Shown: positions 1 to 64,000 of the stretch, one piece after another
Position numbering within the stretch: the stretch's first letter is position 1
Layout of the letters: each line of letters opens with the position of its first letter
Assembly: GCA_963615055.1 (NCBI GenBank)
Contig: CAVEFO010000001.1
Span: forward strand, 48,948-112,947
DNA length: 64,000 nucleotides
Reading direction: 5' to 3'
From: Lachnospiraceae bacterium
GTDB lineage: Bacteria; Bacillota; Negativicutes; Veillonellales; Dialisteraceae
Notes under the pieces: generated by a model
What the model was told of the DNA's origin: nothing
Databases searched by the model: none
What the model saw: the letters and a program-made list of their open reading frames with translations, nothing else
Program-made: the position numbers and the translations under genes

Positions 1-15
1 CTTGTGCGTGAATTT

Positions 16-951
16 TTACACTTGCAGAGATTCAATGGTCTGCCGAATCGTTTCCTCATCTTCCGCGTGAAGCGCTGTCTTTGTCTTATCGATTTTCCGC
101 ATGAAACCGGAGAGCACCGTGCCGGGGCCCACTTCGATGAAGGTATCCGTCCCCGCCGCGATCATCGCCTGTACGGATTCTTCCCAATGCACGGCATGCG
201 CCGCCTGCCGGACGAGATTTTCGCGAATGTCAGCCGCTTTCGTTTCCTCTTTCGCATTCACATTGGCGATGACGGGAATGGCGGCGTCGCGGATTTCAAT
301 CTTATCCAAAACTTCTTTCAGGCGTGCCGCTGCCGGCTCCATCAGAGACGAATGGAACGGCGCGCTGACGTTCAAAGGAATGGCGCGCTTCGCACCGGCT
401 TCTTTGAGCGCCTCACACGCCGCGGCGACCGCTTCCGATTTCCCCGCAATCACCGTCTGCCCCGGGCAGTTGAAATTCACGGCCTCGACCGCGCCGATTT
501 TTTCGGAAACCGCTCCGCACACGGCGACGATTTCTTCCGGCGAAAGTCCCATGACGGCCGCCATGCCGCCTTCACCGAGCGGGACGGCTTCCTGCATGAA
601 TTTCCCGCGAAGATGCACCGTATGTACCGCATCGGAGAAATCCATCGCACACGCCGCGACGAGTGCCGTATATTCGCCGAGGCTGTGTCCGGCCGCCACA
701 TCGGGGAAAATCCCGTTTTCCGCCAGCACGCGCGATACGGCGACACCCGCCGTCAGCACCGCCGGTTGCGTGAATTCCGTTTTGACGAGTTCCGTGTCCG
801 GCCCTTCGAACATAAGACGCGAGAGCGAAAATCCCAGCGTCTCATCCGCTTCTTTCAAAAGCGATTTTACGACATCGTATTTCTCGTACAAATCGCGCGT
901 CATGCCGACTTTCTGCGAGCCCTGTCCCGGGAAAATAAATGCTTGTTTCAC
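16..951 (-). CDS. fabD: malonyl-CoA:ACP transacylase
   Basis: 311-aa ORF with the FIFPGQGSQ N-terminus and GHSLGEY active-site motif. Overlaps fabH by 4 nt. Last gene of the fap/fab cluster. Confidence 0.9.
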   Translation of the reverse strand: MKQAFIFPGQGSQKVGMTRDLYEKYDVVKSLLKEADETLGFSLSRLMFEGPDTELVKTEFTQPAVLTAGVAVSRVLAENGIFPDVAAGHSLGEYTALVAACAMDFSDAVHTVHLRGKFMQEAVPLGEGGMAAVMGLSPEEIVAVCGAVSEKIGAVEAVNFNCPGQTVIAGKSEAVAAACEALKEAGAKRAIPLNVSAPFHSSLMEPAAARLKEVLDKIEIRDAAIPVIANVNAKEETKAADIRENLVRQAAHAVHWEESVQAMIAAGTDTFIEVGPGTVLSGFMRKIDKTKTALHAEDEETIRQTIESLQV

Positions 952-1958
952 GCATTTCCTCCTTTTTCATACCAACGAAGCACAACGGAACCCCACGTGA
1001 GCCCGGCACCGAAACCGGTCAGAATGAGATAGTCACCCGAAGACAGCCGCCCTTCAGCGACCGCTTCATCAAGTGCAATCCCGACGGAGGCCGCCGACGT
1101 ATTTCCGTATTTATTCACATTCACAAAGACTTTTTCCGACGGGACGCCGAGCTTTTTCGCCGTGGCGCTGATGATGCGGAAATTCGCCTGATGGGAAATG
1201 AAACAGGCGACGTCATCGATTCCGATGCCCGCTTTTTCCATCGCGACCCGCGTCGTATTTTCCATGTGACGCACGGCGTGCTTGAAAACTTCAGAGCCTT
1301 CCATATGGATGTACACGCGCCCGGAATCAATGGCGCGATGCGTCACGGGCTCTGCGACACCCGACGCCGGAATATTCAAAATACCGCCGAGGCTCCCGTC
1401 CGAGCCGAGCTCCGACGAGAGATACCCGTAGCCTTCGGGAACTTCGCCGATTACGACCGCGCCCGCGCCGTCGCCGAAAAGAATACACGTCGCACGATCT
1501 TCCCAATTCACGAGACGAGAAAGCACTTCGGCGCCGATCAGGAGCACGCGCCGATACAGCCCGCTCCGCACAAATTGAGAAGCCAGCGTCACGCCGTAAA
1601 TGAAACCGGTGCAACCGGCGGAAAAATCCATCGCGCCCGCGTGCGTCATGCCCATTTTATTTTGCACCATGCACGCCGTCGACGGCACGACATAATCGGG
1701 AGACGCCGTCGCCACCATGACAAAATCGATGTCATCGGGCGTAAATCCGCCACGCTCCAGCGCCAATGTCGCCGCCTTCACGCAAAGATCGGATGTGTCT
1801 TCCGTCCGAGCCGCAATGTGACGCGTCTCGATGCCCGTCCGCGTCCGAATCCAATCGTCCGACGTATCGACCATCCGCTCCAAATCTTCATTCGTGAGAA
1901 TCCTCTCCGGCACATAATGCCCGCACGAGAGAATCCCCGCTGCTTTTACTTCCGCCAT
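948..1958 (-). CDS. fabH: 3-oxoacyl-ACP synthase III
   Basis: 336-aa ORF with a KAS III-like N-terminus and the active-site Cys context DFSAGCTGF. Confidence 0.9.
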   Translation of the reverse strand: MAEVKAAGILSCGHYVPERILTNEDLERMVDTSDDWIRTRTGIETRHIAARTEDTSDLCVKAATLALERGGFTPDDIDFVMVATASPDYVVPSTACMVQNKMGMTHAGAMDFSAGCTGFIYGVTLASQFVRSGLYRRVLLIGAEVLSRLVNWEDRATCILFGDGAGAVVIGEVPEGYGYLSSELGSDGSLGGILNIPASGVAEPVTHRAIDSGRVYIHMEGSEVFKHAVRHMENTTRVAMEKAGIGIDDVACFISHQANFRIISATAKKLGVPSEKVFVNVNKYGNTSAASVGIALDEAVAEGRLSSGDYLILTGFGAGLTWGSVVLRWYEKGGNA

Positions 1959-2007
1959 ACTGACTCCTTTTGATGAAATCGATCCGACTGATCAAAATGA
2001 AGGAAAC

Positions 2008-3036
2008 TCATTCGCCTGCCGCCGCTTCTTTTTCTTCGGCAAGGGCTTTGGCGACCGCTTCCGCCACATGCCCTTCCGCAATTTTTTCCGCGACGGAAAT
2101 CGCGTTGCGAATCGCCCACGCTTTGGAAGCGCCGTGGCAGATGACCAATCCGCCGCGCAATCCCAAGAGCGGTGCGCCGCCGTATTCCGCATAATCCACG
2201 CGTTTCTTTACATATTCTTTCAGCGCCGGTTTCAACAGAAGACCGCCCAATTTCGCGCGAAGTCCGCCGCGCTCCACGGCCTCTTTCAAAAGACCAAAGA
2301 ACAAATTTCCCAGCCCTTCGCCGAATTTCAGGCACGCATTTCCCGTGAAACCGTCCGCCACCACGACGTCGAATTCGCCCGTCGGCATATCGCGTCCCTC
2401 GCAGTTTCCCGCGAAATCAAAGCGCGCATCCGCCGACAATTTTTCATACACATCCGTCATGAGCGGACTGCCCTTCGTACTCTCGGCGCCGATATTCAAA
2501 AGCCCAATCTTCGGCGAGGAAATCCCCGCCACAATCTTGGCATACCAATGACCCAAGAGCGCGTTTTGGAGCATATTCTCCGTCTTCGGCTGCGTCGACG
2601 CGCCCGAATCGATCAGAAACGTATAGCCGCCCTTTTGATTGGGAATCGGCGTCAGAATCGCAGGGCGATCAATGCCCGAAATCCGCCCGATACCGAAAAG
2701 ACCCGCCGTCACAGCCGCCCCCGTCGAGCCCGGTGCGACCAAAGCGCCGCAAGTGCCATCCTTCACGAGCCGCGCGCCGACGGACACTGACGCGTCGCGT
2801 TTCTTTCGATACGCCATGCCGGGATGCTCATCCATCCCAATCACCTCAGACGCGTGATGAATGGAAATCAGCGCTTCATTTTCTGCCTTTTCTTCTTGCA
2901 AGACATCCCGAATTTTTTCTTCGTCTCCCACGAGCACGACGGGAATCTTGAAATCGCGGACGGCTAAAATCGCGCCGCGCACAATTTCCAAAGGCGCATA
3001 ATCGCCGCCCATCGCGTCGACCGCTATCGTTTCCAT
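2008..3036 (-). CDS. plsX: phosphate acyltransferase PlsX
   Basis: The ORF track extends to 3156. I place the start at the ATG at 3034-3036 (METIAVDAMGGDYAP), preceded by a GAGGTG Shine-Dalgarno. PlsX-like along the full length. Confidence 0.85.
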   Translation of the reverse strand: METIAVDAMGGDYAPLEIVRGAILAVRDFKIPVVLVGDEEKIRDVLQEEKAENEALISIHHASEVIGMDEHPGMAYRKKRDASVSVGARLVKDGTCGALVAPGSTGAAVTAGLFGIGRISGIDRPAILTPIPNQKGGYTFLIDSGASTQPKTENMLQNALLGHWYAKIVAGISSPKIGLLNIGAESTKGSPLMTDVYEKLSADARFDFAGNCEGRDMPTGEFDVVVADGFTGNACLKFGEGLGNLFFGLLKEAVERGGLRAKLGGLLLKPALKEYVKKRVDYAEYGGAPLLGLRGGLVICHGASKAWAIRNAISVAEKIAEGHVAEAVAKALAEEKEAAAGE

Positions 3037-3040
3037 GCTC

Positions 3041-3553
3041 TCACCTCGCCGTGTCCATAATAAATTTCGCGCGGAAAATTTCCGTATTCTTGGAAGAAAT
3101 CTGCACGTAGATGTATTGCCGAAGGCCTCGCTCGTGCGAGAGACGCGCTTGTGCAATCAAGACTTCGCCCGCACCCACCGGCACTTTGTATTTGATATTG
3201 CCCATCTGAATCGGCGTCACATGTTCGCCGATGACTTTTTGCGCCAGCTTCCGCGCAATCCCGTAGAGCGTCTCGGCCGGCACGATGCCGCGCGCATCCG
3301 TGAGAGGCGTCGTCAGCACGACCGCCATCCCCTGCTTGCCCGCTTCGAGCTCAATAATATTCGCAGCCTCATCACGATGCGGCTTCACCGCGGCTTCCAG
3401 ACGATCCTTTTTCTGCGGAATCCCGAGCGTCCTTCGATCAAGGCGAATCGTCGCGACAGACACGCCGAAAAGTGCCGCCAATTCCCCATCCGTTTTACCG
3501 GGATCCTCGCGCAGCACCTCTCGAATTTTTTCCAGTCTTGTCTCTTTGTCCAT
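3041..3553 (-). CDS. fapR: fatty acid/phospholipid synthesis regulator FapR
   Basis: N-terminal HTH (GELAALFGVSVATIRLDRRTLGI) followed by a hotdog/thioesterase-like C-terminus. Start chosen at MDKETRLEKI, with an AGGAG Shine-Dalgarno. Lies upstream of plsX-fabH-fabD. Confidence 0.8.
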   Translation of the reverse strand: MDKETRLEKIREVLREDPGKTDGELAALFGVSVATIRLDRRTLGIPQKKDRLEAAVKPHRDEAANIIELEAGKQGMAVVLTTPLTDARGIVPAETLYGIARKLAQKVIGEHVTPIQMGNIKYKVPVGAGEVLIAQARLSHERGLRQYIYVQISSKNTEIFRAKFIMDTAR

Positions 3554-3593
3554 CGTATCCGTCGCTCTCCTGTCTTTATCACCTGATGTTAAC

Positions 3594-3622
3594 ACTATAT
3601 CACAAATCCCATTTCCTGTACA
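3594..3622 (-). promoter_or_regulatory. candidate fapR promoter
   Basis: On the minus strand: TGTACA, 17 nt, TATAGT. The 8-bp palindrome TGTTAACA (3587-3594) abuts the -10. The imperfect inverted repeat GTACAC..GTGTAC (3618-3642) overlaps the -35. Either could be an operator. Confidence 0.4.
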
Positions 3623-3849
3623 CCCAATCGCTTGGCGTGTACTTTTATGAGAAACCGTTTTTCAAAAACAGATTCTCATTATGAGAAACAAACGCCAAAA
3701 GTATATACTTGTTCCGATAGTTTTTCCGCAAAAACAAAAAGACGGCTATGCCGCCTGAAATCAACTCTTTTCTTTCTTTCGATTTTTTGCCGAAAAATAA
3801 TTTCTCCCCATTTTGAAACGAATTTGATTTTCTGTTTCACTCATAAACA

Positions 3850-3886
3850 AATCCCGCCATAGCAATTTGCTGCCCGTGGCGGGATT
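3850..3886 (-). terminator. hairpin downstream of the ABC-F gene
   Basis: 9-bp stem AATCCCGCC/GGCGGGATT with a long loop and only a weak U-tract. Confidence 0.4.
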
Positions 3887-3918
3887 CCCTTTGTAAAAAG
3901 TATAGAGAAAACCATTTC

Positions 3919-5799
3919 TCACCATGCGGAGCCGGCTTCCTCCCATTTCTCATACAAAGCGTCCAACTTTTCTTTTTGCGCCGCATACTGCGCGGCCAGC
4001 TCGCCGTACGCTGCCGGATTGGAAGCGGCCGCTGCCATTTGCGCTTCATACATTTTGAGCGTCGCTTCCTCACGCGCAATCTCCATCTCGATTCGCTCGA
4101 GTTTCGCCGCCGCGCTCGCCGAGATTTCTTTGGCCGGCGCTTCCTTTTTCTCCGGCGCCGCTTTTTTTGCCTTCTCCTCGCTCTCTTCGGCGCAATCGGT
4201 TTCATACGCCGAAAGCTCCCGTTTCTTTTCCTTGTAGTCTGTGTAATTCCCCAGATATTCCGTCAACATTCCGTTTTCCATTTCCAAAATGCGACGGACC
4301 GTCTTGTCCAAGAAATAACGGTCATGCGAGACAATGAGGCACGTGCCGCCGAAAGCGCGGACCGCTTCTTCGATCACCTCGCGCGTCGGAATGTCCAAAT
4401 GGTTCGTCGGCTCGTCCAGAATCAAAAAATTCGGCCGCTCCAAGAACACGGTCAAGAGCGAGAGCCGTGCCTTCTCGCCGCCCGATAAAAGCCCGACGGA
4501 CTTAAAAACGTCGTCGCCGCGGAAGAGAAATATCCCGAGAGCGCTTCTTGCCTCGCCCTCGCCCATGCGAAACTGAGTTTGAATTTGCTCCAGCACCGAA
4601 AGCCTCGGATCAAGCCGCTCCTGCTCCTGCGAATAATACGCGATGCGGACATTGTTTCCGAAGGTAATCAATCCGTCGTCCGGACGCTTTTCGCCTAAAA
4701 TCACCTTGAGCAGCGTCGTCTTCCCCGCTCCGTTCGGCCCGATCAGACCGACCGTCTCGCCGCGGCGGATTTGTAATTTCAAATTTTCAAAAATCGTATG
4801 TTCGCCGTATGACGCTTTGGCGCGCAGAATGTCGAGCACGCGCTCCGAACATTCGACAGGCTCCGGAAACCGAAATTGCAAACTTTTTTCATGCACCGGC
4901 GCTGCCATCCGCTCCAGACGATTGAGCTGCGACTGCCGCCCGCGCGCCTGTTTCGATTTGATCCCCGCCTTGTAGCGCCGAATGTATTCCTCCGTCTCGC
5001 GAATGTGCTCCTGCTGCTTTTCGTACGCTTTTTCGTATGCGGCGTCCTGCGCGTCCTTCGTCTGCCGATAGCGCGTGTAATTCCCGCGGAAACTGCGAAG
5101 CGTTTTGTTTTCCAAATCCAAAATGCCCGTCGCAATCGCATCCAAAAAATAACGGTCATGCGAGACCATCAAAATCCCGCCGCGATACGAGCGCAAATAA
5201 TCTTCGAGCCATTCCAGCATTTCCATGTCCAGATGATTCGTCGGCTCGTCCAAGAGCAAAAAATCCGGATGCCGCACGAGCGCCGCCGCCAGATTGATAC
5301 GGACTTTCTGCCCGCCCGAAAACGAATGAATGTCCCGCTCCCAATCACTTTCGGAAAAGCCGAGACCCGTCAGAATTTTTTTCGTCGTCTGCCGGTATTC
5401 GTAGCCGCCCAAAAAATCGAAACGCGCCTCCAGTTTCCCATACGCGCGGACGAGCTCTTCGTCGCCCGGTTTCTCTTCCAGCTCGCCCGCCACCTCGCGC
5501 ATCCGATCCTCACAGCGAAGCAAATCGCGCCACGCCTCTTCCATCTCGCCCGCGATGCTCTTCGTCTTGTAATCGAAATCTTGCCGCAAATACCCGACGA
5601 CGCAGCCGGGATCCAGCGCGACACTCCCTTTATCGTACTCTTCCGTCCCGATGAGACAGCGCAAAAGCGTCGTCTTCCCCGCCCCGTTCGCGCCGCAAAG
5701 ACCGATGCGATCACCGCTTCGGACCGAAAAGGAAATATTTTCAAAAACCGTGTGAATGCCGTATACCTTGGACAGGCCGCTGATTTTCAAAAGTGCCAT
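3919..5799 (-). CDS. ABC-F family ATPase (Uup/YheS-like)
   Basis: 626 aa. Two ABC cassettes (Walker A GANGAGKTTLL and GPNGAGKTTLL; LSGGQ and LSGGE signatures). No transmembrane segments. Charged coiled-coil C-terminus. Confidence 0.85.
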   Translation of the reverse strand: MALLKISGLSKVYGIHTVFENISFSVRSGDRIGLCGANGAGKTTLLRCLIGTEEYDKGSVALDPGCVVGYLRQDFDYKTKSIAGEMEEAWRDLLRCEDRMREVAGELEEKPGDEELVRAYGKLEARFDFLGGYEYRQTTKKILTGLGFSESDWERDIHSFSGGQKVRINLAAALVRHPDFLLLDEPTNHLDMEMLEWLEDYLRSYRGGILMVSHDRYFLDAIATGILDLENKTLRSFRGNYTRYRQTKDAQDAAYEKAYEKQQEHIRETEEYIRRYKAGIKSKQARGRQSQLNRLERMAAPVHEKSLQFRFPEPVECSERVLDILRAKASYGEHTIFENLKLQIRRGETVGLIGPNGAGKTTLLKVILGEKRPDDGLITFGNNVRIAYYSQEQERLDPRLSVLEQIQTQFRMGEGEARSALGIFLFRGDDVFKSVGLLSGGEKARLSLLTVFLERPNFLILDEPTNHLDIPTREVIEEAVRAFGGTCLIVSHDRYFLDKTVRRILEMENGMLTEYLGNYTDYKEKKRELSAYETDCAEESEEKAKKAAPEKKEAPAKEISASAAAKLERIEMEIAREEATLKMYEAQMAAAASNPAAYGELAAQYAAQKEKLDALYEKWEEAGSAW

Positions 5800-5805
5800 A
5801 TATTT

Positions 5806-7077
5806 TTACGGGAGCAATTCCGCTCGAATGATAATAATAATTTCAGATTCTTCCACCGAATGGGATTTACTTTGAAACAATTTACCTAAAATAGGGATAT
5901 CACCTAAAATCGGGACTTTACGAAACGTCTCCGTCGTTTCCTTATCGATCAATCCGCCGATCACAATCTCATCGCCCGATTTCAGCCGCACCATCGTATC
6001 GGCTTGGCGCGTGATGATGCGATAGGCGCGCATCTCCGGGACAAGATACGGCGTGGACACCTCAGCCCGAAGCGTCGCCGTGATTTCATCTTTTTCACTG
6101 ATGAGCGGCGTATAAGTGAGCTTGATCCCGGCATCTTTATACTCCGTCGCCGTCGTGAGCGCACCGTTCTCCAATCGCTCCACAATGACGGGGATGCGGC
6201 TCCCAATCAAAATTTCCGCCTTGCGCCCATTCATCGTGACGACATTCGGTTTTGCCAAAATTTTTGCCTTGCCGCTGGTAATCAGCGCATTGAGTTTCGC
6301 CTGAAAGAAAAATGTATACGGATGACCGGTCACGCTCTTGCCGAAGGAAATGCCCGCATAGCCCTCCGGCGTCGTGATCTTCCAACCGTTGTGCGTGATG
6401 TTTCGGATCTTGGGATCGCCGTCGTCATCATACTTAATATTGCCCGCGCTGTCCGTCACAATCCGCTGCTCGCTCCACGTCTCCCGATCATAGTCCGCGC
6501 TGCCGGTGAGCGACTGAAAATCCCAATCGATTCCGAGTGATTTCGCATCGCTCCGATTCACCGCCAAGACTTCGGCCTCCACTTTCACCTGTTTCTCCGG
6601 TCGATCGACAGCCTCTGCGATACGTGACGCTTCCGCCAAAATCGCCGGCGGCCCGGCCACAATAAGCGTATTCGATCCCGTTTCCGCCGTGACTTTAAGT
6701 TTATCGGATAAATTGTGCAGCTTTTCCGCCACTTCCGGCGCATTGGCATACGAGAGACGAATGGTCTCGAATGTCTGCGTCTTTGTATCTTCTTTGTTGG
6801 CGTACACGATGAGCGTGCCGTTTTCTTCGCGCGATGTGAGCCCGTGCGCCAACATGACCGCCGAGAGCGCCTCTCCTGCCGTGACGCCCGTGAGATCAGC
6901 CGTGACGCTGCCCGTCATATCCCCGGAAAAGACAATATTTTTCCCCGCCATATCGGCAAGCGTCATCAAAACTTCTCGAAGCGGCGCGTCCTTCGTTTTG
7001 AAATTCATGGTCTCCGCAGACGCAAAAAAAGCAAGACAAGACGCCATCGCTCCCGTCAAAAGAGCGATTCGTCCCAT
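5806..7077 (-). CDS. secretin (PilQ/GspD family)
   Basis: Start moved to MGRIALLTGAMASCLAFFASA, which reads as a signal peptide. C-terminal secretin domain carries VPILGDIPILGKLF. Confidence 0.8.
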   Translation of the reverse strand: MGRIALLTGAMASCLAFFASAETMNFKTKDAPLREVLMTLADMAGKNIVFSGDMTGSVTADLTGVTAGEALSAVMLAHGLTSREENGTLIVYANKEDTKTQTFETIRLSYANAPEVAEKLHNLSDKLKVTAETGSNTLIVAGPPAILAEASRIAEAVDRPEKQVKVEAEVLAVNRSDAKSLGIDWDFQSLTGSADYDRETWSEQRIVTDSAGNIKYDDDGDPKIRNITHNGWKITTPEGYAGISFGKSVTGHPYTFFFQAKLNALITSGKAKILAKPNVVTMNGRKAEILIGSRIPVIVERLENGALTTATEYKDAGIKLTYTPLISEKDEITATLRAEVSTPYLVPEMRAYRIITRQADTMVRLKSGDEIVIGGLIDKETTETFRKVPILGDIPILGKLFQSKSHSVEESEIIIIIRAELLP

Positions 7078-7091
7078 CCTGCTTTTTCGTT

Positions 7092-7619
7092 TCACAATGT
7101 CAAAATTTGCGTGCCGAAGGAACCCGTCACATGCACTTCCGTTTCTCTGATTTCCGTCACGGTCCATCCTGCCGTCCCCTCTCCTTCCCGCCAAGTCTGC
7201 GCTACTCCGCCATCTTCCAAAATCGCGCGCCGATCCTCTCCCGCCATCACAATGCCGCAAAGCCGCGGCACGGAGGACACCGACGCTTTCCCCGGTGCGC
7301 CGCTCGCCGAAAGAGACGCCGGAAGTGACACCGCCCGCACGCGAAACGGATCGGCCAAAGCTTTATTTCGTTTGTGACGACCGACCGCATAGCGCGCCGC
7401 CGTTTCCTCCTCCAACTCCGGAATCGCATCCGCTGCCGGGGTTCCCGTTTCCTCCCGCACTTTCATCACGCCGGACGTTTGAGAAACGGAAACGGCAGCC
7501 GACGACTTCTCCGGCAAGAGCTCCGCCGCCGTCCACACGCGTACCATGCCCCAAAGCGAGAGAAGCACCGCCGCCAACAGGACGACGACAAGAAGCCAAG
7601 GATCTTTCTTCGTCTCCAT
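7092..7619 (-). CDS. membrane-anchored protein, PilP/GspC-like
   Basis: Start at METKKDPW with an AGGAGG Shine-Dalgarno. One N-terminal transmembrane helix, a low-complexity linker and a small beta-rich C-terminal domain. Lies directly upstream of the secretin. Confidence 0.4.
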   Translation of the reverse strand: METKKDPWLLVVVLLAAVLLSLWGMVRVWTAAELLPEKSSAAVSVSQTSGVMKVREETGTPAADAIPELEEETAARYAVGRHKRNKALADPFRVRAVSLPASLSASGAPGKASVSSVPRLCGIVMAGEDRRAILEDGGVAQTWREGEGTAGWTVTEIRETEVHVTGSFGTQILTL

Positions 7620-7650
7620 GCCGTCCTCCTTTCCGGAAAAGCGATGATTT

Positions 7651-9021
7651 TTATCGCACTTCGCCACGCCAATCTTCGTGCAAAATTTTCTTATACGCTT
7701 CCACGCCGGGCTGGTCGTACGCATTCACGCCCGCCAAAGCCCCTTCATAGGCAATCGTAAGCTCCAAGAAATAGAAGAGCGCCCCCAGTGTGTATGCATT
7801 CAATTTTTCCGCCTCGATGACAAGACTCATCCGTCCCTCAGAAGCGAGCGCTCTCGCATTGGCCGAAAGCGCCGCGCGCGAAATCCGGCTCATCGGTACG
7901 CGCACCGTCTTTCCGTCTTCGATGATCTCCGCCTCCCAATCGGAATCCGGCTGTTCGACGGAAATGAATTGCAGCAGCTTGTTTCGTTTCCCTTCTTGGT
8001 GCTCCTGCGTCACCGAGTGCATATCCGTGGTTCCGACAGCGGAAACGGCCGTGCGCCCATAATGCACGACACGCCCTTTTGTATCAAATTTCTTTCCGAG
8101 CGATTCGCCCAAGAGCTGCGAATACCATTGTGCCAACGAGCGCAACCGCTCACAGTACGGCATCGTGATTTCCGCCGTGACGCCGTGATGCTTCGTCGCC
8201 AAATATTTCAAAAGCGCCAAGAAAAGCGCCGGATTCTCTTTCGGATTTTCACTTTGACAAGCCGCTTCAACATCTGCGGCTCCCCGCAAAATGTCCGCCA
8301 CCGGAAATCCGCAAAGGTTCGCGAAAACCATGCCGACTTCGGAGAGCACGCTGAAGCGCCCGCCGATGCCTTCCGGCACATAAAAATGCAGCCAATCGTT
8401 TTCATGGCACAAACGATGAAGCAAATTATTTCCTTGCCCCGTGATCCCGATGTAGCGAATCTCGCTCGCAATCTTCGGCAACTCTTTTTGCAAAACGGAC
8501 ATCACGGCCGAAGGCTCAATCGTCGTGCCGGATTTGGAAATCACCAAGACTGCGACTCTATACGCGCCGTCCTTTTTCGCCGCCTCTTCTTTCAGACGTG
8601 ACAACACGGCCGAAAGCGCTTCCGGATCGGCCGTATGCCCCGCAAAGTACACAGATGACCGCTTCGGCGCCATATCTTTCCGATCCAATACGTCAAAAAG
8701 AACCTTGTTTCCCAAATATGAGCCGCCGATCCCAACGGAAACAACGGCGTCGATCTCGCCGCACCAAGTCCGCAACATCTCCCAACGCGCCCGCTCCGAA
8801 TCCGTCAGCAGAGAATTCTCTTCCAACAGATACGGGAGCTGGGGGAACCGGACTAAATCGCCGCAAGGCCCTGCGCCCGTTTCCCGAATGGCCGACAGCG
8901 CCGCGGCTGCTCGGTTTATTTCTGCCGCTGCGTTCTGTACTTCCTTTTCCGTCACAGCCCAAGTCGGCCCGGACAGAAAAGCAGTATCCATCATCAGCCC
9001 CTGTATGATTTGTACTTTCAA
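7651..9021 (-). CDS. pgi: glucose-6-phosphate isomerase
   Basis: 456-aa ORF resembling PGI throughout (SVGIGGSYLG, ISKSGTT). A TTG start at 9021 has a GAGGGGTG Shine-Dalgarno. An ATG at 8994 is the alternative. Confidence 0.85.
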   Translation of the reverse strand: MKVQIIQGLMMDTAFLSGPTWAVTEKEVQNAAAEINRAAAALSAIRETGAGPCGDLVRFPQLPYLLEENSLLTDSERARWEMLRTWCGEIDAVVSVGIGGSYLGNKVLFDVLDRKDMAPKRSSVYFAGHTADPEALSAVLSRLKEEAAKKDGAYRVAVLVISKSGTTIEPSAVMSVLQKELPKIASEIRYIGITGQGNNLLHRLCHENDWLHFYVPEGIGGRFSVLSEVGMVFANLCGFPVADILRGAADVEAACQSENPKENPALFLALLKYLATKHHGVTAEITMPYCERLRSLAQWYSQLLGESLGKKFDTKGRVVHYGRTAVSAVGTTDMHSVTQEHQEGKRNKLLQFISVEQPDSDWEAEIIEDGKTVRVPMSRISRAALSANARALASEGRMSLVIEAEKLNAYTLGALFYFLELTIAYEGALAGVNAYDQPGVEAYKKILHEDWRGEVR

Positions 9022-9031
9022 AATACACCCC

Positions 9032-10603
9032 TCAGAACGTGAAATCCTTCGGTTGAATCATGATGTTCCACTCCTTATCGATCGAGCGATACTGAATCCA
9101 GCCGGTGAAAGAGTGCATATCCCGATAATAGGTGTAATCGCGATGCTTGAGCACACCATTGACCGTATCGATGGAATAATTAACAGAAAACGCATCCCGT
9201 GGCGTCAGCTGCACGCGGAAGCCGGTCGAAACAGGCTTTGTCATGTCATACGTATCAAAAGCGTACGGCGTATATCCGACTTGGTTGTTGTTTGTATAAT
9301 TCACCCATGTACTGAGAATCCCATAATTTCCGGACAATCCCACCGTATAATACGCATTTTTCCGGAAACGATTTTGATAGCCGTAGTAATCATGTCTGTA
9401 TCCGATGCCCATGTTCAAAGTCAGATGCGGACTTAAGCGAATGGGTCTATGCCGCAACCAAACTTCCCACATCTTGTAGCTGCCTTCCGGCCCGTTTTTC
9501 TGTTTCCAGTAACCGACCTCTCCACCGAAACCGGCATACAGCTGCGTATTTTTTATCGGATAACCCCGCGATTGAAATGTCAGCGACGGGCGCTTTTCGA
9601 GCCAAATATGATCGTCATTATCGGTGGACTCCGTCTTTGCGTATTGAAGGCGGAACGTCCCCTGCGACGTCTCATAGCGGAGCCCTACATCCGGAACGAA
9701 TCCTTGTTTCGTATACCAAGCGAGACGTGTGTAGAAATATAAATCGCTTTCCACTCCGCCAATCGGCATTTCAAATGCATTTTTGAACCCAAATCCGTTG
9801 TGACTGTTATACGTCGGTGTCGGAACAAGCGACCAGATGCTGATGCCACCATGCCGGAGAGACCCCGTATAGGAAGCCAGCGTGATGATCCGTGTGTTTT
9901 TTATGAAAAGGGACGGATGGTGCGCGACATATTTATCGCCCGGGTAAATATCGACGGAATCCGCTTCTATCCGATAATCCGGCACACGCGCCACGGCACT
10001 TTTTGTCGTGAAATACGCATTTTCGACTGTCGCGACATTCGTTTTTCGATTGTACGTGCCACCCTTGCCTTGATAATAGTACAGTCCCCGGTACCAACCG
10101 CTCAAGGCGGAAAATGTACTGATTCCGGAAATCCCGTCATACTCGGCACTTTGTGCCTCCGCCGTATTATCGGGATTCGTCCAATACACCGTCTCCGGGA
10201 TCACATAATGCTGCGTTTTGTTGTTTCCGTAAACTTTCTCCGTCCGATAGCGCTCGACCATGTGTGTCATATCCACATTTCCTTCTGCCGAAACGTCGCC
10301 GGACGTCGATTGGTATTTCATCTCATCGGCAGAAATGACCAGCGGATGCTCCGGAGAAATCGAAGGCGTTTCTTTCTTCTTTTTCGCTTTCCTCTTAGTC
10401 TCGGCACGAATGGTTTCCTCTTTCCCCTCGGCGTCGGCATGACTGACCTCAACCGCTGCCACTTCCCCGTCTGCCGTTGCCCGTTGCGATTGCAGAAGCG
10501 TCATCGACTCTTTTTCCCCTGCTTGCCCCATATCCGCCACATACGCATGTCCGCCGAGCAGCAAAGTCATGATGGACGCCGCGAGCCAAATTTTCCGATC
10601 CAT
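9032..10603 (-). CDS. outer-membrane beta-barrel protein with OstA/LptD-like N-domain
   Basis: 523 aa with a signal peptide, an OstA-like N-terminal region, an aromatic-rich barrel and a C-terminal F. Shorter than classical LptD. Confidence 0.5.
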   Translation of the reverse strand: MDRKIWLAASIMTLLLGGHAYVADMGQAGEKESMTLLQSQRATADGEVAAVEVSHADAEGKEETIRAETKRKAKKKKETPSISPEHPLVISADEMKYQSTSGDVSAEGNVDMTHMVERYRTEKVYGNNKTQHYVIPETVYWTNPDNTAEAQSAEYDGISGISTFSALSGWYRGLYYYQGKGGTYNRKTNVATVENAYFTTKSAVARVPDYRIEADSVDIYPGDKYVAHHPSLFIKNTRIITLASYTGSLRHGGISIWSLVPTPTYNSHNGFGFKNAFEMPIGGVESDLYFYTRLAWYTKQGFVPDVGLRYETSQGTFRLQYAKTESTDNDDHIWLEKRPSLTFQSRGYPIKNTQLYAGFGGEVGYWKQKNGPEGSYKMWEVWLRHRPIRLSPHLTLNMGIGYRHDYYGYQNRFRKNAYYTVGLSGNYGILSTWVNYTNNNQVGYTPYAFDTYDMTKPVSTGFRVQLTPRDAFSVNYSIDTVNGVLKHRDYTYYRDMHSFTGWIQYRSIDKEWNIMIQPKDFTF

Positions 10604-11724
10604 TACGCTTCGTCTTTCGCCAGAGCCTCAGCCTTAGCCGCCTCTTCCGCTCTCACACGATCTTCTGCCTTTTGCACGTCCGCAGCCGCCGACTCTTTTG
10701 CCGACTTCTCGACATCTTCACTCGACGTGATTTCCACTTTGACACCGTCTGCCGTCGTCCCGGTCCCCTTCGTATCTTCCAAAGGATGCGTCAATTTGTA
10801 GGACGGAGCACCTGCTTTCTGCTGCATGCCGCGCGTCGTCACATCCTCGCGCGTCTGAATGTAGAGCACCGAGCCGGCTGCAATTTCGACATCTTTCCCC
10901 TTGACGAAGAAACCGCCGACAAGGCCGATCGGTCCCAACGCCAAAGCCCCGATGACAGACGCCCCGACCGCCGCGGCCTCCATTTTCAATTTTTCTTTCG
11001 CTTCCGGTCCCAAGACGGTCGGGATTTCTTCATCGTCAATGGAGAAGACCTGATTGAAGGAAATTTCCAAAGAGCCGCTTTGTCCGAACATTTTCGGCCG
11101 CGACACTTTCGTGACGACGCCGCTCCCCTGCGCCCCCCGAGGAAGGACCAAGACCTCATCGACTTTCACGTCCTCCGCAACGGAAAAATGCACGACATCA
11201 TTCACTTTATTCGTCTTGGAACTGACATCTTCATTCAAAGAAATTTTGAAAACCGTATCCGCCGGCAGCGTCACGGGCACCAGCTCAAAATGCGTATCGC
11301 CGTAGATCGCCTTTTCAATCTCCCCGACACGAAGCTGCAGAGCCCCCTTTTTCTTCTTGCCCCAGACCGTATTTTCCAACAATTCCGTACGTTCGCTGAG
11401 ACCATCCTGCTTAATCTCATCCGTCAGATAATATTCCAGCGTATTGATTCTCGTCGACAGAGACGCCTGATCCGTATCGGCGCCGCGCACGACATCCCGA
11501 TACAAATCGGACATCCGATCATCCAGTGACTGCTCCGTATAGCTCTTTCCGTAAATCAGCGTATCCAAATTTCCGATACGATCCAAGAAAGGACCGTTCT
11601 GTACACTGCCGTATACCACCGTATCCAGCTTATCCGCGCGATCCGTCAATGTCGTGGGCTCAGCTGCCGAGACTGCCTGCGCCATGACCGCTGCCAATGC
11701 TGCTGCCAAAAGAACTTTCTTCAT
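10603..11724 (-). CDS. secreted protein of unknown function
   Basis: 373 aa. Signal peptide MKKVLLAAALAAVMAQAVSA. Repeated L(D/E)xx(V/I)(Y/W)G motifs. Acidic, Ala/Glu-rich C-terminus. 1-nt TAATG overlap with the next gene. Confidence 0.6.
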   Translation of the reverse strand: MKKVLLAAALAAVMAQAVSAAEPTTLTDRADKLDTVVYGSVQNGPFLDRIGNLDTLIYGKSYTEQSLDDRMSDLYRDVVRGADTDQASLSTRINTLEYYLTDEIKQDGLSERTELLENTVWGKKKKGALQLRVGEIEKAIYGDTHFELVPVTLPADTVFKISLNEDVSSKTNKVNDVVHFSVAEDVKVDEVLVLPRGAQGSGVVTKVSRPKMFGQSGSLEISFNQVFSIDDEEIPTVLGPEAKEKLKMEAAAVGASVIGALALGPIGLVGGFFVKGKDVEIAAGSVLYIQTREDVTTRGMQQKAGAPSYKLTHPLEDTKGTGTTADGVKVEITSSEDVEKSAKESAAADVQKAEDRVRAEEAAKAEALAKDEA

Positions 11725-11736
11725 GAATACCCCTCC

Positions 11737-12186
11737 TTACAACTTCAGATCGATGACGGCCGATACGCCGACACCTTGCACACGACTCGCATTCGTCGGA
11801 TTTATGCCGTTAAGCGGGACGAGCCCCTTAATGCGGACCAACTCCGAATTGAAACCGACTTCCAGCTGTCCCACAGCCTCCACCTGCGCGACCTGCTCCG
11901 CATCGCCGATGACCTGCGCCGCGCCGATGTAGCCGCTCTTTCCGATACTCACAATCGGCACCACCTTCGTCGCATAATTCGTCCCGACGCCCTCTTTCAT
12001 CATCACGGAATTGATGGCGCTATTGATTTGGTCTCCGAACTTGGAAACGATGACCCCGACACCGCCGACCTTGGCGACACCACCCAAGATATCTCCGAGA
12101 CCGAAAGCGGAAACATTCGCCGCGCCCGCTCCCAGCATCGCCGAAAGCAGACACGCCGCCGCCGCTTTTTTCCCATTCCACTTCAT
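11737..12186 (-). CDS. small secreted protein of unknown function
   Basis: 149 aa with a signal peptide and Gly/Val-rich composition. First gene of the tightly packed envelope block. Confidence 0.55.
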   Translation of the reverse strand: MKWNGKKAAAACLLSAMLGAGAANVSAFGLGDILGGVAKVGGVGVIVSKFGDQINSAINSVMMKEGVGTNYATKVVPIVSIGKSGYIGAAQVIGDAEQVAQVEAVGQLEVGFNSELVRIKGLVPLNGINPTNASRVQGVGVSAVIDLKL

Positions 12187-12338
12187 TTCGCAAACTCCTT
12201 CCCACCTTTATTAAAACAAAAAACAATACACGCAAGATACACTATCGATTTCATTATAAAATAAACGCCGCTCGGAAGCAACAGAAAAGAAAAGAAATCT
12301 CTCCTTTCTTCCGAAAAAAAATCCGTTCGCTTTTCACC

Positions 12339-12357
12339 AAAAAAGCCCGCCTTGGGC
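12339..12357 (-). terminator. rho-independent terminator after the SCIFF maturase
   Basis: On the minus strand: GCCC-AAGGC-GGGC hairpin followed by TTTTTT. Confidence 0.5.
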
Positions 12358-12375
12358 AAGACGAGCTTTCCGAAA

Positions 12376-13821
12376 TTATGAATTTTTTTCTTCCGCCGCT
12401 TCCCGTGCCAATTGCTTTCGAAGTCCCGGCACCGGCATGACCTGCGGATGATGGATTTTATTGTACGCCTGAATCATGAGCGCGCACTCAATCCGTTTCT
12501 TCTGGATCTCGCACGTGATATCAAACGGTTTTTGAATGTCGCCCGCATACGTTTCATTGTTGGCATGACAACCGCCCGAGCAATAGAAACGCGCCCAGCA
12601 TTGCACACACTCCGGCTTGGAGAGGACATGGTTCTCACGGAAACTTTTCATCATGTCCATATTTTTCAATCCTTCGTACACATTGCCGATCACATAGCCG
12701 TCACGCCCGACAAATTGATGACAAGGGTAAATATCGCCATTGGGTACGACCGCCAGATATTCATGTCCTGCGCCGCAGCCGCGAAGCCGCTTGGGCAGAC
12801 ACGACCCGCGCCACAAATCCATATTGAAATGGAAATAAAAGAACGGATGCCCCGCTTCCTCGCGCTCGATGAAAATTTTCGCCAACTTTTCATACTCATC
12901 GAAAATTTGCGGCAAATCTTCTTTTTGAATCGCATACGCTTCCGACGCATCCCCGATAACGGGCTCCATGGAGAGCGCCGGAAAGCCTTTATCCACGATA
13001 TCCGTAACATCCGTCGCAAAATCCAAATTGTAACGCGTGTACGTCCCGCGGACATAGTACTCCTCGCCGTCACGATGCTCGACGCAGTATTGCAAATTTT
13101 TCAAAATCCGATCATACGTCGGCTCCCCTTGGACACCCGGCCGCATCCGATCATGCATTTCCTTTCGCCCATCCAGCGACAGAATGAGGGAAATATGATT
13201 TTCGGTCAAATAGCGTGTCTTTTCTTCATCCAAGAGCAGTCCATTCGTCGTGAGCGACAGCTTGATGATCTTATTGTGTTTCTTCTCCTGCTGCCGGATA
13301 TAGGAAACGGTTTCCTGAATTACATGCCAATTCATGAGCGGCTCGCCGCCGAAGAAATCAATTTCGCAATGCTTGCGCCCGCCGCTGTGCGCAATCAAAA
13401 AATCCACCGCGCGCCGCGCCACGTCGAAACTCATCAGCATCCGCCATTGCCCGTAGCCGCCCTGCCCCGCAAAACAGTATCGGCAGCGCAAATTGCAATC
13501 GTGCGCGATATTGAGACAGAGCGCTTTGATGATTGGTTTATCTTCGATGACCACTCGATAATTCGGATCCATCGGCGCCAAAAGTTGCTCCTTTTGCACC
13601 AAGGAATCCAAATCAGAGAGAACATCATCGACTTCCTCTTTCCCGTATTTTTCGTCGAAAGCGGTATGCACAGCCGCCGCATTTGTCCCGTCATAGACGC
13701 CTAAAATATCATATGTCATTTCATCCGTGACGTGGACAATGCCGCTGTTCACATCCAGCACGATATTCATGCCGTTTTGCTGAAACCGGTGAAACATCGG
13801 TTTTACATCATATCCCATCAT
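12376..13821 (-). CDS. radical SAM/SPASM thioether-forming SCIFF peptide maturase
   Basis: 481 aa. CxxxCxxC radical-SAM motif (CNLRCRYC) and a Cys-rich SPASM C-terminus. Lies immediately downstream of a SCIFF-type precursor gene. Confidence 0.85.
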   Translation of the reverse strand: MMGYDVKPMFHRFQQNGMNIVLDVNSGIVHVTDEMTYDILGVYDGTNAAAVHTAFDEKYGKEEVDDVLSDLDSLVQKEQLLAPMDPNYRVVIEDKPIIKALCLNIAHDCNLRCRYCFAGQGGYGQWRMLMSFDVARRAVDFLIAHSGGRKHCEIDFFGGEPLMNWHVIQETVSYIRQQEKKHNKIIKLSLTTNGLLLDEEKTRYLTENHISLILSLDGRKEMHDRMRPGVQGEPTYDRILKNLQYCVEHRDGEEYYVRGTYTRYNLDFATDVTDIVDKGFPALSMEPVIGDASEAYAIQKEDLPQIFDEYEKLAKIFIEREEAGHPFFYFHFNMDLWRGSCLPKRLRGCGAGHEYLAVVPNGDIYPCHQFVGRDGYVIGNVYEGLKNMDMMKSFRENHVLSKPECVQCWARFYCSGGCHANNETYAGDIQKPFDITCEIQKKRIECALMIQAYNKIHHPQVMPVPGLRKQLAREAAEEKNS

Positions 13822-13837
13822 TCACCTCAAACGCAAA

Positions 13838-13870
13838 GAAAAACCCCCGCGCGATCATACGCACGGGGGG
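13838..13870 (-). terminator. intercistronic hairpin between the SCIFF gene and its maturase
   Basis: On the minus strand: CCCCCG..CGGGGG stem followed by TTTTTCT. Could act as a partial terminator that sets the precursor-to-enzyme ratio. Confidence 0.4.
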
Positions 13871-13881
13871 TGCGGCCGAAA

Positions 13882-14043
13882 TTATTCCGCCTCTTTTTTT
13901 GCCTGTTCCGTGCAGACGAGATTGCCGACTGTGCAGCTCGTCTTGCAAGCGGACTGGCAGGATGTCTGGCATTCGCTGCAGCTTTCAAATTTGATGGTAT
14001 CCTGCAAAGACACCTCATTGACCGTCACGATATGTTTGGACAT
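13882..14043 (-). CDS. SCIFF (six-cysteines-in-forty-five) ribosomal peptide precursor
   Basis: Absent from the ORF track because it is under 60 aa. My translation is MSKHIVTVNEVSLQDTIKFESCSECQTSCQSACKTSCTVGNLVCTEQAKKEAE (53 aa, six Cys). Preceded by an AGGAGG Shine-Dalgarno. Confidence 0.85.
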   Translation of the reverse strand: MSKHIVTVNEVSLQDTIKFESCSECQTSCQSACKTSCTVGNLVCTEQAKKEAE

Positions 14044-14133
14044 GGAAAACACCTCCTACTTCACCACTTTGTATTTCCATTTTATCATATGTCGCAAGTG
14101 AAAAAAAGATGACGCCGGAAAATTTCTTTTCAT

Positions 14134-15126
14134 TTACCGGAAATAGGAAAAGAGCAAATACACACCCGCACCGACGGCCGCCGTGCACGGAATCGTCATG
14201 ACCCACGCCGAGACCATCTGATACGCGACATTCCAATGCACCGCATGGAAACGTTTCGCCCAGCCGACGCCCAAGACGGAGCCGGTCACGACGTGCGTCG
14301 TGGAAACGGGCATGTGGAGCATTGTCGCCGTAAAAATTGTCAGTGCGGAATTGAGCTCGGATGCCAATCCGTGAATCGGCTGCATACGGAAAATTTTATT
14401 GCCCACCGTCCGGATGATTTTCCAGCCGCCGACGCTCGTCCCCGTCGCCATTGCCAAAGCACAAGCCAGTTTCACCAAATCCGGCACTTCAAGCTCCGTG
14501 ATGTAGCCGCCGGAGAGCATCGCAAGCGTGATAATCCCCATGGATTTCTGCGCATCGTTCGACCCGTGGGAAAATGCCATGAGCGCCGCGGACGCAATCT
14601 GGATTTTATTCGCCACGGCATTGACGCGCGTCTGGTTCACTTTTCGGAGCAACATATAGAGCACCGTCATGAAGACGTAGCCGAAGAGCATCGCGACAAT
14701 CGGAGAAAAAACAAGTCCCGCCGCAATGGTCAGGACGCCGTGCCCGTCAATCGCACCGAATCCGTATGAAATGACGACCGCGCCCAAGACGCCGCCGATC
14801 AAAGCGTGAGAAGAAGACGACGGAAGCCCGACCCACCATGTGAAAAGATTCCAAAGGATGGCCGCCGTCAGCGCCGCCAAGAGCACGACCGAATCGACCA
14901 TGGACGGAGAACGCACAATTTCCCCGCCGATCGTTTTCGCGACCCCGGTCGAGACCATCGCGCCCACAAAATTCAAAACAGCGGACATGACAATGGCTAC
15001 CGTCGGCGAGAGCGCGCGCGTGACGACCGTCGTCGCAATCGCGTTTGCCGTATCGTGGAAACCGTTGATGAAATCGAAAATCAAAGCCAGCGCAATCACC
15101 GCACCGATGAGATATAAATCAGGCAT
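14134..15126 (-). CDS. pit: inorganic phosphate transporter, PiT family
   Basis: 330-aa polytopic membrane protein with duplicated GxNDxxN/HGSNDAQK-type PiT motifs (GFHDTANA, HGSNDAQK). Confidence 0.85.
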   Translation of the reverse strand: MPDLYLIGAVIALALIFDFINGFHDTANAIATTVVTRALSPTVAIVMSAVLNFVGAMVSTGVAKTIGGEIVRSPSMVDSVVLLAALTAAILWNLFTWWVGLPSSSSHALIGGVLGAVVISYGFGAIDGHGVLTIAAGLVFSPIVAMLFGYVFMTVLYMLLRKVNQTRVNAVANKIQIASAALMAFSHGSNDAQKSMGIITLAMLSGGYITELEVPDLVKLACALAMATGTSVGGWKIIRTVGNKIFRMQPIHGLASELNSALTIFTATMLHMPVSTTHVVTGSVLGVGWAKRFHAVHWNVAYQMVSAWVMTIPCTAAVGAGVYLLFSYFR

Positions 15127-15745
15127 ATTTCATGACCACCTCTTTGATGATATTGCTCACGGTCTCTGCCTGATCCACCGTCGTTTCCAGCGTTTCCATG
15201 ATTTCCTTCCAGCGGATAATCTCCAAAACGTCGTGGCTGCCGTCGAAAAGCTCGGAAATCATATCGCGGTACACCTGATCCGCCTCCGATTCCAGCGCAT
15301 TGATACGCTGCGCCCGTTCGGCAATCTCCCGCTCATTGTGCACCAAATCTTTCATGAGTCGGAAAATGACGACAAGTTCCGCCGATGCTTCCACCAAAAT
15401 ATCCGCCATCCGATTCGGCGCCTCACCGGCCAGCCCCGCATGGTAAATTTTTAATGACAAAACGACATCCTTCATATCATCCACGCAGTCATCGACATGG
15501 CTCGTCAGGAGATAAAAATCCTCCCGATCGATCGGCGTGATGAAGACCTGTTTCATTTTTGCCGTAATCTCATGCGTCACGCGATCCGCCGCATGCTCCA
15601 GCTCCCGCACATCCTTGCTGTAGCGATCCAGCTTGGAAATATCGTGCATGAGCTCTTGCGCCATCAAGGCACCTTTATGAAAATACTCGGCGTTCGTCAC
15701 CAAAAAATCAAAAAATTCCTCGTGCTTATTGACCAGACTGAACAT
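15119..15745 (-). CDS. DUF47/PhoU-like phosphate transport regulator
   Basis: Helical protein of about 208 aa that overlaps the pit start. Start chosen at MFSLVNKHEEFFDF with a GGGAGGGG Shine-Dalgarno. Confidence 0.8.
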   Translation of the reverse strand: MFSLVNKHEEFFDFLVTNAEYFHKGALMAQELMHDISKLDRYSKDVRELEHAADRVTHEITAKMKQVFITPIDREDFYLLTSHVDDCVDDMKDVVLSLKIYHAGLAGEAPNRMADILVEASAELVVIFRLMKDLVHNEREIAERAQRINALESEADQVYRDMISELFDGSHDVLEIIRWKEIMETLETTVDQAETVSNIIKEVVMKYA

Positions 15746-15833
15746 ACGCCCCTCCCGCACCTTTCTCCGTCGCCGAAAAATTCTTTACCCAAATAAGCCG
15801 CTCCGAAACATTTTCTTTATCCTACACGTCCAA

Positions 15834-15850
15834 TGTAAAGGGTTTGTAAA
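15834..15850 (-). promoter_or_regulatory. candidate Pho box upstream of DUF47-pit
   Basis: On the minus strand: TTTACA-aaccc-TTTACA. Two weaker TT-starting hexamers (TTTCCT, TTAAAG) precede it in 11-bp phase. Matches the TT(A/T/C)ACA-N5 direct-repeat rule known for B. subtilis PhoP. Confidence 0.35.
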
Positions 15851-15922
15851 ATTTTCTTTAAATTTAGGAAAATTTAACTGAAATTTTAGCAATACAAAAC
15901 GGCAGAAATACGATCTGCCGCT

Positions 15923-15951
15923 TTGCATTTTTTCATTCTGTCTGGTATTAT
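15923..15951 (+). promoter_or_regulatory. candidate promoter of the small hydrophobic-peptide transcript
   Basis: TTGCAT, 17 nt, TATTAT. Confidence 0.4.
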
Positions 15952-16018
15952 CATCGCGAGGGTGCTTGGTAGAGAATGGCAGCCGCTTCCGCTCCCCGTT
16001 TCGAGGGGAGGTGATACC

Positions 16019-16081
16019 ATGGAACTGATCATTATTTTCATGATTTTGTTGCTGGTTATCGTTTTAGTCCTAAAAAACTAA
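16019..16081 (+). CDS. 20-aa hydrophobic peptide, candidate type I toxin
   Basis: My translation is MELIIIFMILLLVIVLVLKN. The GGGGAGGTG Shine-Dalgarno is partly buried in the CTCCCC/GGGGAG hairpin (15992-16010). Too short for the ORF track. Confidence 0.45.
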   Translation: MELIIIFMILLLVIVLVLKN

Positions 16082-16090
16082 CCCAAGGAA

Positions 16091-16123
16091 AAAGCCGCCC
16101 CATCTCACAAACGCGGCGGCCTT
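16091..16123. terminator. GC-rich hairpin between the peptide ORF and the convergent promoter
   Basis: GCCGCC..GGCGGC stem. On the minus strand it is followed by TTTTTCC, so it could terminate a short antisense RNA. Confidence 0.35.
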
Positions 16124-16186
16124 CTTCCTTATAAACCTATTATAGGGGAGTCGGCACTGTCGTACCAAGCATCCTTTTCTGTCGCC

Positions 16187-16215
16187 ATTATACCAAATTC
16201 ATTTTCTTTTCGCAA
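16187..16215 (-). promoter_or_regulatory. candidate convergent (antisense) promoter
   Basis: On the minus strand: TTGCGA, 17 nt, TATAAT. Would transcribe back over the 3' UTR of the peptide mRNA. Confidence 0.35.
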
Positions 16216-16228
16216 ACAAAACAACAAA

Positions 16229-16277
16229 AAATCCCTTCGCCGTATCGATATCACACAGCGAGGGGATTTTTATTTTT
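16229..16277. terminator. bidirectional rho-independent terminator
   Basis: 12-bp stem AAATCCCTTCGC/GCGAGGGGATTT flanked by T-runs on both strands. Ends rubrerythrin on the minus strand and any plus-strand transcript. Confidence 0.6.
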
Positions 16278-16283
16278 TGTTTC

Positions 16284-16838
16284 TTATTTTACGACCGCAA
16301 AGAACGACTGCGGATGCCCGCAGACCGGGCATTCCTGCGGGGCGGCAACGGATTCGGCCGTGAAACCGCAATTCGCACACATCCAGAGGCGTTTTTCGCC
16401 TTTCTTGAAGAGCGTCTCATTTTCGACATCCGCCAAAAGCATTTTGTAACGCGTCTCATGGCGTTTTTCGATTTCGCCGACTTTATCGAAGAGCATTGCG
16501 ATGTGGTCGAAGCCTTCTTCGCGTGCCGTCTTGGCAAATTCCGGATACATGGACGTCCATTCGCCGTTTTCGCCGGCCGCCGCTGCCTTCAGATTGTCGG
16601 CCGTCTTGTCCGAAAGGCCACCCAAGAGCCAGAACCAAATCTTGGCATGCGCTCTTTCATTCGTCGCCGTTTCCGTGAAAATGCCGGCGATTTCTTCGGA
16701 ATCTTTTTTCGCTTTCGCCGCGAAAAGCTGGTACTTCACATGCGCCATCGATTCTCCGGCAAACGCCGCTTCCAAATTTTTCTCCGTCTTCGTGCCGTTG
16801 AGCTTAGCCGCTTCTTCGAGCAAAACTTTTTCGTTCAT
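16284..16838 (-). CDS. rbr: rubrerythrin
   Basis: Start at [30 protein letters not shown] with an AGGAGG Shine-Dalgarno. Ferritin-like diiron domain plus a C-terminal rubredoxin-like CxxC..CxxC. Confidence 0.85.
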
Positions 16839-16932
16839 TTGAAACCTCCTGAAAATAGAATTTTGATTTTTTCTGTGACAAGAAACGGAAATACCATCTC
16901 CGATCTTTCGGCATTTCGCTTCTCGCATATTC

Positions 16933-16961
16933 ATTTTATTGGATATACCGAAGCTCGTCAA
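16933..16961 (-). promoter_or_regulatory. candidate rubrerythrin promoter
   Basis: On the minus strand: TTGACG, 17 nt, TAAAAT. Confidence 0.45.
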
Positions 16962-17032
16962 TCGGGAAGTTATAGTTTTTGAGGCGGAAATATTCAGCTT
17001 TAGGCTCACCTAAATGTTCCAGAAGTTTCCCA

Positions 17033-17335
17033 TCACCAATTCCGTTCCTGCAAAGCCCAGTCATGCTCCGTGCTGTGCTTTTGCAAATGACGGATATCCT
17101 TTTCGACGTCTTTGAATTTTTCGTCCGTCACGCCGGCATGCCAATAGAGCGAGCCGATATGCGTCCCGTAATCTGCCGCTTCCTGCCGCATCATGCGCTC
17201 CTCTAAATCGACAATCCGGCATTGCTGCCAAATGAGGACGCCGATCAAAAAAAGCAGCAACAAAAGAAACGCACGATTCGATTTCTGTGACCAAAACGAG
17301 CCCACGCGTCCCCATTTCCTCTCATCAACCTTCAT
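17033..17335 (-). CDS. single-pass membrane protein of unknown function
   Basis: Start at MKVDERKW with one transmembrane helix (FLLLLLFLIGVLIW). Overlaps the LysR stop by 11 nt. Confidence 0.45.
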   Translation of the reverse strand: MKVDERKWGRVGSFWSQKSNRAFLLLLLFLIGVLIWQQCRIVDLEERMMRQEAADYGTHIGSLYWHAGVTDEKFKDVEKDIRHLQKHSTEHDWALQERNW

Positions 17336-18218
17336 CCGGCAATTCCAGATGATCTTTCGTAAATTCGATCCAAAGCTTGGCCGCCCGCGGGAGATGACGA
17401 TCTTTTTTCCATATCGCATACAGGCGATGCGTCATTTCCGGCTCGACCAGAGGCCGCATGACGACGCCCGCTTCGTTTTGGCCGGAAATCAGGCGGCTCG
17501 GCAAAATGGCGACGCCAAGTCCCGAGCTTACTGTCTGCAGCATCAATTCGCATTGGCTCGTCTCAAAGACAATCTTCGGAGCAAAGCCGACCTTTTCGCA
17601 CGCCGCCAAAATCTCGTCATGCAAATTGAAATCATGGCGATAGAGGACGAGCGGATATTCGGCGAGCGCTTTGAGCGGCACTTCATTTTTCTCAGCCAAC
17701 GGACATGTGGCCGACATCGCGACACACATCTCATCGCGCGACAGGAAAAACGATTCAAAATCTTGATTCGGAATCGTGCAGACAATCCCCACATCGACGG
17801 CGCCTTCCTGTACGGCATGCTCAATCGATTTGGAGCCGTGCTCATAGAGCTTAATCTCAATTGGCGGATACGTTTTCTTGAATTCTCCCAAAAGTTTCCC
17901 GAAAACGTGCGCATCCGTCAGCGGCGGCAATCCAATCTCGATTGTGTCCTGCTTCAGATTGTATTCGTTCTCGAAATCCGTCTTCAAATGTTCAAACATG
18001 AAAAGGCAACGCTTCGTGTAATTCAAAAAAATTACGCCGGCCGCCGTCAGTTCCACGTTTTTGGAATTGCGATTGAAAAGCGACAAACCGAGCTCCGTCT
18101 CCAATGCTTTGATCATGCGGCTGATGGCCGATTGGGAAATACCAAACGCATCGGCCGCGCGGCTGAAACTTTTCCGCTCCGCCGTTTCGGCAAAATACCG
18201 CAAATGTCTGTAATCCAT
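17325..18218 (-). CDS. LysR-family transcriptional regulator
   Basis: 297 aa. N-terminal wHTH (MDYRHLRYFAETAERKSFSRAADAFGISQSAISRMIKALE) and a LysR substrate-binding domain. Divergent from PFOR. Confidence 0.85.
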   Translation of the reverse strand: MDYRHLRYFAETAERKSFSRAADAFGISQSAISRMIKALETELGLSLFNRNSKNVELTAAGVIFLNYTKRCLFMFEHLKTDFENEYNLKQDTIEIGLPPLTDAHVFGKLLGEFKKTYPPIEIKLYEHGSKSIEHAVQEGAVDVGIVCTIPNQDFESFFLSRDEMCVAMSATCPLAEKNEVPLKALAEYPLVLYRHDFNLHDEILAACEKVGFAPKIVFETSQCELMLQTVSSGLGVAILPSRLISGQNEAGVVMRPLVEPEMTHRLYAIWKKDRHLPRAAKLWIEFTKDHLELPDEG

Positions 18219-18345
18219 GCTACGCCCTCCTTATCCGTACCGAGATCGAATTCCGCCGCAAAGAGAAACCTTGACTCCCCCCCCCGCTATAACGAAATCC
18301 AATCCTCATTTTGAAAAAATGCTTTTTTGCACGGACATCGCCGGC

Positions 18346-18374
18346 TTGAGAAAAGTTTAATTTTCTCATATAAT
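18346..18374 (+). promoter_or_regulatory. candidate PFOR promoter with embedded dyad
   Basis: TTGAGA, 17 nt, TATAAT. The spacer holds the dyad GAGAAAA-N6-TTTTCTC, a possible site for the divergent LysR regulator. Confidence 0.5.
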
Positions 18375-18493
18375 GAAGACAATCCCGGCATACCCTGCGT
18401 GAAAAGCGCTATGAGTTTTTGTTCCGGAGATATTGTACCCAATTTTTAAGAAATTCGCAATACGCGGCGAGTTTCTGATTTTGGAAACGCGAG

Positions 18494-21400
18494 GTGCTCA
18501 TCTTGAAAAACATGAAAACAATGGACGGCAATACGGCAGCGGCGTATATTTCCTATGCCTTCACGGAAGTGGCGGCGATTTATCCGATCACGCCGTCATC
18601 CCCGATGGCGGAATCCGTCGACGAGTGGGCGGCGCACGGACGGAAAAATATTTTCGGCGATACCGTCCGCGTCGTAGAAATGCAATCCGAAGGCGGCGCG
18701 GCCGGCGCGTTTCACGGATCGCTCCAAAGCGGCGCGCTCACGACGACGTACACGGCGTCCCAAGGGATGCTCCTCATGATTCCGAATATGTACAAAGTCG
18801 CCGGCGAGCTGCTTCCGGGCGTTTTCCACATCGCGGCCCGCGCGCTTGCCTCTCATGCGCTTTCCATTTTCGGCGATCACCAAGATGTGATGAGCGCCCG
18901 TGCGACCGGTTGCGCCATGCTGGCCGAATCGAATGTACAGGAAATTATGGATCTGGCCGCCGTCGCACATTTGGCCGCCATCCGCGGACGCGTCCCCTTC
19001 ATCAATTTCTTCGACGGTTTCCGCACAAGCCATGAAATTCAGAAAATAGAAACGATTTCCTATGAGGACCTCGCGCCGCTCATCGATCAAAAAGCGCTGG
19101 CCGATTTCCGCGCGCGCGCCCTTTCGCCGAATCATCCCGTCATTCGCGGCACGGCGGAAAATCCGGATATTTATTTCCAGCACGCCGAAGCGGCCAATCC
19201 CTATTATGACGCACTTCCGGACATCGTGCAGGGCTACATGGATGAGCTGGCCAAAATTACCGGCCGCGCCCATCATCTCTTCGATTACTACGGCGCGCCC
19301 GATGCGGATCGCGTCCTGATTGCCATCGGCTCCGTCTGCGACACGGCCAAAGACGTCGTCGACGCCCTCCGCGAAAAAGGCGAAAAAGTCGGCCTCGTTT
19401 CCGTCCATCTCTATCGCCCGTTTTCCGCGAAACATTTCCTCTCCGTCTTGCCCAAGAGCACCAGAAAAATTGCTGTCCTTGATCGCACACGCGAACCGGG
19501 GGCCCTCGGCGAGCCGCTCTTCCTCGACGTCCAAAGCGTCGTCGCCGCGGCCGGTCTTCCCATTCGCGTCGTCGGCGGGCGCTACGGCCTCGGCTCGAAA
19601 GACGTCATCCCCGAAGACATCATGGCCGTCTTCACGCATCTTTCCGCCAAAAATCCGCGCCACAATTTCACACTCTCCATCCAAGACGACGTGACGAATC
19701 TCTCTCTTGCACCCGTGCCCGTACCGGAAAGCACCGACCGCACCGTTTCCTGCAAATTCTGGGGATTCGGATCGGACGGCACCGTCGGCGCCAATAAAAA
19801 CGCGATTAAAATCATCGGCGATTACACGGACATGTTCGCGCAAGGGTATTTCGCTTACGATTCCAAAAAATCCGGCGGCGTGACGATTTCCCATCTGCGT
19901 TTCGGCCCCGATCCCATCCGCCGCCCCTATCTCATCCGCCGCGCCGATTACATCGCGTGCCACCGCCCGAGCTACATTTACAAATACGATTTGCTCCGCG
20001 GCTTCAAAGACGGCGGCGTCTTCCTTTTGAACGGTCCGTGGAAACAGGAAGAGTTGGACTCCGTTCTTCCCGCGATGATGAAACGGAAACTCGCAAAGCT
20101 TCACGCGAAATTGTATCTCATCGACGCCTTCAAGATTGCCGGCGAGCTCGGTCTCGGCTCTCGCATCAATATGATCATGCAATCGGCGTTCTTCGCGCTG
20201 ACGAATATCATTCCGATTGAGGACGCCGTGCGCTATCTCAAGGAAGCGAATGAGCATTCCTATGGGCGCAAGGGCCAGGACGTCGTCGATATGAACAACG
20301 CGGCCGTCGATGCCGGGATCACCGCGCCGATTAAAATCGAAATCCCCGCCGCTTGGGAGCATGCGACGACAGGCGGCGAAAGAGCGCTCATCCCACGCCC
20401 CGATTTCATCAAAAATGTCTGCGACGTCATGAACCGGCAAGAAGGCGATGACCTGCCCGTTTCCGCTTTCCGCGGCATCGAGGACGGGACGTTTCCCGTC
20501 GGCACATCGCAATACGAACGCCCGGCCGCCGCGATTGAGATTCCCGAATGGATTCCGGAAAACTGCATCGAGTGCAACCAATGCGTCGCCGCTTGCCCGC
20601 ACGCGACCATTCGTCCCGTGTTGCTGACGGACGAAGAAGCGGAGAAAGCGCCGGAAGGTTTCATCGTCCGCGACTTTGCCGGCCCTGTGAAAGGTCTCAA
20701 ATTCCGCATCGTCATTGATCCGGAAGATTGCTACGGTTGCGGCATTTGCGCCCATACCTGCCCGGCGAAAGAAAAAGCGCTCGTCATGCGCCCGGCGGAA
20801 ACGCAGGCAGACAAGCAGAAACTGTGGGATTACGCCATGAGCCTTCCGCGCAAAGACAATCCGCTGCCGAAAGCGACGATTCGCGGCGCCATGCTCGAAC
20901 CGACCTATTTTGAATTTTCCGGCGCGTGCGCAGGCTGCGGCGAGACACCCTACATTCATCTCGTCACGCAGCTCTTCGGTGACCGCATGAATATCGCCAA
21001 TGCGACGGGTTGCTCCTCCATTTACGGCGCGAGCGCTCCCTCCATGCCCTACACGACGAACCAAAACGGCGAAGGCCCCGCTTGGGCGAATTCCCTCTTT
21101 GAAGACAATGCGGAGTATGGCCTGGGGATGTATCTGGGCGAAAAGAAACTCCGCGAACGCTTGGCGGATAAAGTCGAAGCGCTCCTTCCGGCAGCGGACA
21201 CGGAAACGAAAGCCATCATGCAAGAATGGCTCGATAAAAAAGACATCGGCGAAGGCAGCCGCACGCTCGCGCAAAAATTCGAAGCCGCGCTCCGTGCCGA
21301 AGTTTCCTCTCATCCCGAATATAAGGAACTCCTCGATCTCCGCGATCATTTCGTAAAACGCAGCCAGTGGATTTTCGGCGGCGACGGCTGGGCGTACGAC

Positions 21401-22030
21401 ATCGGCTACGGCGGCCTCGACCAAGTACTCGCCTCGGGCGAAGATGTGAATGTCCTCGCCCTCGACACCGAAGTCTATTCCAATACCGGCGGCCAATCCT
21501 CAAAATCGACACCGGCCGCCGCCATCGCGAAATTTGCCGCTTCCGGCAAGAAGACGAAGAAAAAAGATCTCGGCATGATGGCTGTTTCCTACGGCTACAT
21601 CTACGTCGCCCAGATCGCACTCGGCGCCGATATGAATCAGGCGCTCAAAGCCATCGCCGAAGCCGAAGCCTATCCGGGCCCGTCACTTATCATCGCGTAT
21701 GCGCCCTGCATCAATCACGGCCTCAAAGCCGGCATGGGCAAGAGCCAGGAAGAAGCCCGGCGCGCCGTCGAATGCGGCTACTGGGTGAATTGGCGCTACA
21801 ACCCCGCGCTCTTGGAAGCCGGCAAAAATCCGTTCCACGTCGACAGCCGCGAGCCGAAAGGAAACTTCCGCGACTATCTCATGGGCGAAGTCCGCTACGC
21901 GAGCCTGGCGAAACTTTTCCCCGATACCGCCGAAGCGCTCTTTGCCAAAACGGAACAAGACGCCAAAGAACGCCGCGCGAACTACATCCGCATCCAGAAA
22001 TCCTATGACGATGCGCTGAAGAAAGACTAA
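18494..22030 (+). CDS. nifJ: pyruvate:ferredoxin (flavodoxin) oxidoreductase
   Basis: Single-chain PFOR of about 1170 aa with two ferredoxin-type CxxCxxCxxxCP motifs and a TPP-binding C-terminus. Start is ambiguous: GTG 18494, TTG 18503 or ATG 18512. Confidence 0.9.
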   Translation: MLILKNMKTMDGNTAAAYISYAFTEVAAIYPITPSSPMAESVDEWAAHGRKNIFGDTVRVVEMQSEGGAAGAFHGSLQSGALTTTYTASQGMLLMIPNMYKVAGELLPGVFHIAARALASHALSIFGDHQDVMSARATGCAMLAESNVQEIMDLAAVAHLAAIRGRVPFINFFDGFRTSHEIQKIETISYEDLAPLIDQKALADFRARALSPNHPVIRGTAENPDIYFQHAEAANPYYDALPDIVQGYMDELAKITGRAHHLFDYYGAPDADRVLIAIGSVCDTAKDVVDALREKGEKVGLVSVHLYRPFSAKHFLSVLPKSTRKIAVLDRTREPGALGEPLFLDVQSVVAAAGLPIRVVGGRYGLGSKDVIPEDIMAVFTHLSAKNPRHNFTLSIQDDVTNLSLAPVPVPESTDRTVSCKFWGFGSDGTVGANKNAIKIIGDYTDMFAQGYFAYDSKKSGGVTISHLRFGPDPIRRPYLIRRADYIACHRPSYIYKYDLLRGFKDGGVFLLNGPWKQEELDSVLPAMMKRKLAKLHAKLYLIDAFKIAGELGLGSRINMIMQSAFFALTNIIPIEDAVRYLKEANEHSYGRKGQDVVDMNNAAVDAGITAPIKIEIPAAWEHATTGGERALIPRPDFIKNVCDVMNRQEGDDLPVSAFRGIEDGTFPVGTSQYERPAAAIEIPEWIPENCIECNQCVAACPHATIRPVLLTDEEAEKAPEGFIVRDFAGPVKGLKFRIVIDPEDCYGCGICAHTCPAKEKALVMRPAETQADKQKLWDYAMSLPRKDNPLPKATIRGAMLEPTYFEFSGACAGCGETPYIHLVTQLFGDRMNIANATGCSSIYGASAPSMPYTTNQNGEGPAWANSLFEDNAEYGLGMYLGEKKLRERLADKVEALLPAADTETKAIMQEWLDKKDIGEGSRTLAQKFEAALRAEVSSHPEYKELLDLRDHFVKRSQWIFGGDGWAYDIGYGGLDQVLASGEDVNVLALDTEVYSNTGGQSSKSTPAAAIAKFAASGKKTKKKDLGMMAVSYGYIYVAQIALGADMNQALKAIAEAEAYPGPSLIIAYAPCINHGLKAGMGKSQEEARRAVECGYWVNWRYNPALLEAGKNPFHVDSREPKGNFRDYLMGEVRYASLAKLFPDTAEALFAKTEQDAKERRANYIRIQKSYDDALKKD

Positions 22031-22054
22031 TCCGATAAGAAACGCACGAAAAAA

Positions 22055-22086
22055 GAACCGACTTTGTATCATGTCGGTTCTTTTTT
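22055..22086 (+). terminator. rho-independent terminator of PFOR
   Basis: GAACCGAC/GTCGGTTC stem followed by TTTTTT. Confidence 0.75.
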
Positions 22087-22095
22087 GTTGTCTAC

Positions 22096-22364
22096 GCAAA
22101 TGAGAGATGAGCGATGAGGGGGCCGAACTTTTTGGCTTCTTTCCTTTTGCGGCGTTGGCGGTGAAAACTTTTCGATGATAGCGATGGGAAAACCGCCTCA
22201 TCTCTGTCAGCACCTTATTTTTCATCATCTATGCCGCAAAAGTAAAGCAAAGAAAAAGCTTTGCCCCTCATCTCTATCTTGCTACAGCCATCAACCCAAA
22301 CGCCACAAAAGTCGAACGCGAAAAAGCCGCGCTACCTGCTAATTGCTAATTGCTAATTGCTAAC
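22096..22364. repeat. mosaic intergenic repeat, locus A
   Basis: One forward and one to two inverted units of about 70 nt, followed by a heptamer tract. Shares the GATAGnGATGAGGGGC .. CTTTTGCGGC .. blocks with 26320-26512 and 44211-44550. Ends in four TGCTAAT heptamers at 22337-22364. Confidence 0.6.
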
Positions 22365-24146
22365 TTCCTTCTCTTTCCATTCCGCGAAGCGTTTATCCAG
22401 CAGCGTGCAAATATCTTTGAAGACCTTCTCATTCCATTCGCCGAAAGCCGGCGCCTCACAGCCCGCACTTTGTGCCCGGATGACCTCTTGCGGTGCGTAA
22501 GTGTGCGCCAAAGTGTAATCCCGAAGATCTGCGTAGAAACCCGTCTCCGGATGCCGCATGGAATAATAATCCTCCACGAAGCGCACCGCCTCCGGCTTGA
22601 AAATTCGCGTATCTATGCAGCCAGCGGTTTCCAAAAGAAACAGCCGGACATCCCCTTCAAAATCCGGATCTGCCATGGCATGATCCATATCACGGGCAAA
22701 AATCCGATCCAGTTTCTTCTTTTTATACGCCCACATGACGAAGTAACCCAATCGATTCATCATCGCCGCCGGATTGAAATCCGCCGTGATATAGGGACGC
22801 AAATCATCCGCAATCCGCCACGGCTCGTCCATCCATACGTACTCCGTCTGATCGGCCGCCCACGCGACGGGAAGCTCATTTTCATCCTCCGGCTCCCCAT
22901 GCAAATAACAAGGCTGCAATTGGTATATCCATCCGGAACCGCCGTGTCCGACATAAAGATCTTCATCCTCCTCGGCATCCGGATCCGGAATCAGCGCCTC
23001 ATTCATCAAAAGATCATAGGCTATATCCAGCAAATCGCCCGAGATGGCCTCCTCATCCCAACCGGGCACCTGTTCTGCGAACACCTCGGCCATACCGAAA
23101 TCTATCATCCCGCGCGTCTGATACATCAGCAAATCGTCCCCCGGCGCCTTTGCGACACATACAAAAAGATCCAGCGGAAACCCTCGCGTGAAATGCGAAT
23201 CTTCCAAAATACGGATGTAGGCCTCCTTTGATAAAAGCGGCCCCGACGTCAAGACGCCCATCGCCGGCGTTGTCGCCAAAATCGCGCGAATCACCAGCAC
23301 CACAAAATACGCCAAATCCGTTTCCGCCAGTTCCCGGCTCTCCGCTTCGACCAAAATCGCCGCCTGATACGAGAGCGGATCCTTCACCGCGTTTTCCGGA
23401 TCCTGCGTCCACCCCGCCGCGCGCTCGATGTCCTCTTTTGAGATGTCATCACAGCATGACACGCGCACTTCCGCGTCCCGATACCGAAAACAAAGCGCCT
23501 CTCCCTCTTTTTCGCACATCACATTCTGGTGCGACGCCTCCGCAATGGAATCGGCCACCACCGACAAATCGGAAATGGGGGAAGAAAGCAAAACCTTCTG
23601 GGACAAAAAAACGGGGTCCTCTTCCTCTCCGTTCGCCTCCCGGGCCATCTGCCGCAGCCGTTCCGACTGATCCTGCTCCAACAGATGCCGCATCTGCTCC
23701 TGATTCACCTTGATGCCGATCCGTCGAAGCGCCTTCTGCAAATCAGCCGCCTTTTTGTCCAGTTCCGCGGGCATCAAGACTTGATCCGGATCCGGCATCA
23801 AATCCTGCAACTCTCCATCCTCCTCAAAGAAATGCATCCGATCCAAGAGGTTCTGCGCCGCCTGTTTCACCGTTTTCTCATCGTAGAGCGTCCCGTCCGT
23901 CCCGATATACGCGCTCGGCTCCAAATCCGTATCCGATTCAAATCCGCCCGACACCGCGACCAGCCAAGGCCCACCCTTTGAGCAGAAACGAAACACATAA
24001 TGAATCAGTCCGAACCGTTTCATCTTGCATACATATTCACACGCATCCACAAAGGGGCAGAAATGCTGCCCATGCGTCAAAAAATCCATCAAAGCTTCCC
24101 GCGCCGCCGTCACCTGCGCAATATTGGGAATCGATTTTCCACCCAT
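22353..24146 (-). CDS. large acidic cytoplasmic protein of unknown function
   Basis: 597-aa ORF with an AAGGAG Shine-Dalgarno. No signal peptide or transmembrane segment. I recognise no catalytic motif. Confidence 0.65.
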   Translation of the reverse strand: MGGKSIPNIAQVTAAREALMDFLTHGQHFCPFVDACEYVCKMKRFGLIHYVFRFCSKGGPWLVAVSGGFESDTDLEPSAYIGTDGTLYDEKTVKQAAQNLLDRMHFFEEDGELQDLMPDPDQVLMPAELDKKAADLQKALRRIGIKVNQEQMRHLLEQDQSERLRQMAREANGEEEDPVFLSQKVLLSSPISDLSVVADSIAEASHQNVMCEKEGEALCFRYRDAEVRVSCCDDISKEDIERAAGWTQDPENAVKDPLSYQAAILVEAESRELAETDLAYFVVLVIRAILATTPAMGVLTSGPLLSKEAYIRILEDSHFTRGFPLDLFVCVAKAPGDDLLMYQTRGMIDFGMAEVFAEQVPGWDEEAISGDLLDIAYDLLMNEALIPDPDAEEDEDLYVGHGGSGWIYQLQPCYLHGEPEDENELPVAWAADQTEYVWMDEPWRIADDLRPYITADFNPAAMMNRLGYFVMWAYKKKKLDRIFARDMDHAMADPDFEGDVRLFLLETAGCIDTRIFKPEAVRFVEDYYSMRHPETGFYADLRDYTLAHTYAPQEVIRAQSAGCEAPAFGEWNEKVFKDICTLLDKRFAEWKEKEVSN

Positions 24147-24171
24147 TTATCCGGACTCCTTTTCTGTTTCC

Positions 24172-24918
24172 TTATCTCTCCGCCGTCTCCGCATCCGCAA
24201 ACGCCCGATACGAATTCAAAAGCCGCTCTTTGATTGTCTCATCGTCAGCCGAAAGCCAATCGTCTCCGTACGTGTCCGCATGATACATCAACCAGTCCAA
24301 TGTCACATCCGCGCGCTCATACGAAGCAAACAGCCGCCGCTCCGTCGATTGAAACTCCTGCTCGGTGATCGTCGCACCATCCCCATTTTCATACGCGGTA
24401 TGCTCGCCGCCCTCATCATCATAATACGTGAACGCATTCGCAAGCGGCCTTGTCACAAAGCGCCCGTTCTGCAAAGACAGCGCCGAAAGCCCATGCCGAT
24501 ATTCCCTCCCGTCGCGAAGTAAATCCGTGAGCACATACCAATCGATGCCGGAAATGCCATCCGTGTAGGCGCGCACCTTTTTCTTCGACATGATGTCCGC
24601 CTCCGACGTCCCTTCTCCCCAAGTCTTCGTAATCCGCACGACCGCCGTCCGATCCTCATTCACCTCATACCCGTCCGTGTACGTATAAAGACCCGTCCCG
24701 CCGAAATCAGATACCAAGACTTCGAGGCGCCCATTGTGGTCCAGATCCGTCACGATGAAACCGACCGTCTCCGCGCCCGGCACCGACGGCTCCCATTCCG
24801 CCCTTGCTCGCACAATTGCCGCCACCTGCTCTTCGGCATCCGAAACCGGCCCGTACCACGCAAAAGTCGCCAGCGGACAAAGCGCCGCCGCCAAAACCGC
24901 CGCCAACATTTTTTTCAT
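24172..24918 (-). CDS. secreted protein of unknown function
   Basis: Start at MKKMLAAVLAAALCPLATFA, which reads as a signal peptide, with an AGGAG Shine-Dalgarno. Co-oriented with 22353-24146, 25 nt upstream of it. Confidence 0.55.
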   Translation of the reverse strand: MKKMLAAVLAAALCPLATFAWYGPVSDAEEQVAAIVRARAEWEPSVPGAETVGFIVTDLDHNGRLEVLVSDFGGTGLYTYTDGYEVNEDRTAVVRITKTWGEGTSEADIMSKKKVRAYTDGISGIDWYVLTDLLRDGREYRHGLSALSLQNGRFVTRPLANAFTYYDDEGGEHTAYENGDGATITEQEFQSTERRLFASYERADVTLDWLMYHADTYGDDWLSADDETIKERLLNSYRAFADAETAER

Positions 24919-25082
24919 CACCATCGTCTCCTTTCCGCACCGCAAAAAATGTTTCTGCATTTTTTTCATTATAACAGAAAAAGAGAAAAAACAGAAAACG
25001 CGCGCAAAATCTGTATTTCTTTTTCCGTCTATGGTAAAATGAAAAATATTTGAAAATTTTCGAAACATAAAGGAGTGACACC

Positions 25083-26315
25083 ATGGCTCATTGCAATGAA
25101 TCGTATCTCAATTTACAAGGTTCCTATCTCTTCGCGACCGTGCGGGAAAAAGCAGACGCGTATCGCGCCGCGCATCCGGATACGGAGCTGATTTCTCTCG
25201 GTATCGGCGACGTGACCCAGCCGCTTGCACCCGCCGTGATTGAGGCGATGCATCGCGCCGTCGAGGAAATGGGAAACGCCGAGACGTTCCGCGGCTACGG
25301 CCCCGAGCAGGGCTATCTTTTTTTGCGCGAAGCCATTTGCCGGCATGATTTTGCCGCCCGCGGCATTTCCATCGATCCGTCCGAAGTCTTCATCTCCGAC
25401 GGCGCCAAGTGCGATGTCGGAAATATCCAAGAAATTTTCGCAAAAGAAGACCTCGTCGCCGTGACCGATCCCGTCTATCCCGTCTATGTCGACAGCAATG
25501 TCATGGCCGGCCGCAGCGGCCGTTTCGTAAACGGCTCCTTCGAGCATCTCGAGTATCTTCCCTGCTATGAAGAATGTGAGTTCCGCCCGAATCTTCCCGT
25601 CCATGATCCGATGATTATTTACCTCTGCTCGCCGAACAATCCCACCGGCGCCGTCATGGATAAAACGACGCTCACCATGTGGGTGCGCTACGCCAAGCAG
25701 ACCGGCTCCGTCATTCTTTTCGACGCGGCCTACGAATGTTTCATCTCGGACGAAAATGTCCCGCACAGTATTTACGAAATCGAAGGCGCCAAAGAAGTCG
25801 CAATCGAGTTCCACTCCTATTCCAAGACAGCGGGCTTCACCGGCGTGCGTTGCGGCTACTGCGTCATCCCGAAAGAGCTGATGCTGGAAACGAAGAGCGG
25901 GGAAAAAGTTTCTGCCAATGCGCTCTGGGATCGCCGCCAATGCACGAAGTTCAACGGCTGCTCCTACATCGTCCAGCGCGGCGCCGAAGCCATCTATACA
26001 AAAGAAGGCCAAAAACAAATTCAGGAGACGATCAATCTCTACAAAAGAAACGCGGCCATGATTCTGGACGCCGCGAAATCCTGCGGTCTTGCGGCCAGCG
26101 GCGGCACAAACAGCCCCTATGTCTGGATGGCTGTCCCCGAAGGCATGACGAGCTGGGATTTCTTTGATTTCCTCTTGGAAAAAGCGCAAATCATCTGCAC
26201 CCCGGGCTCCGGATTCGGCCCCTGCGGAGAAGGCTACGTCCGTCTCACCGCGTTTAATACGCCGGAAAAGACGAAAGAGGCGGCGGAGCGGATGAAGGAT
26301 GCTTTGAAGGACTAA
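25083..26315 (+). CDS. dapL: LL-diaminopimelate aminotransferase
   Basis: 410 aa with the DapL-type N-terminus (NESYLNLQGSYLF..ISLGIGDVTQPL) and a class I aminotransferase fold. Confidence 0.85.
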   Translation: MAHCNESYLNLQGSYLFATVREKADAYRAAHPDTELISLGIGDVTQPLAPAVIEAMHRAVEEMGNAETFRGYGPEQGYLFLREAICRHDFAARGISIDPSEVFISDGAKCDVGNIQEIFAKEDLVAVTDPVYPVYVDSNVMAGRSGRFVNGSFEHLEYLPCYEECEFRPNLPVHDPMIIYLCSPNNPTGAVMDKTTLTMWVRYAKQTGSVILFDAAYECFISDENVPHSIYEIEGAKEVAIEFHSYSKTAGFTGVRCGYCVIPKELMLETKSGEKVSANALWDRRQCTKFNGCSYIVQRGAEAIYTKEGQKQIQETINLYKRNAAMILDAAKSCGLAASGGTNSPYVWMAVPEGMTSWDFFDFLLEKAQIICTPGSGFGPCGEGYVRLTAFNTPEKTKEAAERMKDALKD

Positions 26316-26319
26316 GCTT

Positions 26320-26512
26320 TGAGGGGCCACGCTTTTTTCTGTTCTCTGCCTTCGGAGGCATTGAAAGTGAGAGCGTTTGCAAGATAGAGATGAGGGGCTA
26401 GACTTTTTTCCTTCTTTGCTTTCGGAGGCGTTTGAAGTGGGAACGTTTGCAAGATAGGGATGAGGGGCCACGCTTTTTTCCTTCTCTGCTTTAGGTGGCA
26501 TGCGCAAGATAG
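26320..26512. repeat. tandem repeat of about 70 nt, locus B (2.7 copies)
   Basis: Units at 26320-26390, 26391-26460 and 26461-26512 (truncated). Pattern: TGAGGGGCyA-N-CTTTTTTC-N-CTTTCGGAGGC-N-GTTTGCAAGATAGrGA. Confidence 0.75.
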
Positions 26513-26554
26513 CTGTTAGCTGTTAGTTTTTAGCTGTTAGCTGTTGGCTGTCAC
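26513..26554. repeat. heptamer tract (six units)
   Basis: CTGTTAG CTGTTAG TTTTTAG CTGTTAG CTGTTGG CTGTCAC, directly abutting the 70-nt units. Confidence 0.75.
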
Positions 26555-26697
26555 ATAGAAGTGATGCTGCTTTGTGCAAACGCCGCCCAAAGAAAATTGA
26601 GAATCAGGCGCGCCCCGCATGATCCCCGCCGCAAGGCTTGTTTTGCGCACCTATATTCCCCCGCCCCCGGCGGAAAAATAAAAGAAAAGGACACAGT

Positions 26698-27804
26698 ATG
26701 AGTACAAATCTTCAAATCGGCATCGTAGGCCTGCCGAACGTCGGCAAATCCACGCTCTTCAATGCCATCACCAAAGCCGGCGCGGAAGCGGCGAATTTCC
26801 CCTTCTGCACCATCGAGCCCAATGTCGGCCTCGTCGAAGTGCCGGATCCGCGTCTTTATGAGCTCGCGAAACTCTTTTCGCCGAAAAAGACCACGCCTGC
26901 CTTCACCCGTTTCGTCGACATCGCCGGCCTCGTCGCAGGCGCTTCACACGGCGAAGGCCTCGGCAACCAATTTCTCTCCCACATCCGCGAGACCGACGCC
27001 ATCGCCCACGTCGTGCGTTGCTTTGAAGACGGAAACATCACCCACGTCGAAGGCAGCGTCGACCCCGTCCGCGACATGGGCATCATCAATACCGAGCTTT
27101 GCCTGGCCGATTTGGAAACGCTCGAAAAGAAGAAACAGAAGACAGGGAAACTCGCACAAGCCGGCATCAAAGACGCCAAGGCGCAAATGCCGACACTGGA
27201 AAAAATCGACGCCGCCCTCCAAGAAGGGACACCGGCCCGCGCGCTTGACCTATTCGAAGATGATTTGGAAATCGTGCGCGAACTCAATCTCCTCACCCTA
27301 AAGCCCGTCCTCTACGTGCTGAATACCGCCGAAGACGACATCGCCGATCCCGCGGCCAATCCCTACGTGCAAAAAGCCGCGGCGGAAGCCGAAGCCGAAG
27401 GCGCAAAATGGGTACCGATTTCCGCGCAAATCGAGCAAGAAGTCTCCGAACTCTCCGCCGAAGAAGCCGCCGCGTTTTTAGCTGACCTCGGAGAGACGGA
27501 ATCCGGCCTCTCGCGCCTCATCAAGAGCGCCTACTCCCTGCTCGGCCTCATCAATTTCTTCACCGTCGGCGCCGACGAATGTCGTTCTTGGACCGTGCGC
27601 CGCAATACAAAAGCGCCGCAAGCCGCCGGCAAAATCCATTCCGACATCGAGCGCGGCTTCATTCGCGCTGAAATCGTTTCCGCCGATGACCTCCTTGCCC
27701 TCGGCGGCTATGCGGGCGTCCGCGAAAAAGGCCTTCTTCGCATCGAAGGCAAAGATTATGAAATCCAAGACGGCGACGTCGCCTATTTCCGTTTCAACGT
27801 ATAA
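26698..27804 (+). CDS. ychF: ribosome-binding ATPase YchF
   Basis: Start at [28 protein letters not shown]/YchF G-domain plus a C-terminal TGS-like domain. Confidence 0.9.
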
Positions 27805-27816
27805 GAAGGAAATTTC

Positions 27817-29274
27817 ATGAAACCCACCGTATCGGAATTTTTGAAACAAACGCTCCCGACACTTCGGATCGCCGTCGTCGGCGATGTCATGCTCGACCGC
27901 TACCTTTTCGGCGACGTCAGCCGCATTTCCCCCGAAGCCCCCGTCCCCGTCCATCGCGTGACCGACGAGCGCTCCGTCCTGGGCGGCGCGGCCAATACGG
28001 CAGCCAATTTGGCGGCACTGTCCACCCGTGTTTCCCTTTTCGGCGCGTGCGGAAACGATGAAAACGGCGTACGTTTCCTCTCCCTTTGCGAAGAGAGCGG
28101 CATTTCGGCAGGCGGCATTTTGACGCGGGAACAAGTTTCGACCATCACCAAAATCCGCATTCTGGGCGCGCGCCAGCAAATGCTCCGCCTCGATTTTGAA
28201 GAGAAGCAACCTCTTTCGGCGGAAGAAGAAACGGCAACGCTCGCCGCCCTGCAAAAAGCCGCAGCCGAAGGACTCTCTGCCGTCATCCTCTCCGATTACG
28301 GCAAAGGATTCCTCTCCGATACGATAATTCAATCCGTCATCACGCTGGGAAACGCGCATCACATCCCCGTCCTCATCGACCCCAAGGGCGCCGACTGGAC
28401 GAAATACACCGGCGCTTTCGCCCTGACACCGAATGCCAAAGAACTTTCCGAAGCACTCGGCGCGCCCCTTCCCAATACAGACGAAGACATCACACGCGCC
28501 GGAAAATTTTTACGTGACAAATACAAGCTGACCTATCTCTTTGTGACGCGCTCGGAAAAAGGGATCACCGCAATCGGAGAGAAAGAAATCATCCATTCTC
28601 CGGCCGCCGCACGCGATGTCTTTGACGTCTCCGGCGCCGGTGATACCGTCATGGCCGTCCTGGCCGCCTCCGCTGCCGCCGCCCTTCCGTTGCCGGACGC
28701 GCTCCGCCTCGCCAACACCGCCGGCGGTATCGCCGTTTCCCGCGTCGGCACCTATCCCGTCAAGCAAGAAGAACTTATCGACGCATGGGAAACCAAAGCG
28801 CCCGCACCGGATTTCGCCCCCGACACGTGGGAGACTGCCGCCGAAAAAATCCGCGCATGGCAAGCGCACGGAGAGACCGTCGTCTTTACAAACGGCTGCT
28901 TCGATATTCTTCACCGCGGTCACATCACCTACCTTGCCCAAGCCCGCGCGCTCGGTGACCGCCTCGTGATTGGCGTAAACAGCGACGACAGCGTCCGCCG
29001 CTTAAAAGGCCCGACCCGTCCCGTGAATAGCGAAACGGATCGCACCCTCCTCCTAGCCGCCCTCCGCTTCGTCGATGAAGTCGTCATCTTCGGAGAAGAC
29101 ACCCCGGAGGCACTCCTAGCCAAACTCCGCCCGGACATCCTCGTCAAAGGCGGCGACTACAAAAAAGAAGACGTCAAAGGCGCCGAATCCGCCGGCCGCG
29201 TCGAAGTTCTTCCCTTCGTCGACGGCTGCTCCACGACGGGAATCATCGAGAAAATCGTCGGAGGAAACAGCTAA
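27817..29274 (+). CDS. hldE: bifunctional heptose 7-phosphate kinase / heptose 1-phosphate adenylyltransferase
   Basis: 485 aa. N-terminal PfkB-type kinase and a C-terminal cytidylyltransferase domain (FTNGCFDILHRGHITYL). Confidence 0.85.
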   Translation: MKPTVSEFLKQTLPTLRIAVVGDVMLDRYLFGDVSRISPEAPVPVHRVTDERSVLGGAANTAANLAALSTRVSLFGACGNDENGVRFLSLCEESGISAGGILTREQVSTITKIRILGARQQMLRLDFEEKQPLSAEEETATLAALQKAAAEGLSAVILSDYGKGFLSDTIIQSVITLGNAHHIPVLIDPKGADWTKYTGAFALTPNAKELSEALGAPLPNTDEDITRAGKFLRDKYKLTYLFVTRSEKGITAIGEKEIIHSPAAARDVFDVSGAGDTVMAVLAASAAAALPLPDALRLANTAGGIAVSRVGTYPVKQEELIDAWETKAPAPDFAPDTWETAAEKIRAWQAHGETVVFTNGCFDILHRGHITYLAQARALGDRLVIGVNSDDSVRRLKGPTRPVNSETDRTLLLAALRFVDEVVIFGEDTPEALLAKLRPDILVKGGDYKKEDVKGAESAGRVEVLPFVDGCSTTGIIEKIVGGNS

Positions 29275-29593
29275 AATCCGATTCCCGTCATCCATTGTCC
29301 GTGAACGGGGTGTGAAAAACTTTGTAAGCCGCGAAGCGCCGCCGCCTGAAGCTCTCTTCAGGAAGAGGGTGTCCGTAGCGCGGGTGATGGACTCTCTACG
29401 GAAAAGAAAAGCTGAGCAACAGATTTTCTTTTCCGTTATTCAAATACAGAGTCGGCCATCATCCGGCGCTTCGCGTCACCTTCTTCCTGAAGAAGGCTAA
29501 AGCGGAACGCGCTCCGCAAAATTTTAATAATACAGCGAAGGCAACACCTGCACGGCTCACGGCCGGTGACTCACGGCTTACTTTTCTTTCCCC

Positions 29594-29622
29594 TTGACGG
29601 CGCCGTCTCTCTCCGTTATGAT
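29594..29622 (+). promoter_or_regulatory. candidate promoter of the HD-domain gene
   Basis: TTGACG, 17 nt, TATGAT. Confidence 0.5.
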
Positions 29623-29650
29623 GGGACAAGCAAAAAAGGAGGATATTTCC

Positions 29651-30208
29651 ATGAAACTTACTTTGGAACAAGCAAAAGAAATTTTGAAGAAACACACCAC
29701 CGAGCCGTCGCTTTTCGTGCACGCGGCTTGCGTGTCAGCTGCCATGGGACAAATGGCGACGCTTTTCGGAGAAGACAAAGCCCATTGGGAGGCGATCGGC
29801 TATCTCCACGACGTCGACTATGAAGAGCATCCTGACGAGCACTGCCACCACGTCCGCGAATACCTTGCCCCCGAAGGCATCGACGAAGACGACATCCGCT
29901 CCATTATTTCCCACGGCTACGGCATCTGCACCGATGAAGTCGAGCCGACAACCGCTCTCGAAAAATCTCTCTTCACCGTCGACGAGCTCACCGGCATCGT
30001 CCACGCCTATGCGCTCATGCGTCCGGAAGGCATGGACGGCATGGAGCTCAAAAGTTTCAAAAAGAAATATAAAGACAAAAAATTCGCCGCTGGCTGCAAA
30101 CGCGACATCATCGATCGCGGCTTTTCCATGCTCGGCTTGGAACCCGCTGTCGTCATGCAAGCCGTCATCGACGGTATGAGTGCTCATAAAGAGGAAATTT
30201 TTAAGTAA
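29651..30208 (+). CDS. HD-domain hydrolase
   Basis: Start at MKLTLEQAKEILKKH with an AGGAGG Shine-Dalgarno. Contains the H..HD metal-binding motif (YLHDVDYEEHPDEH). Confidence 0.7.
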   Translation: MKLTLEQAKEILKKHTTEPSLFVHAACVSAAMGQMATLFGEDKAHWEAIGYLHDVDYEEHPDEHCHHVREYLAPEGIDEDDIRSIISHGYGICTDEVEPTTALEKSLFTVDELTGIVHAYALMRPEGMDGMELKSFKKKYKDKKFAAGCKRDIIDRGFSMLGLEPAVVMQAVIDGMSAHKEEIFK

Positions 30209-30411
30209 ACCGTGTAGAAATTGGTATGCTTGGCTTTAGGCGTCGGATGCAAAGCCGCCAAGAAACGGAGCTTGAACCGAAAATTTGGGCGTGATATCGC
30301 CGACGGTCGCCTTTGGGAATTGTCTTTGAATACGACACGCCTACACCGCCAATGACGGATTGTCTTCCGCAAGCACACACCAAAAACGAAATTTTCTATC
30401 ATTTCCCCATC

Positions 30412-30448
30412 AAAAAAATCCGTTCCCCCAAAAAAGGAACGGATTTTT
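30412..30448. terminator. bidirectional terminator (HD gene / rpoC)
   Basis: ATCCGTTCC/GGAACGGAT stem flanked by an A7 run on one side and a T5 run on the other. Confidence 0.7.
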
Positions 30449-30463
30449 ACTTGGAAAGATTTT

Positions 30464-34453
<3,990 letters not shown>

Positions 34454-34480
34454 TTAGGATACCGCTCCTTTCCGGGAATG

Positions 34481-37400
34481 TCAGTCTTCCGAGGCATCCG
34501 AGCTGTCTTCGTTCGGATCGTCGGTAATGGTGTAATCAATATCTCTGTCGTCGCTTGCTTCATACGCTTCGACGGCATCATCCGCATCGAGGACATCCGC
34601 GAGAATATCCGATGCGCCTTCGCTTTCGCGTCCTTGCACTTCGTCTCTGGAAACGGAAATGGAGTCGTCGCCTTCCATGACTTCGAGAAGTTCTTTGTCA
34701 TGCGCCTGCTTTTCAGCCATGGCGCGATCCGCTTCCTTGTCGTCGCGATTGAGGCGGCGATCACTGAAAGACGTCTCAAACTCATCTTCGTCAAGTTCCT
34801 TCATGACGACTTCTTCGCCGTTTTCATTCAAGATGCGGACATCGAGGCCGATGGATTGCAATTCTTTCATGAGGACCTTGAAGGATTCCGGTACGCCCGG
34901 CGAGGGAATATTTTCGCCCTTGACAATCTTTTCGTACGCACGCACGCGACCGACGACGTCATCGGACTTCACCGTCAAAATTTCCTGCAATGTATACGCG
35001 GCGCCGTAAGCTTCCAGCGCCCAGACTTCCATTTCGCCGAAACGCTGGCCGCCGAATTGGGCTTTGCCGCCCAGAGGCTGCTGCGTGACGAGAGAGTAAG
35101 GACCCGTGGAGCGAGCGTGAATTTTATCGTCGACGAGATGGTGGAGCTTGAGCATGTATTTCCAGCCGATTGTGACGGGATTATCCAATTTTTCACCCGT
35201 GCGCCCGTCGTAGAGGACGCTCTTAGCATTGGCGGGCAAATTCGCCGCACGCAGCGTCGTCGCCAAATCTTCATCACGGCAGCCGTCAAAGACCGGCGTC
35301 GCAATGTGAATCCCGTCGCGATCCGGCTCCGGCATTCCGTATTTGTCGAAATCGTAACCGGCTTCGCGGAGACGTCTCTCCACATCGGGATCCTTTTCGC
35401 GAATTTCTTCGCCCAACGCATGGCAAGCCCAGCCGAGGTGGATTTCCAAAATCTGGCCGATATTCATACGAGACGGCACACCCAGCGGATTCAGCACCAA
35501 ATCGACGGGGCGTCCGTCCGGCGTAAACGGCATATCTTCGATCGGCATGACACGGGAGCACACGCACTTATTTCCGTGGCGGCCGGCCATTTTATCGCCT
35601 TCGTGGATTTTCCGTTTCTGCGCGATGTAGACCCGGACACTCCTGTTCACGCCGGGCGGAAGCTCGTCGCCCTCCTCTCGCGAAAAGATTTTCACATCCA
35701 CAATCTTGCCGAATTCCCCATGCGGCACACGGAGCGACGTGTCGCGCACTTCGCGTTCCTTGTCACCGAAAATGGCACGGAGAAGGCGTTCTTCCGGCGT
35801 GAGTTCCGTTTCCCCTTTCGGCGTGACCTTCCCGACCAGGATGTCGCCCGGGTGGACATCGGCACCGATTGAAATAATGCCGTTTTCATCGAGATATTTG
35901 ATCGCGTCTTCGCCGACGGACGGCAGCTGCCGCGTGATTTCTTCATTGCCCAGCTTCGTGTCGCGCGCGTCGCACTCGTATTCTTCGATATGGATAGAGG
36001 TATACAGATCCTCTTTGCAAAGACGTTCGGAAATCAAAACGGCGTCTTCGTGGTTGTAGCCTTCCCAGGAAACGAACGCCACGAGCACATTCTGCCCGAG
36101 CGCCAATTCCCCTCCGTCCGTCGCCATGCCGTCCGCCAGCGTCTGTCCCGCTTCGACGCGATCACCTTCGGAGACAATCGTGCGCTGATTGATGCACGTG
36201 CTCTGGTTCGAACGCATGAATTTCGTGAGCGGATATTCGTCCACTTCGCCTTTATCCGTGCGGACGGTGATGGACGTCCCATCGATTTTCTTGACGACGC
36301 CGGAGCGCTTGGCCAGAACGCACACGCCGGAGTCCTGCGCCGCGACAAATTCCATGCCCGTACCGACAAGCGGTGCCGTCGGACGAAGAAGCGGCACAGC
36401 CTGACGCTGCATGTTTGCCCCCATCAGCGCGCGGTTCGTGTCATCGTGTTCAAGGAAGGGAATGAGCGATGTCCCGATAGAAACGACCTGCTTCGGCGAG
36501 ACGTCCATCAGGCTGACTTCCGTCGCATCCGCTTCCACGGGATCGGCGCCGCGACGGGCCGTGACGTTTTTATTCACAAAATGATTCTCGGCATCAAGCG
36601 GTTCGGACGCCTGTGCGATAATTTTATCTTCTTCAATATCCGCCGTGACGTATTTACATTCTTCCGTGACAACCGGATTTTCCGGATCCGTCCGATCAAT
36701 CTGACGATACGGCGTCTCAATGAGCCCGTAGCGATTGATGATGGCGAAATTGGCCAGCGAAGAAATCAGGCCGATGTTCGGACCTTCCGGCGTTTCGACG
36801 GAGCACATGCGGCCGTAATGCGAATAGTGGACATCGCGGACTTCGAAACCGGCACGCTCACGGGAAAGACCGCCCGGCCCCAGAGCGGAGAGACGGCGCT
36901 TGTGCGTCAATTCCGCCAGCGGATTCGTCTGGTCCATGAACTGGGAGAGCTGCGAACTTCCGAAAAATTCTTTGATCGCGGCGACGACAGGACGGATATT
37001 CACCAGCGCTTGCGGCGTCATTTTATCCTCATCCTGCGTCGTCATCCGTTCGCGCACGACACGCTCCATGCGGGACAGCCCGATACGGAATTGATTCTGC
37101 AAAAGTTCCCCCACACAGCGCACGCGACGGTTTCCCAAATGGTCGATATCATCCGTTTCCCCGATACCCTGCATGAGATTCAAAAGATAACCGATATTGG
37201 CAATCATGTCCTCCGGCTTCAGCGTCCGGTCGGAATCCGGCAAATTCGCATCATTGCAGACGATCTTCACTTCCGTGCCTTCGCTGTTTTCCATCAGCTC
37301 TGAAACCATGCCCGGATGCGCAAAGACCCCACTCTTTTCCAATTTTGCGATTGCTTCGGCATCGACCAAAACGCCCGCTTCCAAAATGACTTCGCCCGTT

Positions 37401-38290
37401 TCCGTATTCACAATCGGTTCCGCCGTCACAAGATCGCGAATCCGATTCTTCCAGCCGAGCTTCTTGCCCGCTTTGTAGCGGCCGACCTTCGCCAAATCAT
37501 AGCGATGCGGATCATAGAAAAGATTGTGCAAGAGCGTCGTCGCCGATTCCACCGTCGGCGGTTCGCCCGGACGGAGTTTCTTGTAAATCTCGATCAGCGC
37601 TTCTTCGCGATTGTGCGTCGGATCCTTTTCGAGCGTCCGCTGAATATGCACATCCCGGCCGAACAAATCAAGGATTTCATCATTTGTTTCCCAGCCGAGC
37701 GCACGCACCAAAATCGTCGCCGGCATCTTGCGGTTCCGATCGATACGAATAGAGACCGTCCCATTGGAATCCGTTTCCAATTCGATCCACGCGCCGCGAT
37801 TCGGGATTACCTGCCCGCTGTAAATATATTTCCCGAGGCTATCCTGCTCACGCGAAAAATACACGCCCGGCGAACGGACGAGCTGCGAGACGACGACACG
37901 TTCCGCGCCGTTGATGACGAAAGTCCCCGTCGATGTCATGATGGGAAAATCGCCCATGAAAAGATCCGGATTTTCCTTGATTTCTCCCGTTTCATGATTG
38001 ACGAGACGCGCACACACGCGAAGCGGTGCACTGTACGTCATCGCCTTCGCGCGACATTCATCAATCGTCGCGTCCGGCGCTTCAAAACGGTAATCCAAGA
38101 AATACAGCCCCCACTTGTGGCCGCTGTCTTCGATGGGAGAAATATCATCCAATACATCCCGCAGGCCTTCCTGTTGGAACCATTCGTAGGATTTCGTCTG
38201 CAGGTCGAGCAAATGCGGCATTTTCATGACGTCAATCGCTCTTGCGTAGGTATACCGTTTACGCGTACCCACCTTTTCGGGTCTGAACAT
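34481..38290 (-). CDS. rpoB: DNA-directed RNA polymerase subunit beta
   Basis: 1269 aa, RpoB-like throughout, with a long acidic C-terminal tail. Confidence 0.95.
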
Positions 38291-38667
38291 CCTTTTTCCT
38301 CATCCTTTCTTTTGTCAATACGGGAAACAAGGGAAACGGCCCACCATCATCAAAACAATGCAGGCAACGCTTCCCCGCCATGCGAGCGCCAAGAAATTCC
38401 CTCTTGACATTCTCGCCGAAATCGACTTTTCGCGAAAATTTCCGCTTTTTAGCCGCAAACATCTGAATTTTATTCATCGTGAGTTAATATGATATCACAA
38501 CTGAAAGAAAAAAGACAATCTTTTTCATCATTTTCGCTCCAAAATCACCATATCAAAATTTTCTTTCACCGATTATTAAAAAATTCTGGCATATAGAAAT
38601 TTTCTTTACCCCTGCAGATTTTTTTTATAACATGCGAAGATCTGCTATTTGTCACATCACGTAAAAA

Positions 38668-38803
38668 GTTAGCAATTAGTAGTGAGTAGTGAGCAGTTCA
38701 GGTGTCGCCTTCGGCGACGATTTTTATAAAATCTCGCGAAGCGCGCACCTGAACTGCTAATTGCTAACTGCTAATTGCTAACTGCTAATTGCTAATTGCT
38801 AAC
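38668..38803. repeat. heptamer-armed palindromic element
   Basis: Left arm: four AG-type heptamers ending CAGTTCAGGTG. Right arm: CACCTGAACTG followed by seven TGCTAA(T/C) heptamers at 38755-38803. The centre holds two mini-hairpins (GTCGCC-TTCG-GCGAC and CGCG-AAG-CGCG). Confidence 0.7.
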
Positions 38804-38827
38804 TTTCTCTATGCGCATCCATCATTT

Positions 38828-40096
38828 TCAGCTCTCAAGACGCATCCTCAGCTTCGCATTCCAAATCGCCTCATACAGATACGCCGCACCGCGCAGGCCG
38901 CAGAGGGGCGTGTCCGCGAAATGGACTTCATCCGCCGAGGGGAGCGCGATGTGGACAGAGGCAAATTGTTTTCCCATGCGACGAAGCTGCTGTGTCTCGT
39001 GCGACGACGACAGCACAAGGCCGCCCTGCCAATTCTCATAATCTTTCTTCATCGCGGCGTCGTCTGGCCCGACTCTCCGAATCATATCCGCTGCCGGTGT
39101 CGTCCGCTCGCTTGCCGCTTGCAAATGCACCACCAATTTGGCCGTATCCGCCCATTCGCTGCGGACGGCTTCCGCAATCCCGATCGCTTCGGACGGCGAT
39201 GCGGAGATGAAGATTTCATCAAACCATAGCGGTCCCCAGAGCGATTCCAGATTGTTCCCTTTGCGGAGTAAAAATTCTTTCACGCTTTTCGCTTTTTCCG
39301 TCACACTCTCCGGCAACGGGACGCCGAGCAACTCACAGATTTTTGCCAGCCACGCCATCGTCCCCTCCGTCCCGTACGGAAGACCGACAGACAGAAACGG
39401 GATGCCAAAATCTTTTTCCATTTGCCTTGCAAGCGAGAGCCCCAATTCATCTCGCACGACGACATTCAAAGCGGCGCGCGGCGCGTCCATGATGTCTTCC
39501 CACGAGCTCCCCGCCCCCGGCATCGAGAGAACGGTGATCCCAGCCTCCGCCAAAAGTGAGGAAATCTCCGCCGCGTCTTCGCGCCCTTTCATATGTACCG
39601 TCGAAAGTCCCAGCACATTGACGCTCATTTCTTTTGTCGCGCCCGGTTTCATTTCTTTTTCGATGCGAAGCGATGCCGCCGCAAAGCCCGCCTCGAAACT
39701 CCCCAGAAGCCCGCCGCCGTCCATCGCGTACACCGGCCACGGTAAATCGGCGCGATCCGCGATCCCCTGCATATCGTCGCCCACAAGGCTCACGCTGCAA
39801 TTCGTTTCCGCAAAGACCCGCGCCGGTTTCGCATTTTGACGGATGAAATCGAAACCGGCCAAGAGATCGTCTTCCGTCCCGTAGACCAGCGCCTGCGGAC
39901 TCGGCTGCGTGCAATGGAAACGATGCGCCGCCATCGGATTTTCGTTGTCCACATATTTCATCGCGTAGAAATAGCACCACAGCGGCCCATTGATGAGAGT
40001 GAAACTCTCCGGAATCGAATCGAAAAACGCCGCCGCACCCGTCAGCGCGCACGTGCCCCCGTGCCGACACGCCGCCTCCCATTCACACCGTGACAT
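38828..40096 (-). CDS. nitrogenase component-1-like protein, NifK/NifN-like subunit
   Basis: Start at [14 protein letters not shown]. Two Cys spaced 25 residues apart (C-ALTG..GPLW-C) and a NCSVSLVGDD motif, as in NifK cluster ligands. Overlaps the D-like gene by 14 nt. Confidence 0.7.
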   Translation of the reverse strand: MSRCEWEAACRHGGTCALTGAAAFFDSIPESFTLINGPLWCYFYAMKYVDNENPMAAHRFHCTQPSPQALVYGTEDDLLAGFDFIRQNAKPARVFAETNCSVSLVGDDMQGIADRADLPWPVYAMDGGGLLGSFEAGFAAASLRIEKEMKPGATKEMSVNVLGLSTVHMKGREDAAEISSLLAEAGITVLSMPGAGSSWEDIMDAPRAALNVVVRDELGLSLARQMEKDFGIPFLSVGLPYGTEGTMAWLAKICELLGVPLPESVTEKAKSVKEFLLRKGNNLESLWGPLWFDEIFISASPSEAIGIAEAVRSEWADTAKLVVHLQAASERTTPAADMIRRVGPDDAAMKKDYENWQGGLVLSSSHETQQLRRMGKQFASVHIALPSADEVHFADTPLCGLRGAAYLYEAIWNAKLRMRLES

Positions 40097-41378
40097 ACGC
40101 GACGCCCCCTTTCTCACCGTAGCGGCAAAGCAGGCGATACACCGCCCGCATCTGCGCGATTTCCCCTTCCGTCCCGACGAGCGGCACCATGGGGATGAAA
40201 AGCTGCCGCGTCTTCGTATTGAAGACCTCATTTGTCGTCAAAAAGACATCCGCACCGTCAATGACCGCCTGCCCTGCGTCCGCCTCATAGATCGGCACGT
40301 CGCCGAATGCGTAAATTTTCTCTCGGATCGCCGCTTTCTCCTCTTCGGGAAGATTTCCGAAAAAGACGACGCCCGCCGTTTCCATTTCCAGCCGCGATAC
40401 GAGAGCGAGCGTTTCCGCCGGATTGTACCAGCGAAGCGCACGCCCCGTGCCAATCACGACTTTTTTGCCCCGCGTCACCGGAAGAAAACCGGCCGCCGCC
40501 TCCGAGACGCGCGCCTCTTCGGCCGCCAAGACCGCCGCGCCCGTCTCCGGCTCGCCCACTTTCTCCGCGAGCGCCGAAATCCACGCTTTTGTCGCGTCCC
40601 AGCCGACCGGATACACATCGCCCAGCGCCCGGACGCCGTATTCTGTTTCCAATTTTTCCGCGACCCGGAGCATCGCGCCCGCCTGCCCCGCCACACCCAA
40701 AATGACGGAAAGCGCCACGGACGGAATCTCCGACCATTCGGCAAACGGCACATAGCCCGGAAACTGATACAGCACGCGCAAGCCGAAACAGGACAAAAGC
40801 CGCGTCACTTCGCGCACATATTGGCCCTCCGGCCCCATTTGATCGCCTAGGAGCAGCACCGTATTCGGCTCCGTTTCCGCCGGTTTCACAAAACGAGACA
40901 AAATAACGTCCACCGTCTCATAATACCCTTTTCCGTATTCGCCGCCCAAAAATCCGGCAAACGGCATCGCAATGACGGGAATCCCATACATTTCCTCGGC
41001 CCGCTCCGCTGCCTCTTCCACATCGTCGCCGATCACGCCGGCCACGCACGACGTCACGATGAAAAGGCAACGCGGCGCATACGCCTCCATCACATAGGAA
41101 ATGCAATCCTCCAGCCGGGAAATGCCGCCGAAAATGCTGTCCTTTTCACGAAGATGCGAGGAAACGAGCGGGATGCCCGTCCGATTTTCACGCCCGCCGT
41201 CCGCCGCGACACGAAACCCCGAACCCATGTCCATCGTCTGCGCCACATGCGCGCACCCCAAAGGACTGTGAAAGATGACGACGCAACCCGTGCAGAAAGC
41301 CAGTGCCCGGTACACGCCCACCATCGGGCAACTCGACGATTTCTCCTGTTTCAAAAGCCATTTCGTATCAAGTGCCAT
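40083..41378 (-). CDS. nitrogenase component-1-like protein, NifD/NifE-like subunit
   Basis: 431 aa. Cys pair spaced 25 residues apart (SC-PMVG..HSPLG-C) and [11 protein letters not shown]. No Cys where the FeMo-cofactor Cys would align. Confidence 0.7.
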
Positions 41379-42180
41379 ACGCCCCTACCAACATTTCCAA
41401 TTCTTCAAACGAAAGCGGCATCGGGACGGAAAATTCCGTATTCGTCCAGATCGTCTCCGCCAGCTCGCGATACACATCCGCCTGCGCGGAGTCCGGCGCA
41501 TACTCCAAGACCGTCTGCTTGTGATTTTCCGCCACATTCACAATCCGATCCCGCGGGATGAAAGCCACGAGCCGCGTCTGCAATTTTCGTGAAAACTCCT
41601 CCAAAAGCTCGCGTTCGCCCGGCACGTTTCGACTGTTTCCGATGATTCCCGCCAGCCGCACGCGCCCGCGCTCCGCAAAGCGCCGAATCCCCTTCGCAAT
41701 ATTGTTCGCCGCATAGAGTGACATCAGCTCACCGGAAGACACGATGTAAATCTCCTCGGCGTATCCCTCGCGAATCGGCATCGCAAAGCCGCCGCACACC
41801 ACGTCGCCCAGCACGTCGTAGAGCGTCACGTCCGTCTCGGGCAGTGCCTTCAACTTCTCCAAAAGCTGCAGCGCCACGATGATCCCGCGCCCCGCACACC
41901 CCACGCCCGGCTCCGGTCCCCCCGCCTCGACGCAAGTAATCCCGTGGAAACCCGTGTGCACAAGATCGGCCGCCGCGATCTCCTCCATCTCCGAGCGCCG
42001 CACACAATCCAGCACCGTTTCCCTGCAAATATGCCCCAAGAGCAGCCGCGTCGAATCATTCTTCGGATCGCACCCGATTTGGCACACCCGCCGCCCCGAA
42101 AGCGCAAGCGCCGCCGACACATTCGAAGCCGTCGTCGACTTCCCGATCCCGCCCTTCCCGTAAAACGCAATCTTTTTCAT
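41368..42180 (-). CDS. NifH-like ATP-dependent reductase (iron protein family)
   Basis: 270 aa. P-loop GKGGIGKS. Both [4Fe-4S] Cys contexts are present ([17 protein letters not shown] and [10 protein letters not shown]). Confidence 0.85.
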
Positions 42181-42224
42181 GCCGTCACTTCCTTTTTTAG
42201 AAACAAATTTTCTCTTCTCATTTT

Positions 42225-42233
42225 ATTATAGCA
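42225..42233 (-). promoter_or_regulatory. candidate extended -10 element for the nif-like operon
   Basis: On the minus strand: TGCTATAAT, about 45 nt upstream of the ATG. No good -35. Confidence 0.35.
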
Positions 42234-42595
42234 AAAAGGGAAAACGCTTAAAAAGGCTTGATAAGCTTTCTCAGCACGAAAAGAATGCATGACAGAGGAT
42301 GCATAAAAGAATCGGCGCATCAAGCCTTTGCCGGGTGGAAAGCACGGATAGCGGTAATCGGATAGCGGATAACCGTCCTCCGTGGGCTGTATAACCGTTT
42401 ACAGCATGGACGATGTTGAAACGCAACACAGCACCCACATCAAGCTTTTTCAAGCCGTCCCCCTAAGGCAACCCCGATAGCAGACGCAATGGGACACAAC
42501 TCAAATCTCAAGCTCTTTCAAACTTTCAGTTCTATGTAAAACTCGGTAAACATTTAACGAATAACGAACAAATAGCACAACAAGAACTTTTATCA

Positions 42596-42625
42596 TTGCG
42601 ACAAAGCGGCCGCTTATTGTATAAT
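42596..42625 (+). promoter_or_regulatory. candidate tRNA-Leu promoter
   Basis: TTGCGA, 18 nt, TATAAT. A perfect 16-bp palindrome ATCGCGATATCGCGAT follows at 42632-42647. Confidence 0.55.
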
Positions 42626-42657
42626 ACCCCCATCGCGATATCGCGATCAAAATACTT

Positions 42658-42742
42658 GCGAGCGTGGCGAAACTGGCAGACGCGCCGGATTTAGGATCCG
42701 GTACCTTGCGGTATGGGGGTTCGAGTCCCTTCGCTCGCACCA
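42658..42742 (+). tRNA. tRNA-Leu (anticodon TAG)
   Basis: 85 nt. Acceptor stem GCGAGCG/CGCTCGC. Anticodon stem CCGGA/TCCGG with loop TTTAGGA. Long variable arm. T-arm GGGGGTTCGAGTCCCTT. CCA is encoded. Closely resembles the Bacillus tRNA-Leu(UAG) as I recall it. Confidence 0.9.
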
Positions 42743-42748
42743 AAAAAA

Positions 42749-42780
42749 GCTTCGGAACGCAATCCGAAGCTTTTTCTTTT
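42749..42780 (+). terminator. rho-independent terminator after tRNA-Leu
   Basis: GCTTCGGA/TCCGAAGC stem followed by TTTTTCTTTT. Confidence 0.75.
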
Positions 42781-42875
42781 CAAGCTCATCAAGCCTTTTC
42801 AAACCTCATCAAGCCAACAATAAAAGAGCTGCGAGAAAATGTCACATCATTTCCTCGCAACTCTTTTTCGTTTCC

Positions 42876-43607
42876 TTACTCTTCCTCAGGATACTCCGCA
42901 TTCGTGTAAACTTCCTGCACGTCATCCATTTCTTCGAGCTCATCCGTGAGGCGCTGCATGACTTTGGCAGCGTCTCCGGAGAGGGCGACGGTCGTGTCCG
43001 GGACCATGCCGAGTTCGCTGGCCGTGACGGCAATGCCGGCTTGCTCCAATGCGTCGGAGACCGTCATAAATTCATCCGGGCCGGTCGTGATCTCGTAATT
43101 GTCGTCATTGACGGCGACATCTTCCGCACCCGCATCGAGCGCAATCATCATAAGGGTATCTTCGTCGGCCGCGTCCTTGGCGACGATGATGGAGCCCTTT
43201 TTCTTAAACATCCAGGAAACGCAGCCCGTCGCGCCGAGGTTTCCGCCGTGATGGGTGAAGGCATGACGGATGTCCGCCGCCATGCGGTTTCGATTGTCTG
43301 TGCTGGCTTCGACGATAATCGCCGTACCGGAGGGGCCGTAGCCTTCGTACGTGACTTCATCGAGCCCCGCGCCGCCCGCACCGCCGACGCCTTTGGCGAT
43401 GGCACGCTGAATATTGTCTTTCGGGACATTATTCTGGCGCGCTTTCATGAGCGCGAGCTTGAGGCGCATGTTTCCGACGGGATCGCCGCCGCCCATGCGA
43501 GCCGCAATGGTGATTTCTTTTGAAATTTTCGTGGTGATTTTCGCGCGGATGGCGTCCATTTTGCCTTTCGTGCGCTTGATATTTTCCCACTTGGAATGTC
43601 CGGACAT
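42876..43607 (-). CDS. yebC: YebC/PmpR-family transcriptional regulator
   Basis: 243 aa beginning MSGHSKWENIKRTKG, the family signature. Confidence 0.9.
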   Translation of the reverse strand: MSGHSKWENIKRTKGKMDAIRAKITTKISKEITIAARMGGGDPVGNMRLKLALMKARQNNVPKDNIQRAIAKGVGGAGGAGLDEVTYEGYGPSGTAIIVEASTDNRNRMAADIRHAFTHHGGNLGATGCVSWMFKKKGSIIVAKDAADEDTLMMIALDAGAEDVAVNDDNYEITTGPDEFMTVSDALEQAGIAVTASELGMVPDTTVALSGDAAKVMQRLTDELEEMDDVQEVYTNAEYPEEE

Positions 43608-44189
43608 TTAATCCTCCTTCCTCTCCCACCACGCTTCTCCGAGCAGGCGATCGAGAATAATGGAAACGGCGCTCCTGACGCAGAGGTGATTGTAGCTGCC
43701 GCAACCGTAAATGGGTTCCAATATGTAATCGAATTGTTTCATCATTTCCTTGGTCATGCCGTAGCCGGTGCCGAAAAGAAGCAGGACGGGGTCGTCTCCT
43801 TCGGCGATTTTCCGGCGCATGGCCGCGTAGCTGACGGTATTCGGATACACGCGTGCATCGGTCGTGACGATGAGCGGTTTCCTCCCCGTTTCCGTTTCGA
43901 TTTGGGAAACGGCTTCCGCAAGGTCAGAAACAAGCACGGTCGACTCGAAAGCTTCGCGGCGATTCGCATTGTAGCGGCTGCCGGCGCCTGTCTTCCAGTG
44001 CTCCATGATGAGCGCGGCCATATGCCGCTGGGATTCGATGGGATGAATGATGAAATACGAAGAAACGTCATAGGTCTTAGCGCTCCTCGCAATATCGTGA
44101 ATATCGTAATTGGTGAGCGCCGTGGTGATGACGTCCATATGTTTGTTGTAAATGGGGTAATGAATCAGCCCCACATAGCATTTCGCCAT
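43608..44189 (-). CDS. putative SPOUT-type RNA methyltransferase-like protein
   Basis: Start moved to MAKCYVGLIHYPIYNKHMDV; the ORF-track N-terminal extension runs through repeat DNA. The trmD-linked small protein resembles the SAM-dependent RNA methyltransferase family often found beside trmD. Family assignment is from memory. Confidence 0.5.
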   Translation of the reverse strand: MAKCYVGLIHYPIYNKHMDVITTALTNYDIHDIARSAKTYDVSSYFIIHPIESQRHMAALIMEHWKTGAGSRYNANRREAFESTVLVSDLAEAVSQIETETGRKPLIVTTDARVYPNTVSYAAMRRKIAEGDDPVLLLFGTGYGMTKEMMKQFDYILEPIYGCGSYNHLCVRSAVSIILDRLLGEAWWERKED

Positions 44190-44210
44190 AGCGAGTCTCT
44201 TTTCAAAAAA

Positions 44211-44550
44211 CAGGGGCGGGACTTTTTCTTTTCTTCTCTTTTGCGGCATTTGAGATGGAAGCTTTTGCATGATAGGGATGAGGAGCGGACTTTTTCCTTT
44301 ACTCCCCTTTGCGGCATTTGCGAGGAAAGCTTTTGCAAGATAGGGGTGAGGAGCGAAGCTTTTTCTTTGCATGACCTTTGTGGCATAGATAATGGGCAAC
44401 TGACTGCTGATAGAGATGAGAAAACGCCTCATCCCTATCAACACTTTATTTTTCAGCTCAAACGCCGCAAAAGAGAAACGACTACCAAGTCGAGCCTCCC
44501 ATCTCTACCGGCAGGAAGTTTTCACCTCAAACGCCACAAAAGAATAGAAC
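44211..44550. repeat. mosaic intergenic repeat, locus C
   Basis: Three forward and about two inverted units of about 68-70 nt. Forward units at 44211-44278, 44279-44346 and 44347-44416. Central hairpin GATAGAGATGAG/CTCATCCCTATC at 44409-44439. Inverted units run to about 44550. Confidence 0.7.
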
Positions 44551-44554
44551 AGAT

Positions 44555-45298
44555 TTAGTCCGGCCCCTCTTCTTCAATCTCTGCCATCAGCTTTTTATCC
44601 TCTTCCGACGGATGAAATTGTTTCATCAGATCCGGACGGCATCGCATGGTGCGGCGGAGGGATTCTTTGCGCCTCCATCCGGCGATTTTCGCATGGTCGC
44701 CGGAAAGTAATATTTCCGGGACATCCCAATCGCGATATTTTGCCGGTTTCGTGTATTGCGGGCCTTCCAGAAGCGGCTCGGAAAAGGAATCGCACGCCGC
44801 GCTTGCCGCATCACCCAGGACGCCCGGCACCATGCGCGCCACGGCGTCAATCACGACCATCGCGCCCAACTCGCCGCCCGTCAGGACATAATCGCCGATG
44901 GAAATGAGCTCGTCAGCCAAATGGTCTTCGACGCGAGCATCCACACCTTCGTAATGACCGCAAAGAAAGACGATGTGATCGTAATCGCGATACAGCGTTT
45001 TCGCTTTTTCCTGCGTAAACGGCACACCGACGGGTGAAAGGAGGATCACGCGACTCCGCGGCGTTTTTTCCGGAAGCACCGATTCACATGCCTCAAAGAG
45101 CGGGCCGCATTGCATGAGCATCCCCGCGCCGCCGCCGCAAAGCGTGTCATCGACATGACCGTGGCGATTGTGCGCAAAATCTCTGGGATTCGTGACGGCG
45201 AGCTCCAAAAGCCCCGCCGCCCGGGCGCGCCCGATGATGCTCTGCGCGTAAAACGCTTCGATGAATTCCGGAAAGAGGGAAATGACATCGATCTTCAT
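44555..45298 (-). CDS. trmD: tRNA (guanine37-N1)-methyltransferase
   Basis: 247 aa beginning MKIDVISLFPEF. TrmD-like throughout. Confidence 0.9.
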   Translation of the reverse strand: MKIDVISLFPEFIEAFYAQSIIGRARAAGLLELAVTNPRDFAHNRHGHVDDTLCGGGAGMLMQCGPLFEACESVLPEKTPRSRVILLSPVGVPFTQEKAKTLYRDYDHIVFLCGHYEGVDARVEDHLADELISIGDYVLTGGELGAMVVIDAVARMVPGVLGDAASAACDSFSEPLLEGPQYTKPAKYRDWDVPEILLSGDHAKIAGWRRKESLRRTMRCRPDLMKQFHPSEEDKKLMAEIEEEGPD

Positions 45299-45310
45299 CG
45301 CGCTCCCCCG

Positions 45311-45880
45311 TCAATCTTCCCATTCCAAAAGATGCACCGTCATGCGCCGCGCCGTAAGATCCACCGAAAGAATGCAATCCGGGATCGCCGGGATACAGAT
45401 TTCCTTTCCATCCTTCGCCGCCACATAGACGTCATTTGCCCCCGTTTCGATGATTTCCGAAAGCGTCCCAATTTCCGTCCCGTCCTCTTCGACAATCGAA
45501 AGCCCGAGGAGCTCGAAATAGTAATACTCCCCGGCCGGCAAACGCGGAAATTCATCTCGCGGCAGGAAACAAATTTGTCCGACGAGCGCTTCGGCGCCGT
45601 TTCTGTCGTCGCAGCCTTTGAAATGCACGCGATACACATTCTTGTGAGGCTTGGCCAAGAGGACTTCGTGCGGCGCATCTCCCAAAAAGAGACGCCGCAC
45701 CTTGCCCAAGATCTCCGGCCGCTCGACAGACGGCAATACACGCAAATCACCCCGCACACCATGCGGGGCAACGATTTTGCCGACTTCGATGAAATTGTCA
45801 GAGTCTGTCTTATTCACGGAATGCGACAATCTTTCCGTCTTCCACCAAGATTTCTCCGCCACGGATGTCATTGAGATCAT
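45311..45880 (-). CDS. rimM: 16S rRNA processing protein RimM
   Basis: Contains the VGKIVAPHGVRGDLRV motif and a PRC-barrel C-terminus. Start is uncertain: ATG 45880 overlaps ylqD by 71 nt, and GTG 45817 is the alternative. Confidence 0.8.
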   Translation of the reverse strand: MISMTSVAEKSWWKTERLSHSVNKTDSDNFIEVGKIVAPHGVRGDLRVLPSVERPEILGKVRRLFLGDAPHEVLLAKPHKNVYRVHFKGCDDRNGAEALVGQICFLPRDEFPRLPAGEYYYFELLGLSIVEEDGTEIGTLSEIIETGANDVYVAAKDGKEICIPAIPDCILSVDLTARRMTVHLLEWED

Positions 45881-46217
45881 CCCCGACGTGGACCGTCACA
45901 AGGCGATTGATCGGACCGCGCGGCAGCTCAGCGCCGATGACGAGCCCGTTCAACTGCTCTTTGTCGTTGAGAATCTTTTCCTTGGCTTCGAGAAACTGCG
46001 CTTTCTGCGCTTCAATCTGCGCGCGAAGCTGGGCCACGCCGGCCATATTGATTTTGGCCTGCTCGGAGAGTTTCGCGTTTCCTTCAAATTCGAGCTGCGC
46101 CAAGTCATGCTCGATGGCATCGAGATTTTGCTGCATCTCGGCCAAAAGTCTGGTCTTCAGTGCTTCCGTCAGCTTCGATTTCAGCAAGACGGGCACAAGC
46201 AGGGTCATTTCTTCCAT
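45810..46217 (-). CDS. ylqD: YlqD-family protein
   Basis: 135 aa, in the conserved position between khpA and rimM. Confidence 0.7.
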   Translation of the reverse strand: MEEMTLLVPVLLKSKLTEALKTRLLAEMQQNLDAIEHDLAQLEFEGNAKLSEQAKINMAGVAQLRAQIEAQKAQFLEAKEKILNDKEQLNGLVIGAELPRGPINRLVTVHVGDDLNDIRGGEILVEDGKIVAFRE

Positions 46218-46248
46218 GATGTACCTTCTTTCGGACGCGCGGCGCGCA

Positions 46249-46476
46249 TCACATAATGTCGACGGCGACTCTCCGGTCCTGCTTCAAGGCGCCTGCTTTC
46301 ACGACGGCGCGAATCGCATTGGCGATCCGGCCTTGGCGGCCAATGACTTTCCCGATATCCTCAGGGGCGACCCGGACTTGATAAATCTCCAGATTTCCCT
46401 TTTGGACGACGGTCACCGTCACGGCCTCCGGATTTCTCACTAAGGATTTCACAATCCAGCAAACGAGCTCCTCCAT
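46249..46476 (-). CDS. khpA: KH-domain RNA-binding protein
   Basis: Start at MEELVCWIVKSLV with a GGAGGG Shine-Dalgarno. Contains the GKVIGRQGRIANAIR KH motif. Confidence 0.85.
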   Translation of the reverse strand: MEELVCWIVKSLVRNPEAVTVTVVQKGNLEIYQVRVAPEDIGKVIGRQGRIANAIRAVVKAGALKQDRRVAVDIM

Positions 46477-46490
46477 AGTCTGTCCCTCCA

Positions 46491-46754
46491 TTATTTCTTG
46501 GATTCGGCAAACTTGGCCAGGATGCCGTTTTTGCGAAGGATGGAACGAACGGTATCGGTCGGCTGTGCACCTTTCTGCAACCAGCCGATGATCTTTTCGT
46601 CATCCAACTTCACCGGCGCGTCCGCCTTGGTCGGATCATACCAACCGACGGTGTCCACCGGAGCGCCGCTTCTGGCCGCGCGTGCGTCGATGACGACCAC
46701 ACGGTAGAACGGTGCCTTTTTCGCGCCCATACGGGTCAAACGGATTTTAAGCAT
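46491..46754 (-). CDS. rpsP: 30S ribosomal protein S16
   Basis: 87 aa beginning [21 protein letters not shown]. Confidence 0.95.
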
Positions 46755-46781
46755 ATTTTCACCTCCTTGAAATATGATGAA

Positions 46782-48128
46782 TCAAAATTTAGGAAACCCG
46801 GGAATTGAGAGTCCCCGAGGCATTTTACTGTTTTTCATCTTTTTCATCTGCTTGCGCATCTCCGTGAATTGCTTCATGAGCCGATTCACTTCCTGCACAT
46901 GCGTCCCGGATCCGGCCGCGATACGTTTGCGACGACTGCCGTTTAATATGTCCGGATTCCGACGCTCGGCGGCTGTCATCGATTGGATGATCGCCTCGAT
47001 ATGCTTCATTTCCTTGCTGTCGAAATCTATATCTTTCAGTTGTTCCTTATATTTGCCCATCCCGGGAATCATCCCGAGAATATTTTGCATCGAGCCCAGT
47101 TTCTTCACCTGGCGCATCTGTTTCAGGAAATCATCGAGTGTAAATTCGCCTTTCTTCAGCCTTTGGACCGCGTCCTCCATGCTGTCCTGATCGAGCGTCC
47201 GCTGCGCCTGCTCAAAGAGCGATTGCAAATCACCCAGATCGAGAATACGCCCCGCCATGCGATCCGGATAGAAATCCTCCAGCCCGCCGTCGAGCTTCTC
47301 CGATGTGCCGATCAGCTTGATCGGTTTCCCTGTGACACTCTTGATCGAAAGCGCCGCGCCGCCTCTGGCATCACCGTCCATTTTCGTCAAGATCGTCCCG
47401 TCGATGCCAAGACTCTCATCGAAAGCTTTCGCCGTCGTCACCGCATCCTGCCCCGTCATGGAATCCAGCACGAGCAAAATCTCATGCGGCCGGACCGCGC
47501 CCTTGATATCGCGGAGCTCTTGCATCAGCTTCTCATCAATCGTGAGACGCCCCGCCGTATCGATGAGGAGAATATCTTGGTTGTACGTCTTCGCGCTCTG
47601 AATCGCATCCTTTGCAATCTGCACCGGATCCGTACTCCCCGGAACTTTATAAACAGGCACCCCCGTCTGCTCACCCAACACTTCGAGCTGCGAGACGGCC
47701 GCCGGACGATACACGTCACACGCGACCAAGAGCGGGCGATGCCCCTTCTTTTTCAGCATCAGTGCGAGCTTCCCCGCCGTCGTCGTTTTCCCGGCGCCCT
47801 GCAAGCCCACCAGCATCAAAATCGTCGTCCCGGAAGGAGAAATCGTAATCTTACTCTGCGTCCCGCCAAGGAGCGTCGTCAGCTCATCGCGGACAATCTT
47901 AATCACCGTCTGATCTGGCTTGAGACTCCCGAAGACCTCTTCGCCGATTGCTTTTTCACGGACCTCTCCGATGAAATCCTTGGCGACCTTGAAATTTACA
48001 TCCGCTTCCAAAAGCGCACGCCGCACCTCGCGGAGCGCCCCGTCGATATCACTCTCCGAAAGCTTCCCCTTGCCGCGCAAATCTTTGAACGCACTCTGCA
48101 GCTTATCGCCCAGACTTTCAAACGCCAT
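46782..48128 (-). CDS. ffh: signal recognition particle protein
   Basis: Start at MAFESLGDKLQSAF. NG domain (GLQGAGKTTT) and a Met-rich M domain. Confidence 0.95.
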   Translation of the reverse strand: MAFESLGDKLQSAFKDLRGKGKLSESDIDGALREVRRALLEADVNFKVAKDFIGEVREKAIGEEVFGSLKPDQTVIKIVRDELTTLLGGTQSKITISPSGTTILMLVGLQGAGKTTTAGKLALMLKKKGHRPLLVACDVYRPAAVSQLEVLGEQTGVPVYKVPGSTDPVQIAKDAIQSAKTYNQDILLIDTAGRLTIDEKLMQELRDIKGAVRPHEILLVLDSMTGQDAVTTAKAFDESLGIDGTILTKMDGDARGGAALSIKSVTGKPIKLIGTSEKLDGGLEDFYPDRMAGRILDLGDLQSLFEQAQRTLDQDSMEDAVQRLKKGEFTLDDFLKQMRQVKKLGSMQNILGMIPGMGKYKEQLKDIDFDSKEMKHIEAIIQSMTAAERRNPDILNGSRRKRIAAGSGTHVQEVNRLMKQFTEMRKQMKKMKNSKMPRGLSIPGFPKF

Positions 48129-48168
48129 GATTTCACCCCTTCCCAAAGAAATATATTTACAGGAAACG

Positions 48169-48495
48169 TCAGATCACATCCATCGTTTCCAAAATGTTTC
48201 GGGCCTCATCCCGCGAGCCTTCCGGCACAAGCGCCAAGAGCGCCGGTGCTTCTTGCTCCCGGACTTTCCTAAGCGCCGCCAAATGCAACACCGATTCATA
48301 CAAAAGCAACTGCTCCTCGCCGCGCGCCATCGCATCATGCACCGCCTGCCGCGAGATCCGGAAACAATCCGCGATCTCGGAAAGCGTCAGATTCTCATTG
48401 TAATACAAATCCAGACACTCGCGCCGCCGCGCCGTCAAAAGCGCTCCGTAGCAATCGAGCAACTCACTTTTTTCGACAATCTTTTCCAATGACAT
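48169..48495 (-). CDS. ylxM: YlxM/UPF0122 putative HTH protein
   Basis: Start at MSLEKIVEKSELLDCYGALLT. Sigma-70 region-4-like HTH. Lies upstream of ffh. Confidence 0.8.
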   Translation of the reverse strand: MSLEKIVEKSELLDCYGALLTARRRECLDLYYNENLTLSEIADCFRISRQAVHDAMARGEEQLLLYESVLHLAALRKVREQEAPALLALVPEGSRDEARNILETMDVI

Positions 48496-48514
48496 ACCAT
48501 CACCAACGGAAACG

Positions 48515-48543
48515 ATTATAAAGGAAACGGTTTTGCTTGTCAA
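48515..48543 (-). promoter_or_regulatory. consensus promoter of the ylxM-ffh operon
   Basis: On the minus strand: TTGACA, 17 nt, TATAAT. Both hexamers match consensus exactly. Confidence 0.6.
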
Positions 48544-48872
48544 GAGATTTCTCTTTACACGGCGGACAGTAAGGAGACGCTCCACCTTTTGGCCGCAAAG
48601 GAATCAAGACGGCAGATAGAGCGTGCGCAATGCTTTTGATTTCACACGCAAAACTGTTGTTAATTGTCAGCCATTAACTGCCAGCTCAAGCAGCGTCGCC
48701 TCCGGCAGCCATAATATGCGGCCGAAGGCCGCCACCAATCAACCCCTCTTTTGAAGGCGACCTTCCGGTGGACGGTTGCCGGTGCCCCATAGGGGCGGGA
48801 GATAAATAACACGATGAAAAAACTTCTCGTCAAAAAATTTCCGCTTTCCCTCAATTCTCAATTCCGCTTTTC

Positions 48873-49193
48873 CTACTCCACGCCCGGGAAACTTTTCACA
48901 AAACGAATCGTGATATCCGGGAAACTGTCGACAAATTGGATTTTGAAATCCTCGCCGTGCTCCACAAATTGCCATTCCCCGATATCATCCGGAAAACTCG
49001 TCACCGTCTTCACCCGCAGATCCGGAAACGAATTCACCACCTTCACCCGGATATCCGGAAAATGCTCCACCACCTTCACTCGCCCGGCCAGACGAATGCC
49101 ATTAAAATACCCTTCCGGCGTGATGTTTCCCTTTGCGGAGACAAGGAACCCGCCGAGAAGAAAGACGAGAAAAAACGCCAATAATTTTTTCAT
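48873..49193 (-). CDS. small secreted repeat protein (FPD repeats)
   Basis: 106 aa with signal peptide MKKLLAFFLVFLLGGFLVSA and a strong AGGAGG Shine-Dalgarno. Five to six degenerate 11-aa repeats V-x-(S/H)-F-P-D-x-x-(V/I)-(K/R)-(V/F). Confidence 0.6.
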   Translation of the reverse strand: MKKLLAFFLVFLLGGFLVSAKGNITPEGYFNGIRLAGRVKVVEHFPDIRVKVVNSFPDLRVKTVTSFPDDIGEWQFVEHGEDFKIQFVDSFPDITIRFVKSFPGVE

Positions 49194-49399
49194 AAGAAAC
49201 CTCCTTGTGTGAGAAACAAAACACGCGTCGCTTTTTCGTCAGACGCAAGATAGCAGAGAACCGGGATCTTGGAGCGCGCCACATAGAGATGGAGATGTCA
49301 GACGACGGCTCAATTTTTGCGCCACGCGCAAGAGAACAGAAAGATTGTAAACAATACCTGTCAACGACAATTTTATAACCTTGATCAGTTTCCTTTAGG

Positions 49400-49425
49400 C
49401 AAAAAGCGCCCAAATGTAGGCGCTT
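49400..49425 (-). terminator. terminator distal to the CRISPR array
   Basis: On the minus strand: AAGCGCC..GGCGCTT stem followed by TTTGCC. Lies 32 nt beyond the last repeat. Confidence 0.5.
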
Positions 49426-49456
49426 CCCTTTTCCGGCGCGAGTCCCGTGGACGATG

Positions 49457-49558
49457 GTTTTACCACCATCAGAAATTACATCGCTCTCAAACCGCACGCG
49501 GGAGTTATTGCCTCCGGCTCTTGTTTTACCACTATCAGAAATTACATCGCTCTCAAAC
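49457..49558 (-). CRISPR. minimal type II-A CRISPR array (2 repeats, 1 spacer)
   Basis: 36-nt repeats at 49457-49492 and 49523-49558, differing at one position. crRNA sense: GTTTGAGAGCGATGTAATTTCTGAT(A/G)GTGGTAAAAC. One 30-nt spacer at 49493-49522, written on the plus strand as CGCACGCGGGAGTTATTGCCTCCGGCTCTT. Confidence 0.85.
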
Positions 49559-49644
49559 CTCAAATTGCATAATTATGCAGCCGGGTCGTCCGCAAGCGGT
49601 ACCGCCTTCACAAGGGCAGCGCAATTTCCGACAGGGTTTCTTCA
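49559..49644 (-). promoter_or_regulatory. CRISPR leader
   Basis: 86 nt between the csn2 stop and the first repeat. On the minus strand it ends in ATTTGAG directly against the repeat. Confidence 0.6.
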
Positions 49645-50316
49645 TCAAAAAATCTGGCATAGGTCCCGATCGATGACGAAGAGTTCCTCCTGCTTCATTA
49701 TATCATGACAAATCCCTTCCAGCAGGAAAAATGAAAAATTCTCTTCCGCCGCATTTCGATACCATTCTTCCCGGACGTCCGGCGGCAGAAAATCTCGGAA
49801 ATGATTGAAACAGAAGCAGGTATCACCGCAAAGCGAGACCCAGCTTTTCATGAATGTCAGCATTCTCTCGGCCAAGCTTTGCCCACCCGTATCGATTTGG
49901 ATATGAAGCGCTTTGAAAATATCCGTCACATCGATATCCGGCTCATAATCAAGTGGCAAGGAATGATCAAATATCACCGTCTCCGCATAACGAATAATGT
50001 TTTGGCAAAGACTTGCCGTTTCGACCGAATGTATCTCATCATGAGCGATATCTCGCAATTTCTTGTACAGCACGGTCAAAAGTTTCCGGTCATTGGGATT
50101 GAGTTCTGCGGGGCTGCCAATCAACAAAAATGATTTTTTCATGTCTAGTGCTTTGCCGTTTTTCGTCAAAACAAAGCGCCCGCCTCCCATCTCGGCCGCT
50201 TCCTGCAGCGCCAAAAATGTCTCATACAGACAGATCTCGTTTTCCACAGAGAGAATCGGCACGCGTCCTTCTCCCGGAGCCAACGTAAACTCCCACTCAG
50301 GCAACAGCAATTTCAT
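49645..50316 (-). CDS. csn2: CRISPR-associated protein Csn2 (type II-A)
   Basis: 223 aa, last cas gene before the leader. Layout matches the S. pyogenes-type short Csn2. Confidence 0.8.
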   Translation of the reverse strand: MKLLLPEWEFTLAPGEGRVPILSVENEICLYETFLALQEAAEMGGGRFVLTKNGKALDMKKSFLLIGSPAELNPNDRKLLTVLYKKLRDIAHDEIHSVETASLCQNIIRYAETVIFDHSLPLDYEPDIDVTDIFKALHIQIDTGGQSLAERMLTFMKSWVSLCGDTCFCFNHFRDFLPPDVREEWYRNAAEENFSFFLLEGICHDIMKQEELFVIDRDLCQIF

Positions 50317-50633
50317 AAAATCACCAGCCTTTCTTCACTGTCGATAATTTCACTTTGCAGCTGTCCCAGGATGAGCTCCATCTCGCCGTATTGTTTCTCC
50401 GTGATGACCAAAGCCTGGATCAAGCCATGCCGCGGCCGGATGCCTTTCACGTATTTGATAATGCTGCGGGAAGCCGCCGGCGTCAGCGCAATCTTGGTAT
50501 AGACGGATTCCTGCATCATGATAAAGCCTTTCGTGATAAGGCCTTTTCGGAAATTGCGATAGGCGCGCCGCTCCTCCGAAGTGTCCGTCGGCAGGTCAAA
50601 AAACACCATGACGCGCATAAATCTACCACTCAT
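50313..50633 (-). CDS. cas2: CRISPR-associated endoribonuclease Cas2
   Basis: 106 aa beginning MRVMVFFDLPTDT. Overlaps both cas1 and csn2. Confidence 0.9.
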   Translation of the reverse strand: MSGRFMRVMVFFDLPTDTSEERRAYRNFRKGLITKGFIMMQESVYTKIALTPAASRSIIKYVKGIRPRHGLIQALVITEKQYGEMELILGQLQSEIIDSEERLVIL

Positions 50634-51504
50634 CGGCTCGTTCGTAAAACATAATCTCCTCCGGCTGTCCTTCTTCCATCGCCCGAAAGACGCTGTGCAC
50701 GTAAGTCCCGATCGCTTGAGAAACCAAGACTTTTTTCCCGCCCTGCCGCACAGTGCGATTCAGCACATCGACGAGTTTTCGTTTGTGAATTTCGGTAAAT
50801 TCTTCAGCGCAAAGCACCATCGCCACACAATCGATGAGCGGACGGAAAGGCTCCATCAGATCGCTACCGAGATTGAAAGGGTTATATTGATTGTCGTGCT
50901 TAAGCCCGAGCTGGGTGAGGTAGCCGGCGGCGACGATTTCCCGATTGAAAAAGGCCAAAAGAACGGCATAACCGTAATCCAAAGCCCCATTCAATGCGCA
51001 GGGATCCCGCCTGGTAAACAGTTTCCCGCGAAGCGCATTGAAATAGACTTTTGCAGCCGGCCCTTCTCGATTGGTCTCGTCGCCCGGCAAGACATCTTGT
51101 TCATAATCGGCAAGCATGGCCGCTTCCGCCAAATGTCCCCATTCTTCCAAGACGAGACGCTGCTGACGAATTTTTTCACGAATGATGGATTGCCAGACTT
51201 GGGCCTTCCGCTCTTCTTTCCATCGAATCTGCGCGCGGATACGCCCACTGGATTCTCCGCTGCCGGTATAGGAAACGAGCTCGGAGGCCGGATTGTGCTT
51301 TTCGTTGCAAAAGATGACTTTGATTTTGCGGCGGGCGCACTCATTGAGCCAGACGCCGGTCATGGCGACGGCCGGCGTCTCCAGGATGACGGTCTGCACA
51401 TCATCCAGAAAGATTCGCTTTGTCTCTTGGCCGCGCACGACCATATAGCCCATCGCATACTCAAGCTTGGCTCTATCGGTAATAATGACCGTCCGCCAGC
51501 CCAT
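50623..51504 (-). CDS. cas1: CRISPR-associated endonuclease Cas1 (type II)
   Basis: 293 aa beginning MGWRTVIITDRAKL. Conserved acidic and His residues sit in the C-terminal domain. 1-nt TAATG overlap with the cas9 stop. Confidence 0.9.
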   Translation of the reverse strand: MGWRTVIITDRAKLEYAMGYMVVRGQETKRIFLDDVQTVILETPAVAMTGVWLNECARRKIKVIFCNEKHNPASELVSYTGSGESSGRIRAQIRWKEERKAQVWQSIIREKIRQQRLVLEEWGHLAEAAMLADYEQDVLPGDETNREGPAAKVYFNALRGKLFTRRDPCALNGALDYGYAVLLAFFNREIVAAGYLTQLGLKHDNQYNPFNLGSDLMEPFRPLIDCVAMVLCAEEFTEIHKRKLVDVLNRTVRQGGKKVLVSQAIGTYVHSVFRAMEEGQPEEIMFYERADEW

Positions 51505-52316
51505 TATTCATCTCCTTTCCAAAGCGGAATTTTCTTTTCAAAGAATCCCGTAACAGATTGGGTAATCAGCGAGATGTTTGAATCCTTTTTTATTTGATAA
51601 GAAATGCTAAATTTCCCGGCTTCTTTAGGCCCATTGAAGATTTCTAGGTTAGCGGTTGTAGCATTACATTGGAAAAGATGCAAAATTTCCTCTATCATGC
51701 GACATTTTTCGTCTAATGACATTTCAGAAAATAACGCTTTCCCCTCCTGCAAGATATCTGCTATCGGTAAAAATCTCTTGCTATAGATCGTTTCCGCTAA
51801 CTTCGCGATAAAAGCATCATAAAGTTGCAAAGCCATTTCGGTCGTGATTCCATCACTCTCTGGTTTTGATAATATTTTAGCTTTTCTTTGTCTGTCATTG
51901 TATTCCAGAATCTTTTTTAAAATTCTCGCATCCATATCAGACAAACAAAGTTGTATAGCATGCCTGATGCCCACGTTTTCCTTACTCTCTTTTTTAGCAA
52001 GATAGGCAGGAAATCCATCTATACTAAGTAAGGACTGTTTTGGGATCACGGGAAGCACGAGGGCACTTACTTTTAGCGGAACTTTTCTTTGGGATAATTT
52101 GTTTTTGAAATAATCCAATTTAGCCTCACTTGTTTCCAGCCGCGCTGACAAATGAAGTGGCACCGCATCTAAACGAAATCCCTCCTTCCCTTTTTTATCC
52201 ACTGTTTTAAGCAATACAAAATATGCAATTTTAGCACCATTATATCCGCCATATTTAGAAATATCGGACAATGGGCCGTTAGCTCTAAGTGACACCTGCC
52301 CTTCTCCCTTCCTCAA
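51504..52316 (-). CDS. cas9: Cas9 C-terminal (PAM-interacting domain) fragment
   Basis: In the same frame as 52323-55655, separated from it only by TAG plus two codons. Contains KYGGYNGAKIAYFVLL and a C-terminal ITQSVTGFFEKKIPL, which parallel SpCas9 KYGGFDSPTVAYSVLV and IHQSITGLYETRIDL. No ATG or Shine-Dalgarno of its own. Confidence 0.85.
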   Translation of the reverse strand: MRKGEGQVSLRANGPLSDISKYGGYNGAKIAYFVLLKTVDKKGKEGFRLDAVPLHLSARLETSEAKLDYFKNKLSQRKVPLKVSALVLPVIPKQSLLSIDGFPAYLAKKESKENVGIRHAIQLCLSDMDARILKKILEYNDRQRKAKILSKPESDGITTEMALQLYDAFIAKLAETIYSKRFLPIADILQEGKALFSEMSLDEKCRMIEEILHLFQCNATTANLEIFNGPKEAGKFSISYQIKKDSNISLITQSVTGFFEKKIPLWKGDE

Positions 52317-52322
52317 TGGATT

Positions 52323-55300
52323 CTATTTAAACAGTTCCCCTTTCTCGACAAAGCACTTTCTCGTGAAAAGGATATTGTTTCTTTTCATCCATTTCCGGAC
52401 GGTCGCCATTGTCCCGCCTTCTCCGGGTGTCCATGCCACTTTCCCGCTGCGCTCCACGGCGTATCGGTAGAAGGATTCCGGATGCAGGCTGTAGACCGCA
52501 TTCTTTTCTTTCAAGAAATTGACCGGATTGGCTGTGAATTTCGTATGGAAGACGTTTCCCACGACGATATTCAGATACGCATCCTTGGCGTGATGATAGT
52601 CATTCAAATCACGCACTTTGATGAAACCGGCGTAATGACGGAATTCGGATGCATTTTTCGCTTTGGTATAAACAATCGTCGTGTCCGAGTACGCCTTTTT
52701 CAAAATCTCGGCGCACGCCTTAGTGCTCTGCCGCGTCTCCACCAACTGCCGACCGATGAAAGCCGCTTTTTCCTCTTCCGTAATCCCGGAGCGCCGCGTG
52801 AGACGATGGTATTTTTCTTTTGTGATGAGATTTTTCTCCAAGAGCAGCCGCCAGAAAGCGCCCATTTCTTTTTGAATGTCGTTAATGGCGATGCCAAGCG
52901 CCGGATTTTTGTACCCATTGAGCGCTGCGCCTAGAGGATACCGATCCTTCTTTTGCGCGTTGACCTGCTTCTCTACAAGTACACGATTATTGAGACTGTC
53001 ATCCCCGGTGACGGATTGCGGATAGATGTGATCGATGTCATAACGATTCACATCAAAGAGGTCTCGGATGTCAATCGGTTTCCCCGTGTACGCCGACCTT
53101 CCCATTTGTGTGTAATACAGATACAGTTTATCTCTGCGAAGGGCGGACTCTTCACATTTTTGCAAATCTTCCGCAAGTTTTTCCGCGTCCACATGAAAGG
53201 CCGCCGCTTCTTTTTTACAGTTTTTATACAGCTCTTCCAGACGCGCTTTTCTTGAAACGGTCTTCTTCCCTTTTTCTTCCGGACCTTTCGCCATTTCAAT
53301 GAAAATCTTGGCCGGTGCTTTTCCCAGAATGGATGTAATTTCTCGGATAATCTTCAATGTCTGCCACAGAGGACGACGAACCGCCGGTGAGATGTACATG
53401 TTTTCAAGTGTCTCATACGTCAATTTCTCGCCGCCGATCAAATCTTCGTTTTCTTTCTCAATGGTCTTCGCATACCCGTAATCGCTGCTCAAAAGCTGCA
53501 TGAGATTACAATCGGTCTTTTCAAGCGCCGTGATGATATTCATGACTTCGCCCGTTTCCGTATCGCTTGGATTTCCGTCCGCCGGCAAAATCTCCGTCAA
53601 AAGCTTCTTTGACAATCTCCCCCACGATCCCGAAGGCAATTTGACGATGTCTTTGATTTGCCCGTCCGTCAGATTCGGAAACGCACTTTTCAATCTCTTT
53701 TTCAAAAGATTCGGTGCCCCGCCGAATAGATTTACATCCAGCAAAATCCGCTCGGCCATTTGGAGATCAAAACCTTCTCCTAAAACCCGATTCATATCAA
53801 TCCAAGGGGCTAAGCTTGCATTGAATTTGTCATCCATGCCGCTGATTTGCTCCGCTTCTTCTTTCGGGATTCCTTCTTTTTCTTGCAGATATTTCGCCAA
53901 TTTCCCTTTGGTGACATTTTTCATCCCCTTGAAAAGATTTTCATACACCCGCATTTTCAGCCCCGGCTTGGCGGCATCCAATTTCAATTCCCCACTTCCG
54001 ATCCGGACATTGTTCAACTCGTTCAAAACGGCATACTTGGCATACAGCAATGAATTCTTCGGCAACACATCCTCTCCGAGCAGATACGTACACTTGCCCG
54101 TCATCCGACGAATAAAGCCTTCTGCTGATTCTTCCTCATTCACCATCTCCGAAAAAATCCACGGCAAAATGCGCCCGTCTTTTTGACGGACGGCCCATGC
54201 CTTTCCGAGTCCCTTCGCGTGCGGATTCGTAGGTCCCACATAATACGGCACACGAAATTCCAAAATTTGTTCAATCTTATCCGCGACCGTCCCGTAATCG
54301 TCCCGCTCCTGCAAAAACGGCAAATACGCTTTCGCTTTTCCCAAAATGACCAGCATTTCCACTTTGTGCAGCTGATACGGAATGACCCCATTGTCGGACG
54401 TCACGGCTTTAGGTAAAAAAGCCCCCAAATCCATTTCTTGCAAAACATAATTTTTATCGGCCGAATCCGGCAATTTTTCCAATTTCTTCTTGATTTCTTT
54501 ATAAAAATCTTCCATCGATACCGATTTTTCTATCGGTAATTTCTCTTTCTTTCCGGTCGTCGCATGCTTCACATACGCCGCGTAGCTTGTTTTCCCCGTG
54601 CTTTTGAAAATTTCATCATACGCCGCGCGATCCTGTTTCAGCACGGTCTTCAATAATTTCAAATCCTTTTTATGCTTTTCGTAAACCGCCACCTTAGCTT
54701 CGGATAGGAACCGACTGTTTCCCAAAAGCTCGACCAACCGGGACCAATCATAGAGCGCTTTGCACACCGCGATCAAGCCGTAGCGCTCCTCGGAAAGACC
54801 GCTTTTCAGCTGTATGTCTCTCTCCTCAAAGGTCGCCGATGAAAAAGAAATCTTATTGTACTCCGCTTCTTTCAATTCTTCATCCGAAAAAAGTTCATCC
54901 GCTTTCCCTTCCAAGCCGCAAAGTAAATTCGCTACCGCTTTGATTTGATTCTTTTGTTCTTTCTCCCCACTCGCCAAAAGTGTTTGCAGCTGTTTAGACT
55001 TATCTTTCCTCGATTTGCTTTTATCGGAAAGAAGCGCCTTCATTTCCGGCTGCTTTTCCGCTGCGATAGCAATCTCTGTCACATCTTCCATCGCATCCGC
55101 AAAATGTCCGAAACACTCCTCAAAGCCGGAAATCCCGGCAGCACCCACTTCAAAATCCTGATACAAAAAATGCCCGCGATTTTTGATCATGTGATGCAAC
55201 GCCAAGTAAACCAGCCGCACATCAAACAGCTTGTCACTCTTCATTAAATCGTTGCGCAAATGATAAATCGTCGGGTATTTCTTATGATAGGCTTTATCAT

Positions 55301-55655
55301 CAAAATCCGGATCGTTAAAAAGGCTGTTCGCCTGCGCGGTAGATTTATCTTCTTCATACAGCCGACTCTCTTTCAGCCGCAGGAAAAATCCGGGGTCGAC
55401 TTTATAAATTTCTTGGGCAAACAGTTCCTGGAGCAATGCAATTCGTCTCTTCCGTCTTTCGACCCGGCGGCGCGCAATCCGAAGAAGTCGCCGCCCTTCC
55501 GCCGTCTTCGCTTCATCAAAAAGCCGAACCCCCCAGAGTGCCTTTCCGTTTCTTTTAATAATTTCATACTGCTCATCCGCCACAGCCCAGCCGACTGAGC
55601 TCGTCCCCATGTCCAGCCCGATGTAGTAATCTTTCGTCCATTCTTTCTTCGTCAT
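52323..55655 (-). CDS. cas9: Cas9 (type II-A) RuvC/REC/HNH body, ended by an in-frame TAG
   Basis: Start at MTKKEWTKDYYIGLDMGTSSVGWAV with a GGAAGGAG Shine-Dalgarno. RuvC-I Asp, HNH (DIDHIYPQS..NRVL) and RuvC-III (DYHHAKDAYL) are all intact. Stops at the TAG at 52323-52325. Confidence 0.9.
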   Translation of the reverse strand: MTKKEWTKDYYIGLDMGTSSVGWAVADEQYEIIKRNGKALWGVRLFDEAKTAEGRRLLRIARRRVERRKRRIALLQELFAQEIYKVDPGFFLRLKESRLYEEDKSTAQANSLFNDPDFDDKAYHKKYPTIYHLRNDLMKSDKLFDVRLVYLALHHMIKNRGHFLYQDFEVGAAGISGFEECFGHFADAMEDVTEIAIAAEKQPEMKALLSDKSKSRKDKSKQLQTLLASGEKEQKNQIKAVANLLCGLEGKADELFSDEELKEAEYNKISFSSATFEERDIQLKSGLSEERYGLIAVCKALYDWSRLVELLGNSRFLSEAKVAVYEKHKKDLKLLKTVLKQDRAAYDEIFKSTGKTSYAAYVKHATTGKKEKLPIEKSVSMEDFYKEIKKKLEKLPDSADKNYVLQEMDLGAFLPKAVTSDNGVIPYQLHKVEMLVILGKAKAYLPFLQERDDYGTVADKIEQILEFRVPYYVGPTNPHAKGLGKAWAVRQKDGRILPWIFSEMVNEEESAEGFIRRMTGKCTYLLGEDVLPKNSLLYAKYAVLNELNNVRIGSGELKLDAAKPGLKMRVYENLFKGMKNVTKGKLAKYLQEKEGIPKEEAEQISGMDDKFNASLAPWIDMNRVLGEGFDLQMAERILLDVNLFGGAPNLLKKRLKSAFPNLTDGQIKDIVKLPSGSWGRLSKKLLTEILPADGNPSDTETGEVMNIITALEKTDCNLMQLLSSDYGYAKTIEKENEDLIGGEKLTYETLENMYISPAVRRPLWQTLKIIREITSILGKAPAKIFIEMAKGPEEKGKKTVSRKARLEELYKNCKKEAAAFHVDAEKLAEDLQKCEESALRRDKLYLYYTQMGRSAYTGKPIDIRDLFDVNRYDIDHIYPQSVTGDDSLNNRVLVEKQVNAQKKDRYPLGAALNGYKNPALGIAINDIQKEMGAFWRLLLEKNLITKEKYHRLTRRSGITEEEKAAFIGRQLVETRQSTKACAEILKKAYSDTTIVYTKAKNASEFRHYAGFIKVRDLNDYHHAKDAYLNIVVGNVFHTKFTANPVNFLKEKNAVYSLHPESFYRYAVERSGKVAWTPGEGGTMATVRKWMKRNNILFTRKCFVEKGELFK

Positions 55656-55657
55656 GA

Positions 55658-55685
55658 TTGACACTCCTTCCGTTTTGTGTATAAT
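55658..55685 (+). promoter_or_regulatory. consensus promoter of the tracrRNA
   Basis: TTGACA (55658-55663), 16 nt, TATAAT (55680-55685). The -35 lies 3 nt from the cas9 ATG, and the spacer covers the cas9 Shine-Dalgarno on the opposite strand. Confidence 0.6.
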
Positions 55686-55691
55686 ACACAT

Positions 55692-55803
55692 ATCAGGATT
55701 TACCACTCCTGAAATTACATCACAAGTTCAAATAAAGATTTATCCAAATCGTCGCGCAAGCGACCCCACAGTGTGTGGACTAAACTCCTTCGGGAGTTTT
55801 TTT
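55692..55803 (+). ncRNA. tracrRNA
   Basis: Anti-repeat at 55697-55733, with 10/11 and 10/10 identical blocks to the repeat complement. An AAGTTCAAATAAAG nexus-like segment follows. Then hairpins GTCGC-GCAA-GCGAC and CCACA-GTG-TGTGG, and terminator AAACTCC-TTCG-GGAGTTT followed by T7. Confidence 0.8.
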
Positions 55804-56087
55804 ATTGCTCATTTTCTCCCTTCTTGACCGGTACCCAATACCAATACAAAAAGCGCAATTCCCTCCCTACTTATCTTATCATAATCAGGGGGAATATCTG
55901 CGCCTGTCCCTTATAGAATATTTTTATTGCTGCGTAAAAACAAAATTGACCGGTAAGAGTTTTCGTTGATTCGTACTTTTCTTTCGCGGCGTTCTCGCCA
56001 TGAAACTTTCTGCAATCGGAGCGGAAGGCTAATTTGTAACAACCTTCGATAAAAACTTTTTTCTCACATTGCGCCCGCCTTCCGTTC

Positions 56088-58220
56088 TCAATTTTTTCCC
56101 ATCCTCATCCTAAGCGCATTCAGGACGACGGAAACTGAGCTACAGGCCATAGCCGCGCCGGCGAGCATCGGGGAGAGGATGCCAAAGGCGGCGAGGGGGA
56201 TGCCGATGACATTGTAGATGAGGGCCCAGAAGAAATTTTCGCGGATGGTTTTGAGCGTACGGCGGCTGATACGAATGGCTTCGGCGGCGGCGCAAAGATC
56301 GGCGCGAAGGAGGACGACACCCGCCGTTTCCACGGCCGCATCGGTGCCGCTGCCCATAGCAATTCCGACGTCAGCGGCAGCGAGCGCCGGCGCATCATTG
56401 ATACCGTCGCCCACCATCGCGACGGGGCCGTTTTCTTTTTGCAATTCCCGGACGATTTCCGCTTTTTCCTGCGGCAGGACACCGGCGCGGACGTGAGAAA
56501 TGCCGGCAAGGCGCGCGATATAGTCGGCCGTCTTCGGATGATCACCCGTGACGAGCCACGGCGTGATACCCTGTCGGCTTAATTCGGCCATCATTTCCGG
56601 CGCTTCGTCGCGGATTGTATCACTCACGCCAAAAACGGCCGGTACCTTCCCCTCTTCGGCCAAAAAGGAAACGGAGGCGCCTTCTTCTTCCCACGTCGCT
56701 GTCCCCCCATCGGGAATCGTCACTCCTTCTTCCGTCAAGAAACGTTCATTTCCGCAAAGAATTCGTTTCCCGTCACACAGGGCTTTCATGCCGCGGCCGG
56801 GAAGCGTTTCTACGGACTCGACGGAAACCGGCGCGGCATCTTTCGCGTATCGGCAAAGTGCCGCCGCAATCGGATGGGAAGAATTCTTTTCCAATGCAAG
56901 CAATAGGGAAAGTGCGCGGGATTTCCCGTTTCCGAAAAAATGCACGTGTGTGACGGAGAGTGCGCCTTGCGTGATCGTCCCCGTCTTATCAAAAATGAGC
57001 GTGCGGACGGCGGCGAGGCGTTCCAAATCGGAGGCCGCACGGAAAAGGATGCCTTTTTTCGCGGCAATGCCGGAGCCGACCATGACGGCCGTCGGCGTCG
57101 CGAGACCCAGCGCGCACGGGCAGGCAATGACGAGGACGGCCGTCCCGTGCATGAGTGCCGCCTCCGTGTTTCCCGAAAGGATGAACCAGACGAGACCCGT
57201 GGCGGCGGCGATGGCGATCACGATCGGCACGAAGACGCCGGCGACGCGATCGGCGAAACGCTGTACGGGCGCTTTCGAGCTCTGAGCCGCTTCGACGGTC
57301 GCGATGATCGTCCCGAGGACGGACTCTTTGCCGACGCGCTCGGCCCGCATTTGAAACGTACCGGTCACATTCACCGTGGCACCGATGACAGCATCCCCCG
57401 CGCGTTTTTCGACGGGAAGGCTTTCGCCCGTCACCATCGATTCATCGACGGTCGCCCGCCCCTCCGTCACGGTGCCGTCCGCCGGAATGCGATCGCCGGC
57501 GCGGACGAGCAGGAGATCTCCGACCAAAATGGTTTTCGCCGGTCTCTCGACAAATTCATGTCCGTCCCAGACGAGCGCTGTCTGCGGGGAGAGTTTCAAC
57601 AGTTCGCGAATGGCCGAACCGGTCCGCCGTTTCGCCGCGCCTTCGAGCCATTTCCCGAAAAGAATGAAGAAAATGAGCCCCGCCGATGTCTCGAAATAGA
57701 GATGCGGCACGCCCTGCGCCATCATCCAAAGGCTGTAGAAAAACGCGACGGAGGTGCCGAGCGCGACGAGGACATCCATCGTAAGCGCGCCGCTCCGCAT
57801 GGCAAAAAACGCACCGCGGTAGAAAAGCATCCCCGGCCCAAACTGCGCCGCCGCGGCCAAGAGGCATTGCCAAAGAGCAGGCATTGGTGGAAACGCGCCT
57901 GTCATATCGCCGACCATGCCAATCATCATCGGTGCCCACAGCAGCCCGGCGATGATCAGCAAGAGCCGACGTTTCCTCTCTTCCCGTCGCTCCGCTTCCT
58001 CGGGATCGACAGCCTCCGACGCACTGAATCCCAATTTCTCTATCCGAGAAATCAGTGCGGCCTTGCTGATTTTTTTCTCATCACACAAAAATTCCCCGCG
58101 CCCGGTGATGAGATTCACGGACGCTGCGGAAACGCCGTCCATTTTCGACGTGACTTTCTCGATCCGCGAAACGCACGCGGCGCAATGCATACCGGATATA
58201 GTCAAAAGAATCTTTTGCAT
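56088..58220 (-). CDS. copA: copper-translocating P-type ATPase
   Basis: Start at [21 protein letters not shown], which is the CxxC metal-binding domain. Also has the CPC transmembrane motif, the DKTGT phosphorylation site and GDGINDAP. Confidence 0.9.
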
Positions 58221-58381
58221 GTTGTCTCCTTGTGATGTGATTGGCTCTATGTGCACACCGGTCAAGACACCGGACGTCTCGACCGCTATGTGCTTCCAAG
58301 GTCGAGCACACGCTCCAAGCGCCCGGCATCTTGCGTCTGATAACAAAAGCCGACCGCCTCCCCCTCTCATTTCTTTTCTCA

Positions 58382-58410
58382 AGCATAAGAATAAAATCGA
58401 ATTTTGTCAA
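58382..58410 (-). promoter_or_regulatory. candidate copA promoter
   Basis: On the minus strand: TTGACA, 17 nt, TATGCT. Predicts a leader of about 155 nt. Confidence 0.4.
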
Positions 58411-58570
58411 TATTGGAATTCATTCGCAAATTCGGACAACAAAAAAGCGACCATCGGCCGCATTTTAAAATATGGGGCGGTAGGCGGCACCTCTAAAATC
58501 TGACGCCTAATCGTCTGCTGTCTGACGTCTCGACCACAATGAAACCCGCGCCCGTCTCCAAGCTCTTCCC

Positions 58571-59644
58571 TCAAAATTCATACAAAAGCGCTTCCGGCTC
58601 ACGATTCGGATCGTGAAACGGGATGACGGTCTTGAAATTGTTTTTCGCCGCGAGATCCTTCATTTCTCCGTACGTCTGATGGTTCGGCCAGAGGACTTGC
58701 GTCGCGCGTCCGCTTTCCAGATACTCTTTCGCGCGGCCGTATCCGTGCGCCGAGCCGGTCAGGAGGAGCGCCGCGTCCGGATATTTCGCCAAAAGAGCGC
58801 GGGACGTCGGATGGGTGAGCTGCGCGTCGGCCAAAAGATAAATATGGCCGGGCTCCACCGTGTCCCCCTTCCATTCCTTGACGGCATCTGTCGGTATCTC
58901 CAAGACGTCGGGATTCACGAAATACGGACGGCGGCAGAATTTTGCCCATTCTTTGTACAATGTCGGCGCCAAATGCACGGGGTGCGCCGCACCGAATGTT
59001 TCCCAAAGGAGCATTGCCATCGGAAGACCGCGCCCAAAATGAGGGGCCGGCAGCAGCATCGCCGCGCCCGTCCCTGCGATTTCCTTTGCCGCTGCCACAA
59101 AACGCGCGCGCATGGCATCGCCCGTTTCCTCCGTCGGATATGCCGCGTCGATGACGGCAATCTCGGCCGATAAATCGCGCACGGGATCGTTTCTGTAAAA
59201 AGGATCGCCCTCGCGGTAGTCACCGCTGAAAAAAGCCGTCTTGCCCTCGCAAGTAATCGCATACCAGACGGCGCCGCAACAATGGCCGCTCCGCCCCCAG
59301 CGCAATGTGAAATCAGGCAAAAGCTCGACTTCCGGCGCCGTCGAATCCAGAATGGTCGCGTTCTTCGGCTTGTGGTGAAGCTGTCGATACGTCTGCGCAC
59401 TCATCAGGACCGTCGCCTCCGCGCCCATTTCCTCCAAATATTCAAGCGCGCCGGTATGGTCGCGATGCGAATGTGTCAGAAAAATATATTCGGCGCTGCG
59501 AATTTCTTCCGCCGTCAGATCCGGCACGCGGTCGAGGCCATCCGTCGAGGTGCCGCAATCGACGATGTACGTGTGCTGCGCCCCGGAAACAAAAAAACAG
59601 CTACGCCCCTCTCCGCCGCAGCCGCCTGCAATACTGAGTCTCAT
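58571..59644 (-). CDS. MBL-fold metallo-hydrolase
   Basis: Start at MRLSIAGG. Contains the HxHxDH motif (THSHRDHTGA). Confidence 0.75.
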   Translation of the reverse strand: MRLSIAGGCGGEGRSCFFVSGAQHTYIVDCGTSTDGLDRVPDLTAEEIRSAEYIFLTHSHRDHTGALEYLEEMGAEATVLMSAQTYRQLHHKPKNATILDSTAPEVELLPDFTLRWGRSGHCCGAVWYAITCEGKTAFFSGDYREGDPFYRNDPVRDLSAEIAVIDAAYPTEETGDAMRARFVAAAKEIAGTGAAMLLPAPHFGRGLPMAMLLWETFGAAHPVHLAPTLYKEWAKFCRRPYFVNPDVLEIPTDAVKEWKGDTVEPGHIYLLADAQLTHPTSRALLAKYPDAALLLTGSAHGYGRAKEYLESGRATQVLWPNHQTYGEMKDLAAKNNFKTVIPFHDPNREPEALLYEF

Positions 59645-59669
59645 GGTCATCTCCGTCGATGCAAATATA

Positions 59670-59718
59670 GAAAACGCCGATGAAACCGAAAATCCCCTTT
59701 CGATTTCATCGGCGTTTC
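59670..59718 (-). terminator. leader terminator/attenuator hairpin upstream of the MBL-fold gene
   Basis: 14-bp stem (AAACGCCGATGAAA/TTTCATCGGCGTTT) followed on the minus strand by TTTTCTATATTT. Ends 25 nt before the ATG. Confidence 0.5.
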
Positions 59719-59785
59719 TCAAAGGAAACGGTGAGATCCTCCCCGTTTCCTTTATCGATACTTCCTTGTACGTTCTATTTCCTTC

Positions 59786-59814
59786 TTTATACCATATTTA
59801 TCCGTTTTTGACAA
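59786..59814 (-). promoter_or_regulatory. candidate promoter of the MBL-fold gene leader
   Basis: On the minus strand: TTGTCA, 17 nt, TATAAA. Confidence 0.45.
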
Positions 59815-60030
59815 TGCATTATCCGCCGTCCGTGACCCGTGAACCGTTATCCGTTCGTGAAACTCTTTGGTTGAAAAGGTCGGATAACCGCAATCAAGCC
59901 TTTTTACGCCATCTCCCCAATGCCAAACTTGGAAGAGATCGAAAAAGCCAAAAATGCAATTCATCAAGCCCCGTCAAGCTTTCCTCTCGATGTAACGCAC
60001 GGTCAACGGAAATCGGCAAACGGATCACTC

Positions 60031-60065
60031 CTGCACTGCTCACTGCTCACTGTTTACTCTGCCAC
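60031..60065. repeat. heptamer tract at the LarA-like 3' end
   Basis: CTGCACT GCTCACT GCTCACT GTTTACT CTGCCAC. It supplies the last codons and the TAA stop of the LarA-like gene. Confidence 0.6.
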
Positions 60066-61355
60066 CGGCACGATCGACGCGCAATGCGGCATGATATTGA
60101 TCGTGTAATCCTCCTTGCCTTCTCGCGCCAGCTGCTCTTTCGCCAGTTTCCAAGCTTCCTCGACCGTCGCGACAGGAATCTGATGCGTCTTCTTCACCGC
60201 CTCAAAATTTTCCGGCTTCGTCACGAGATAAATCGTGTAGCGATGCGCCATGCTGAAAAGATTGAACGCAACGAAGAACGGAATCGTAAAGCAATCCCGC
60301 AGCGCGCGCTCCATGTCCTCCTGCTTCTCAAAACGGAAACTGTCCATGTATTCCTTCGGTTCGTAAATGTCCCGCGCTTCCATGATCGCAATGATGATTC
60401 CGCCTTCCTTCGTCGCCGCTTCCGCCGGATCATAGCATTTCGTCCCCTGATAGAGCGACACGTCCTTCGGATAACCGCCCGCGCACGCAAAACTCACATC
60501 CGATTTCTGTTTGAAAGAAACACGCTGAATCGCATAGACTTCCTTCGTCCCCGCCAGCCACGCTTCATACGGATCGCCGCCGACCATTTTGCAAATTTGT
60601 CCCTCCGAATTCAGCACGGAATGGATAAGGAAACACGGCTTTATCATATCCGCCGCTTCCTGCATATCATCGCTCACCACATTATCCGCAAGCTGCGTGC
60701 TCCGCGTCTTCGGATTCACACCGGCACCGAATGTATCCGCCAGCGCATGGCAATGATTCTTCTGCACCGTATCCCAACCGGCGACCCCCGGCAAAATCAA
60801 TTTCCGCCCACCGCCGTAGCCCGCGAAAAGATGCGTCGTGATGCCATTCACCAAAATGACCCGATCCGCTTCGACCACGTGCCGATTCAGCCACACCGGC
60901 GTCCCGATCTTCGTATCGCCCATGTAGACCAGCTCGTCTTTATTGCGGCTGTCGTGCTGCACCAGACGAATGCGACGGCACACCTCCTCGCCCACCGTGC
61001 GGACATTCTCCTCCGCCGTATGCGCGCGATGCGTCCCCTGCGCGAAAACAATCACCTGATCCTCATCCGGGATCCCGGCCGCATTCAGCTCATTTACGAT
61101 ATGAATCACAAAATCCGCCGAATGATTCCATGAACGCGTCACATCCGCGCACACGAGACACACCTTCTCACCCGGCTTTACAATCTCCGCCAACGGCTTT
61201 GATCCGATCGGATGGCGCATACAATCAATCGTCGCTTCCTTCACATCGATCGCCGGCACCGCCTTCCCTTCCAGCACATCCGACACATGCTTCTCAGGAA
61301 GCATCACACTCTGCGTCCCCGTCCCGAAACCGAACGTATATTCCTTCAATCCCAT
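60054..61355 (-). CDS. LarA-like (nickel-dependent lactate racemase family) protein
   Basis: Start at MGLKEYTFGFGTG with a GGGGAGGG Shine-Dalgarno. Layout matches the LarA/DUF2088 family (..THLFAGYGGGRK..). Family assignment is from memory. Confidence 0.6.
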   Translation of the reverse strand: MGLKEYTFGFGTGTQSVMLPEKHVSDVLEGKAVPAIDVKEATIDCMRHPIGSKPLAEIVKPGEKVCLVCADVTRSWNHSADFVIHIVNELNAAGIPDEDQVIVFAQGTHRAHTAEENVRTVGEEVCRRIRLVQHDSRNKDELVYMGDTKIGTPVWLNRHVVEADRVILVNGITTHLFAGYGGGRKLILPGVAGWDTVQKNHCHALADTFGAGVNPKTRSTQLADNVVSDDMQEAADMIKPCFLIHSVLNSEGQICKMVGGDPYEAWLAGTKEVYAIQRVSFKQKSDVSFACAGGYPKDVSLYQGTKCYDPAEAATKEGGIIIAIMEARDIYEPKEYMDSFRFEKQEDMERALRDCFTIPFFVAFNLFSMAHRYTIYLVTKPENFEAVKKTHQIPVATVEEAWKLAKEQLAREGKEDYTINIMPHCASIVPVAE

Positions 61356-61460
61356 CGAAAATCCCTCCCCTATCCATACAAATGAAAATTTTTTCCATTT
61401 TATCATAAGAAACGGAAACCGAAAAGACAGCGCCCGCCCATTTCCTTTTCGACCATCAAA

Positions 61461-61491
61461 CTCGCGTATCCTATAGCGCGAGCTTTTTATT
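61461..61491 (+). terminator. terminator-like hairpin upstream of the recombinase gene
   Basis: CTCGCG/CGCGAG stem followed by CTTTTTATT. No plus-strand gene upstream that it would obviously terminate. Confidence 0.35.
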
Positions 61492-61510
61492 GTGAGAAAA
61501 GAGGAAATCC

Positions 61511-62119
61511 ATGGGACAAATCTACGCCTACATCCGCGTCAGCACCCGCGACCAAAAAGAAGATCGGCAGCTTCTCGCCATGAGACAACTCCCGATCCCG
61601 AAAGAAAATATTTTTATCGACAAACAATCCGGCCAAAACTTTGATCGACCGCAATACCGAAAATTACTCCGCTGCCTACAAAAAGATGATCTGCTCTACA
61701 TCAAAAGCCTCGATCGCCTCGGACGAAATTACAAAGAAATCCCCGAAGAATGGCGGCGACTCACCAAAGAAAAAGGCATCGATATCGTCGTCCTCGATAT
61801 GCCCCTCCTCGATACCCGCCGCGGCAAAGACCTCCTCGGCACCTTCCTCAGCGACATCGTACTCCAAGTCCTCTCCTTCATCGCGGAAAACGAACGCGAA
61901 AACATCCGATGCCGCCAAGCCGAAGGCATCGCCGCCGCCAAAGAAAGAGGCGTCCGCTTCGGCCGTCCGCCCGCGCCGCTGCCGAAAAACTTTACAACCG
62001 TTTATCTGCGCTGGCAATCCGGAGAACTCACAGAAAAAGCCGCCGCCAAATCCTGCGCCATGCCCCTCTCCACCTTCCGCTACCGCGCCAAACACTACAA
62101 GCCGGAGCCGGAAACGTGA
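61511..62119 (+). CDS. small serine recombinase (resolvase/invertase family)
   Basis: 202 aa. Catalytic N-terminus YAYIRVSTRDQ and a C-terminal HTH. Typical size for Hin/Gin/Pin-type invertases. Confidence 0.85.
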   Translation: MGQIYAYIRVSTRDQKEDRQLLAMRQLPIPKENIFIDKQSGQNFDRPQYRKLLRCLQKDDLLYIKSLDRLGRNYKEIPEEWRRLTKEKGIDIVVLDMPLLDTRRGKDLLGTFLSDIVLQVLSFIAENERENIRCRQAEGIAAAKERGVRFGRPPAPLPKNFTTVYLRWQSGELTEKAAAKSCAMPLSTFRYRAKHYKPEPET

Positions 62120-62129
62120 AATCCTTTCG

Positions 62130-62278
62130 CCGTTACAAAAATGTGTACTTTTTTGCAAACCATTATTTCTAAAATTTCAAATTCATTATACCGCAAAAAT
62201 ACGCCGTTTCAAAGACGACGGGAAAACAGATTTTTCTCAATTTGACCGTTGCAAAAAAGTACACTTTTTTAACAACGG
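62130..62278. promoter_or_regulatory. candidate invertible promoter segment (inverton)
   Basis: 31/32-bp imperfect inverted repeats at 62130-62160 and 62247-62278, with a 16-bp perfect core GTGTACTTTTTTGCAA / TTGCAAAAAAGTACAC. Lies between the recombinase stop and the glycosyltransferase start. Confidence 0.6.
62185..62212 (-). promoter_or_regulatory. promoter inside the invertible segment (currently facing away from the GT genes)
   Basis: On the minus strand: TTGAAA (62207-62212), 16 nt, TATAAT (62185-62190). Confidence 0.5.
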
Positions 62279-62288
62279 AGAATCGGTA

Positions 62289-63842
62289 ATGAAAAAAATC
62301 GGTCTTGTGCTGTCTTGCGCTGTTCTTGTCATATATTCTCTATTTTGGATTGGATGCTGTCTGCTCAACTTATTTTTCTCTTACGTCCCCTATTCCTGCA
62401 AAAAAACATTTTTATTTTCCAATTTACAACTGCTTCTCTTTGGCCTCCTATCCGTCATTCTTTTTTGGATTTTCTCCTATTGGTTATCTCAAAAAAATTT
62501 TTCTCTTTCCTTTCCAAAATGCGACATCAACATTTTGACGCTGATACTTTTTGTTGTGCAAGCCTACGTTTTCTACAATACCTATTTTTACACAAACCAG
62601 TGGGACCCGGCCGCGATATATGGAAATGCAGAAATCATCTCCAGAGGAGCTACCGAAGGCCTCAATCACTTTTATTTCTCCAGATATCCTAATAATATCG
62701 GAATTGTTTGTTTCCAATCCATTCTGCTCCGTCTCAATCGAATCAGTGGCGTCTGGGATCCTGAAGGCCACTTTCTGATGATTTTGGTGCAATGTCTGTT
62801 GTCGTCTTGGACAGGAAAACTCCTCTACGACACCGTATGCCGCCTGACCGATTCCGGGAAATATGCTCTTCTAAGCTGGCTATTCTATATCGTTTTGCTC
62901 GGATTATCCGGTTGGAACATCATCACCTACACCGACATGATGAGCCTTATTTTCCCCATCGCCATTTTCAGCGTGTATCTCTCTTTGCAAAACGAAAAAA
63001 GAATCCTGTTGAAATGGATCGTCATCATCGGTTTGACGTATTGGGGCAGTCTGATAAAGCCAACCGTTGCCATTATCTTTTTGGCACTTCTTATCACGGA
63101 AATCATCCAACTCCTAAAACATTTCAATCTCGAAACATGGCGCCGAAAATTTAAATTTTTTATTAAAACCGCAATCGCCGGAGGCGTCTGTATTCTGCTG
63201 TTTTCAATGGGATATCAAGCCGCCGTTCGTTCAACCGGCTTAAACATCAATAAAAATGCATACGTCGGCGCCCTCCACTTCATGATGATGGGCCTAAACC
63301 CCGATAACCATGGCGTTTTCCACAAAAACGACACACTTTTATCTGCCAATATTACCAATCCATCCGAACGAACACATGCTCAAATCCAAACGATAAAAAA
63401 ACGTTTACACGATTATGGCCCCAAAGGATTCGCCAAACACATAGCAAAAAAATCTCTCATCAATTTCAATGACGGCACTTTTGCGTGGAGATGCGAGGGA
63501 GGCTTTTTTGATGTTATTTATCCGAACAAAAACAAAAAAGCAGCTCCGTTCTTACAAAGCTTATATCTCATAAATGGAAGCCGATATCGCTATCTTGCCG
63601 CACTGGAACAATGGGTATGGATGCTGACTCTTTTCACCTCCATCGGGCTGATCCTGATTAAAAAGAAAGCAGCTTTGGTTATTCTCCTATCTTTAATCGG
63701 TATCATTCTGTTCCACTCTCTGTTTGAAGCCCGGGCTCGGTATCTAATCCTATATGTTCCATTCTTCATCATGGCGTCCATTCTCTCCTTACATCATGGC
63801 GAAATGTATTGGCAAGAAAAATTACAAGGCCATTTTTTTTAG
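62289..63842 (+). CDS. polytopic membrane glycosyltransferase-like protein (GT39/ArnT-like)
   Basis: Start at the ATG at 62289 (MKKIGLVLSCAVLVIYSLFW) with an ACGGAG Shine-Dalgarno. The ORF-track extension to 61641 overlaps the recombinase gene in another frame. About 12 hydrophobic segments. Low GC. Confidence 0.6.
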   Translation: MKKIGLVLSCAVLVIYSLFWIGCCLLNLFFSYVPYSCKKTFLFSNLQLLLFGLLSVILFWIFSYWLSQKNFSLSFPKCDINILTLILFVVQAYVFYNTYFYTNQWDPAAIYGNAEIISRGATEGLNHFYFSRYPNNIGIVCFQSILLRLNRISGVWDPEGHFLMILVQCLLSSWTGKLLYDTVCRLTDSGKYALLSWLFYIVLLGLSGWNIITYTDMMSLIFPIAIFSVYLSLQNEKRILLKWIVIIGLTYWGSLIKPTVAIIFLALLITEIIQLLKHFNLETWRRKFKFFIKTAIAGGVCILLFSMGYQAAVRSTGLNINKNAYVGALHFMMMGLNPDNHGVFHKNDTLLSANITNPSERTHAQIQTIKKRLHDYGPKGFAKHIAKKSLINFNDGTFAWRCEGGFFDVIYPNKNKKAAPFLQSLYLINGSRYRYLAALEQWVWMLTLFTSIGLILIKKKAALVILLSLIGIILFHSLFEARARYLILYVPFFIMASILSLHHGEMYWQEKLQGHFF

Positions 63843-63857
63843 AAAGGGTTCAATGAA

Positions 63858-64000
63858 ATGAAAACCGATTCACTGTATATTGTCATGCCAGCCTATAACG
63901 AAGAAGACAATATCAAATCCGTGGTGAATGCGTGGTATCCCCTTTTGGAGGGAAAAGCAGAAACGTCTAAATTAGTCATTGCTGACAGCGGCAGCACCGA
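63858..64000 (+). CDS. family-2 glycosyltransferase (5' part; continues past the window)
   Basis: MKTDSLYIVMPAYNEEDNIKSVVNAWYPLLEG..., a typical GT2 N-terminus. Confidence 0.65.
   Translation, partial: MKTDSLYIVMPAYNEEDNIKSVVNAWYPLLEGKAETSKLVIADSGST

Follow-up and report, generated by a model that had tools for sequence, protein, structure and literature searches.

What is the function of a nitrogenase-like gene trio that lies directly upstream of rpoB? The trio, nflHDK, occupies the minus strand of the window, the whole 64-kb stretch of DNA analysed here, and encodes a NifH-like ATPase/reductase of 270 aa (nflH, 41368-42180), a NifD-like catalytic subunit of 431 aa (nflD, 40083-41378) and a NifK-like subunit of 422 aa (nflK, 38828-40096). 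Read directly, the overlap is 11 nt between nflH and nflD (ATGGCACTTGA) and 14 nt between nflD and nflK (ATGTCACGGTGTGA), and both overlaps are kept in relatives. The ORF coordinates and this reading agree with an earlier note on the DNA, which had described three translationally coupled genes with overlaps of these lengths immediately upstream of rpoB; the rpoB start at 38290 lies 537 nt past the nflK stop. The nflK reading frame extends to 40231, and its start is set at MSRCEW, which is common to the close relatives L007, L010 and L011. No operon gene is located upstream of nflH in the window. The nflH 5' region (42181-42300, minus strand) contains TATAAT at 42230-42225 and an AGGAAG ribosome-binding site at 42192-42187, both read from the sequence; a scan for consensus promoters gave no promoter-like hit ahead of nflH on this strand. 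Rfam detects no cobalamin riboswitch in the window at the gathering score and none at E<=1 on 38000-43000. The spacer between nflK and rpoB (38291-38827, minus strand) harbors promoter-like sites at 38556-38489, a 7-nt tandem repeat at 38752-38802 and a GC hairpin at 38703-38719. Because the T-run of this hairpin is present on the plus strand only, the hairpin is not taken as an nfl terminator before rpoB.

The three proteins have the composition of the nitrogenase superfamily, in which two paralogous Oxidored_nitro subunits are paired with a NifH-like ATPase that carries a P-loop and two cluster cysteines. NflH matches Pfam Fer4_NifH (PF00142) at 4.7e-109, and NflD and NflK match Oxidored_nitro (PF00148) at 1.9e-54 and 7e-48, respectively. 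The P-loop GKGGIGKS (G8-S15), C95 and C129 of NflH are invariant across 74 homologues, in line with the earlier note, which had found the P-loop and both cluster cysteines in this 270-aa NifH-like protein. NflH is 57% identical to the Fe protein 8oie_D and scores 384.5 bits against nifH TIGR01287 (cutoff, 394) and 376 bits against the CfbC model (cutoff, 402). C17, C42 and C111 of NflD are invariant in 14 sequences, and C16, C41 and C100 of NflK are invariant in 81 homologues. All six P-cluster-type cysteines are thus kept with the spacing of NifD C62/C88/C154 and NifK C70/C95/C153, and the predicted cluster may be [8Fe-7S] or [4Fe-4S]. The cysteine pair 25 positions apart that had been noticed in both subunits is confirmed, but the third cysteine lies in a C-x4-(I/V)GDD motif (NCSVSLVGDD in NflK) and not in C-x-x-x-(I/V)GDD as first read. 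Outside the six, NflD C92, C104 and C418 and NflK C10 are also invariant.

NflD contains no invariant cysteine in residues 112-417 in the alignment of 14 sequences, and its only invariant histidines are H37 and H44. The alignment reveals no equivalents of the NifD cofactor ligands Cys275 and His442 in NflD, and the cofactor cysteine position of MarD and NifD aligns with A230. Intact FeMo-cofactor ligands, which would contradict the earlier interpretation, are therefore not seen, and the stretch facing the FeMo-cofactor ligand lacks a cysteine, as had been claimed. The best NCBIfam match of NflD is nifE (105.6 bits versus a cutoff of 505), and its best PDB match is MarD 9fmg_A (1.1e-26, 97 bits, 31% identity). 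The best PDB match of NflK is BchB 3aet_B (1.9e-15). The AF2 model of NflD (pLDDT 82) adopts a NifD/MarD/NifE fold with a TM score of about 0.6, and a Foldseek comparison with the PDB does not discriminate among NifD, MarD and NifE, since the three score alike.

NflH, NflD and NflK reach none of the NCBIfam equivalog cutoffs, and none of the nearest sister proteins of about 415-435 aa reaches any curated family cutoff. Moreover, a neighbor-joining tree of representatives places the NflD proteins of about 430 aa in a clade distinct from Mar-like proteins. The trio belongs to no characterised clade such as Mar or DPOR, the other outcome that would have spoken against the earlier note. Membership of Nif/Vnf/Anf (Groups I-III) is rejected by the scores for nifD (80 bits versus 654) and nifK (21-39 bits versus 427), and N2 fixation is rejected by the missing Cys275/His442 equivalents; nifB and nifEN are found neither in the 64-kb window nor in the related loci examined. 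Mar (Group IV-C) is rejected because the ligand cysteine of its L-like cluster is replaced by A230 and no marB, a NifB homologue, is adjacent in the loci examined, in which the radical SAM gene is of the SPASM type and not NifB-like. CfbCD (Group IV-B) is rejected by the presence of a K subunit and by the scores of NflD (44 bits versus 268) and NflH (376 versus 402) against the TIGR03282 and NF033200 cutoffs. DPOR/COR (Group V) is rejected by the scores for BchL (234 versus 345), BchN (49.5 versus 420 bits) and BchB (59 versus 490) and, in a scan that held no BchY model, for BchX (189 versus 331) and BchZ (34.5 versus 529). Two further groups are rejected by their published descriptions. IsrD (Group IV-F) keeps one of the three interface cysteines, with Arg and Pro/Ser at the others, and has an isrB radical SAM gene upstream and a sulfonate context (PMC11423573), whereas NflD keeps all three cysteines and no sulfonate-metabolism gene was identified in the loci examined. 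In Group VI, NflH shares about 40% identity with NifH, and at most four of the six interface cysteines are kept (PMC13474568), as opposed to 57% Fe-protein identity and six of six cysteines here. Judged by sequence, nflHDK is an intact nitrogenase-like enzyme outside every characterised clade and cannot be a nitrogenase. The missing FeMo-cofactor ligands and the unreached NCBIfam cutoffs bear out the proposal of an uncharacterised nitrogenase-like H/D/K system that does not fix N2.

Is the window copy a working enzyme? Family scans of the 41 window ORFs and tblastn find no cobN or cbiK and, in agreement with the earlier note, no nifB/E/N/V, bch/chl or cfb in the window. The sole radical SAM gene of the window (12376-13821) encodes a SCIFF peptide maturase. 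The trio is rightly described as an orphan in the window and in its nearest relatives, which share 86-96% NflD identity, yet the family as a whole does not fit that description, as most relatives carry a CobN/ChlID/radical SAM/BtuFC-like cluster. The rpoB-adjacent position is restricted to the closest lineage (L007, L010 and L011). Against three relatives, dN/dS is 0.07-0.29 for nflH, 0.16-0.20 for nflD and 0.08-0.13 for nflK, and the GC3 of the trio resembles that of neighbouring core genes. The low dN/dS values, the retention of the family-invariant residues and the native GC3 indicate a working enzyme that is still selected; by these sequence measures, the window nflHDK is a functional copy under purifying selection. 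Recent horizontal acquisition is rejected by the native GC3.

The relatives provide the context that the window lacks. A tblastn survey retrieved 92 loci, 46 of which have enough flank for partners to be counted within 10 kb. A search for conserved neighbourhoods across Negativicutes had been recommended, and CobN is indeed present in 28 of the 46 loci, mostly from Negativicutes. A radical SAM gene accompanies 29 of the 46, a Peripla_BP_2 binding protein 28 and a FecCD permease 20; no partner lies within 10 kb in 11, and HDK or DK alone occur in other lineages as well. In a typical related cluster, nflHDK is followed by BtuF-/BtuC-like transport genes, CobN, a radical SAM/SPASM enzyme and ChlI/ChlD-like ATPases. 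The cluster CobN passes the cobaltochelatase cutoff (TIGR02257, 909 bits versus 822) and scores 703 bits against Mycobacterium tuberculosis CobN, 541 against ChlH and 403, with partial coverage only, against the haem dechelatase HmuS. The permease is BtuC-like, the binding proteins weakly match the haem binder IsdE, and the radical SAM/SPASM protein is weakly similar to AhbC, AhbD and NirJ. Furthermore, single loci contain additional corrinoid genes. In Pelotomaculum (L091), nflH is immediately preceded by the gene for a cob(I)yrinic acid a,c-diamide adenosyltransferase (CobA; NF004637, 186.9 bits versus 185), the L094 cluster ends with CbiZ, and the Succinispira locus (L092) encodes ExbBD and two receptors that best match the TonB-dependent B12 receptor, below its cutoff. 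The flanks upstream of the L079 and L027 clusters hold glycolysis and ABC-transport genes, which lie outside the system.

Regulation follows the same pattern in part of the family. Cobalamin riboswitches (Rfam RF00174, gathering score) are present in five loci and absent from 19 further loci. The riboswitch directly precedes nflH in L054, L094 and L093, heads the operon containing nflHDK in L092 and lies between nflK and the transporter-CobN genes in L091. A sequence-only nhmmer profile of the five riboswitches recovered only training sequences and missed L093 and L094, and it is thus unfit for counting riboswitches. In a subclade of Dialister (64-74% NflD identity), a binding protein and a CbiK chelatase with a signal peptide are found instead, transcribed divergently from nflH; this exported CbiK resembles the periplasmic Desulfovibrio vulgaris chelatase 2xvx and haem-binding FetB. 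Most Dialister and Phascolarctobacterium loci carry a MerR-type regulator and no riboswitch, and a relaxed Pfam scan that included the C-terminal half of this regulator found no B12-binding or other sensor domain. Named hosts of the family include the cultured gut and rumen bacteria Phascolarctobacterium succinatutens YIT 12067, Dialister succinatiphilus YIT 11850, Succiniclasticum ruminis DSM 9236 and Succinispira mobilis, together with Schwartzia and Pelotomaculum propionicicum. Phascolarctobacterium, Succiniclasticum, Succinispira, Schwartzia, D. succinatiphilus and P. propionicicum make their living from succinate/propionate conversions, for which adenosylcobalamin-dependent methylmalonyl-CoA mutase is needed.

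The earlier note had left the substrate fully open, with tetrapyrrole and organosulfur reductions as precedents. The CobN/ChlID/radical SAM/BtuFC-like clusters and cobalamin riboswitches of the relatives shift the balance towards a corrinoid or tetrapyrrole, so that the tetrapyrrole precedent is nearer than the organosulfur one. We propose that nflHDK probably encodes an ATP-driven, low-potential reductase that takes a corrinoid as substrate in the salvage or biosynthesis of B12. By homology, an NflH dimer with one [4Fe-4S] cluster would use ATP hydrolysis to drive low-potential electrons into an NflD2K2 core, whose P-cluster-type centre would be held by the six cysteines at the D/K interface. 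Since NflD lacks a ligand for FeMo-co or an L-cluster, the electrons would pass from the interface cluster directly to an organic molecule bound as substrate, by analogy with DPOR and CfbCD. The relatives suggest that this substrate would be a corrinoid, or a tetrapyrrole close to one, and that it would be processed by a B12-regulated module for salvage or biosynthesis. Such a module would combine import through TonB-dependent and BtuF/BtuC-like proteins with a cobaltochelatase (CobN-ChlI-ChlD) and a radical SAM/SPASM enzyme, to which single loci add CobA or CbiZ. More speculatively, and with rather low probability, the step could be the ATP-driven reduction of Co(II) to Co(I) in cobyrinic acid a,c-diamide, cobinamide or a cobamide before adenosylation, as an anaerobic counterpart of CobR; macrocycle reduction would be the alternative. 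In the window lineage, the trio would have moved to rpoB, away from its partners; it has its own promoter-like region, which lacks a riboswitch, and is still under selection.

Several observations count against this corrinoid reading. The proposed substrate and step derive from neighbourhood and regulation, and the window has neither partner gene nor riboswitch, so that function is transferred through 41-74% NflD identity to context-bearing loci. The partnerless loci (11 of 46) and the MerR-type regulator that replaces the riboswitch in most Dialister and Phascolarctobacterium loci also weigh against it, and the invariant NflD C92, C104 and C418 and NflK C10 are not accounted for. To our knowledge, a one-electron metal-centred reduction is unprecedented in the nitrogenase superfamily, which disfavors the Co(II)-to-Co(I) step. 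Finally, a late-type cobaltochelatase in strict anaerobes is itself a puzzle, which Dehalobacter operon-2 poses equally (PMC4285132).

Could the substrate be a different tetrapyrrole? CobN-family proteins of gut anaerobes can strip iron from haem (PMC12583661, PMC6460266), and the chelatase might act as a dechelatase like HmuS/BtuS of Bacteroidota that draws iron from haem taken up by the cell, while NflHDK reduces the porphyrin ring or vinyl groups. The weak IsdE matches of the binding proteins, the resemblance of the exported Dialister CbiK to 2xvx and FetB, and the reduction of porphyrin-type rings by DPOR and COR are compatible with such haem or porphyrin processing. However, the cluster CobN passes the CobN equivalog cutoff and is far nearer to true CobN than to HmuS (703 versus 403 bits), and the cobalamin riboswitches, CobA adenosyltransferase and CbiZ in nflHDK clusters point to corrinoids rather than haem, which leaves haem processing improbable. 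A slightly smaller probability attaches to a new metallated tetrapyrrole cofactor, in whose synthesis CobN-ChlID would insert the metal, the radical SAM enzyme would tailor side chains and NflHDK would reduce the ring. The set of chelatase, radical SAM and nitrogenase-like enzymes parallels F430 (chelatase and CfbCD) and chlorophyll (BchHID, BchE and BchLNB) synthesis, the radical SAM/SPASM protein bears a weak resemblance to AhbC, AhbD and NirJ, and NflH scores almost as high with CfbC as with NifH. Yet the loci examined have no amidotransferase, Mur-ligase-like or methyltransferase genes alongside the clusters, and the import genes, CbiZ, CobA and B12 riboswitches better suit salvage of an existing corrinoid.

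The window copy might also stand outside the B12 module and serve a different reduction or persist as a relic that is no longer needed. The absence of a partner gene or riboswitch within 64 kb, the confinement of the rpoB move to the closest lineage and the HDK or DK sets that stand alone elsewhere fit this explanation, but the dN/dS range, intact frames, conserved coupling, retained invariant residues and native codon composition make it quite improbable, and partner genes may sit elsewhere in the genome. Least probable is a role in sulfur assimilation as a Mar- or Isr-type reductase of organosulfur C-S bonds, already disfavored above. Among solved structures, that of MarD is the nearest to NflD. 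A 2026 review states that Mar is probably also present in Negativicutes and that Group IV contexts are usually sulfur-related (PMC13474568). Nevertheless, MarD shares 31% identity, belongs to a separate clade and has its cluster cysteine replaced by alanine in NflD, no MarB, NifB or IsrB gene is adjacent, the interface cysteines number three in NflD and one in IsrD (PMC11423573), and no sulfur-metabolism gene was identified among the neighbours examined.

Why does the corrinoid reading matter? According to a 2026 review, finding the function of uncharacterised nitrogenase-like clades is one of the main challenges of the field, gene context is of little help beyond the sulfur (Group IV) and tetrapyrrole (Group VI) associations, and culturable or genetically tractable hosts are lacking (PMC13474568). 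Here, a clade with a NifH/CfbC-like Fe protein displays a sharp and repeated context of cobalamin riboswitches, CobN-ChlID, corrinoid import, CobA and CbiZ. This context and the cultured gut and rumen hosts render the function of an Nfl clade directly testable, together with the reason for late-type cobaltochelatases in the B12 regulons of anaerobes and the means of O2-free, low-potential corrinoid reduction. We tentatively suggest, as a possibility that we consider less likely than the general assignment to corrinoids, that NflHDK is the first nitrogenase-like enzyme of vitamin B12 metabolism, an ATP-driven corrinoid reductase whose partners in an oxygen-independent route are CobN-ChlID and a radical SAM enzyme. 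Strict anaerobes that rely on adenosylcobalamin for energy metabolism would use such a route to re-metallate, repair or activate the corrinoids that they import. If true, it would account for both an uncharacterised Nfl clade and the presence, long a puzzle, of late-type CobN chelatases in anaerobes' B12 regulons. Because B12 and its analogues are contested in the gut, a new chemistry for their salvage would matter to microbiome ecology and propionate production. The literature searched contains no paper on the nflHDK clade or on any Nfl-B12 link, and it describes no role on a B12-type substrate for the nitrogenase-like family.

How does nflHDK compare with known systems? MarHDK (Group IV-C; PDB 9fmg and 9d9u) is likewise a three-gene H/D/K system with six P-cluster cysteines, and MarD, the best solved match of NflD by sequence, is among the best by fold. 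However, MarD is longer (519 aa versus 431 aa), and nflHDK loci differ from Mar in the absence of marB, nifB and a sulfur context. DPOR (BchL/ChlL with BchNB/ChlNB) and COR resemble the proposed enzyme in that they use ATP to reduce a tetrapyrrole with electrons taken straight from an interface Fe-S cluster and need no complex cofactor, and in chlorophyll synthesis they are partnered by the class I chelatase BchHID, as nflHDK relatives are by CobN-ChlI-ChlD. In contrast, DPOR and COR use three cysteines and one aspartate instead of six cysteines, NflH scores much higher against NifH and CfbC (384 and 376 bits) than against BchL (234) or BchX (189), and nflHDK hosts are non-phototrophs with a B12 rather than a chlorophyll context. 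CfbCD is similar to the proposed NflHDK role as a nitrogenase-like reductase of a metallated, amidated tetrapyrrole downstream of a chelatase, but CfbD forms a homodimer and has no K partner, the match of NflD to the CfbD model extends over 66 residues only, and the hosts are methanogens, unlike the bacteria that carry nflHDK. The uncharacterised Group VI Nfl of Elusimicrobia, for which tetrapyrrole reduction was proposed from radical SAM context alone (10.1101/765248), also lacks NifB and FeMo-co ligands, and its NflH branches beside Group V with about 40% NifH identity, compared with 57% here (PMC13474568). A parallel in gene content is operon-2 of the anaerobic Firmicute Dehalobacter restrictus (BtuFCD-CbiZ-CobN-Mg-chelatase with a B12 riboswitch), which, as here, combines corrinoid import and salvage with a CobN/ChlID-type chelatase (PMC4285132). 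No nitrogenase-like genes are described in that operon, and the clusters reported here add nflHDK and a radical SAM/SPASM gene to its theme.

The nitrogenase-like trio of the window consists of three minus-strand genes that together span 38828-42180, namely nflH (41368-42180; 270 aa; Pfam Fer4_NifH, 4.7e-109), nflD (40083-41378; 431 aa; Pfam Oxidored_nitro, 1.9e-54) and nflK (38828-40096; 422 aa; Pfam Oxidored_nitro, 7e-48). Stop/start overlaps, also seen in relatives, were read directly from the sequence and measure 11 nt for nflH-nflD (ATGGCACTTGA) and 14 nt for nflD-nflK (ATGTCACGGTGTGA). The nflK reading frame is open upstream to 40231, and the closest relatives share the start at 40096 (MSRCEW). 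A TATAAT box and a ribosome-binding site can be read upstream of nflH, where a consensus promoter scan of the same strand reported no site. rpoB (34481-38290) lies 537 nt downstream of nflK and is followed by rpoC. Family scans of 41 ORFs and tblastn with partner proteins detected no nif, bch, cfb or cob relatives in the 64-kb window. These results agree with the earlier note, which had described a coupled, overlapping trio upstream of rpoB in a window free of nif, bch and cfb genes.

The ribosomal protein genes rplK/A/J/L usually precede rpoB-rpoC. They do not do so in the window (rpoB-rpoC region, 30464-38290), where the upstream side is instead occupied by the nfl trio and, upstream of the trio, by tRNA-Leu (42658-42742, plus strand), yebC and the trmD-rimM-rpsP-ffh-ylxM block (42181-48585). 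In the 96% relative L007, valS is the gene upstream of the trio, and the region has thus undergone more than one rearrangement. A (TGCTAAT)n heptanucleotide tandem repeat directly follows the nflK stop (38752-38802); the same unit is tandemly repeated at 22337-22363, and (TAGCTGT)n at 26510-26551. Two arrays of a 68-70-nt tandem repeat (26320-26501 and 44219-44368; 77% mean column identity by pairwise alignment; common core TTTGCAAGATAGGGATGAGG) look like an intergenic repeat family. The second array separates trmD from the adjacent gene and runs into the 5' end of ORF 43608-44444; translation of this ORF probably begins at a more internal start. A type II-A CRISPR-Cas locus with a lower GC content (0.46-0.48) occupies 49457-55706. 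Its cas9 appears to be divided between an ORF at 52323-55706, which covers model positions 1-817 of 1070, and one at 51504-52316 (positions 840-1069), which suggests a frameshift or pseudogene; the locus also holds cas1 (50623-51504), csn2 (49645-50316) and a minimal array. The two repeats of the array (49457-49496 and 49523-49562), matched over 40 nt, are 66 nt apart start to start and so enclose one spacer. The sole radical SAM gene of the window (12376-13821; 606 bits on TIGR03974) encodes the peptide maturase of a SCIFF system (12376-14052), with a Cys-rich 56-aa precursor containing CSECQTSCQSACKTSCTVGNLVC encoded just upstream on the minus strand (13882-14052). A LarA-family nickel-pincer-cofactor 2-hydroxyacid racemase (60054-61406; LarAH10, 603 bits) and a CopA-type copper P-type ATPase (56088-58382) near the window end are unrelated to the trio.

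NflHDK falls outside every characterised clade. None of the three proteins reaches an NCBIfam equivalog cutoff (score/cutoff for NflD: nifE 106/505, nifD 80/654, BchN 49.5/420, CfbD 44/268; for NflK: nifE 79.5/505, BchB 59/490; for NflH: nifH 384.5/394, CfbC 376/402, BchL 234/345), and only 42 proteins were found at E<=1e-30 among 1.84 billion representatives searched. The closest solved structures are MarD for NflD (97 bits, 31% identity) and BchB for NflK (1.9e-15), and NflH shares 57% identity with an Fe protein of known structure. The AF2 model of NflD (pLDDT 82) adopts the NifD/MarD/NifE fold without discriminating among these three. A neighbour-joining tree sets the NflD clade of ~430-aa proteins apart from Mar-like proteins of ~480-515 aa, and the nearest sisters of the NflD clade matched no curated family.

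The cysteines that would hold the electron-transferring clusters are strictly conserved. The P-loop and the cluster ligands C95 and C129 of NflH are invariant in 74 homologues, as are C17, C42 and C111 of NflD in a 14-sequence alignment and C16, C41 and C100 of NflK in 81 homologues. The spacing of the latter two sets is that of NifD C62/C88/C154 and NifK C70/C95/C153, and a complete six-cysteine subunit-interface site is thus present. Beyond these ligands, NflD C92, C104 and C418 and NflK C10 are also invariant. The 14-sequence alignment contains no invariant cysteine at NflD residues 112-417 and no invariant histidine other than H37 and H44, and the MarD cysteine that holds the Mar catalytic cluster aligns with A230. 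Judged from these positions, NflD therefore lacks a FeMo-co or L-cluster site. The earlier note had anticipated the placement outside characterised clades, the P-loop and both cluster cysteines of NflH, the cysteine ligands of the D and K subunits and the missing cofactor cysteine; its C-x-x-x-(I/V)GDD spacing is corrected here to C-x4-(I/V)GDD.

NflD homologues are found in Negativicutes (Dialister, Phascolarctobacterium, Succiniclasticum, other Acidaminococcaceae, Selenomonadales, Sporomusa, Succinispira and Schwartzia), and Pelotomaculum propionicicum was the one member found in Clostridia. Neighbourhoods were surveyed by tblastn over 92 loci, using proteins from the first annotated loci as queries, and counted on the 46 loci with sufficient flank. 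The cobaltochelatase gene cobN lies within 10 kb of the nfl genes in 28 of the 46; CbiK is present in five, rpoB is a neighbour in two (the window and L007), and all three are absent from 11. The usual order is a divergent MerR-type regulator, nflH-nflD-nflK, a Peripla_BP_2 binding protein, a FecCD/BtuC-like permease, CobN, a radical SAM/SPASM protein, and ChlI-like and ChlD-like ATPases, followed in some loci by ExbBD. Association of nfl with a cobaltochelatase and corrinoid-type import is thus conserved among relatives. Mining of neighbourhoods, which the earlier note had proposed, accordingly qualifies its term "orphan": the word suits the window, whose 64 kb hold no partner gene, and its closest relatives, and does not suit the family as a whole.

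The cluster CobN exceeds the curated cobaltochelatase cutoff (909 bits vs 822). The radical SAM protein matched no defined family and is weakly similar to peptide maturases, AhbC, AhbD and NirJ. The gene directly before nflH in Pelotomaculum encodes a cob(I)yrinic acid a,c-diamide adenosyltransferase, and CbiZ closes the cluster in one metagenomic locus. Two TonB-dependent receptors, with the B12 receptor as best match (below its cutoff), open the Succinispira operon, which places ChlI and ChlD before nflH. In a Dialister subclade whose NflD is 64-74% identical to that of the window, the partners are instead a divergent signal-peptide CbiK and a binding protein.

Five loci carry nflD-nflK with no nflH detectable within 10 kb (L047, L050, L051 and L058 from Succiniclasticum and other rumen Acidaminococcaceae; L090 from Sporomusa termitida), and for these pairs the Fe protein may have its gene elsewhere or be shared. 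Two URO-D-family genes are close to the Sporomusa pair, and a cobalamin riboswitch lies at a distance of 4 kb. Many "cleanbin" MAG contigs (L010-L014, L017, L019, L023, L056, L066, L068, L073) bear titles (Acutalibacteraceae, Oscillospiraceae, Ruminococcus bromii, Agathobacter, Segatella copri or Bacteroidaceae) that conflict with their gene content; the nfl genes are Dialister- or Phascolarctobacterium-like, and rpoB, present in L010 and L011, matches that of the window at 96%. Bins with conflicting titles are probably mislabelled or contaminated.

Riboswitch control of nfl loci extends over several lineages. Cobalamin riboswitches at the Rfam gathering score occur in five loci, directly upstream of nflH in L054 (Phascolarctobacterium; 8905-9079, nflH at 9202), L094 (8839-9009, nflH at 9202) and L093 (1-75, cut by the contig end, nflH at 149), at the head of the nflHDK-containing operon in L092 (Succinispira; 1054-1208), where a second one precedes exbBD, and between nflK and the transporter-CobN genes in L091 (Pelotomaculum; 12684-12874). 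Genes under cobalamin riboswitches serve B12 biosynthesis or transport or encode B12-independent isozymes. No other argument for a B12-related role is as strong as the position of nfl genes behind such riboswitches. Rfam detected none in the window or in 19 other loci, and many riboswitch-less loci carry the MerR-type regulator, in which no sensor domain was detected. In Phascolarctobacterium (L005, L052-L089), this protein of ~283-286 aa is encoded on the opposite strand ~100-200 nt upstream of nflH, where L054 has its riboswitch. The protein, whose C-terminal ~170 residues matched no known domain, is a candidate for a regulator that responds to a corrinoid or a metal.

We propose that NflH2 hydrolyses ATP and passes electrons to NflD2K2, whose six-cysteine interface cluster would deliver them straight to an organic substrate, by analogy with DPOR and CfbCD. 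The substrate would be a corrinoid or related tetrapyrrole bound in the pocket that the cofactor occupies in nitrogenase. More speculatively, the step could be the reduction of Co(II) to Co(I) before adenosylation, which would make NflHDK an anaerobic counterpart of CobR, or, alternatively, a reduction of the macrocycle. The Co(II)-to-Co(I) step fits the adjacent CobA and the requirement of CbiZ for adenosylated substrates. The energy metabolism of the named hosts relies on adenosylcobalamin-dependent methylmalonyl-CoA mutase.

The same loci could be read as a system for harvesting haem iron of the HmuS type. This reading is countered by the type of the cluster CobN, which scores 703 bits against M. 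tuberculosis CobN, 541 against ChlH and 403 against the haem dechelatase HmuS, and by the B12 regulation of the loci. Synthesis of a new metallated cofactor would also employ a chelatase, but the gene context is salvage-like and the cluster comes without genes for an amidotransferase or a ligase. An identity as a C-S bond reductase of the Mar or Isr type was rejected because the required ligands, the partner genes and a sulfur context are all absent from the trio and the neighbourhoods examined. IsrD retains one of three cysteines and is always accompanied by IsrB (PMC11423573), and neither trait is found in the NflD system.

The detached copy in the window might itself have diverged or be decaying, but purifying selection speaks against decay. 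nflH, nflD and nflK are under purifying selection, with dN/dS values against L007, L010 and L011 of 0.07-0.29, 0.16-0.20 and 0.08-0.13, respectively (rpoB for comparison, 0.02-0.05). All family-invariant residues are kept, and the GC3 of the trio (0.68-0.75) is like that of neighbouring core genes (cas9, 0.55). These closest relatives (NflD identity 96%, 92% and 86%, respectively) also carry the trio upstream of rpoB, and detachment from the partner genes is therefore a lineage-specific rearrangement.

The full-text literature outside subscription journals yielded no link between nitrogenase-like enzymes and corrinoids. A study of "pseudo-nifH" mentions reads resembling nifD from Phascolarctobacterium and Selenomonas but does not analyse their function (PMC8597730). 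A 2026 review lists verified or proposed functions for Groups IV-A, IV-B, IV-C and IV-F and states that gene context has contributed no more than a link to sulfur for Group IV and one to tetrapyrroles for Group VI (PMC13474568). Group VI NflH is ~40% identical to NifH, and members of the group retain no more than four of the six cysteines (PMC13474568); the window trio differs on both counts. Dehalobacter operon-2, for which no nfl genes are described, unites CobN, Mg-chelatase, BtuFCD and CbiZ behind a riboswitch (PMC4285132) and shares with the nfl loci both the association of CobN with chelatase and import genes and the riboswitch.

What the first reader, a model, noticed from the sequence alone, without database searches (positions are those of the whole stretch)
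51504..52385. cas9 is interrupted by one in-frame TAG at the entry to a low-GC PAM-interacting-domain cassette
The 1111-aa RuvC/REC/HNH body and the 270-aa C-terminal ORF are in the same frame. Only TAG (52323-52325) and two codons (Asn-Pro) separate them. The joined product would be about 1384 aa and align with SpCas9 across the break (..VEKGELFK*NPLRKGEGQVS..KYGGYNG..). All nuclease motifs are intact. The C-terminal piece has no start codon or Shine-Dalgarno.

By hand count, 51541-52320 is about 39% GC. The next 480 nt of cas9 is about 50% GC, and a sampled line of cas1 is about 55%. The low-GC block begins near 52380, about 55 nt upstream of the TAG.

Possible explanations:
- A recently swapped PI domain (changed PAM specificity) that later picked up, or arrived with, a nonsense codon.
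- A sequencing error.
- A truncated, PI-less Cas9 that is tolerated or used, perhaps with stop-codon readthrough.
Basis: partly seen in the sequence, partly recalled or inferred. Interest (0 to 1): 0.7.

Follow-up and report, generated by a model that had tools for sequence, protein, structure and literature searches.

The report
cas9 amber mutation in swappable PAM-domain cassette
A type II-A cas9 gene carries one private CAG-to-TAG nonsense change just inside its PAM-reading domain; that domain is one of several interchangeable cassettes in this Cas9 lineage, so this is an ordinary, recent knockout (or base-call error) inside a clear example of a known kind of domain swapping.

Summary
cas9 (minus strand, 55655-51504) is broken by one in-frame TAG (52325-52323). 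The 272 codons after it are an intact Cas9_PI domain, and they form the lowest-GC 840-nt stretch of the window (0.385).

The PI domain is a real cassette. Against two closest relatives (L001, L005), DNA identity drops from 97-99% to 50-60% over about 52346-51507 and returns near the cas1 start. Ten Cas9 bodies that are 97-99% identical carry three unrelated PI types (40-49% identical).

The swap is not recent in this genome, and the stop did not arrive with the cassette.
- Two related metagenome-assembled genomes (MAGs; L003, L004) carry the same PI type on the same backbone, intact, with CAG (Gln) where the window has TAG.
- All 14 relatives compared have Gln at that position.
- Synonymous divergence in the PI equals that of the body. 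pN/pS downstream of the stop is 0.05.

The stop is therefore a private, recent C-to-T nonsense mutation or a base-call error. tracrRNA, cas1, cas2 and csn2 are intact. The array has only 2 repeats and 1 spacer, against 15-22 repeats in relatives.

Low GC is shared by all PI types, and types A and B are old polymorphisms found in both Cas9 clades. Natural PI swapping is already documented. Interest is low to moderate.

The parts
55698..55803 (+). tracrRNA: anti-repeat at 55698-55734, then three hairpins and a U-run terminator
   Evidence: The duplex with the CRISPR repeat is -29.6 kcal/mol, and the tail folds into hairpins ending in TTTTTTT. The region is 100% identical to relatives over 55808-55689.
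52326..55655 (-). cas9 body: 1110 codons covering RuvC-I, bridge helix, REC lobe, HNH and RuvC-III, up to the last sense codon before the TAG
   Evidence: Translation. Pfam hits Cas9-BH, Cas9_REC, HNH_4 and Cas9_RuvC. It is 97-98% identical to nine full-length Cas9s of 1379-1383 aa.
52347..52410 (-). Conserved 5' anchor encoding GTMATVRKWMKRNNILFTRKCF. This is the last stretch shared by all PI alleles, and the recombination breakpoint lies at its 3' edge.
   Evidence: The DNA alignment is near-identical in L001, L003, L004 and L005 up to 52346 and then diverges in L001 and L005. The motif is also kept in 40-60% identical Cas9s.
52323..52325 (-). In-frame amber codon TAG. It is CAG (Gln) in all relatives and is the position equivalent to SpCas9 E1108 in the phosphate-lock loop.
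   Evidence: C in L001, L003, L004 and L005 where the window has T. Gln in 14 of 14 aligned Cas9s. Alignment to SpCas9 chains.
51507..52346 (-). PI-domain cassette, allele type D, low GC (0.385)
   Evidence: Identity to L001 (type A) and L005 (type B) is 48-68% here and 97-99% on both sides. Identity to L003 and L004 (type D) is 98.3-98.5%. Pfam Cas9_PI E = 2e-61.
52293..52312 (-). Possible re-initiation site: SD-like AGGAAGGGAGAAGGG followed by GTG (52295-52293), 10 codons after the TAG
   Evidence: Anti-SD duplex is -8.7 kcal/mol against -9.2 at cas9's own start. It is used as the start of P0001 (263 aa) in a public annotation. It is identical in the intact alleles, so it did not evolve for this purpose.
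50623..51504 (-). cas1 (293 aa). Its ATG shares one base with the cas9 TAA.
   Evidence: Pfam Cas_Cas1. Same length as in relatives.
50313..50633 (-). cas2
   Evidence: Pfam CRISPR_Cas2.
49645..50316 (-). csn2 (223 aa), the type II-A signature gene
   Evidence: Pfam Cas_Csn2. Same length as in relatives.
49457..49562 (-). CRISPR array: two 36-nt repeats and one 30-nt spacer
   Evidence: Relatives have 15, 21 and 22 repeats between the same kind of flanks. The spacer has no other match in the window or in IMG/VR.

Best explanation
This is a chromosomal type II-A CRISPR-Cas locus (tracrRNA, cas9, cas1, cas2, csn2, array). It most likely belongs to a gut Clostridia genome of the Acutalibacteraceae kind.

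In this Cas9 lineage the PAM-interacting (PI) domain behaves as an exchangeable cassette. At least four unrelated PI alleles (A, B, C, D) sit on near-identical Cas9 bodies. They are exchanged by homologous recombination between two conserved anchors. The 5' anchor encodes ...VRKWMKRNNILFTRKCF at the RuvC-III/PI boundary. The 3' anchor is the end of cas9 and the start of cas1. The exchange presumably diversifies PAM specificity.

The window carries the rare, low-GC D allele. Within that allele a single C-to-T transition turned a conserved Gln codon (CAG) into TAG, 20 nt inside the cassette. If the base call is right, translation ends after residue 1110. The product lacks the PI domain, so it should not recognise a PAM and should not support interference or PAM-guided spacer acquisition. 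The locus would then be a very recent cas9 knockout.

Shown: the cassette structure, the intact D alleles with CAG, and the privacy and recency of the stop. Inferred: loss of function, the recombination mechanism, and differences in PAM.
For: 1. Cassette boundaries. Window-to-L001 identity is 0.97-1.0 along cas9. It drops to 0.46-0.68 from about 52360 to 51515 and returns to 0.94-0.99 in cas1. The alignment puts the first divergent base at 52345, and similarity returns at the cas9 stop/cas1 ATG. L005 behaves the same way.

2. Incongruence. Ten Cas9 bodies are 97-99% identical, but their PI domains fall into three classes that are 40-49% identical to one another. The 90% sister clade carries A, B and a fourth type, C.

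3. Intact D alleles. P0134 (L003, GCA_963589395.1) and P0136 (L004, GCA_963619715.1) read ...CFVEKGELFKQNPLRKGEGQVSL.... At DNA level, window position 52325 is T where L003, L004, L001 and L005 have C. All 14 relatives have Gln there.

4. Recency. Between the window and L003/L004, the PI has 10-11 synonymous and 2 nonsynonymous differences (pN/pS 0.05). PI pS is 0.056-0.062 against 0.066-0.079 in the body. The window's branch shows no excess of nonsynonymous changes in the body: 11 N to 15 S, against 34 N to 50 S pooled for the others, Fisher p = 1.

5. Rest of the system. The tracrRNA anti-repeat is intact, and cas1, cas2 and csn2 are intact. The array is reduced to 1 spacer, against 14-21 spacers in relatives.

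6. No sign of recoding. No suppressor tRNA is in the window. TAG is a minority stop among the selected long ORFs, and no other real gene is split by TAG.

7. Structural position. The TAG aligns to SpCas9 E1108, and the cassette edge aligns to about Q1101. The SpCas9 PI domain starts at 1099 (plus domain limits from Nishimasu et al. 2014, recalled from my own knowledge).

8. Precedent. Natural PI-domain swapping with breakpoints at PI boundaries is described for streptococcal and other Cas9s (bioRxiv 10.1101/2021.05.01.442224).
Against: - No reads are available, so a base-call or consensus error cannot be excluded. The TAG allele is a singleton in a collection of 15 billion proteins: the cluster of P0001 has one member.
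- The lack of any relaxed-selection signal fits a very recent mutation, but it fits an artefact or a still-functional gene equally well.
- The one-spacer array could be an assembly effect. However, 15-22-repeat arrays were assembled in related short-read MAGs.
- Loss of function of a PI-less Cas9 is inferred from SpCas9 work, not tested for this protein.
- A strong SD-like sequence plus GTG 27 nt after the stop leaves room for a two-piece protein.
Confidence: 0.65

Rival explanations
1. Sequencing, assembly or consensus artefact. The real genome has CAG (Gln) at 52325-52323 and an intact 1383-aa Cas9 with the D-type PI domain.
For: - One substitution restores the exact residue seen in 14 of 14 relatives.
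- Everything else in cas9 and the locus is intact and under purifying selection.
- The TAG allele is seen in only one assembly.
- The closest relatives come from a short-read MAG project ('cleanbin', SPAdes contigs). If the window is also a MAG, its consensus may mix strains.
Against: - Substitution errors in assembled consensus are rare compared with indels.
- C-to-T is the commonest real mutation.
- The same locus also has a strongly shortened array, which fits a system that is really inactive.
- None of this is decisive.
Confidence: 0.2
2. The allele is still functional. Either low-level amber readthrough or suppression gives full-length Cas9, or termination at TAG is followed by re-initiation at GTG 52295, giving a two-piece Cas9 (1110-aa body plus 263-aa PI domain) that assembles on the guide RNA.
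For: - The downstream frame is fully open and shows pN/pS 0.05.
- A strong SD-like element plus GTG lies 27 nt after the stop (-8.7 kcal/mol).
- Engineered split Cas9 halves can reassemble on the sgRNA (Wright et al. 2015, Zetsche et al. 2015; my own knowledge, and at other split sites).
Against: - The SD-like element and GTG are identical in intact alleles, where they simply encode KGEGQV.
- The stop is not conserved in any relative.
- No suppressor tRNA is in the window, and there is no other TAG-interrupted gene.
- The restart product would lack the phosphate-lock loop and the first roughly 17 PI residues.
- The low pN/pS is explained equally well by the stop being recent.
Confidence: 0.07
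3. The TAG is a scar of the recombination event that brought the D cassette into this genome, or it arrived with the cassette from the donor.
For: The stop lies only about 20 nt inside the 5' edge of the cassette.
Against: - The same junction sequence, apart from the single C/T, is present in L003 and L004 with CAG.
- Synonymous divergence of the cassette equals that of the backbone, so there is no separate, recent import in the window.
- The proximity of the stop to the junction looks coincidental.
Confidence: 0.03

Closest known systems
Natural PAM-interacting-domain (PID) swapping among closely related Cas9 orthologues. Streptococcal and other Cas9s: Wang et al., bioRxiv 10.1101/2021.05.01.442224. 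Nme1/Nme2/Nme3Cas9: Edraki et al. 2019, recalled from my own knowledge.
   Same: - Near-identical catalytic bodies carry unrelated PI domains.
- Breakpoints lie at the PI boundary.
- Body and PI similarities are incongruent.
- The residues aligned to the SpCas9 PAM-reading positions differ between the alleles, by eye from the sequences against the SpCas9 alignment (which covers only the D type).
   Different: - This is a different host group (gut Clostridia, Acutalibacteraceae-like MAGs).
- Four alleles are seen, and two of them (A, B) are shared by two Cas9 clades at backbone-level divergence. That points to an old maintained polymorphism rather than one-off swaps.
- PAMs were not determined here.
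Streptococcus pyogenes Cas9 and the type II-A system (tracrRNA, cas9, cas1, cas2, csn2)
   Same: - Same gene order and the same Pfam domains.
- The tracrRNA lies upstream of cas9 on the opposite strand.
- 36-nt repeats and 30-nt spacers.
- The PI region aligns to SpCas9 1069-1362.
   Different: - Sequence similarity in the PI region is weak (E = 2e-5). The best solved relative is 9jwk.
- SpCas9 R1333 and R1335 align to Ala and Lys in the D allele, so the PAM is probably not NGG.
- cas9 is interrupted here.
Inactivated cas genes in decaying CRISPR-Cas loci
   Same: A single nonsense codon interrupts an otherwise complete locus. The array is shortened to one spacer.
   Different: No further decay is visible. 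There are no frameshifts and no relaxed selection, so it is either at the very first step of decay or not real.

Membership tests
Type II-A CRISPR-Cas system | Cas9 with RuvC, bridge helix, REC, HNH and PI domains | tested here: met
   All Pfam domains are found across the two reading-frame pieces. The pieces are split by one TAG.
Type II-A CRISPR-Cas system | csn2 downstream of cas1-cas2 | tested here: met
   PF09711 Cas_Csn2, 223 aa, at 49645-50316.
Type II-A CRISPR-Cas system | tracrRNA with an anti-repeat complementary to the CRISPR repeat | tested here: met
   55698-55734 pairs with the repeat at -29.6 kcal/mol, followed by hairpins and a terminator. No Rfam family matched.
Type II-A CRISPR-Cas system | CRISPR array of 36-nt repeats | tested here: met
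   Two repeats and one 30-nt spacer at 49457-49562. This is minimal compared with 15-22 repeats in relatives.
Type II-A CRISPR-Cas system | Uninterrupted cas9 reading frame (an active effector) | tested here: not met
   In-frame TAG at 52325-52323. Activity itself cannot be tested with these tools.
Natural PI-domain-swapped Cas9 alleles | Body and PI similarities are incongruent among close relatives | tested here: met
   Bodies are 97-99% identical. PI types A, B and D are 40-49% identical (protein) and 52-59% identical (DNA).
Natural PI-domain-swapped Cas9 alleles | Recombination breakpoints at the PI-domain borders | tested here: met
   The 5' edge is at about 52346, equivalent to SpCas9 Q1101 (the PI domain starts at 1099). 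The 3' edge is at the cas9 stop for type A and about 60-100 nt into cas1 for type B.
Natural PI-domain-swapped Cas9 alleles | Different PAM specificity of the alleles | not testable with these tools
   Only indirect evidence. The SpCas9 alignment covers the D type only: R1333 and R1335 align to Ala and Lys in ...EAGKFS.... Types A (...QAGRLR...) and B (...QAGALG...) were placed against it by eye. No protospacers were found for 63 spacers in GenBank phages.
Long-standing pseudogene | Relaxed selection or further lesions downstream of the first disruption | tested here: not met
   The 272 downstream codons are open, with pN/pS 0.05 against the intact D alleles. The N/S ratio of the window's branch equals that of relatives.
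Programmed stop-codon recoding (suppression, pyrrolysine, readthrough) | The stop codon is conserved at the site in relatives | tested here: not met
   14 of 14 relatives have Gln. The DNA is CAG in all four loci compared at DNA level (L001, L003, L004, L005).
Programmed stop-codon recoding (suppression, pyrrolysine, readthrough) | Amber-decoding tRNA, or other genes with in-frame TAG | tested here: inconclusive
   The only tRNA in the window is tRNA-Leu(TAG anticodon). No other real gene is split by TAG. The rest of the genome was not available.

The most novel reading that the evidence does not exclude
The amber allele is not dead. After termination at TAG, ribosomes restart at the SD-preceded GTG 27 nt downstream. 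The 1110-aa Cas9 body and a free 263-aa PI domain then assemble on the guide RNA into a natural two-piece Cas9. Alternatively, the CAG/TAG transition acts as a reversible off-switch for CRISPR immunity. In either case the PI domain would be modular at the protein level as well as the gene level.
Probability: 0.04. Interest if true: 0.7.

Novelty: new member of a known kind. Interest (0 to 1): 0.3.

Why it matters
The stop codon alone matters little. It is most likely a one-off knockout or an error in a single assembly.

The surrounding pattern is more useful. A set of gut-Clostridia Cas9 genes has 97-99% identical bodies and three to four unrelated PI cassettes with clean, shared breakpoints. 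Two of the cassettes persist across two Cas9 clades. That is a compact natural example of PAM-specificity diversification by cassette exchange, possibly maintained by phage pressure. It also supplies ready-made chimera junctions and new PI domains for engineering.

The D-type PI is rare. Across 1.8 billion representative proteins, the best full-length relative is 43% identical, apart from one 110-aa fragment at 79%. It may therefore read a PAM that has not been described.

Tried and rejected
1. **Word-indexed search with the PI piece.** It gave only 4 hits. This understated the homologues, because the exhaustive HMMER search found 947. I therefore did not use the small hit count as evidence of uniqueness.

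2. **Protospacers, to infer PAMs.** 63 spacers from the window and five relatives were searched against GenBank phages and gave no match. The window's spacer had no match in IMG/VR and no second copy in the window, so there is no self-targeting within the 64 kb.

3. **More copies of the junction.** A D-type-specific junction pattern (C or T at the mutated base) had no match in JGI metagenomes. A protein-guided scan with the PI domain also found nothing. The genome-representative scan found only three loci, none of D type.

4. **Source contig.** Exact-protein look-ups of P0001 and P0125 were not on record, so the assembly accession and organism name of the window remain unknown.

5. **Frameshifting or slippage at TTTAAATAG.** Rejected, because both pieces are in the same frame.

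6. **Recombination scar.** Rejected, because the intact alleles have an identical junction.

7. **Relaxed selection on the window's branch, as a way to separate a real pseudogene from an artefact.** No signal, so this did not discriminate.

8. **Rfam.** No tracrRNA family hit. The tracrRNA was found by repeat complementarity instead.


Full report
**Observation**

On the minus strand, cas9 starts at ATG 55655. It runs for 1110 sense codons to AAA 52326 and meets TAG at 52325-52323. It then continues in the same frame for 272 sense codons to TAA 51506-51504, whose last base is the A of the cas1 ATG.

Pfam places Cas9-BH, Cas9_REC, HNH_4 and Cas9_RuvC in the first piece. It places Cas9_PI (E = 2e-61, profile positions 15-265 of 265) in the second.

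The PI block is the lowest-GC 840-nt stretch of the whole 64-kb window. Its GC3 is 0.37 against 0.55 for the cas9 body.

- The body is 1110 aa and the joined protein is 1383 aa.
- The compositional and sequence break is about 20 nt upstream of the TAG, not 55 nt.
- The downstream piece does have candidate starts. One is TTG at 52316. The other is GTG at 52295, behind an AGGAAGGGAGAAGGG stretch that pairs with the anti-SD at -8.7 kcal/mol (cas9's own start: -9.2).

**Locus anatomy**

The locus is a complete type II-A module.
- A tracrRNA lies on the plus strand at 55698-55803. Its anti-repeat pairs with the repeat at -29.6 kcal/mol and is followed by three hairpins and a U-run.
- cas9 is followed by cas1 (293 aa), cas2 and csn2 (223 aa).
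- The array at 49562-49457 has only two 36-nt repeats and one 30-nt spacer.
- Flanking genes are a heavy-metal P-type ATPase upstream and a small repeat-containing ORF, then ffh (SRP54), downstream.

**Relatives**

The cas9 body has very close relatives. Its 90%-identity cluster has 13 members: the window's own 1110-aa product, ten full-length Cas9s of 1379-1391 aa and two truncated fragments. A sister group is about 90% identical (P0006-P0008), and there are more distant ones. One sister-clade contig is labelled 'Acutalibacteraceae bacterium', from a MAG set assembled with SPAdes.

**The PI domain is a cassette**

DNA identity between the window and L001 (which encodes P0005) is 0.97-1.00 along cas9. 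It falls to 0.46-0.68 between about 52360 and 51515 and is back at 0.94-0.99 in cas1.

The base-level alignment shows near-identity through ...TTCACGAGAAAGTGCTTTGTCG. The first cassette-specific difference is at 52345, and similarity returns at the cas9 stop/cas1 ATG. L005 (which encodes P0126) behaves the same way, except that its 3' edge reaches about 60-100 nt into cas1.

At protein level, the ten clade-1 bodies compared (the window plus nine relatives) are 97-99% identical. Their PI domains fall into three classes:
- type A: P0005, P0127, P0133;
- type B: P0126, P0129, P0130, P0135;
- type D: the window, P0134, P0136.

These classes are only 40-49% identical to each other. The 90% sister clade carries A, B and a fourth type, C.

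Aligned to SpCas9, the 5' edge of the cassette corresponds to about Q1101, and the SpCas9 PI domain begins at 1099. The exchanged unit is therefore the structural PI domain (domain limits from Nishimasu et al. 2014, my own knowledge).

The 5' edge follows a DNA stretch encoding GTMATVRKWMKRNNILFTRKCF, which is conserved even in Cas9s only 40-60% identical. The 3' edge is next to the conserved QS[VI]TGFFEK motif and cas1. I infer, but have not shown, that these conserved flanks act as homology anchors for recombination.

**Where the TAG comes from**

Two MAG contigs, L003 (GCA_963589395.1) and L004 (GCA_963619715.1), carry the same D-type cassette on the same backbone as an uninterrupted 1383-aa Cas9. 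They read ...CFVEKGELFKQNPLRKGEGQVSL....

At window position 52325 (minus strand) they have C where the window has T. So do L001 and L005. All 14 aligned relatives have Gln at this column. The stop is therefore a private CAG-to-TAG transition. It did not come with the cassette, and it is not a junction scar, because the junction sequence is otherwise identical in the intact alleles.

The site corresponds to SpCas9 E1108, within the K1107-S1109 phosphate-lock loop (the loop's role is from Anders et al. 2014, my own knowledge).

**Age of the swap and of the stop**

Between the window and L003/L004, the PI part differs at 13-14 of 840 nt. There are 10-11 synonymous and 2 nonsynonymous differences besides the stop (pN/pS 0.05).

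Synonymous divergence in the PI (0.056-0.062) matches that in the body (0.066-0.079). The D cassette was therefore already on this backbone when these lineages split. It is not a recent import in the window. The sequence downstream of the stop has evolved under purifying selection for essentially all of that time.

The window's own branch shows no excess of nonsynonymous changes in the body: 11 N to 15 S, against 34 N to 50 S pooled for four relatives (Fisher p = 1). The stop is therefore very recent, or not real, or harmless. These data cannot tell the three apart.

**GC content**

The low GC is not peculiar to the window's allele. PI GC is 0.38 for D, 0.40-0.41 for A, 0.44 for B and 0.38 for C, against 0.47-0.49 for the bodies. 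GC3 is 0.34-0.49 against 0.55-0.61.

Types A and B occur in both Cas9 clades, with PI divergence equal to backbone divergence (A: 88.9% against 86.7%; B: 86.0% against 86.2%). The PI polymorphism is therefore older than the split of the two clades. This fits long-term maintenance of alternative PAM specificities. That reading is an inference from few genomes.

**Rarity of the D type**

An exhaustive HMMER search of 1.84 billion representative proteins found 947 PI homologues. None was above 43% identity over the full length, apart from a 110-aa fragment at 79% (P0139). D-type sequences were absent from JGI metagenome contigs and from the three loci found among GTDB representatives. No donor lineage was identified.

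**PAM residues**

In the weak alignment to SpCas9 (E = 2e-5), R1333 and R1335 align to Ala and Lys in type D (...EAGKFS...). That alignment covers the D type only. By eye from the sequences, the same stretch reads ...QAGRLR... in type A and ...QAGALG... in type B. This suggests different PAMs, but it is only a lead. No protospacers were found for 63 spacers.

**Functional state**

If the base call is right, the main product is a 1110-aa Cas9 without its PI domain. Deletion of the PI domain abolishes cleavage by SpCas9 (Nishimasu et al. 2014). Cas9's PAM reading is also needed for spacer acquisition in type II-A systems (Heler et al. 2015). Both points are from my own knowledge. The system would then be inactive.

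The one-spacer array, against 15-22 repeats in L003-L005, fits an inactive or recently reset system. It could also be an assembly effect. No self-target of the lone spacer was found within the window.

**Alternatives**

- Recoding has no support. The stop is not conserved, the only tRNA in the window is tRNA-Leu, TAG is a minority stop among the selected long ORFs, and no other real gene is split by TAG.
- Frameshifting is irrelevant, because both pieces share a frame.
- Re-initiation at GTG 52295 is mechanically plausible. However, the signal is simply the coding sequence for KGEGQV and is identical in the intact alleles. The restart product would lack the phosphate-lock loop.
- A sequencing or consensus error cannot be excluded. 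The TAG allele is seen in one assembly only, and reads are not available.

**Comparison with what is known**

Natural PI-domain swapping, with breakpoints concentrated at PI boundaries and body/PI tree incongruence, has been described for streptococcal Cas9s and for many genera (Wang et al., bioRxiv 10.1101/2021.05.01.442224). It is also known for the Neisseria meningitidis Cas9 orthologues (Edraki et al. 2019, my own knowledge).

The present case is a new and clean member of that kind in gut Clostridia. It adds the observation that alleles persist across clades. The nonsense codon is an ordinary lesion.

**Verdict**

Mosaicism is real, but the swap is not recent and the stop did not arrive with the cassette.
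- The most likely reading is a private, very recent loss-of-function mutation (about 0.65).
- A base-call artefact is the main rival (about 0.2).
- A functional readthrough or split reading is unlikely (about 0.07).
- Interest is 0.3.

Noticed in passing
window 49457-55808; L003 and L004 9848-16199; L010 7705-14720: The whole module (tracrRNA, cas9, cas1, cas2, csn2, array) is 97% identical between the window and L003/L004 but sits in different chromosomal contexts. In the window and L005 it lies by a heavy-metal ATPase. In L003, L004 and L010 it lies by the ATP-synthase operon, with thyA-folA downstream in L003 and L004. L003 and L010 share the ATP-synthase flank at 96.7%, yet their cas loci are only 82.7% identical. 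So the entire locus is exchanged between lineages, not only the PI cassette.
   Followed up: partly
L001, L005, L006, L009, L010 (cas9 3' ends): PI types A and B are present in both Cas9 clades, with PI divergence equal to backbone divergence. This is an old, trans-clade polymorphism. All PI types have lower GC3 than the Cas9 body.
   Followed up: partly
window 49457-49562: The CRISPR array has only two repeats and one spacer, whereas related loci have 15-22 repeats. The spacer is unique among the relatives and has no match in the window or in IMG/VR.
   Followed up: partly
L002 5294-9377 (Logan SRR29141524): A more distant relative has its cas9 called as two overlapping ORFs of 918 and 458 aa. 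This implies a frameshift, which is either another disrupted cas9 or an assembly error.
   Followed up: no
window 54156-54158 (cas9 codon 500): A private Asn-to-Ile change sits in the conserved PWNF motif (ILPWNFSEMV becomes ILPWIFSEMV). It is one of 9-11 private amino-acid changes in the window's Cas9 body. The overall N/S ratio is not elevated.
   Followed up: partly
window 48884-49085: There are two sets of 33-nt tandem repeats (2 and 3 copies, about 73% identical) inside a small ORF just downstream of the array. The L005 counterpart hits Pfam Septknot.
   Followed up: no
window about 62100-63000: This is the only other part of the window with 840-nt GC at or below 0.40. It lies inside or near the ORF at 61641-63842.
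   Followed up: no
window 30464-38290 and 42658-42742: Two very long minus-strand ORFs (1329 and 1269 aa) may be rpoC and rpoB. That is a guess from their sizes alone and was not checked. A tRNA-Leu (anticodon TAG) lies at 42658-42742. This is ordinary chromosomal context.
   Followed up: no

Follow-up and report, generated by a model that had tools for sequence, protein, structure and literature searches.

A probable recombinase-linked invertible promoter upstream of a candidate glycosylation operon in a gut Firmicute

The stretch of DNA analyzed here, referred to below as the window (64 kb), encodes close to its right-hand end a small serine recombinase, which is followed by a pair of inverted repeats enclosing a promoter-like sequence and by the beginning of a putative glycosylation operon (Table 1). 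The assignment of the first of these genes to the serine recombinases, proposed in a first-pass annotation of the window, was supported by a match to the Resolvase family (PF00239, E=1e-27, residues 4-148) and by the conservation of the catalytic residues, as Ser11 (in the motif RVSTRDQ), R9, D68, R69, and R72 are invariant across 26 homologues. The closest solved structures are those of Sin/Bin3 (8.5e-28, 100 bits), followed by Gin (2e-16, 63 bits) and then by the Tn3 and gamma-delta resolvases. The long helix of the protein is followed by a GRPP arm, and a three-helix bundle was modeled at the C-terminus (residues 161-195) with a pLDDT of 75-91, the model as a whole being poor (pLDDT 55). 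A Pfam search gave no match to an HTH domain in this protein, and the score obtained with the curated model of Mpi (NCBIfam NF009949) was 42.7 bits, under the cutoff of 272. The gene ends with a TGA codon at 62117-62119 and the left 26-bp site begins 13 nt downstream.

A terminator-like hairpin (CTCGCG...CGCGAG followed by CTTTTTATTG, 61461-61482) was observed in the leader of the recombinase gene, just before its ribosome-binding site, and the gene located upstream of this hairpin is divergent. The hairpin may keep the expression of the recombinase low. A leader terminator was discarded as a feature of the recombinase family, as a strict scan was positive for no more than 7 of 88 loci.

Table 1. 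Genes, sites and signals at the candidate switch (positions refer to the 64-kb window).
Feature	Position	Strand	Remarks
Small serine recombinase, 202 aa, presumed invertase	61511-62119	plus	PF00239; outside the invertible segment
Left recombination site, 26 bp	62133-62158		TTACAAAAATGT-GT-ACTTTTTTGCAA; centre 62145-62146
Inner segment, 90 bp	62159-62248		would invert along with both inner half-sites
Sigma-70-type promoter, TTGAAA-16-TATAAT (predicted)	62185-62212	minus	11/12 consensus match; faces the recombinase 3' end (OFF)
Hairpin + T-run	62202-62220	minus (promoter strand)	terminator-like match; overlaps the -35 element
Right recombination site, 26 bp	62249-62274		TTGCAAAAAAGT-AC-ACTTTTTTAACA; centre 62261-62262
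GGAG ribosome-binding site	62277-62280	plus	read from sequence; 8 nt before the first cargo ATG
First cargo gene, 517-aa polytopic membrane protein	62289-63842	plus	probably a GT-C-type glycosyltransferase
Second cargo gene, start of a GT2 gene	63858-64000	plus	cut by the window end; PF00535, 18 bits (below cutoff, 47 aa)

The core of the repeat is an exact 16-mer, GTGTACTTTTTTGCAA, whose plus-strand copy spans 62143-62158 and whose minus-strand copy spans 62249-62264, exactly where the first-pass annotation had placed a perfect 16-bp core; a third copy is absent from the 64-kb window. When loops of 40-340 nt were considered, these 16 nt constitute the longest perfect inverted repeat of the window. 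In dinucleotide-preserving shuffles of the region 61000-64000, this length was attained in 0 of 500 sequences (maximum, 15 nt), and a chance origin of the repeat is excluded. Without gaps the arms extend over 22 nt (62137-62158 and 62249-62270), with 95% complementarity and 90 nt between them. Each copy had also been described as a dyad of two 8-bp half-sites around an asymmetric dinucleotide. The dyads and their centers, AAAAATGT-GT-ACTTTTTT at 62137-62154 and AAAAAAGT-AC-ACTTTTTT at 62253-62270, are present as described; the half-sites are longer, as the symmetry reaches 12 bp. Both sites are dyads of the form 12-2-12, with an internal symmetry of 10/12 (left) and 9/12 (right), and their centers are separated by 116 bp, that is, ~11 helical turns. 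The two inner half-sites form a perfect reverse-complementary pair, and the outer half-sites are degenerate. A shorter motif characteristic of the family, AANGTGTACNTTT, is confined in the 64-kb window to the two switch sites. The overall length of "roughly 31 bp" first attributed to the repeat had to be given up, as it includes a CCGTT...AACGG extension which pairs only with a 1-nt indel. This outer extension was rejected as a part of the site: it is missing from the allelic loci of the same species that carry other cargo and, because of this absence, it probably lies outside.

The promoter predicted within the inner segment was recognized on the minus strand as TTGAAA (62212-62207), a 16-nt spacer and TATAAT (62190-62185). 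As anticipated, it is aimed at the recombinase gene, which corresponds to the OFF orientation, and the ~60 nt expected between this promoter and the ATG at 62289 after a flip agree with a mirror inversion about the site centers, which puts the end of the -10 element near 62222. Based on its sequence, the promoter of the window is predicted to be active. The hairpin that overlaps its -35 element is conserved in close relatives only, and it is possible that it works as an insulator against read-through from the recombinase gene in the ON state. Only 14 nt, GGAG included, separate the right site from the ATG, and therefore there is no space for a fixed cargo promoter between the switch and the start codon. 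No convincing plus-strand terminator was detected between 62119 and 62289; the OFF state could be leaky through read-through from the recombinase gene.

The first cargo gene encodes a protein with no Pfam match in the local library, PMT/PMT_2 included, even at E=10. It aligned over its full length with TIGR03766 ("XrtG-associated glycosyltransferase") with 136 bits (1.8e-39; the cutoff of this model is 500) and, based on the annotation of homologues, it belongs to PF27792. Among the homologues there are some with an additional match to PMT_2 or with a fusion to GtrA, as well as one that its source calls GT39; PF13231 is present in only some distant homologues. The AlphaFold model of the protein has a pLDDT of 92.7, and the top Foldseek matches of this model were all GT-C enzymes (STT3, PglB, ALG3, Pmt4, and ArnT; probability ~1), a likeness that is weak in terms of TM score (0.3-0.42) and E value (at least 4e-3). 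The model suggests that the 517-aa protein is probably a membrane glycosyltransferase with the GT-C fold. The label "GT39-like" originally given to it is too specific, as a PMT/PMT_2 match is lacking and the likeness is to GT-C enzymes in general. The GT2 gene announced downstream could be substantiated, as the partial PF00535 match of the second cargo gene is accompanied by 92% DNA identity to the start of a 237-aa PF00535 gene in the allelic loci L096 and L097 of the same species.

In L096 and L097 the operon consists of GT2, GtrA, and a 492-aa membrane protein, and the membrane transferases of the two cargo alleles are mutually unrelated. The conservation of GT2 next to unrelated allelic transferases makes the locus look like a Gtr-type locus with interchangeable terminal enzymes. 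The cargo types observed within the species were the combination of GT2, GtrA, and the 492-aa membrane protein (type A), the 517-aa GT-C protein plus GT2 (type B) and, in L100, an ORF of no known kind (type C). The homology between the window and same-species loci with other cargo stops at 62269-62274, within the outer half of the right site (62263-62274), as if this site marked a junction for cargo exchange. The GC content of the cargo (62200-64000) is 36-46% vs 52-66% in the flanking genome (56000-62000), a difference compatible with a cargo acquired by horizontal transfer.

The recombinase is a member of a large family. A protein search retrieved at least 7,826 protein clusters at E<=1e-60; among the clusters listed, one (P0001) is 97% identical to the query and a group shows 83-89% identity. 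At least 467 relatives were found when species-representative genomes were scanned with the recombinase alignment, the best 80 of which belong nearly all to gut Clostridia, with exceptions including Megasphaera, Phascolarctobacterium, and Granulicatella. Among these best 80 of at least 467, ~50 loci contain a 12-2-12 site pair starting from ~10 nt after the recombinase stop, with the half-site consensus TT[A/G]CA[A/G]AAA[A/T]GT. GT in the left and AC in the right center were found in 45 of 47 non-redundant loci from the same best 80, in accordance with the earlier proposal that the asymmetric centers of the window denote sites of the serine-recombinase type. The geometry of the promoter is also shared: in 48 loci (best 80 of at least 467) the -35 element is placed at a constant distance (66-67 nt) from the promoter-proximal crossover center, and the promoter is directed toward the recombinase in 34 loci and toward the cargo in 14. 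Again for the best 80 of at least 467, the centers of the two sites are separated by 115-116, 124-128, or 134-138 bp, equivalent to 11, 12, and 13 turns of 10.5 bp, a periodicity with a Rayleigh R of 0.75 and a mean phase of 0. As the loci are not phylogenetically independent, the p-value is too favorable, although the pattern itself is clear. The additional length of the longer spacings (L008-L087) is located entirely upstream of the promoter.

The first genes downstream of the switch (best 80 of at least 467 relatives) encode surface proteins (BspA-LRR, SLH, and Listeria-Bacteroides-repeat proteins), Eco57I and C5 methylases, ResIII helicases, CpsB and sugar transferases, as well as SPFH proteins, zinc-ribbon membrane proteins, and one EAL protein. 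The cargo of the family is typical of phase-variable genes. To judge from these alignments, recombinase, sites and promoter are a conserved cassette in gut Firmicutes. In the literature searched, which was incomplete, no description of this switch family or of the repeat sequence was found, and full-text searches with six variants of the repeat returned irrelevant matches only.

The conserved linkage between the recombinase gene and the sites suggests that the adjacent enzyme catalyzes the flip. An alternative would be a recombinase encoded elsewhere, such as a global invertase like Mpi or RecV, the adjacent gene being the remnant of a resolvase or mobile element. Trans-acting master invertases exist and are known from the literature, and the nearest solved relative of the adjacent enzyme is the resolvase Sin; nevertheless, this explanation is improbable in view of the organization of the family. 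In ~50 loci from different genera (best 80 of at least 467) the gap between the recombinase stop and the left site is ~10-13 nt, and a distant catalyst is unlikely because this coupling of gene and sites is invariant in front of changing neighbors. Besides, variants of the site, e.g., GTGTAG, travel with particular recombinases, and the 64-kb window contains no further copy of the site.

Evidence of the inversion itself was provided by loci retrieved from contigs encoding close homologues of the recombinase and the members of their clusters; queries with the exact sequences of the recombinase and the GT-C protein of the window, and of P0127 and P0133, returned no contig. These loci have the same neighbors as the window, namely a Cu-ATPase, a metallo-beta-lactamase-fold protein, LarA, and the recombinase. 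The repeat pair is carried by nine loci of the same species (the window, L088, L096, L097, and L099-L103), and eight same-species loci show ~97% DNA identity to the region 57.4-62.16 kb of the window. In four of the nine (L088, L096, L097, and L099) the inner segment is reversed and the promoter faces the cargo (ON), while in the other five (the window and L100-L103) it faces the recombinase (OFF). The ON contigs are collinear with the window until exactly 62158, after which 62130-62270 matches in reverse. The segment that the first-pass annotation had called invertible is found flipped between unchanged flanks in contigs of one species. Once reverse-complemented, the inner segment of L099 (90 nt) differs from that of the window by 2 SNPs, and the inner segment of L101 is identical to that of the window. 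The inner segment of L099 (ON) is nearer to OFF segments than to other ON segments; this independence of orientation from sequence relatedness argues for repeated switching.

Both orientations were also found outside the species. In a sister lineage, in which the recombinase proteins are identical to one another and 86-87% identical to that of the window, L089 and L090 are ON and L091-L095 are OFF, with identical flanks. A metagenome scan with the repeat pattern, which gave no match from the species of the window, revealed a distant relative (68-72% recombinase identity) controlling an Eco57I-type methylase, in which L001 is flipped with respect to L003-L007, also with identical flanks.

All these orientations were read from consensus contigs of different samples, and it could be argued that they represent old structural variants that became fixed among strains, at a locus that no longer switches. 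This is very unlikely because ON and OFF recur in three lineages (4 vs 5, 2 vs 5, and 1 vs 5); in addition, the SNPs of the inner segment do not segregate with orientation and the recombinase is intact and retains the catalytic residues. Contigs L098 and L090 terminate inside the switch, and contig L004 (962-1098) ends with its own cargo-side flank in reverse-complemented form and contains both junction types, which also speaks against fixed variants; as assembly signatures of mixed orientation within a sample these contigs are only suggestive. It is hardly credible that, instead of being a recombination substrate, the repeat has a structural role in RNA or DNA (long hairpin, terminator, or operator of the recombinase gene) or marks the ends of a miniature transposon. 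The read-through RNA would fold strongly (-42 kcal/mol, z=-4.8), but the 90-nt interior is reversed between unchanged flanks, which excludes a structural role as the sole explanation and leaves room for it only as an additional one. There was no Rfam match above noise (a spurious miRNA-hairpin match was due to the repeat), and neither extra repeat copies in the 64-kb window nor a target-site duplication beside the arms were found.

Altogether, this evidence makes it very likely that the locus is a working invertible promoter flipped by the adjacent recombinase, with the cargo in the OFF state in the window. In the proposed mechanism, dimers of the recombinase would bind both 26-bp dyad sites, which would synapse across the 116-bp loop (~11 helical turns); Ser11 would cut both sites at the central dinucleotide and rotation would be followed by religation. 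Because the centers are GT and AC, only inversion would restore base pairing. In the OFF state transcription from the promoter would enter the recombinase gene at its 3' end, leaving the glycosylation operon without a promoter of its own. In the ON state transcription would start ~60 nt ahead of the ATG at 62289, and the promoter would drive an operon for Gtr-like glycosylation, which encodes the GT-C membrane transferase and GT2 as well as, in allelic loci, GtrA. A phase-variable decoration of a surface polymer would be the expected outcome, and it is in this sense that we infer a glycan phenotype for the switch.

The organization of the locus is reminiscent of Hin, Gin, Cin, and Pin with their hix/gix sites (Salmonella H segment, phage Mu G segment), which also combine a small serine recombinase with two inverted 26-bp sites of the form 12-2-12 and an asymmetric center. 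The A-tract-rich half-sites and a GRP arm ahead of the C-terminal helices are common to Hin/Gin and the switch described here, and, as in Hin, the DNA that would be flipped contains a promoter. On the other hand, the recombinase gene of the window is wholly outside the segment, whereas in Hin/Gin it is inside and its 5' part contains an enhancer bound by Fis. The segment measures 116 bp from center to center vs ~1-3 kb, and because of this small size there is no room for an internal enhancer. To our knowledge, the Firmicutes hosts lack Fis. Another difference from Hin/Gin is that the recombinase of the window has a better match to Sin (100 bits) than to Gin (63 bits).

By sequence the closest family is that of the Sin/Bin3/beta recombinases of Gram-positive plasmids and Tn552, which occur in the same phylum. 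The Sin/beta enzymes are resolvases that act on directly repeated res sites with an accessory site II; in contrast, the window contains two single inverted dyads, and the outcome observed in its species is inversion and not resolution. Sin/beta enzymes use bending proteins of the HU/Hbsu type rather than Fis. We infer that a bending protein closes the 116-bp loop, and by analogy with Sin/beta an HU/Hbsu-type protein would be a plausible candidate for this role.

Mpi, which controls polysaccharide promoters in Bacteroides fragilis, is likewise a serine recombinase of a gut commensal that flips short promoter segments for surface glycans. However, the many promoters served in trans by Mpi are dispersed, while one recombinase per switch is found here, and the site consensus and the type of promoter are different. 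With regard to the cargo, the gtr operons of Salmonella and phages (O-antigen glucosylation) also contain GT2 (GtrB-like), GtrA, and a variable membrane transferase under ON/OFF control, and in Salmonella gtr the last enzyme is likewise allelically diverse. Phase variation of Salmonella gtr is epigenetic, based on Dam/OxyR; it differs in this respect from the switching by DNA inversion proposed for the locus of the window.

Invertons that adjoin an invertase are well known from gut bacteria through recent catalogs (PhaseFinder, DeepInverton, hCom2; PMC11892184, PMC11602134), and the locus resembles the entries described there in being an intergenic promoter flanked by repeats, associated with an invertase and located upstream of surface-modification genes. 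In those papers, motifs from Bacteroidota and Akkermansia are treated in detail and, for Clostridia, unnamed new repeat groups are merely mentioned (PMC11892184, PMC11602134).

For a gut Firmicute that is either uncultured or poorly studied, sequence comparison alone supports a locus of phase-variable glycosylation, and this locus belongs to a very large and little-described family of cassettes. Across Clostridia, the genes under its control probably include those for surface proteins, capsules and restriction-modification systems; phage sensitivity, immune recognition and colonization are shaped by switches of this kind. The compact design (a recombinase plus 116 bp), with spacings quantized in helical turns, would offer a tractable model for short-loop inversion without Fis or enhancer, and the cassette could become a small genetic switch for the engineering of Gram-positive gut bacteria. 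Helical phasing, the fixed geometry of the promoter and the exchange of cargo at the right site are the points that merit follow-up at the level of the family.

A more far-reaching proposal, which we regard as speculative and rather doubtful as a whole, is that the unit of ~0.8 kb formed by the recombinase gene, the two 26-bp sites and the promoter is a self-contained and horizontally spreading "plug-in switch" with four joint properties. According to this proposal, the unit may have been placed before very different cargo in thousands of loci of gut Firmicutes and some phages. It may work without Fis or an enhancer, through a loop of 11-13 helical turns and with strict helical phasing. In the OFF state its promoter may run antisense into the recombinase gene and bias the switch toward OFF or stabilize this state, which could explain the 34:14 excess of OFF loci (best 80 of at least 467 relatives). 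Finally, strains may exchange cargo operons at a junction that is provided by the outer half of the right site.

Some members of the family depart from the single-copy arrangement or show particular features. One Flavonifractor genome contains two paralogous cassettes in opposite states, OFF in L014 and ON in L017. Loci with two recombinase copies within a few kb were also observed (L065, L076, and L084), and in L076 and L084 the two copies are upstream of a CpsB capsule operon. In L052 the centers are AT/AT, i.e., symmetric, vs the usual GT/AC, which should abolish the directionality that enforces inversion only. Viral contigs (L117-L183) harbor a large phage-borne clade of related recombinases with ~51-63% identity and without a downstream site pair; among the viral copies, the site pair is confined to those with a recombinase identity of at least 65%. 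The phage-borne relatives with ~62% identity or lower, which have no downstream site pair, were not retained as members of the family and represent a different subfamily. About eleven cassettes (L014, L017, L018, L024-L026, L029, L042, L059, L061, and L078) share conserved DNA that abuts the start of the recombinase gene; this DNA resembles the 3' end of a gene and may represent a linked partner gene or a part of a larger mobile unit.
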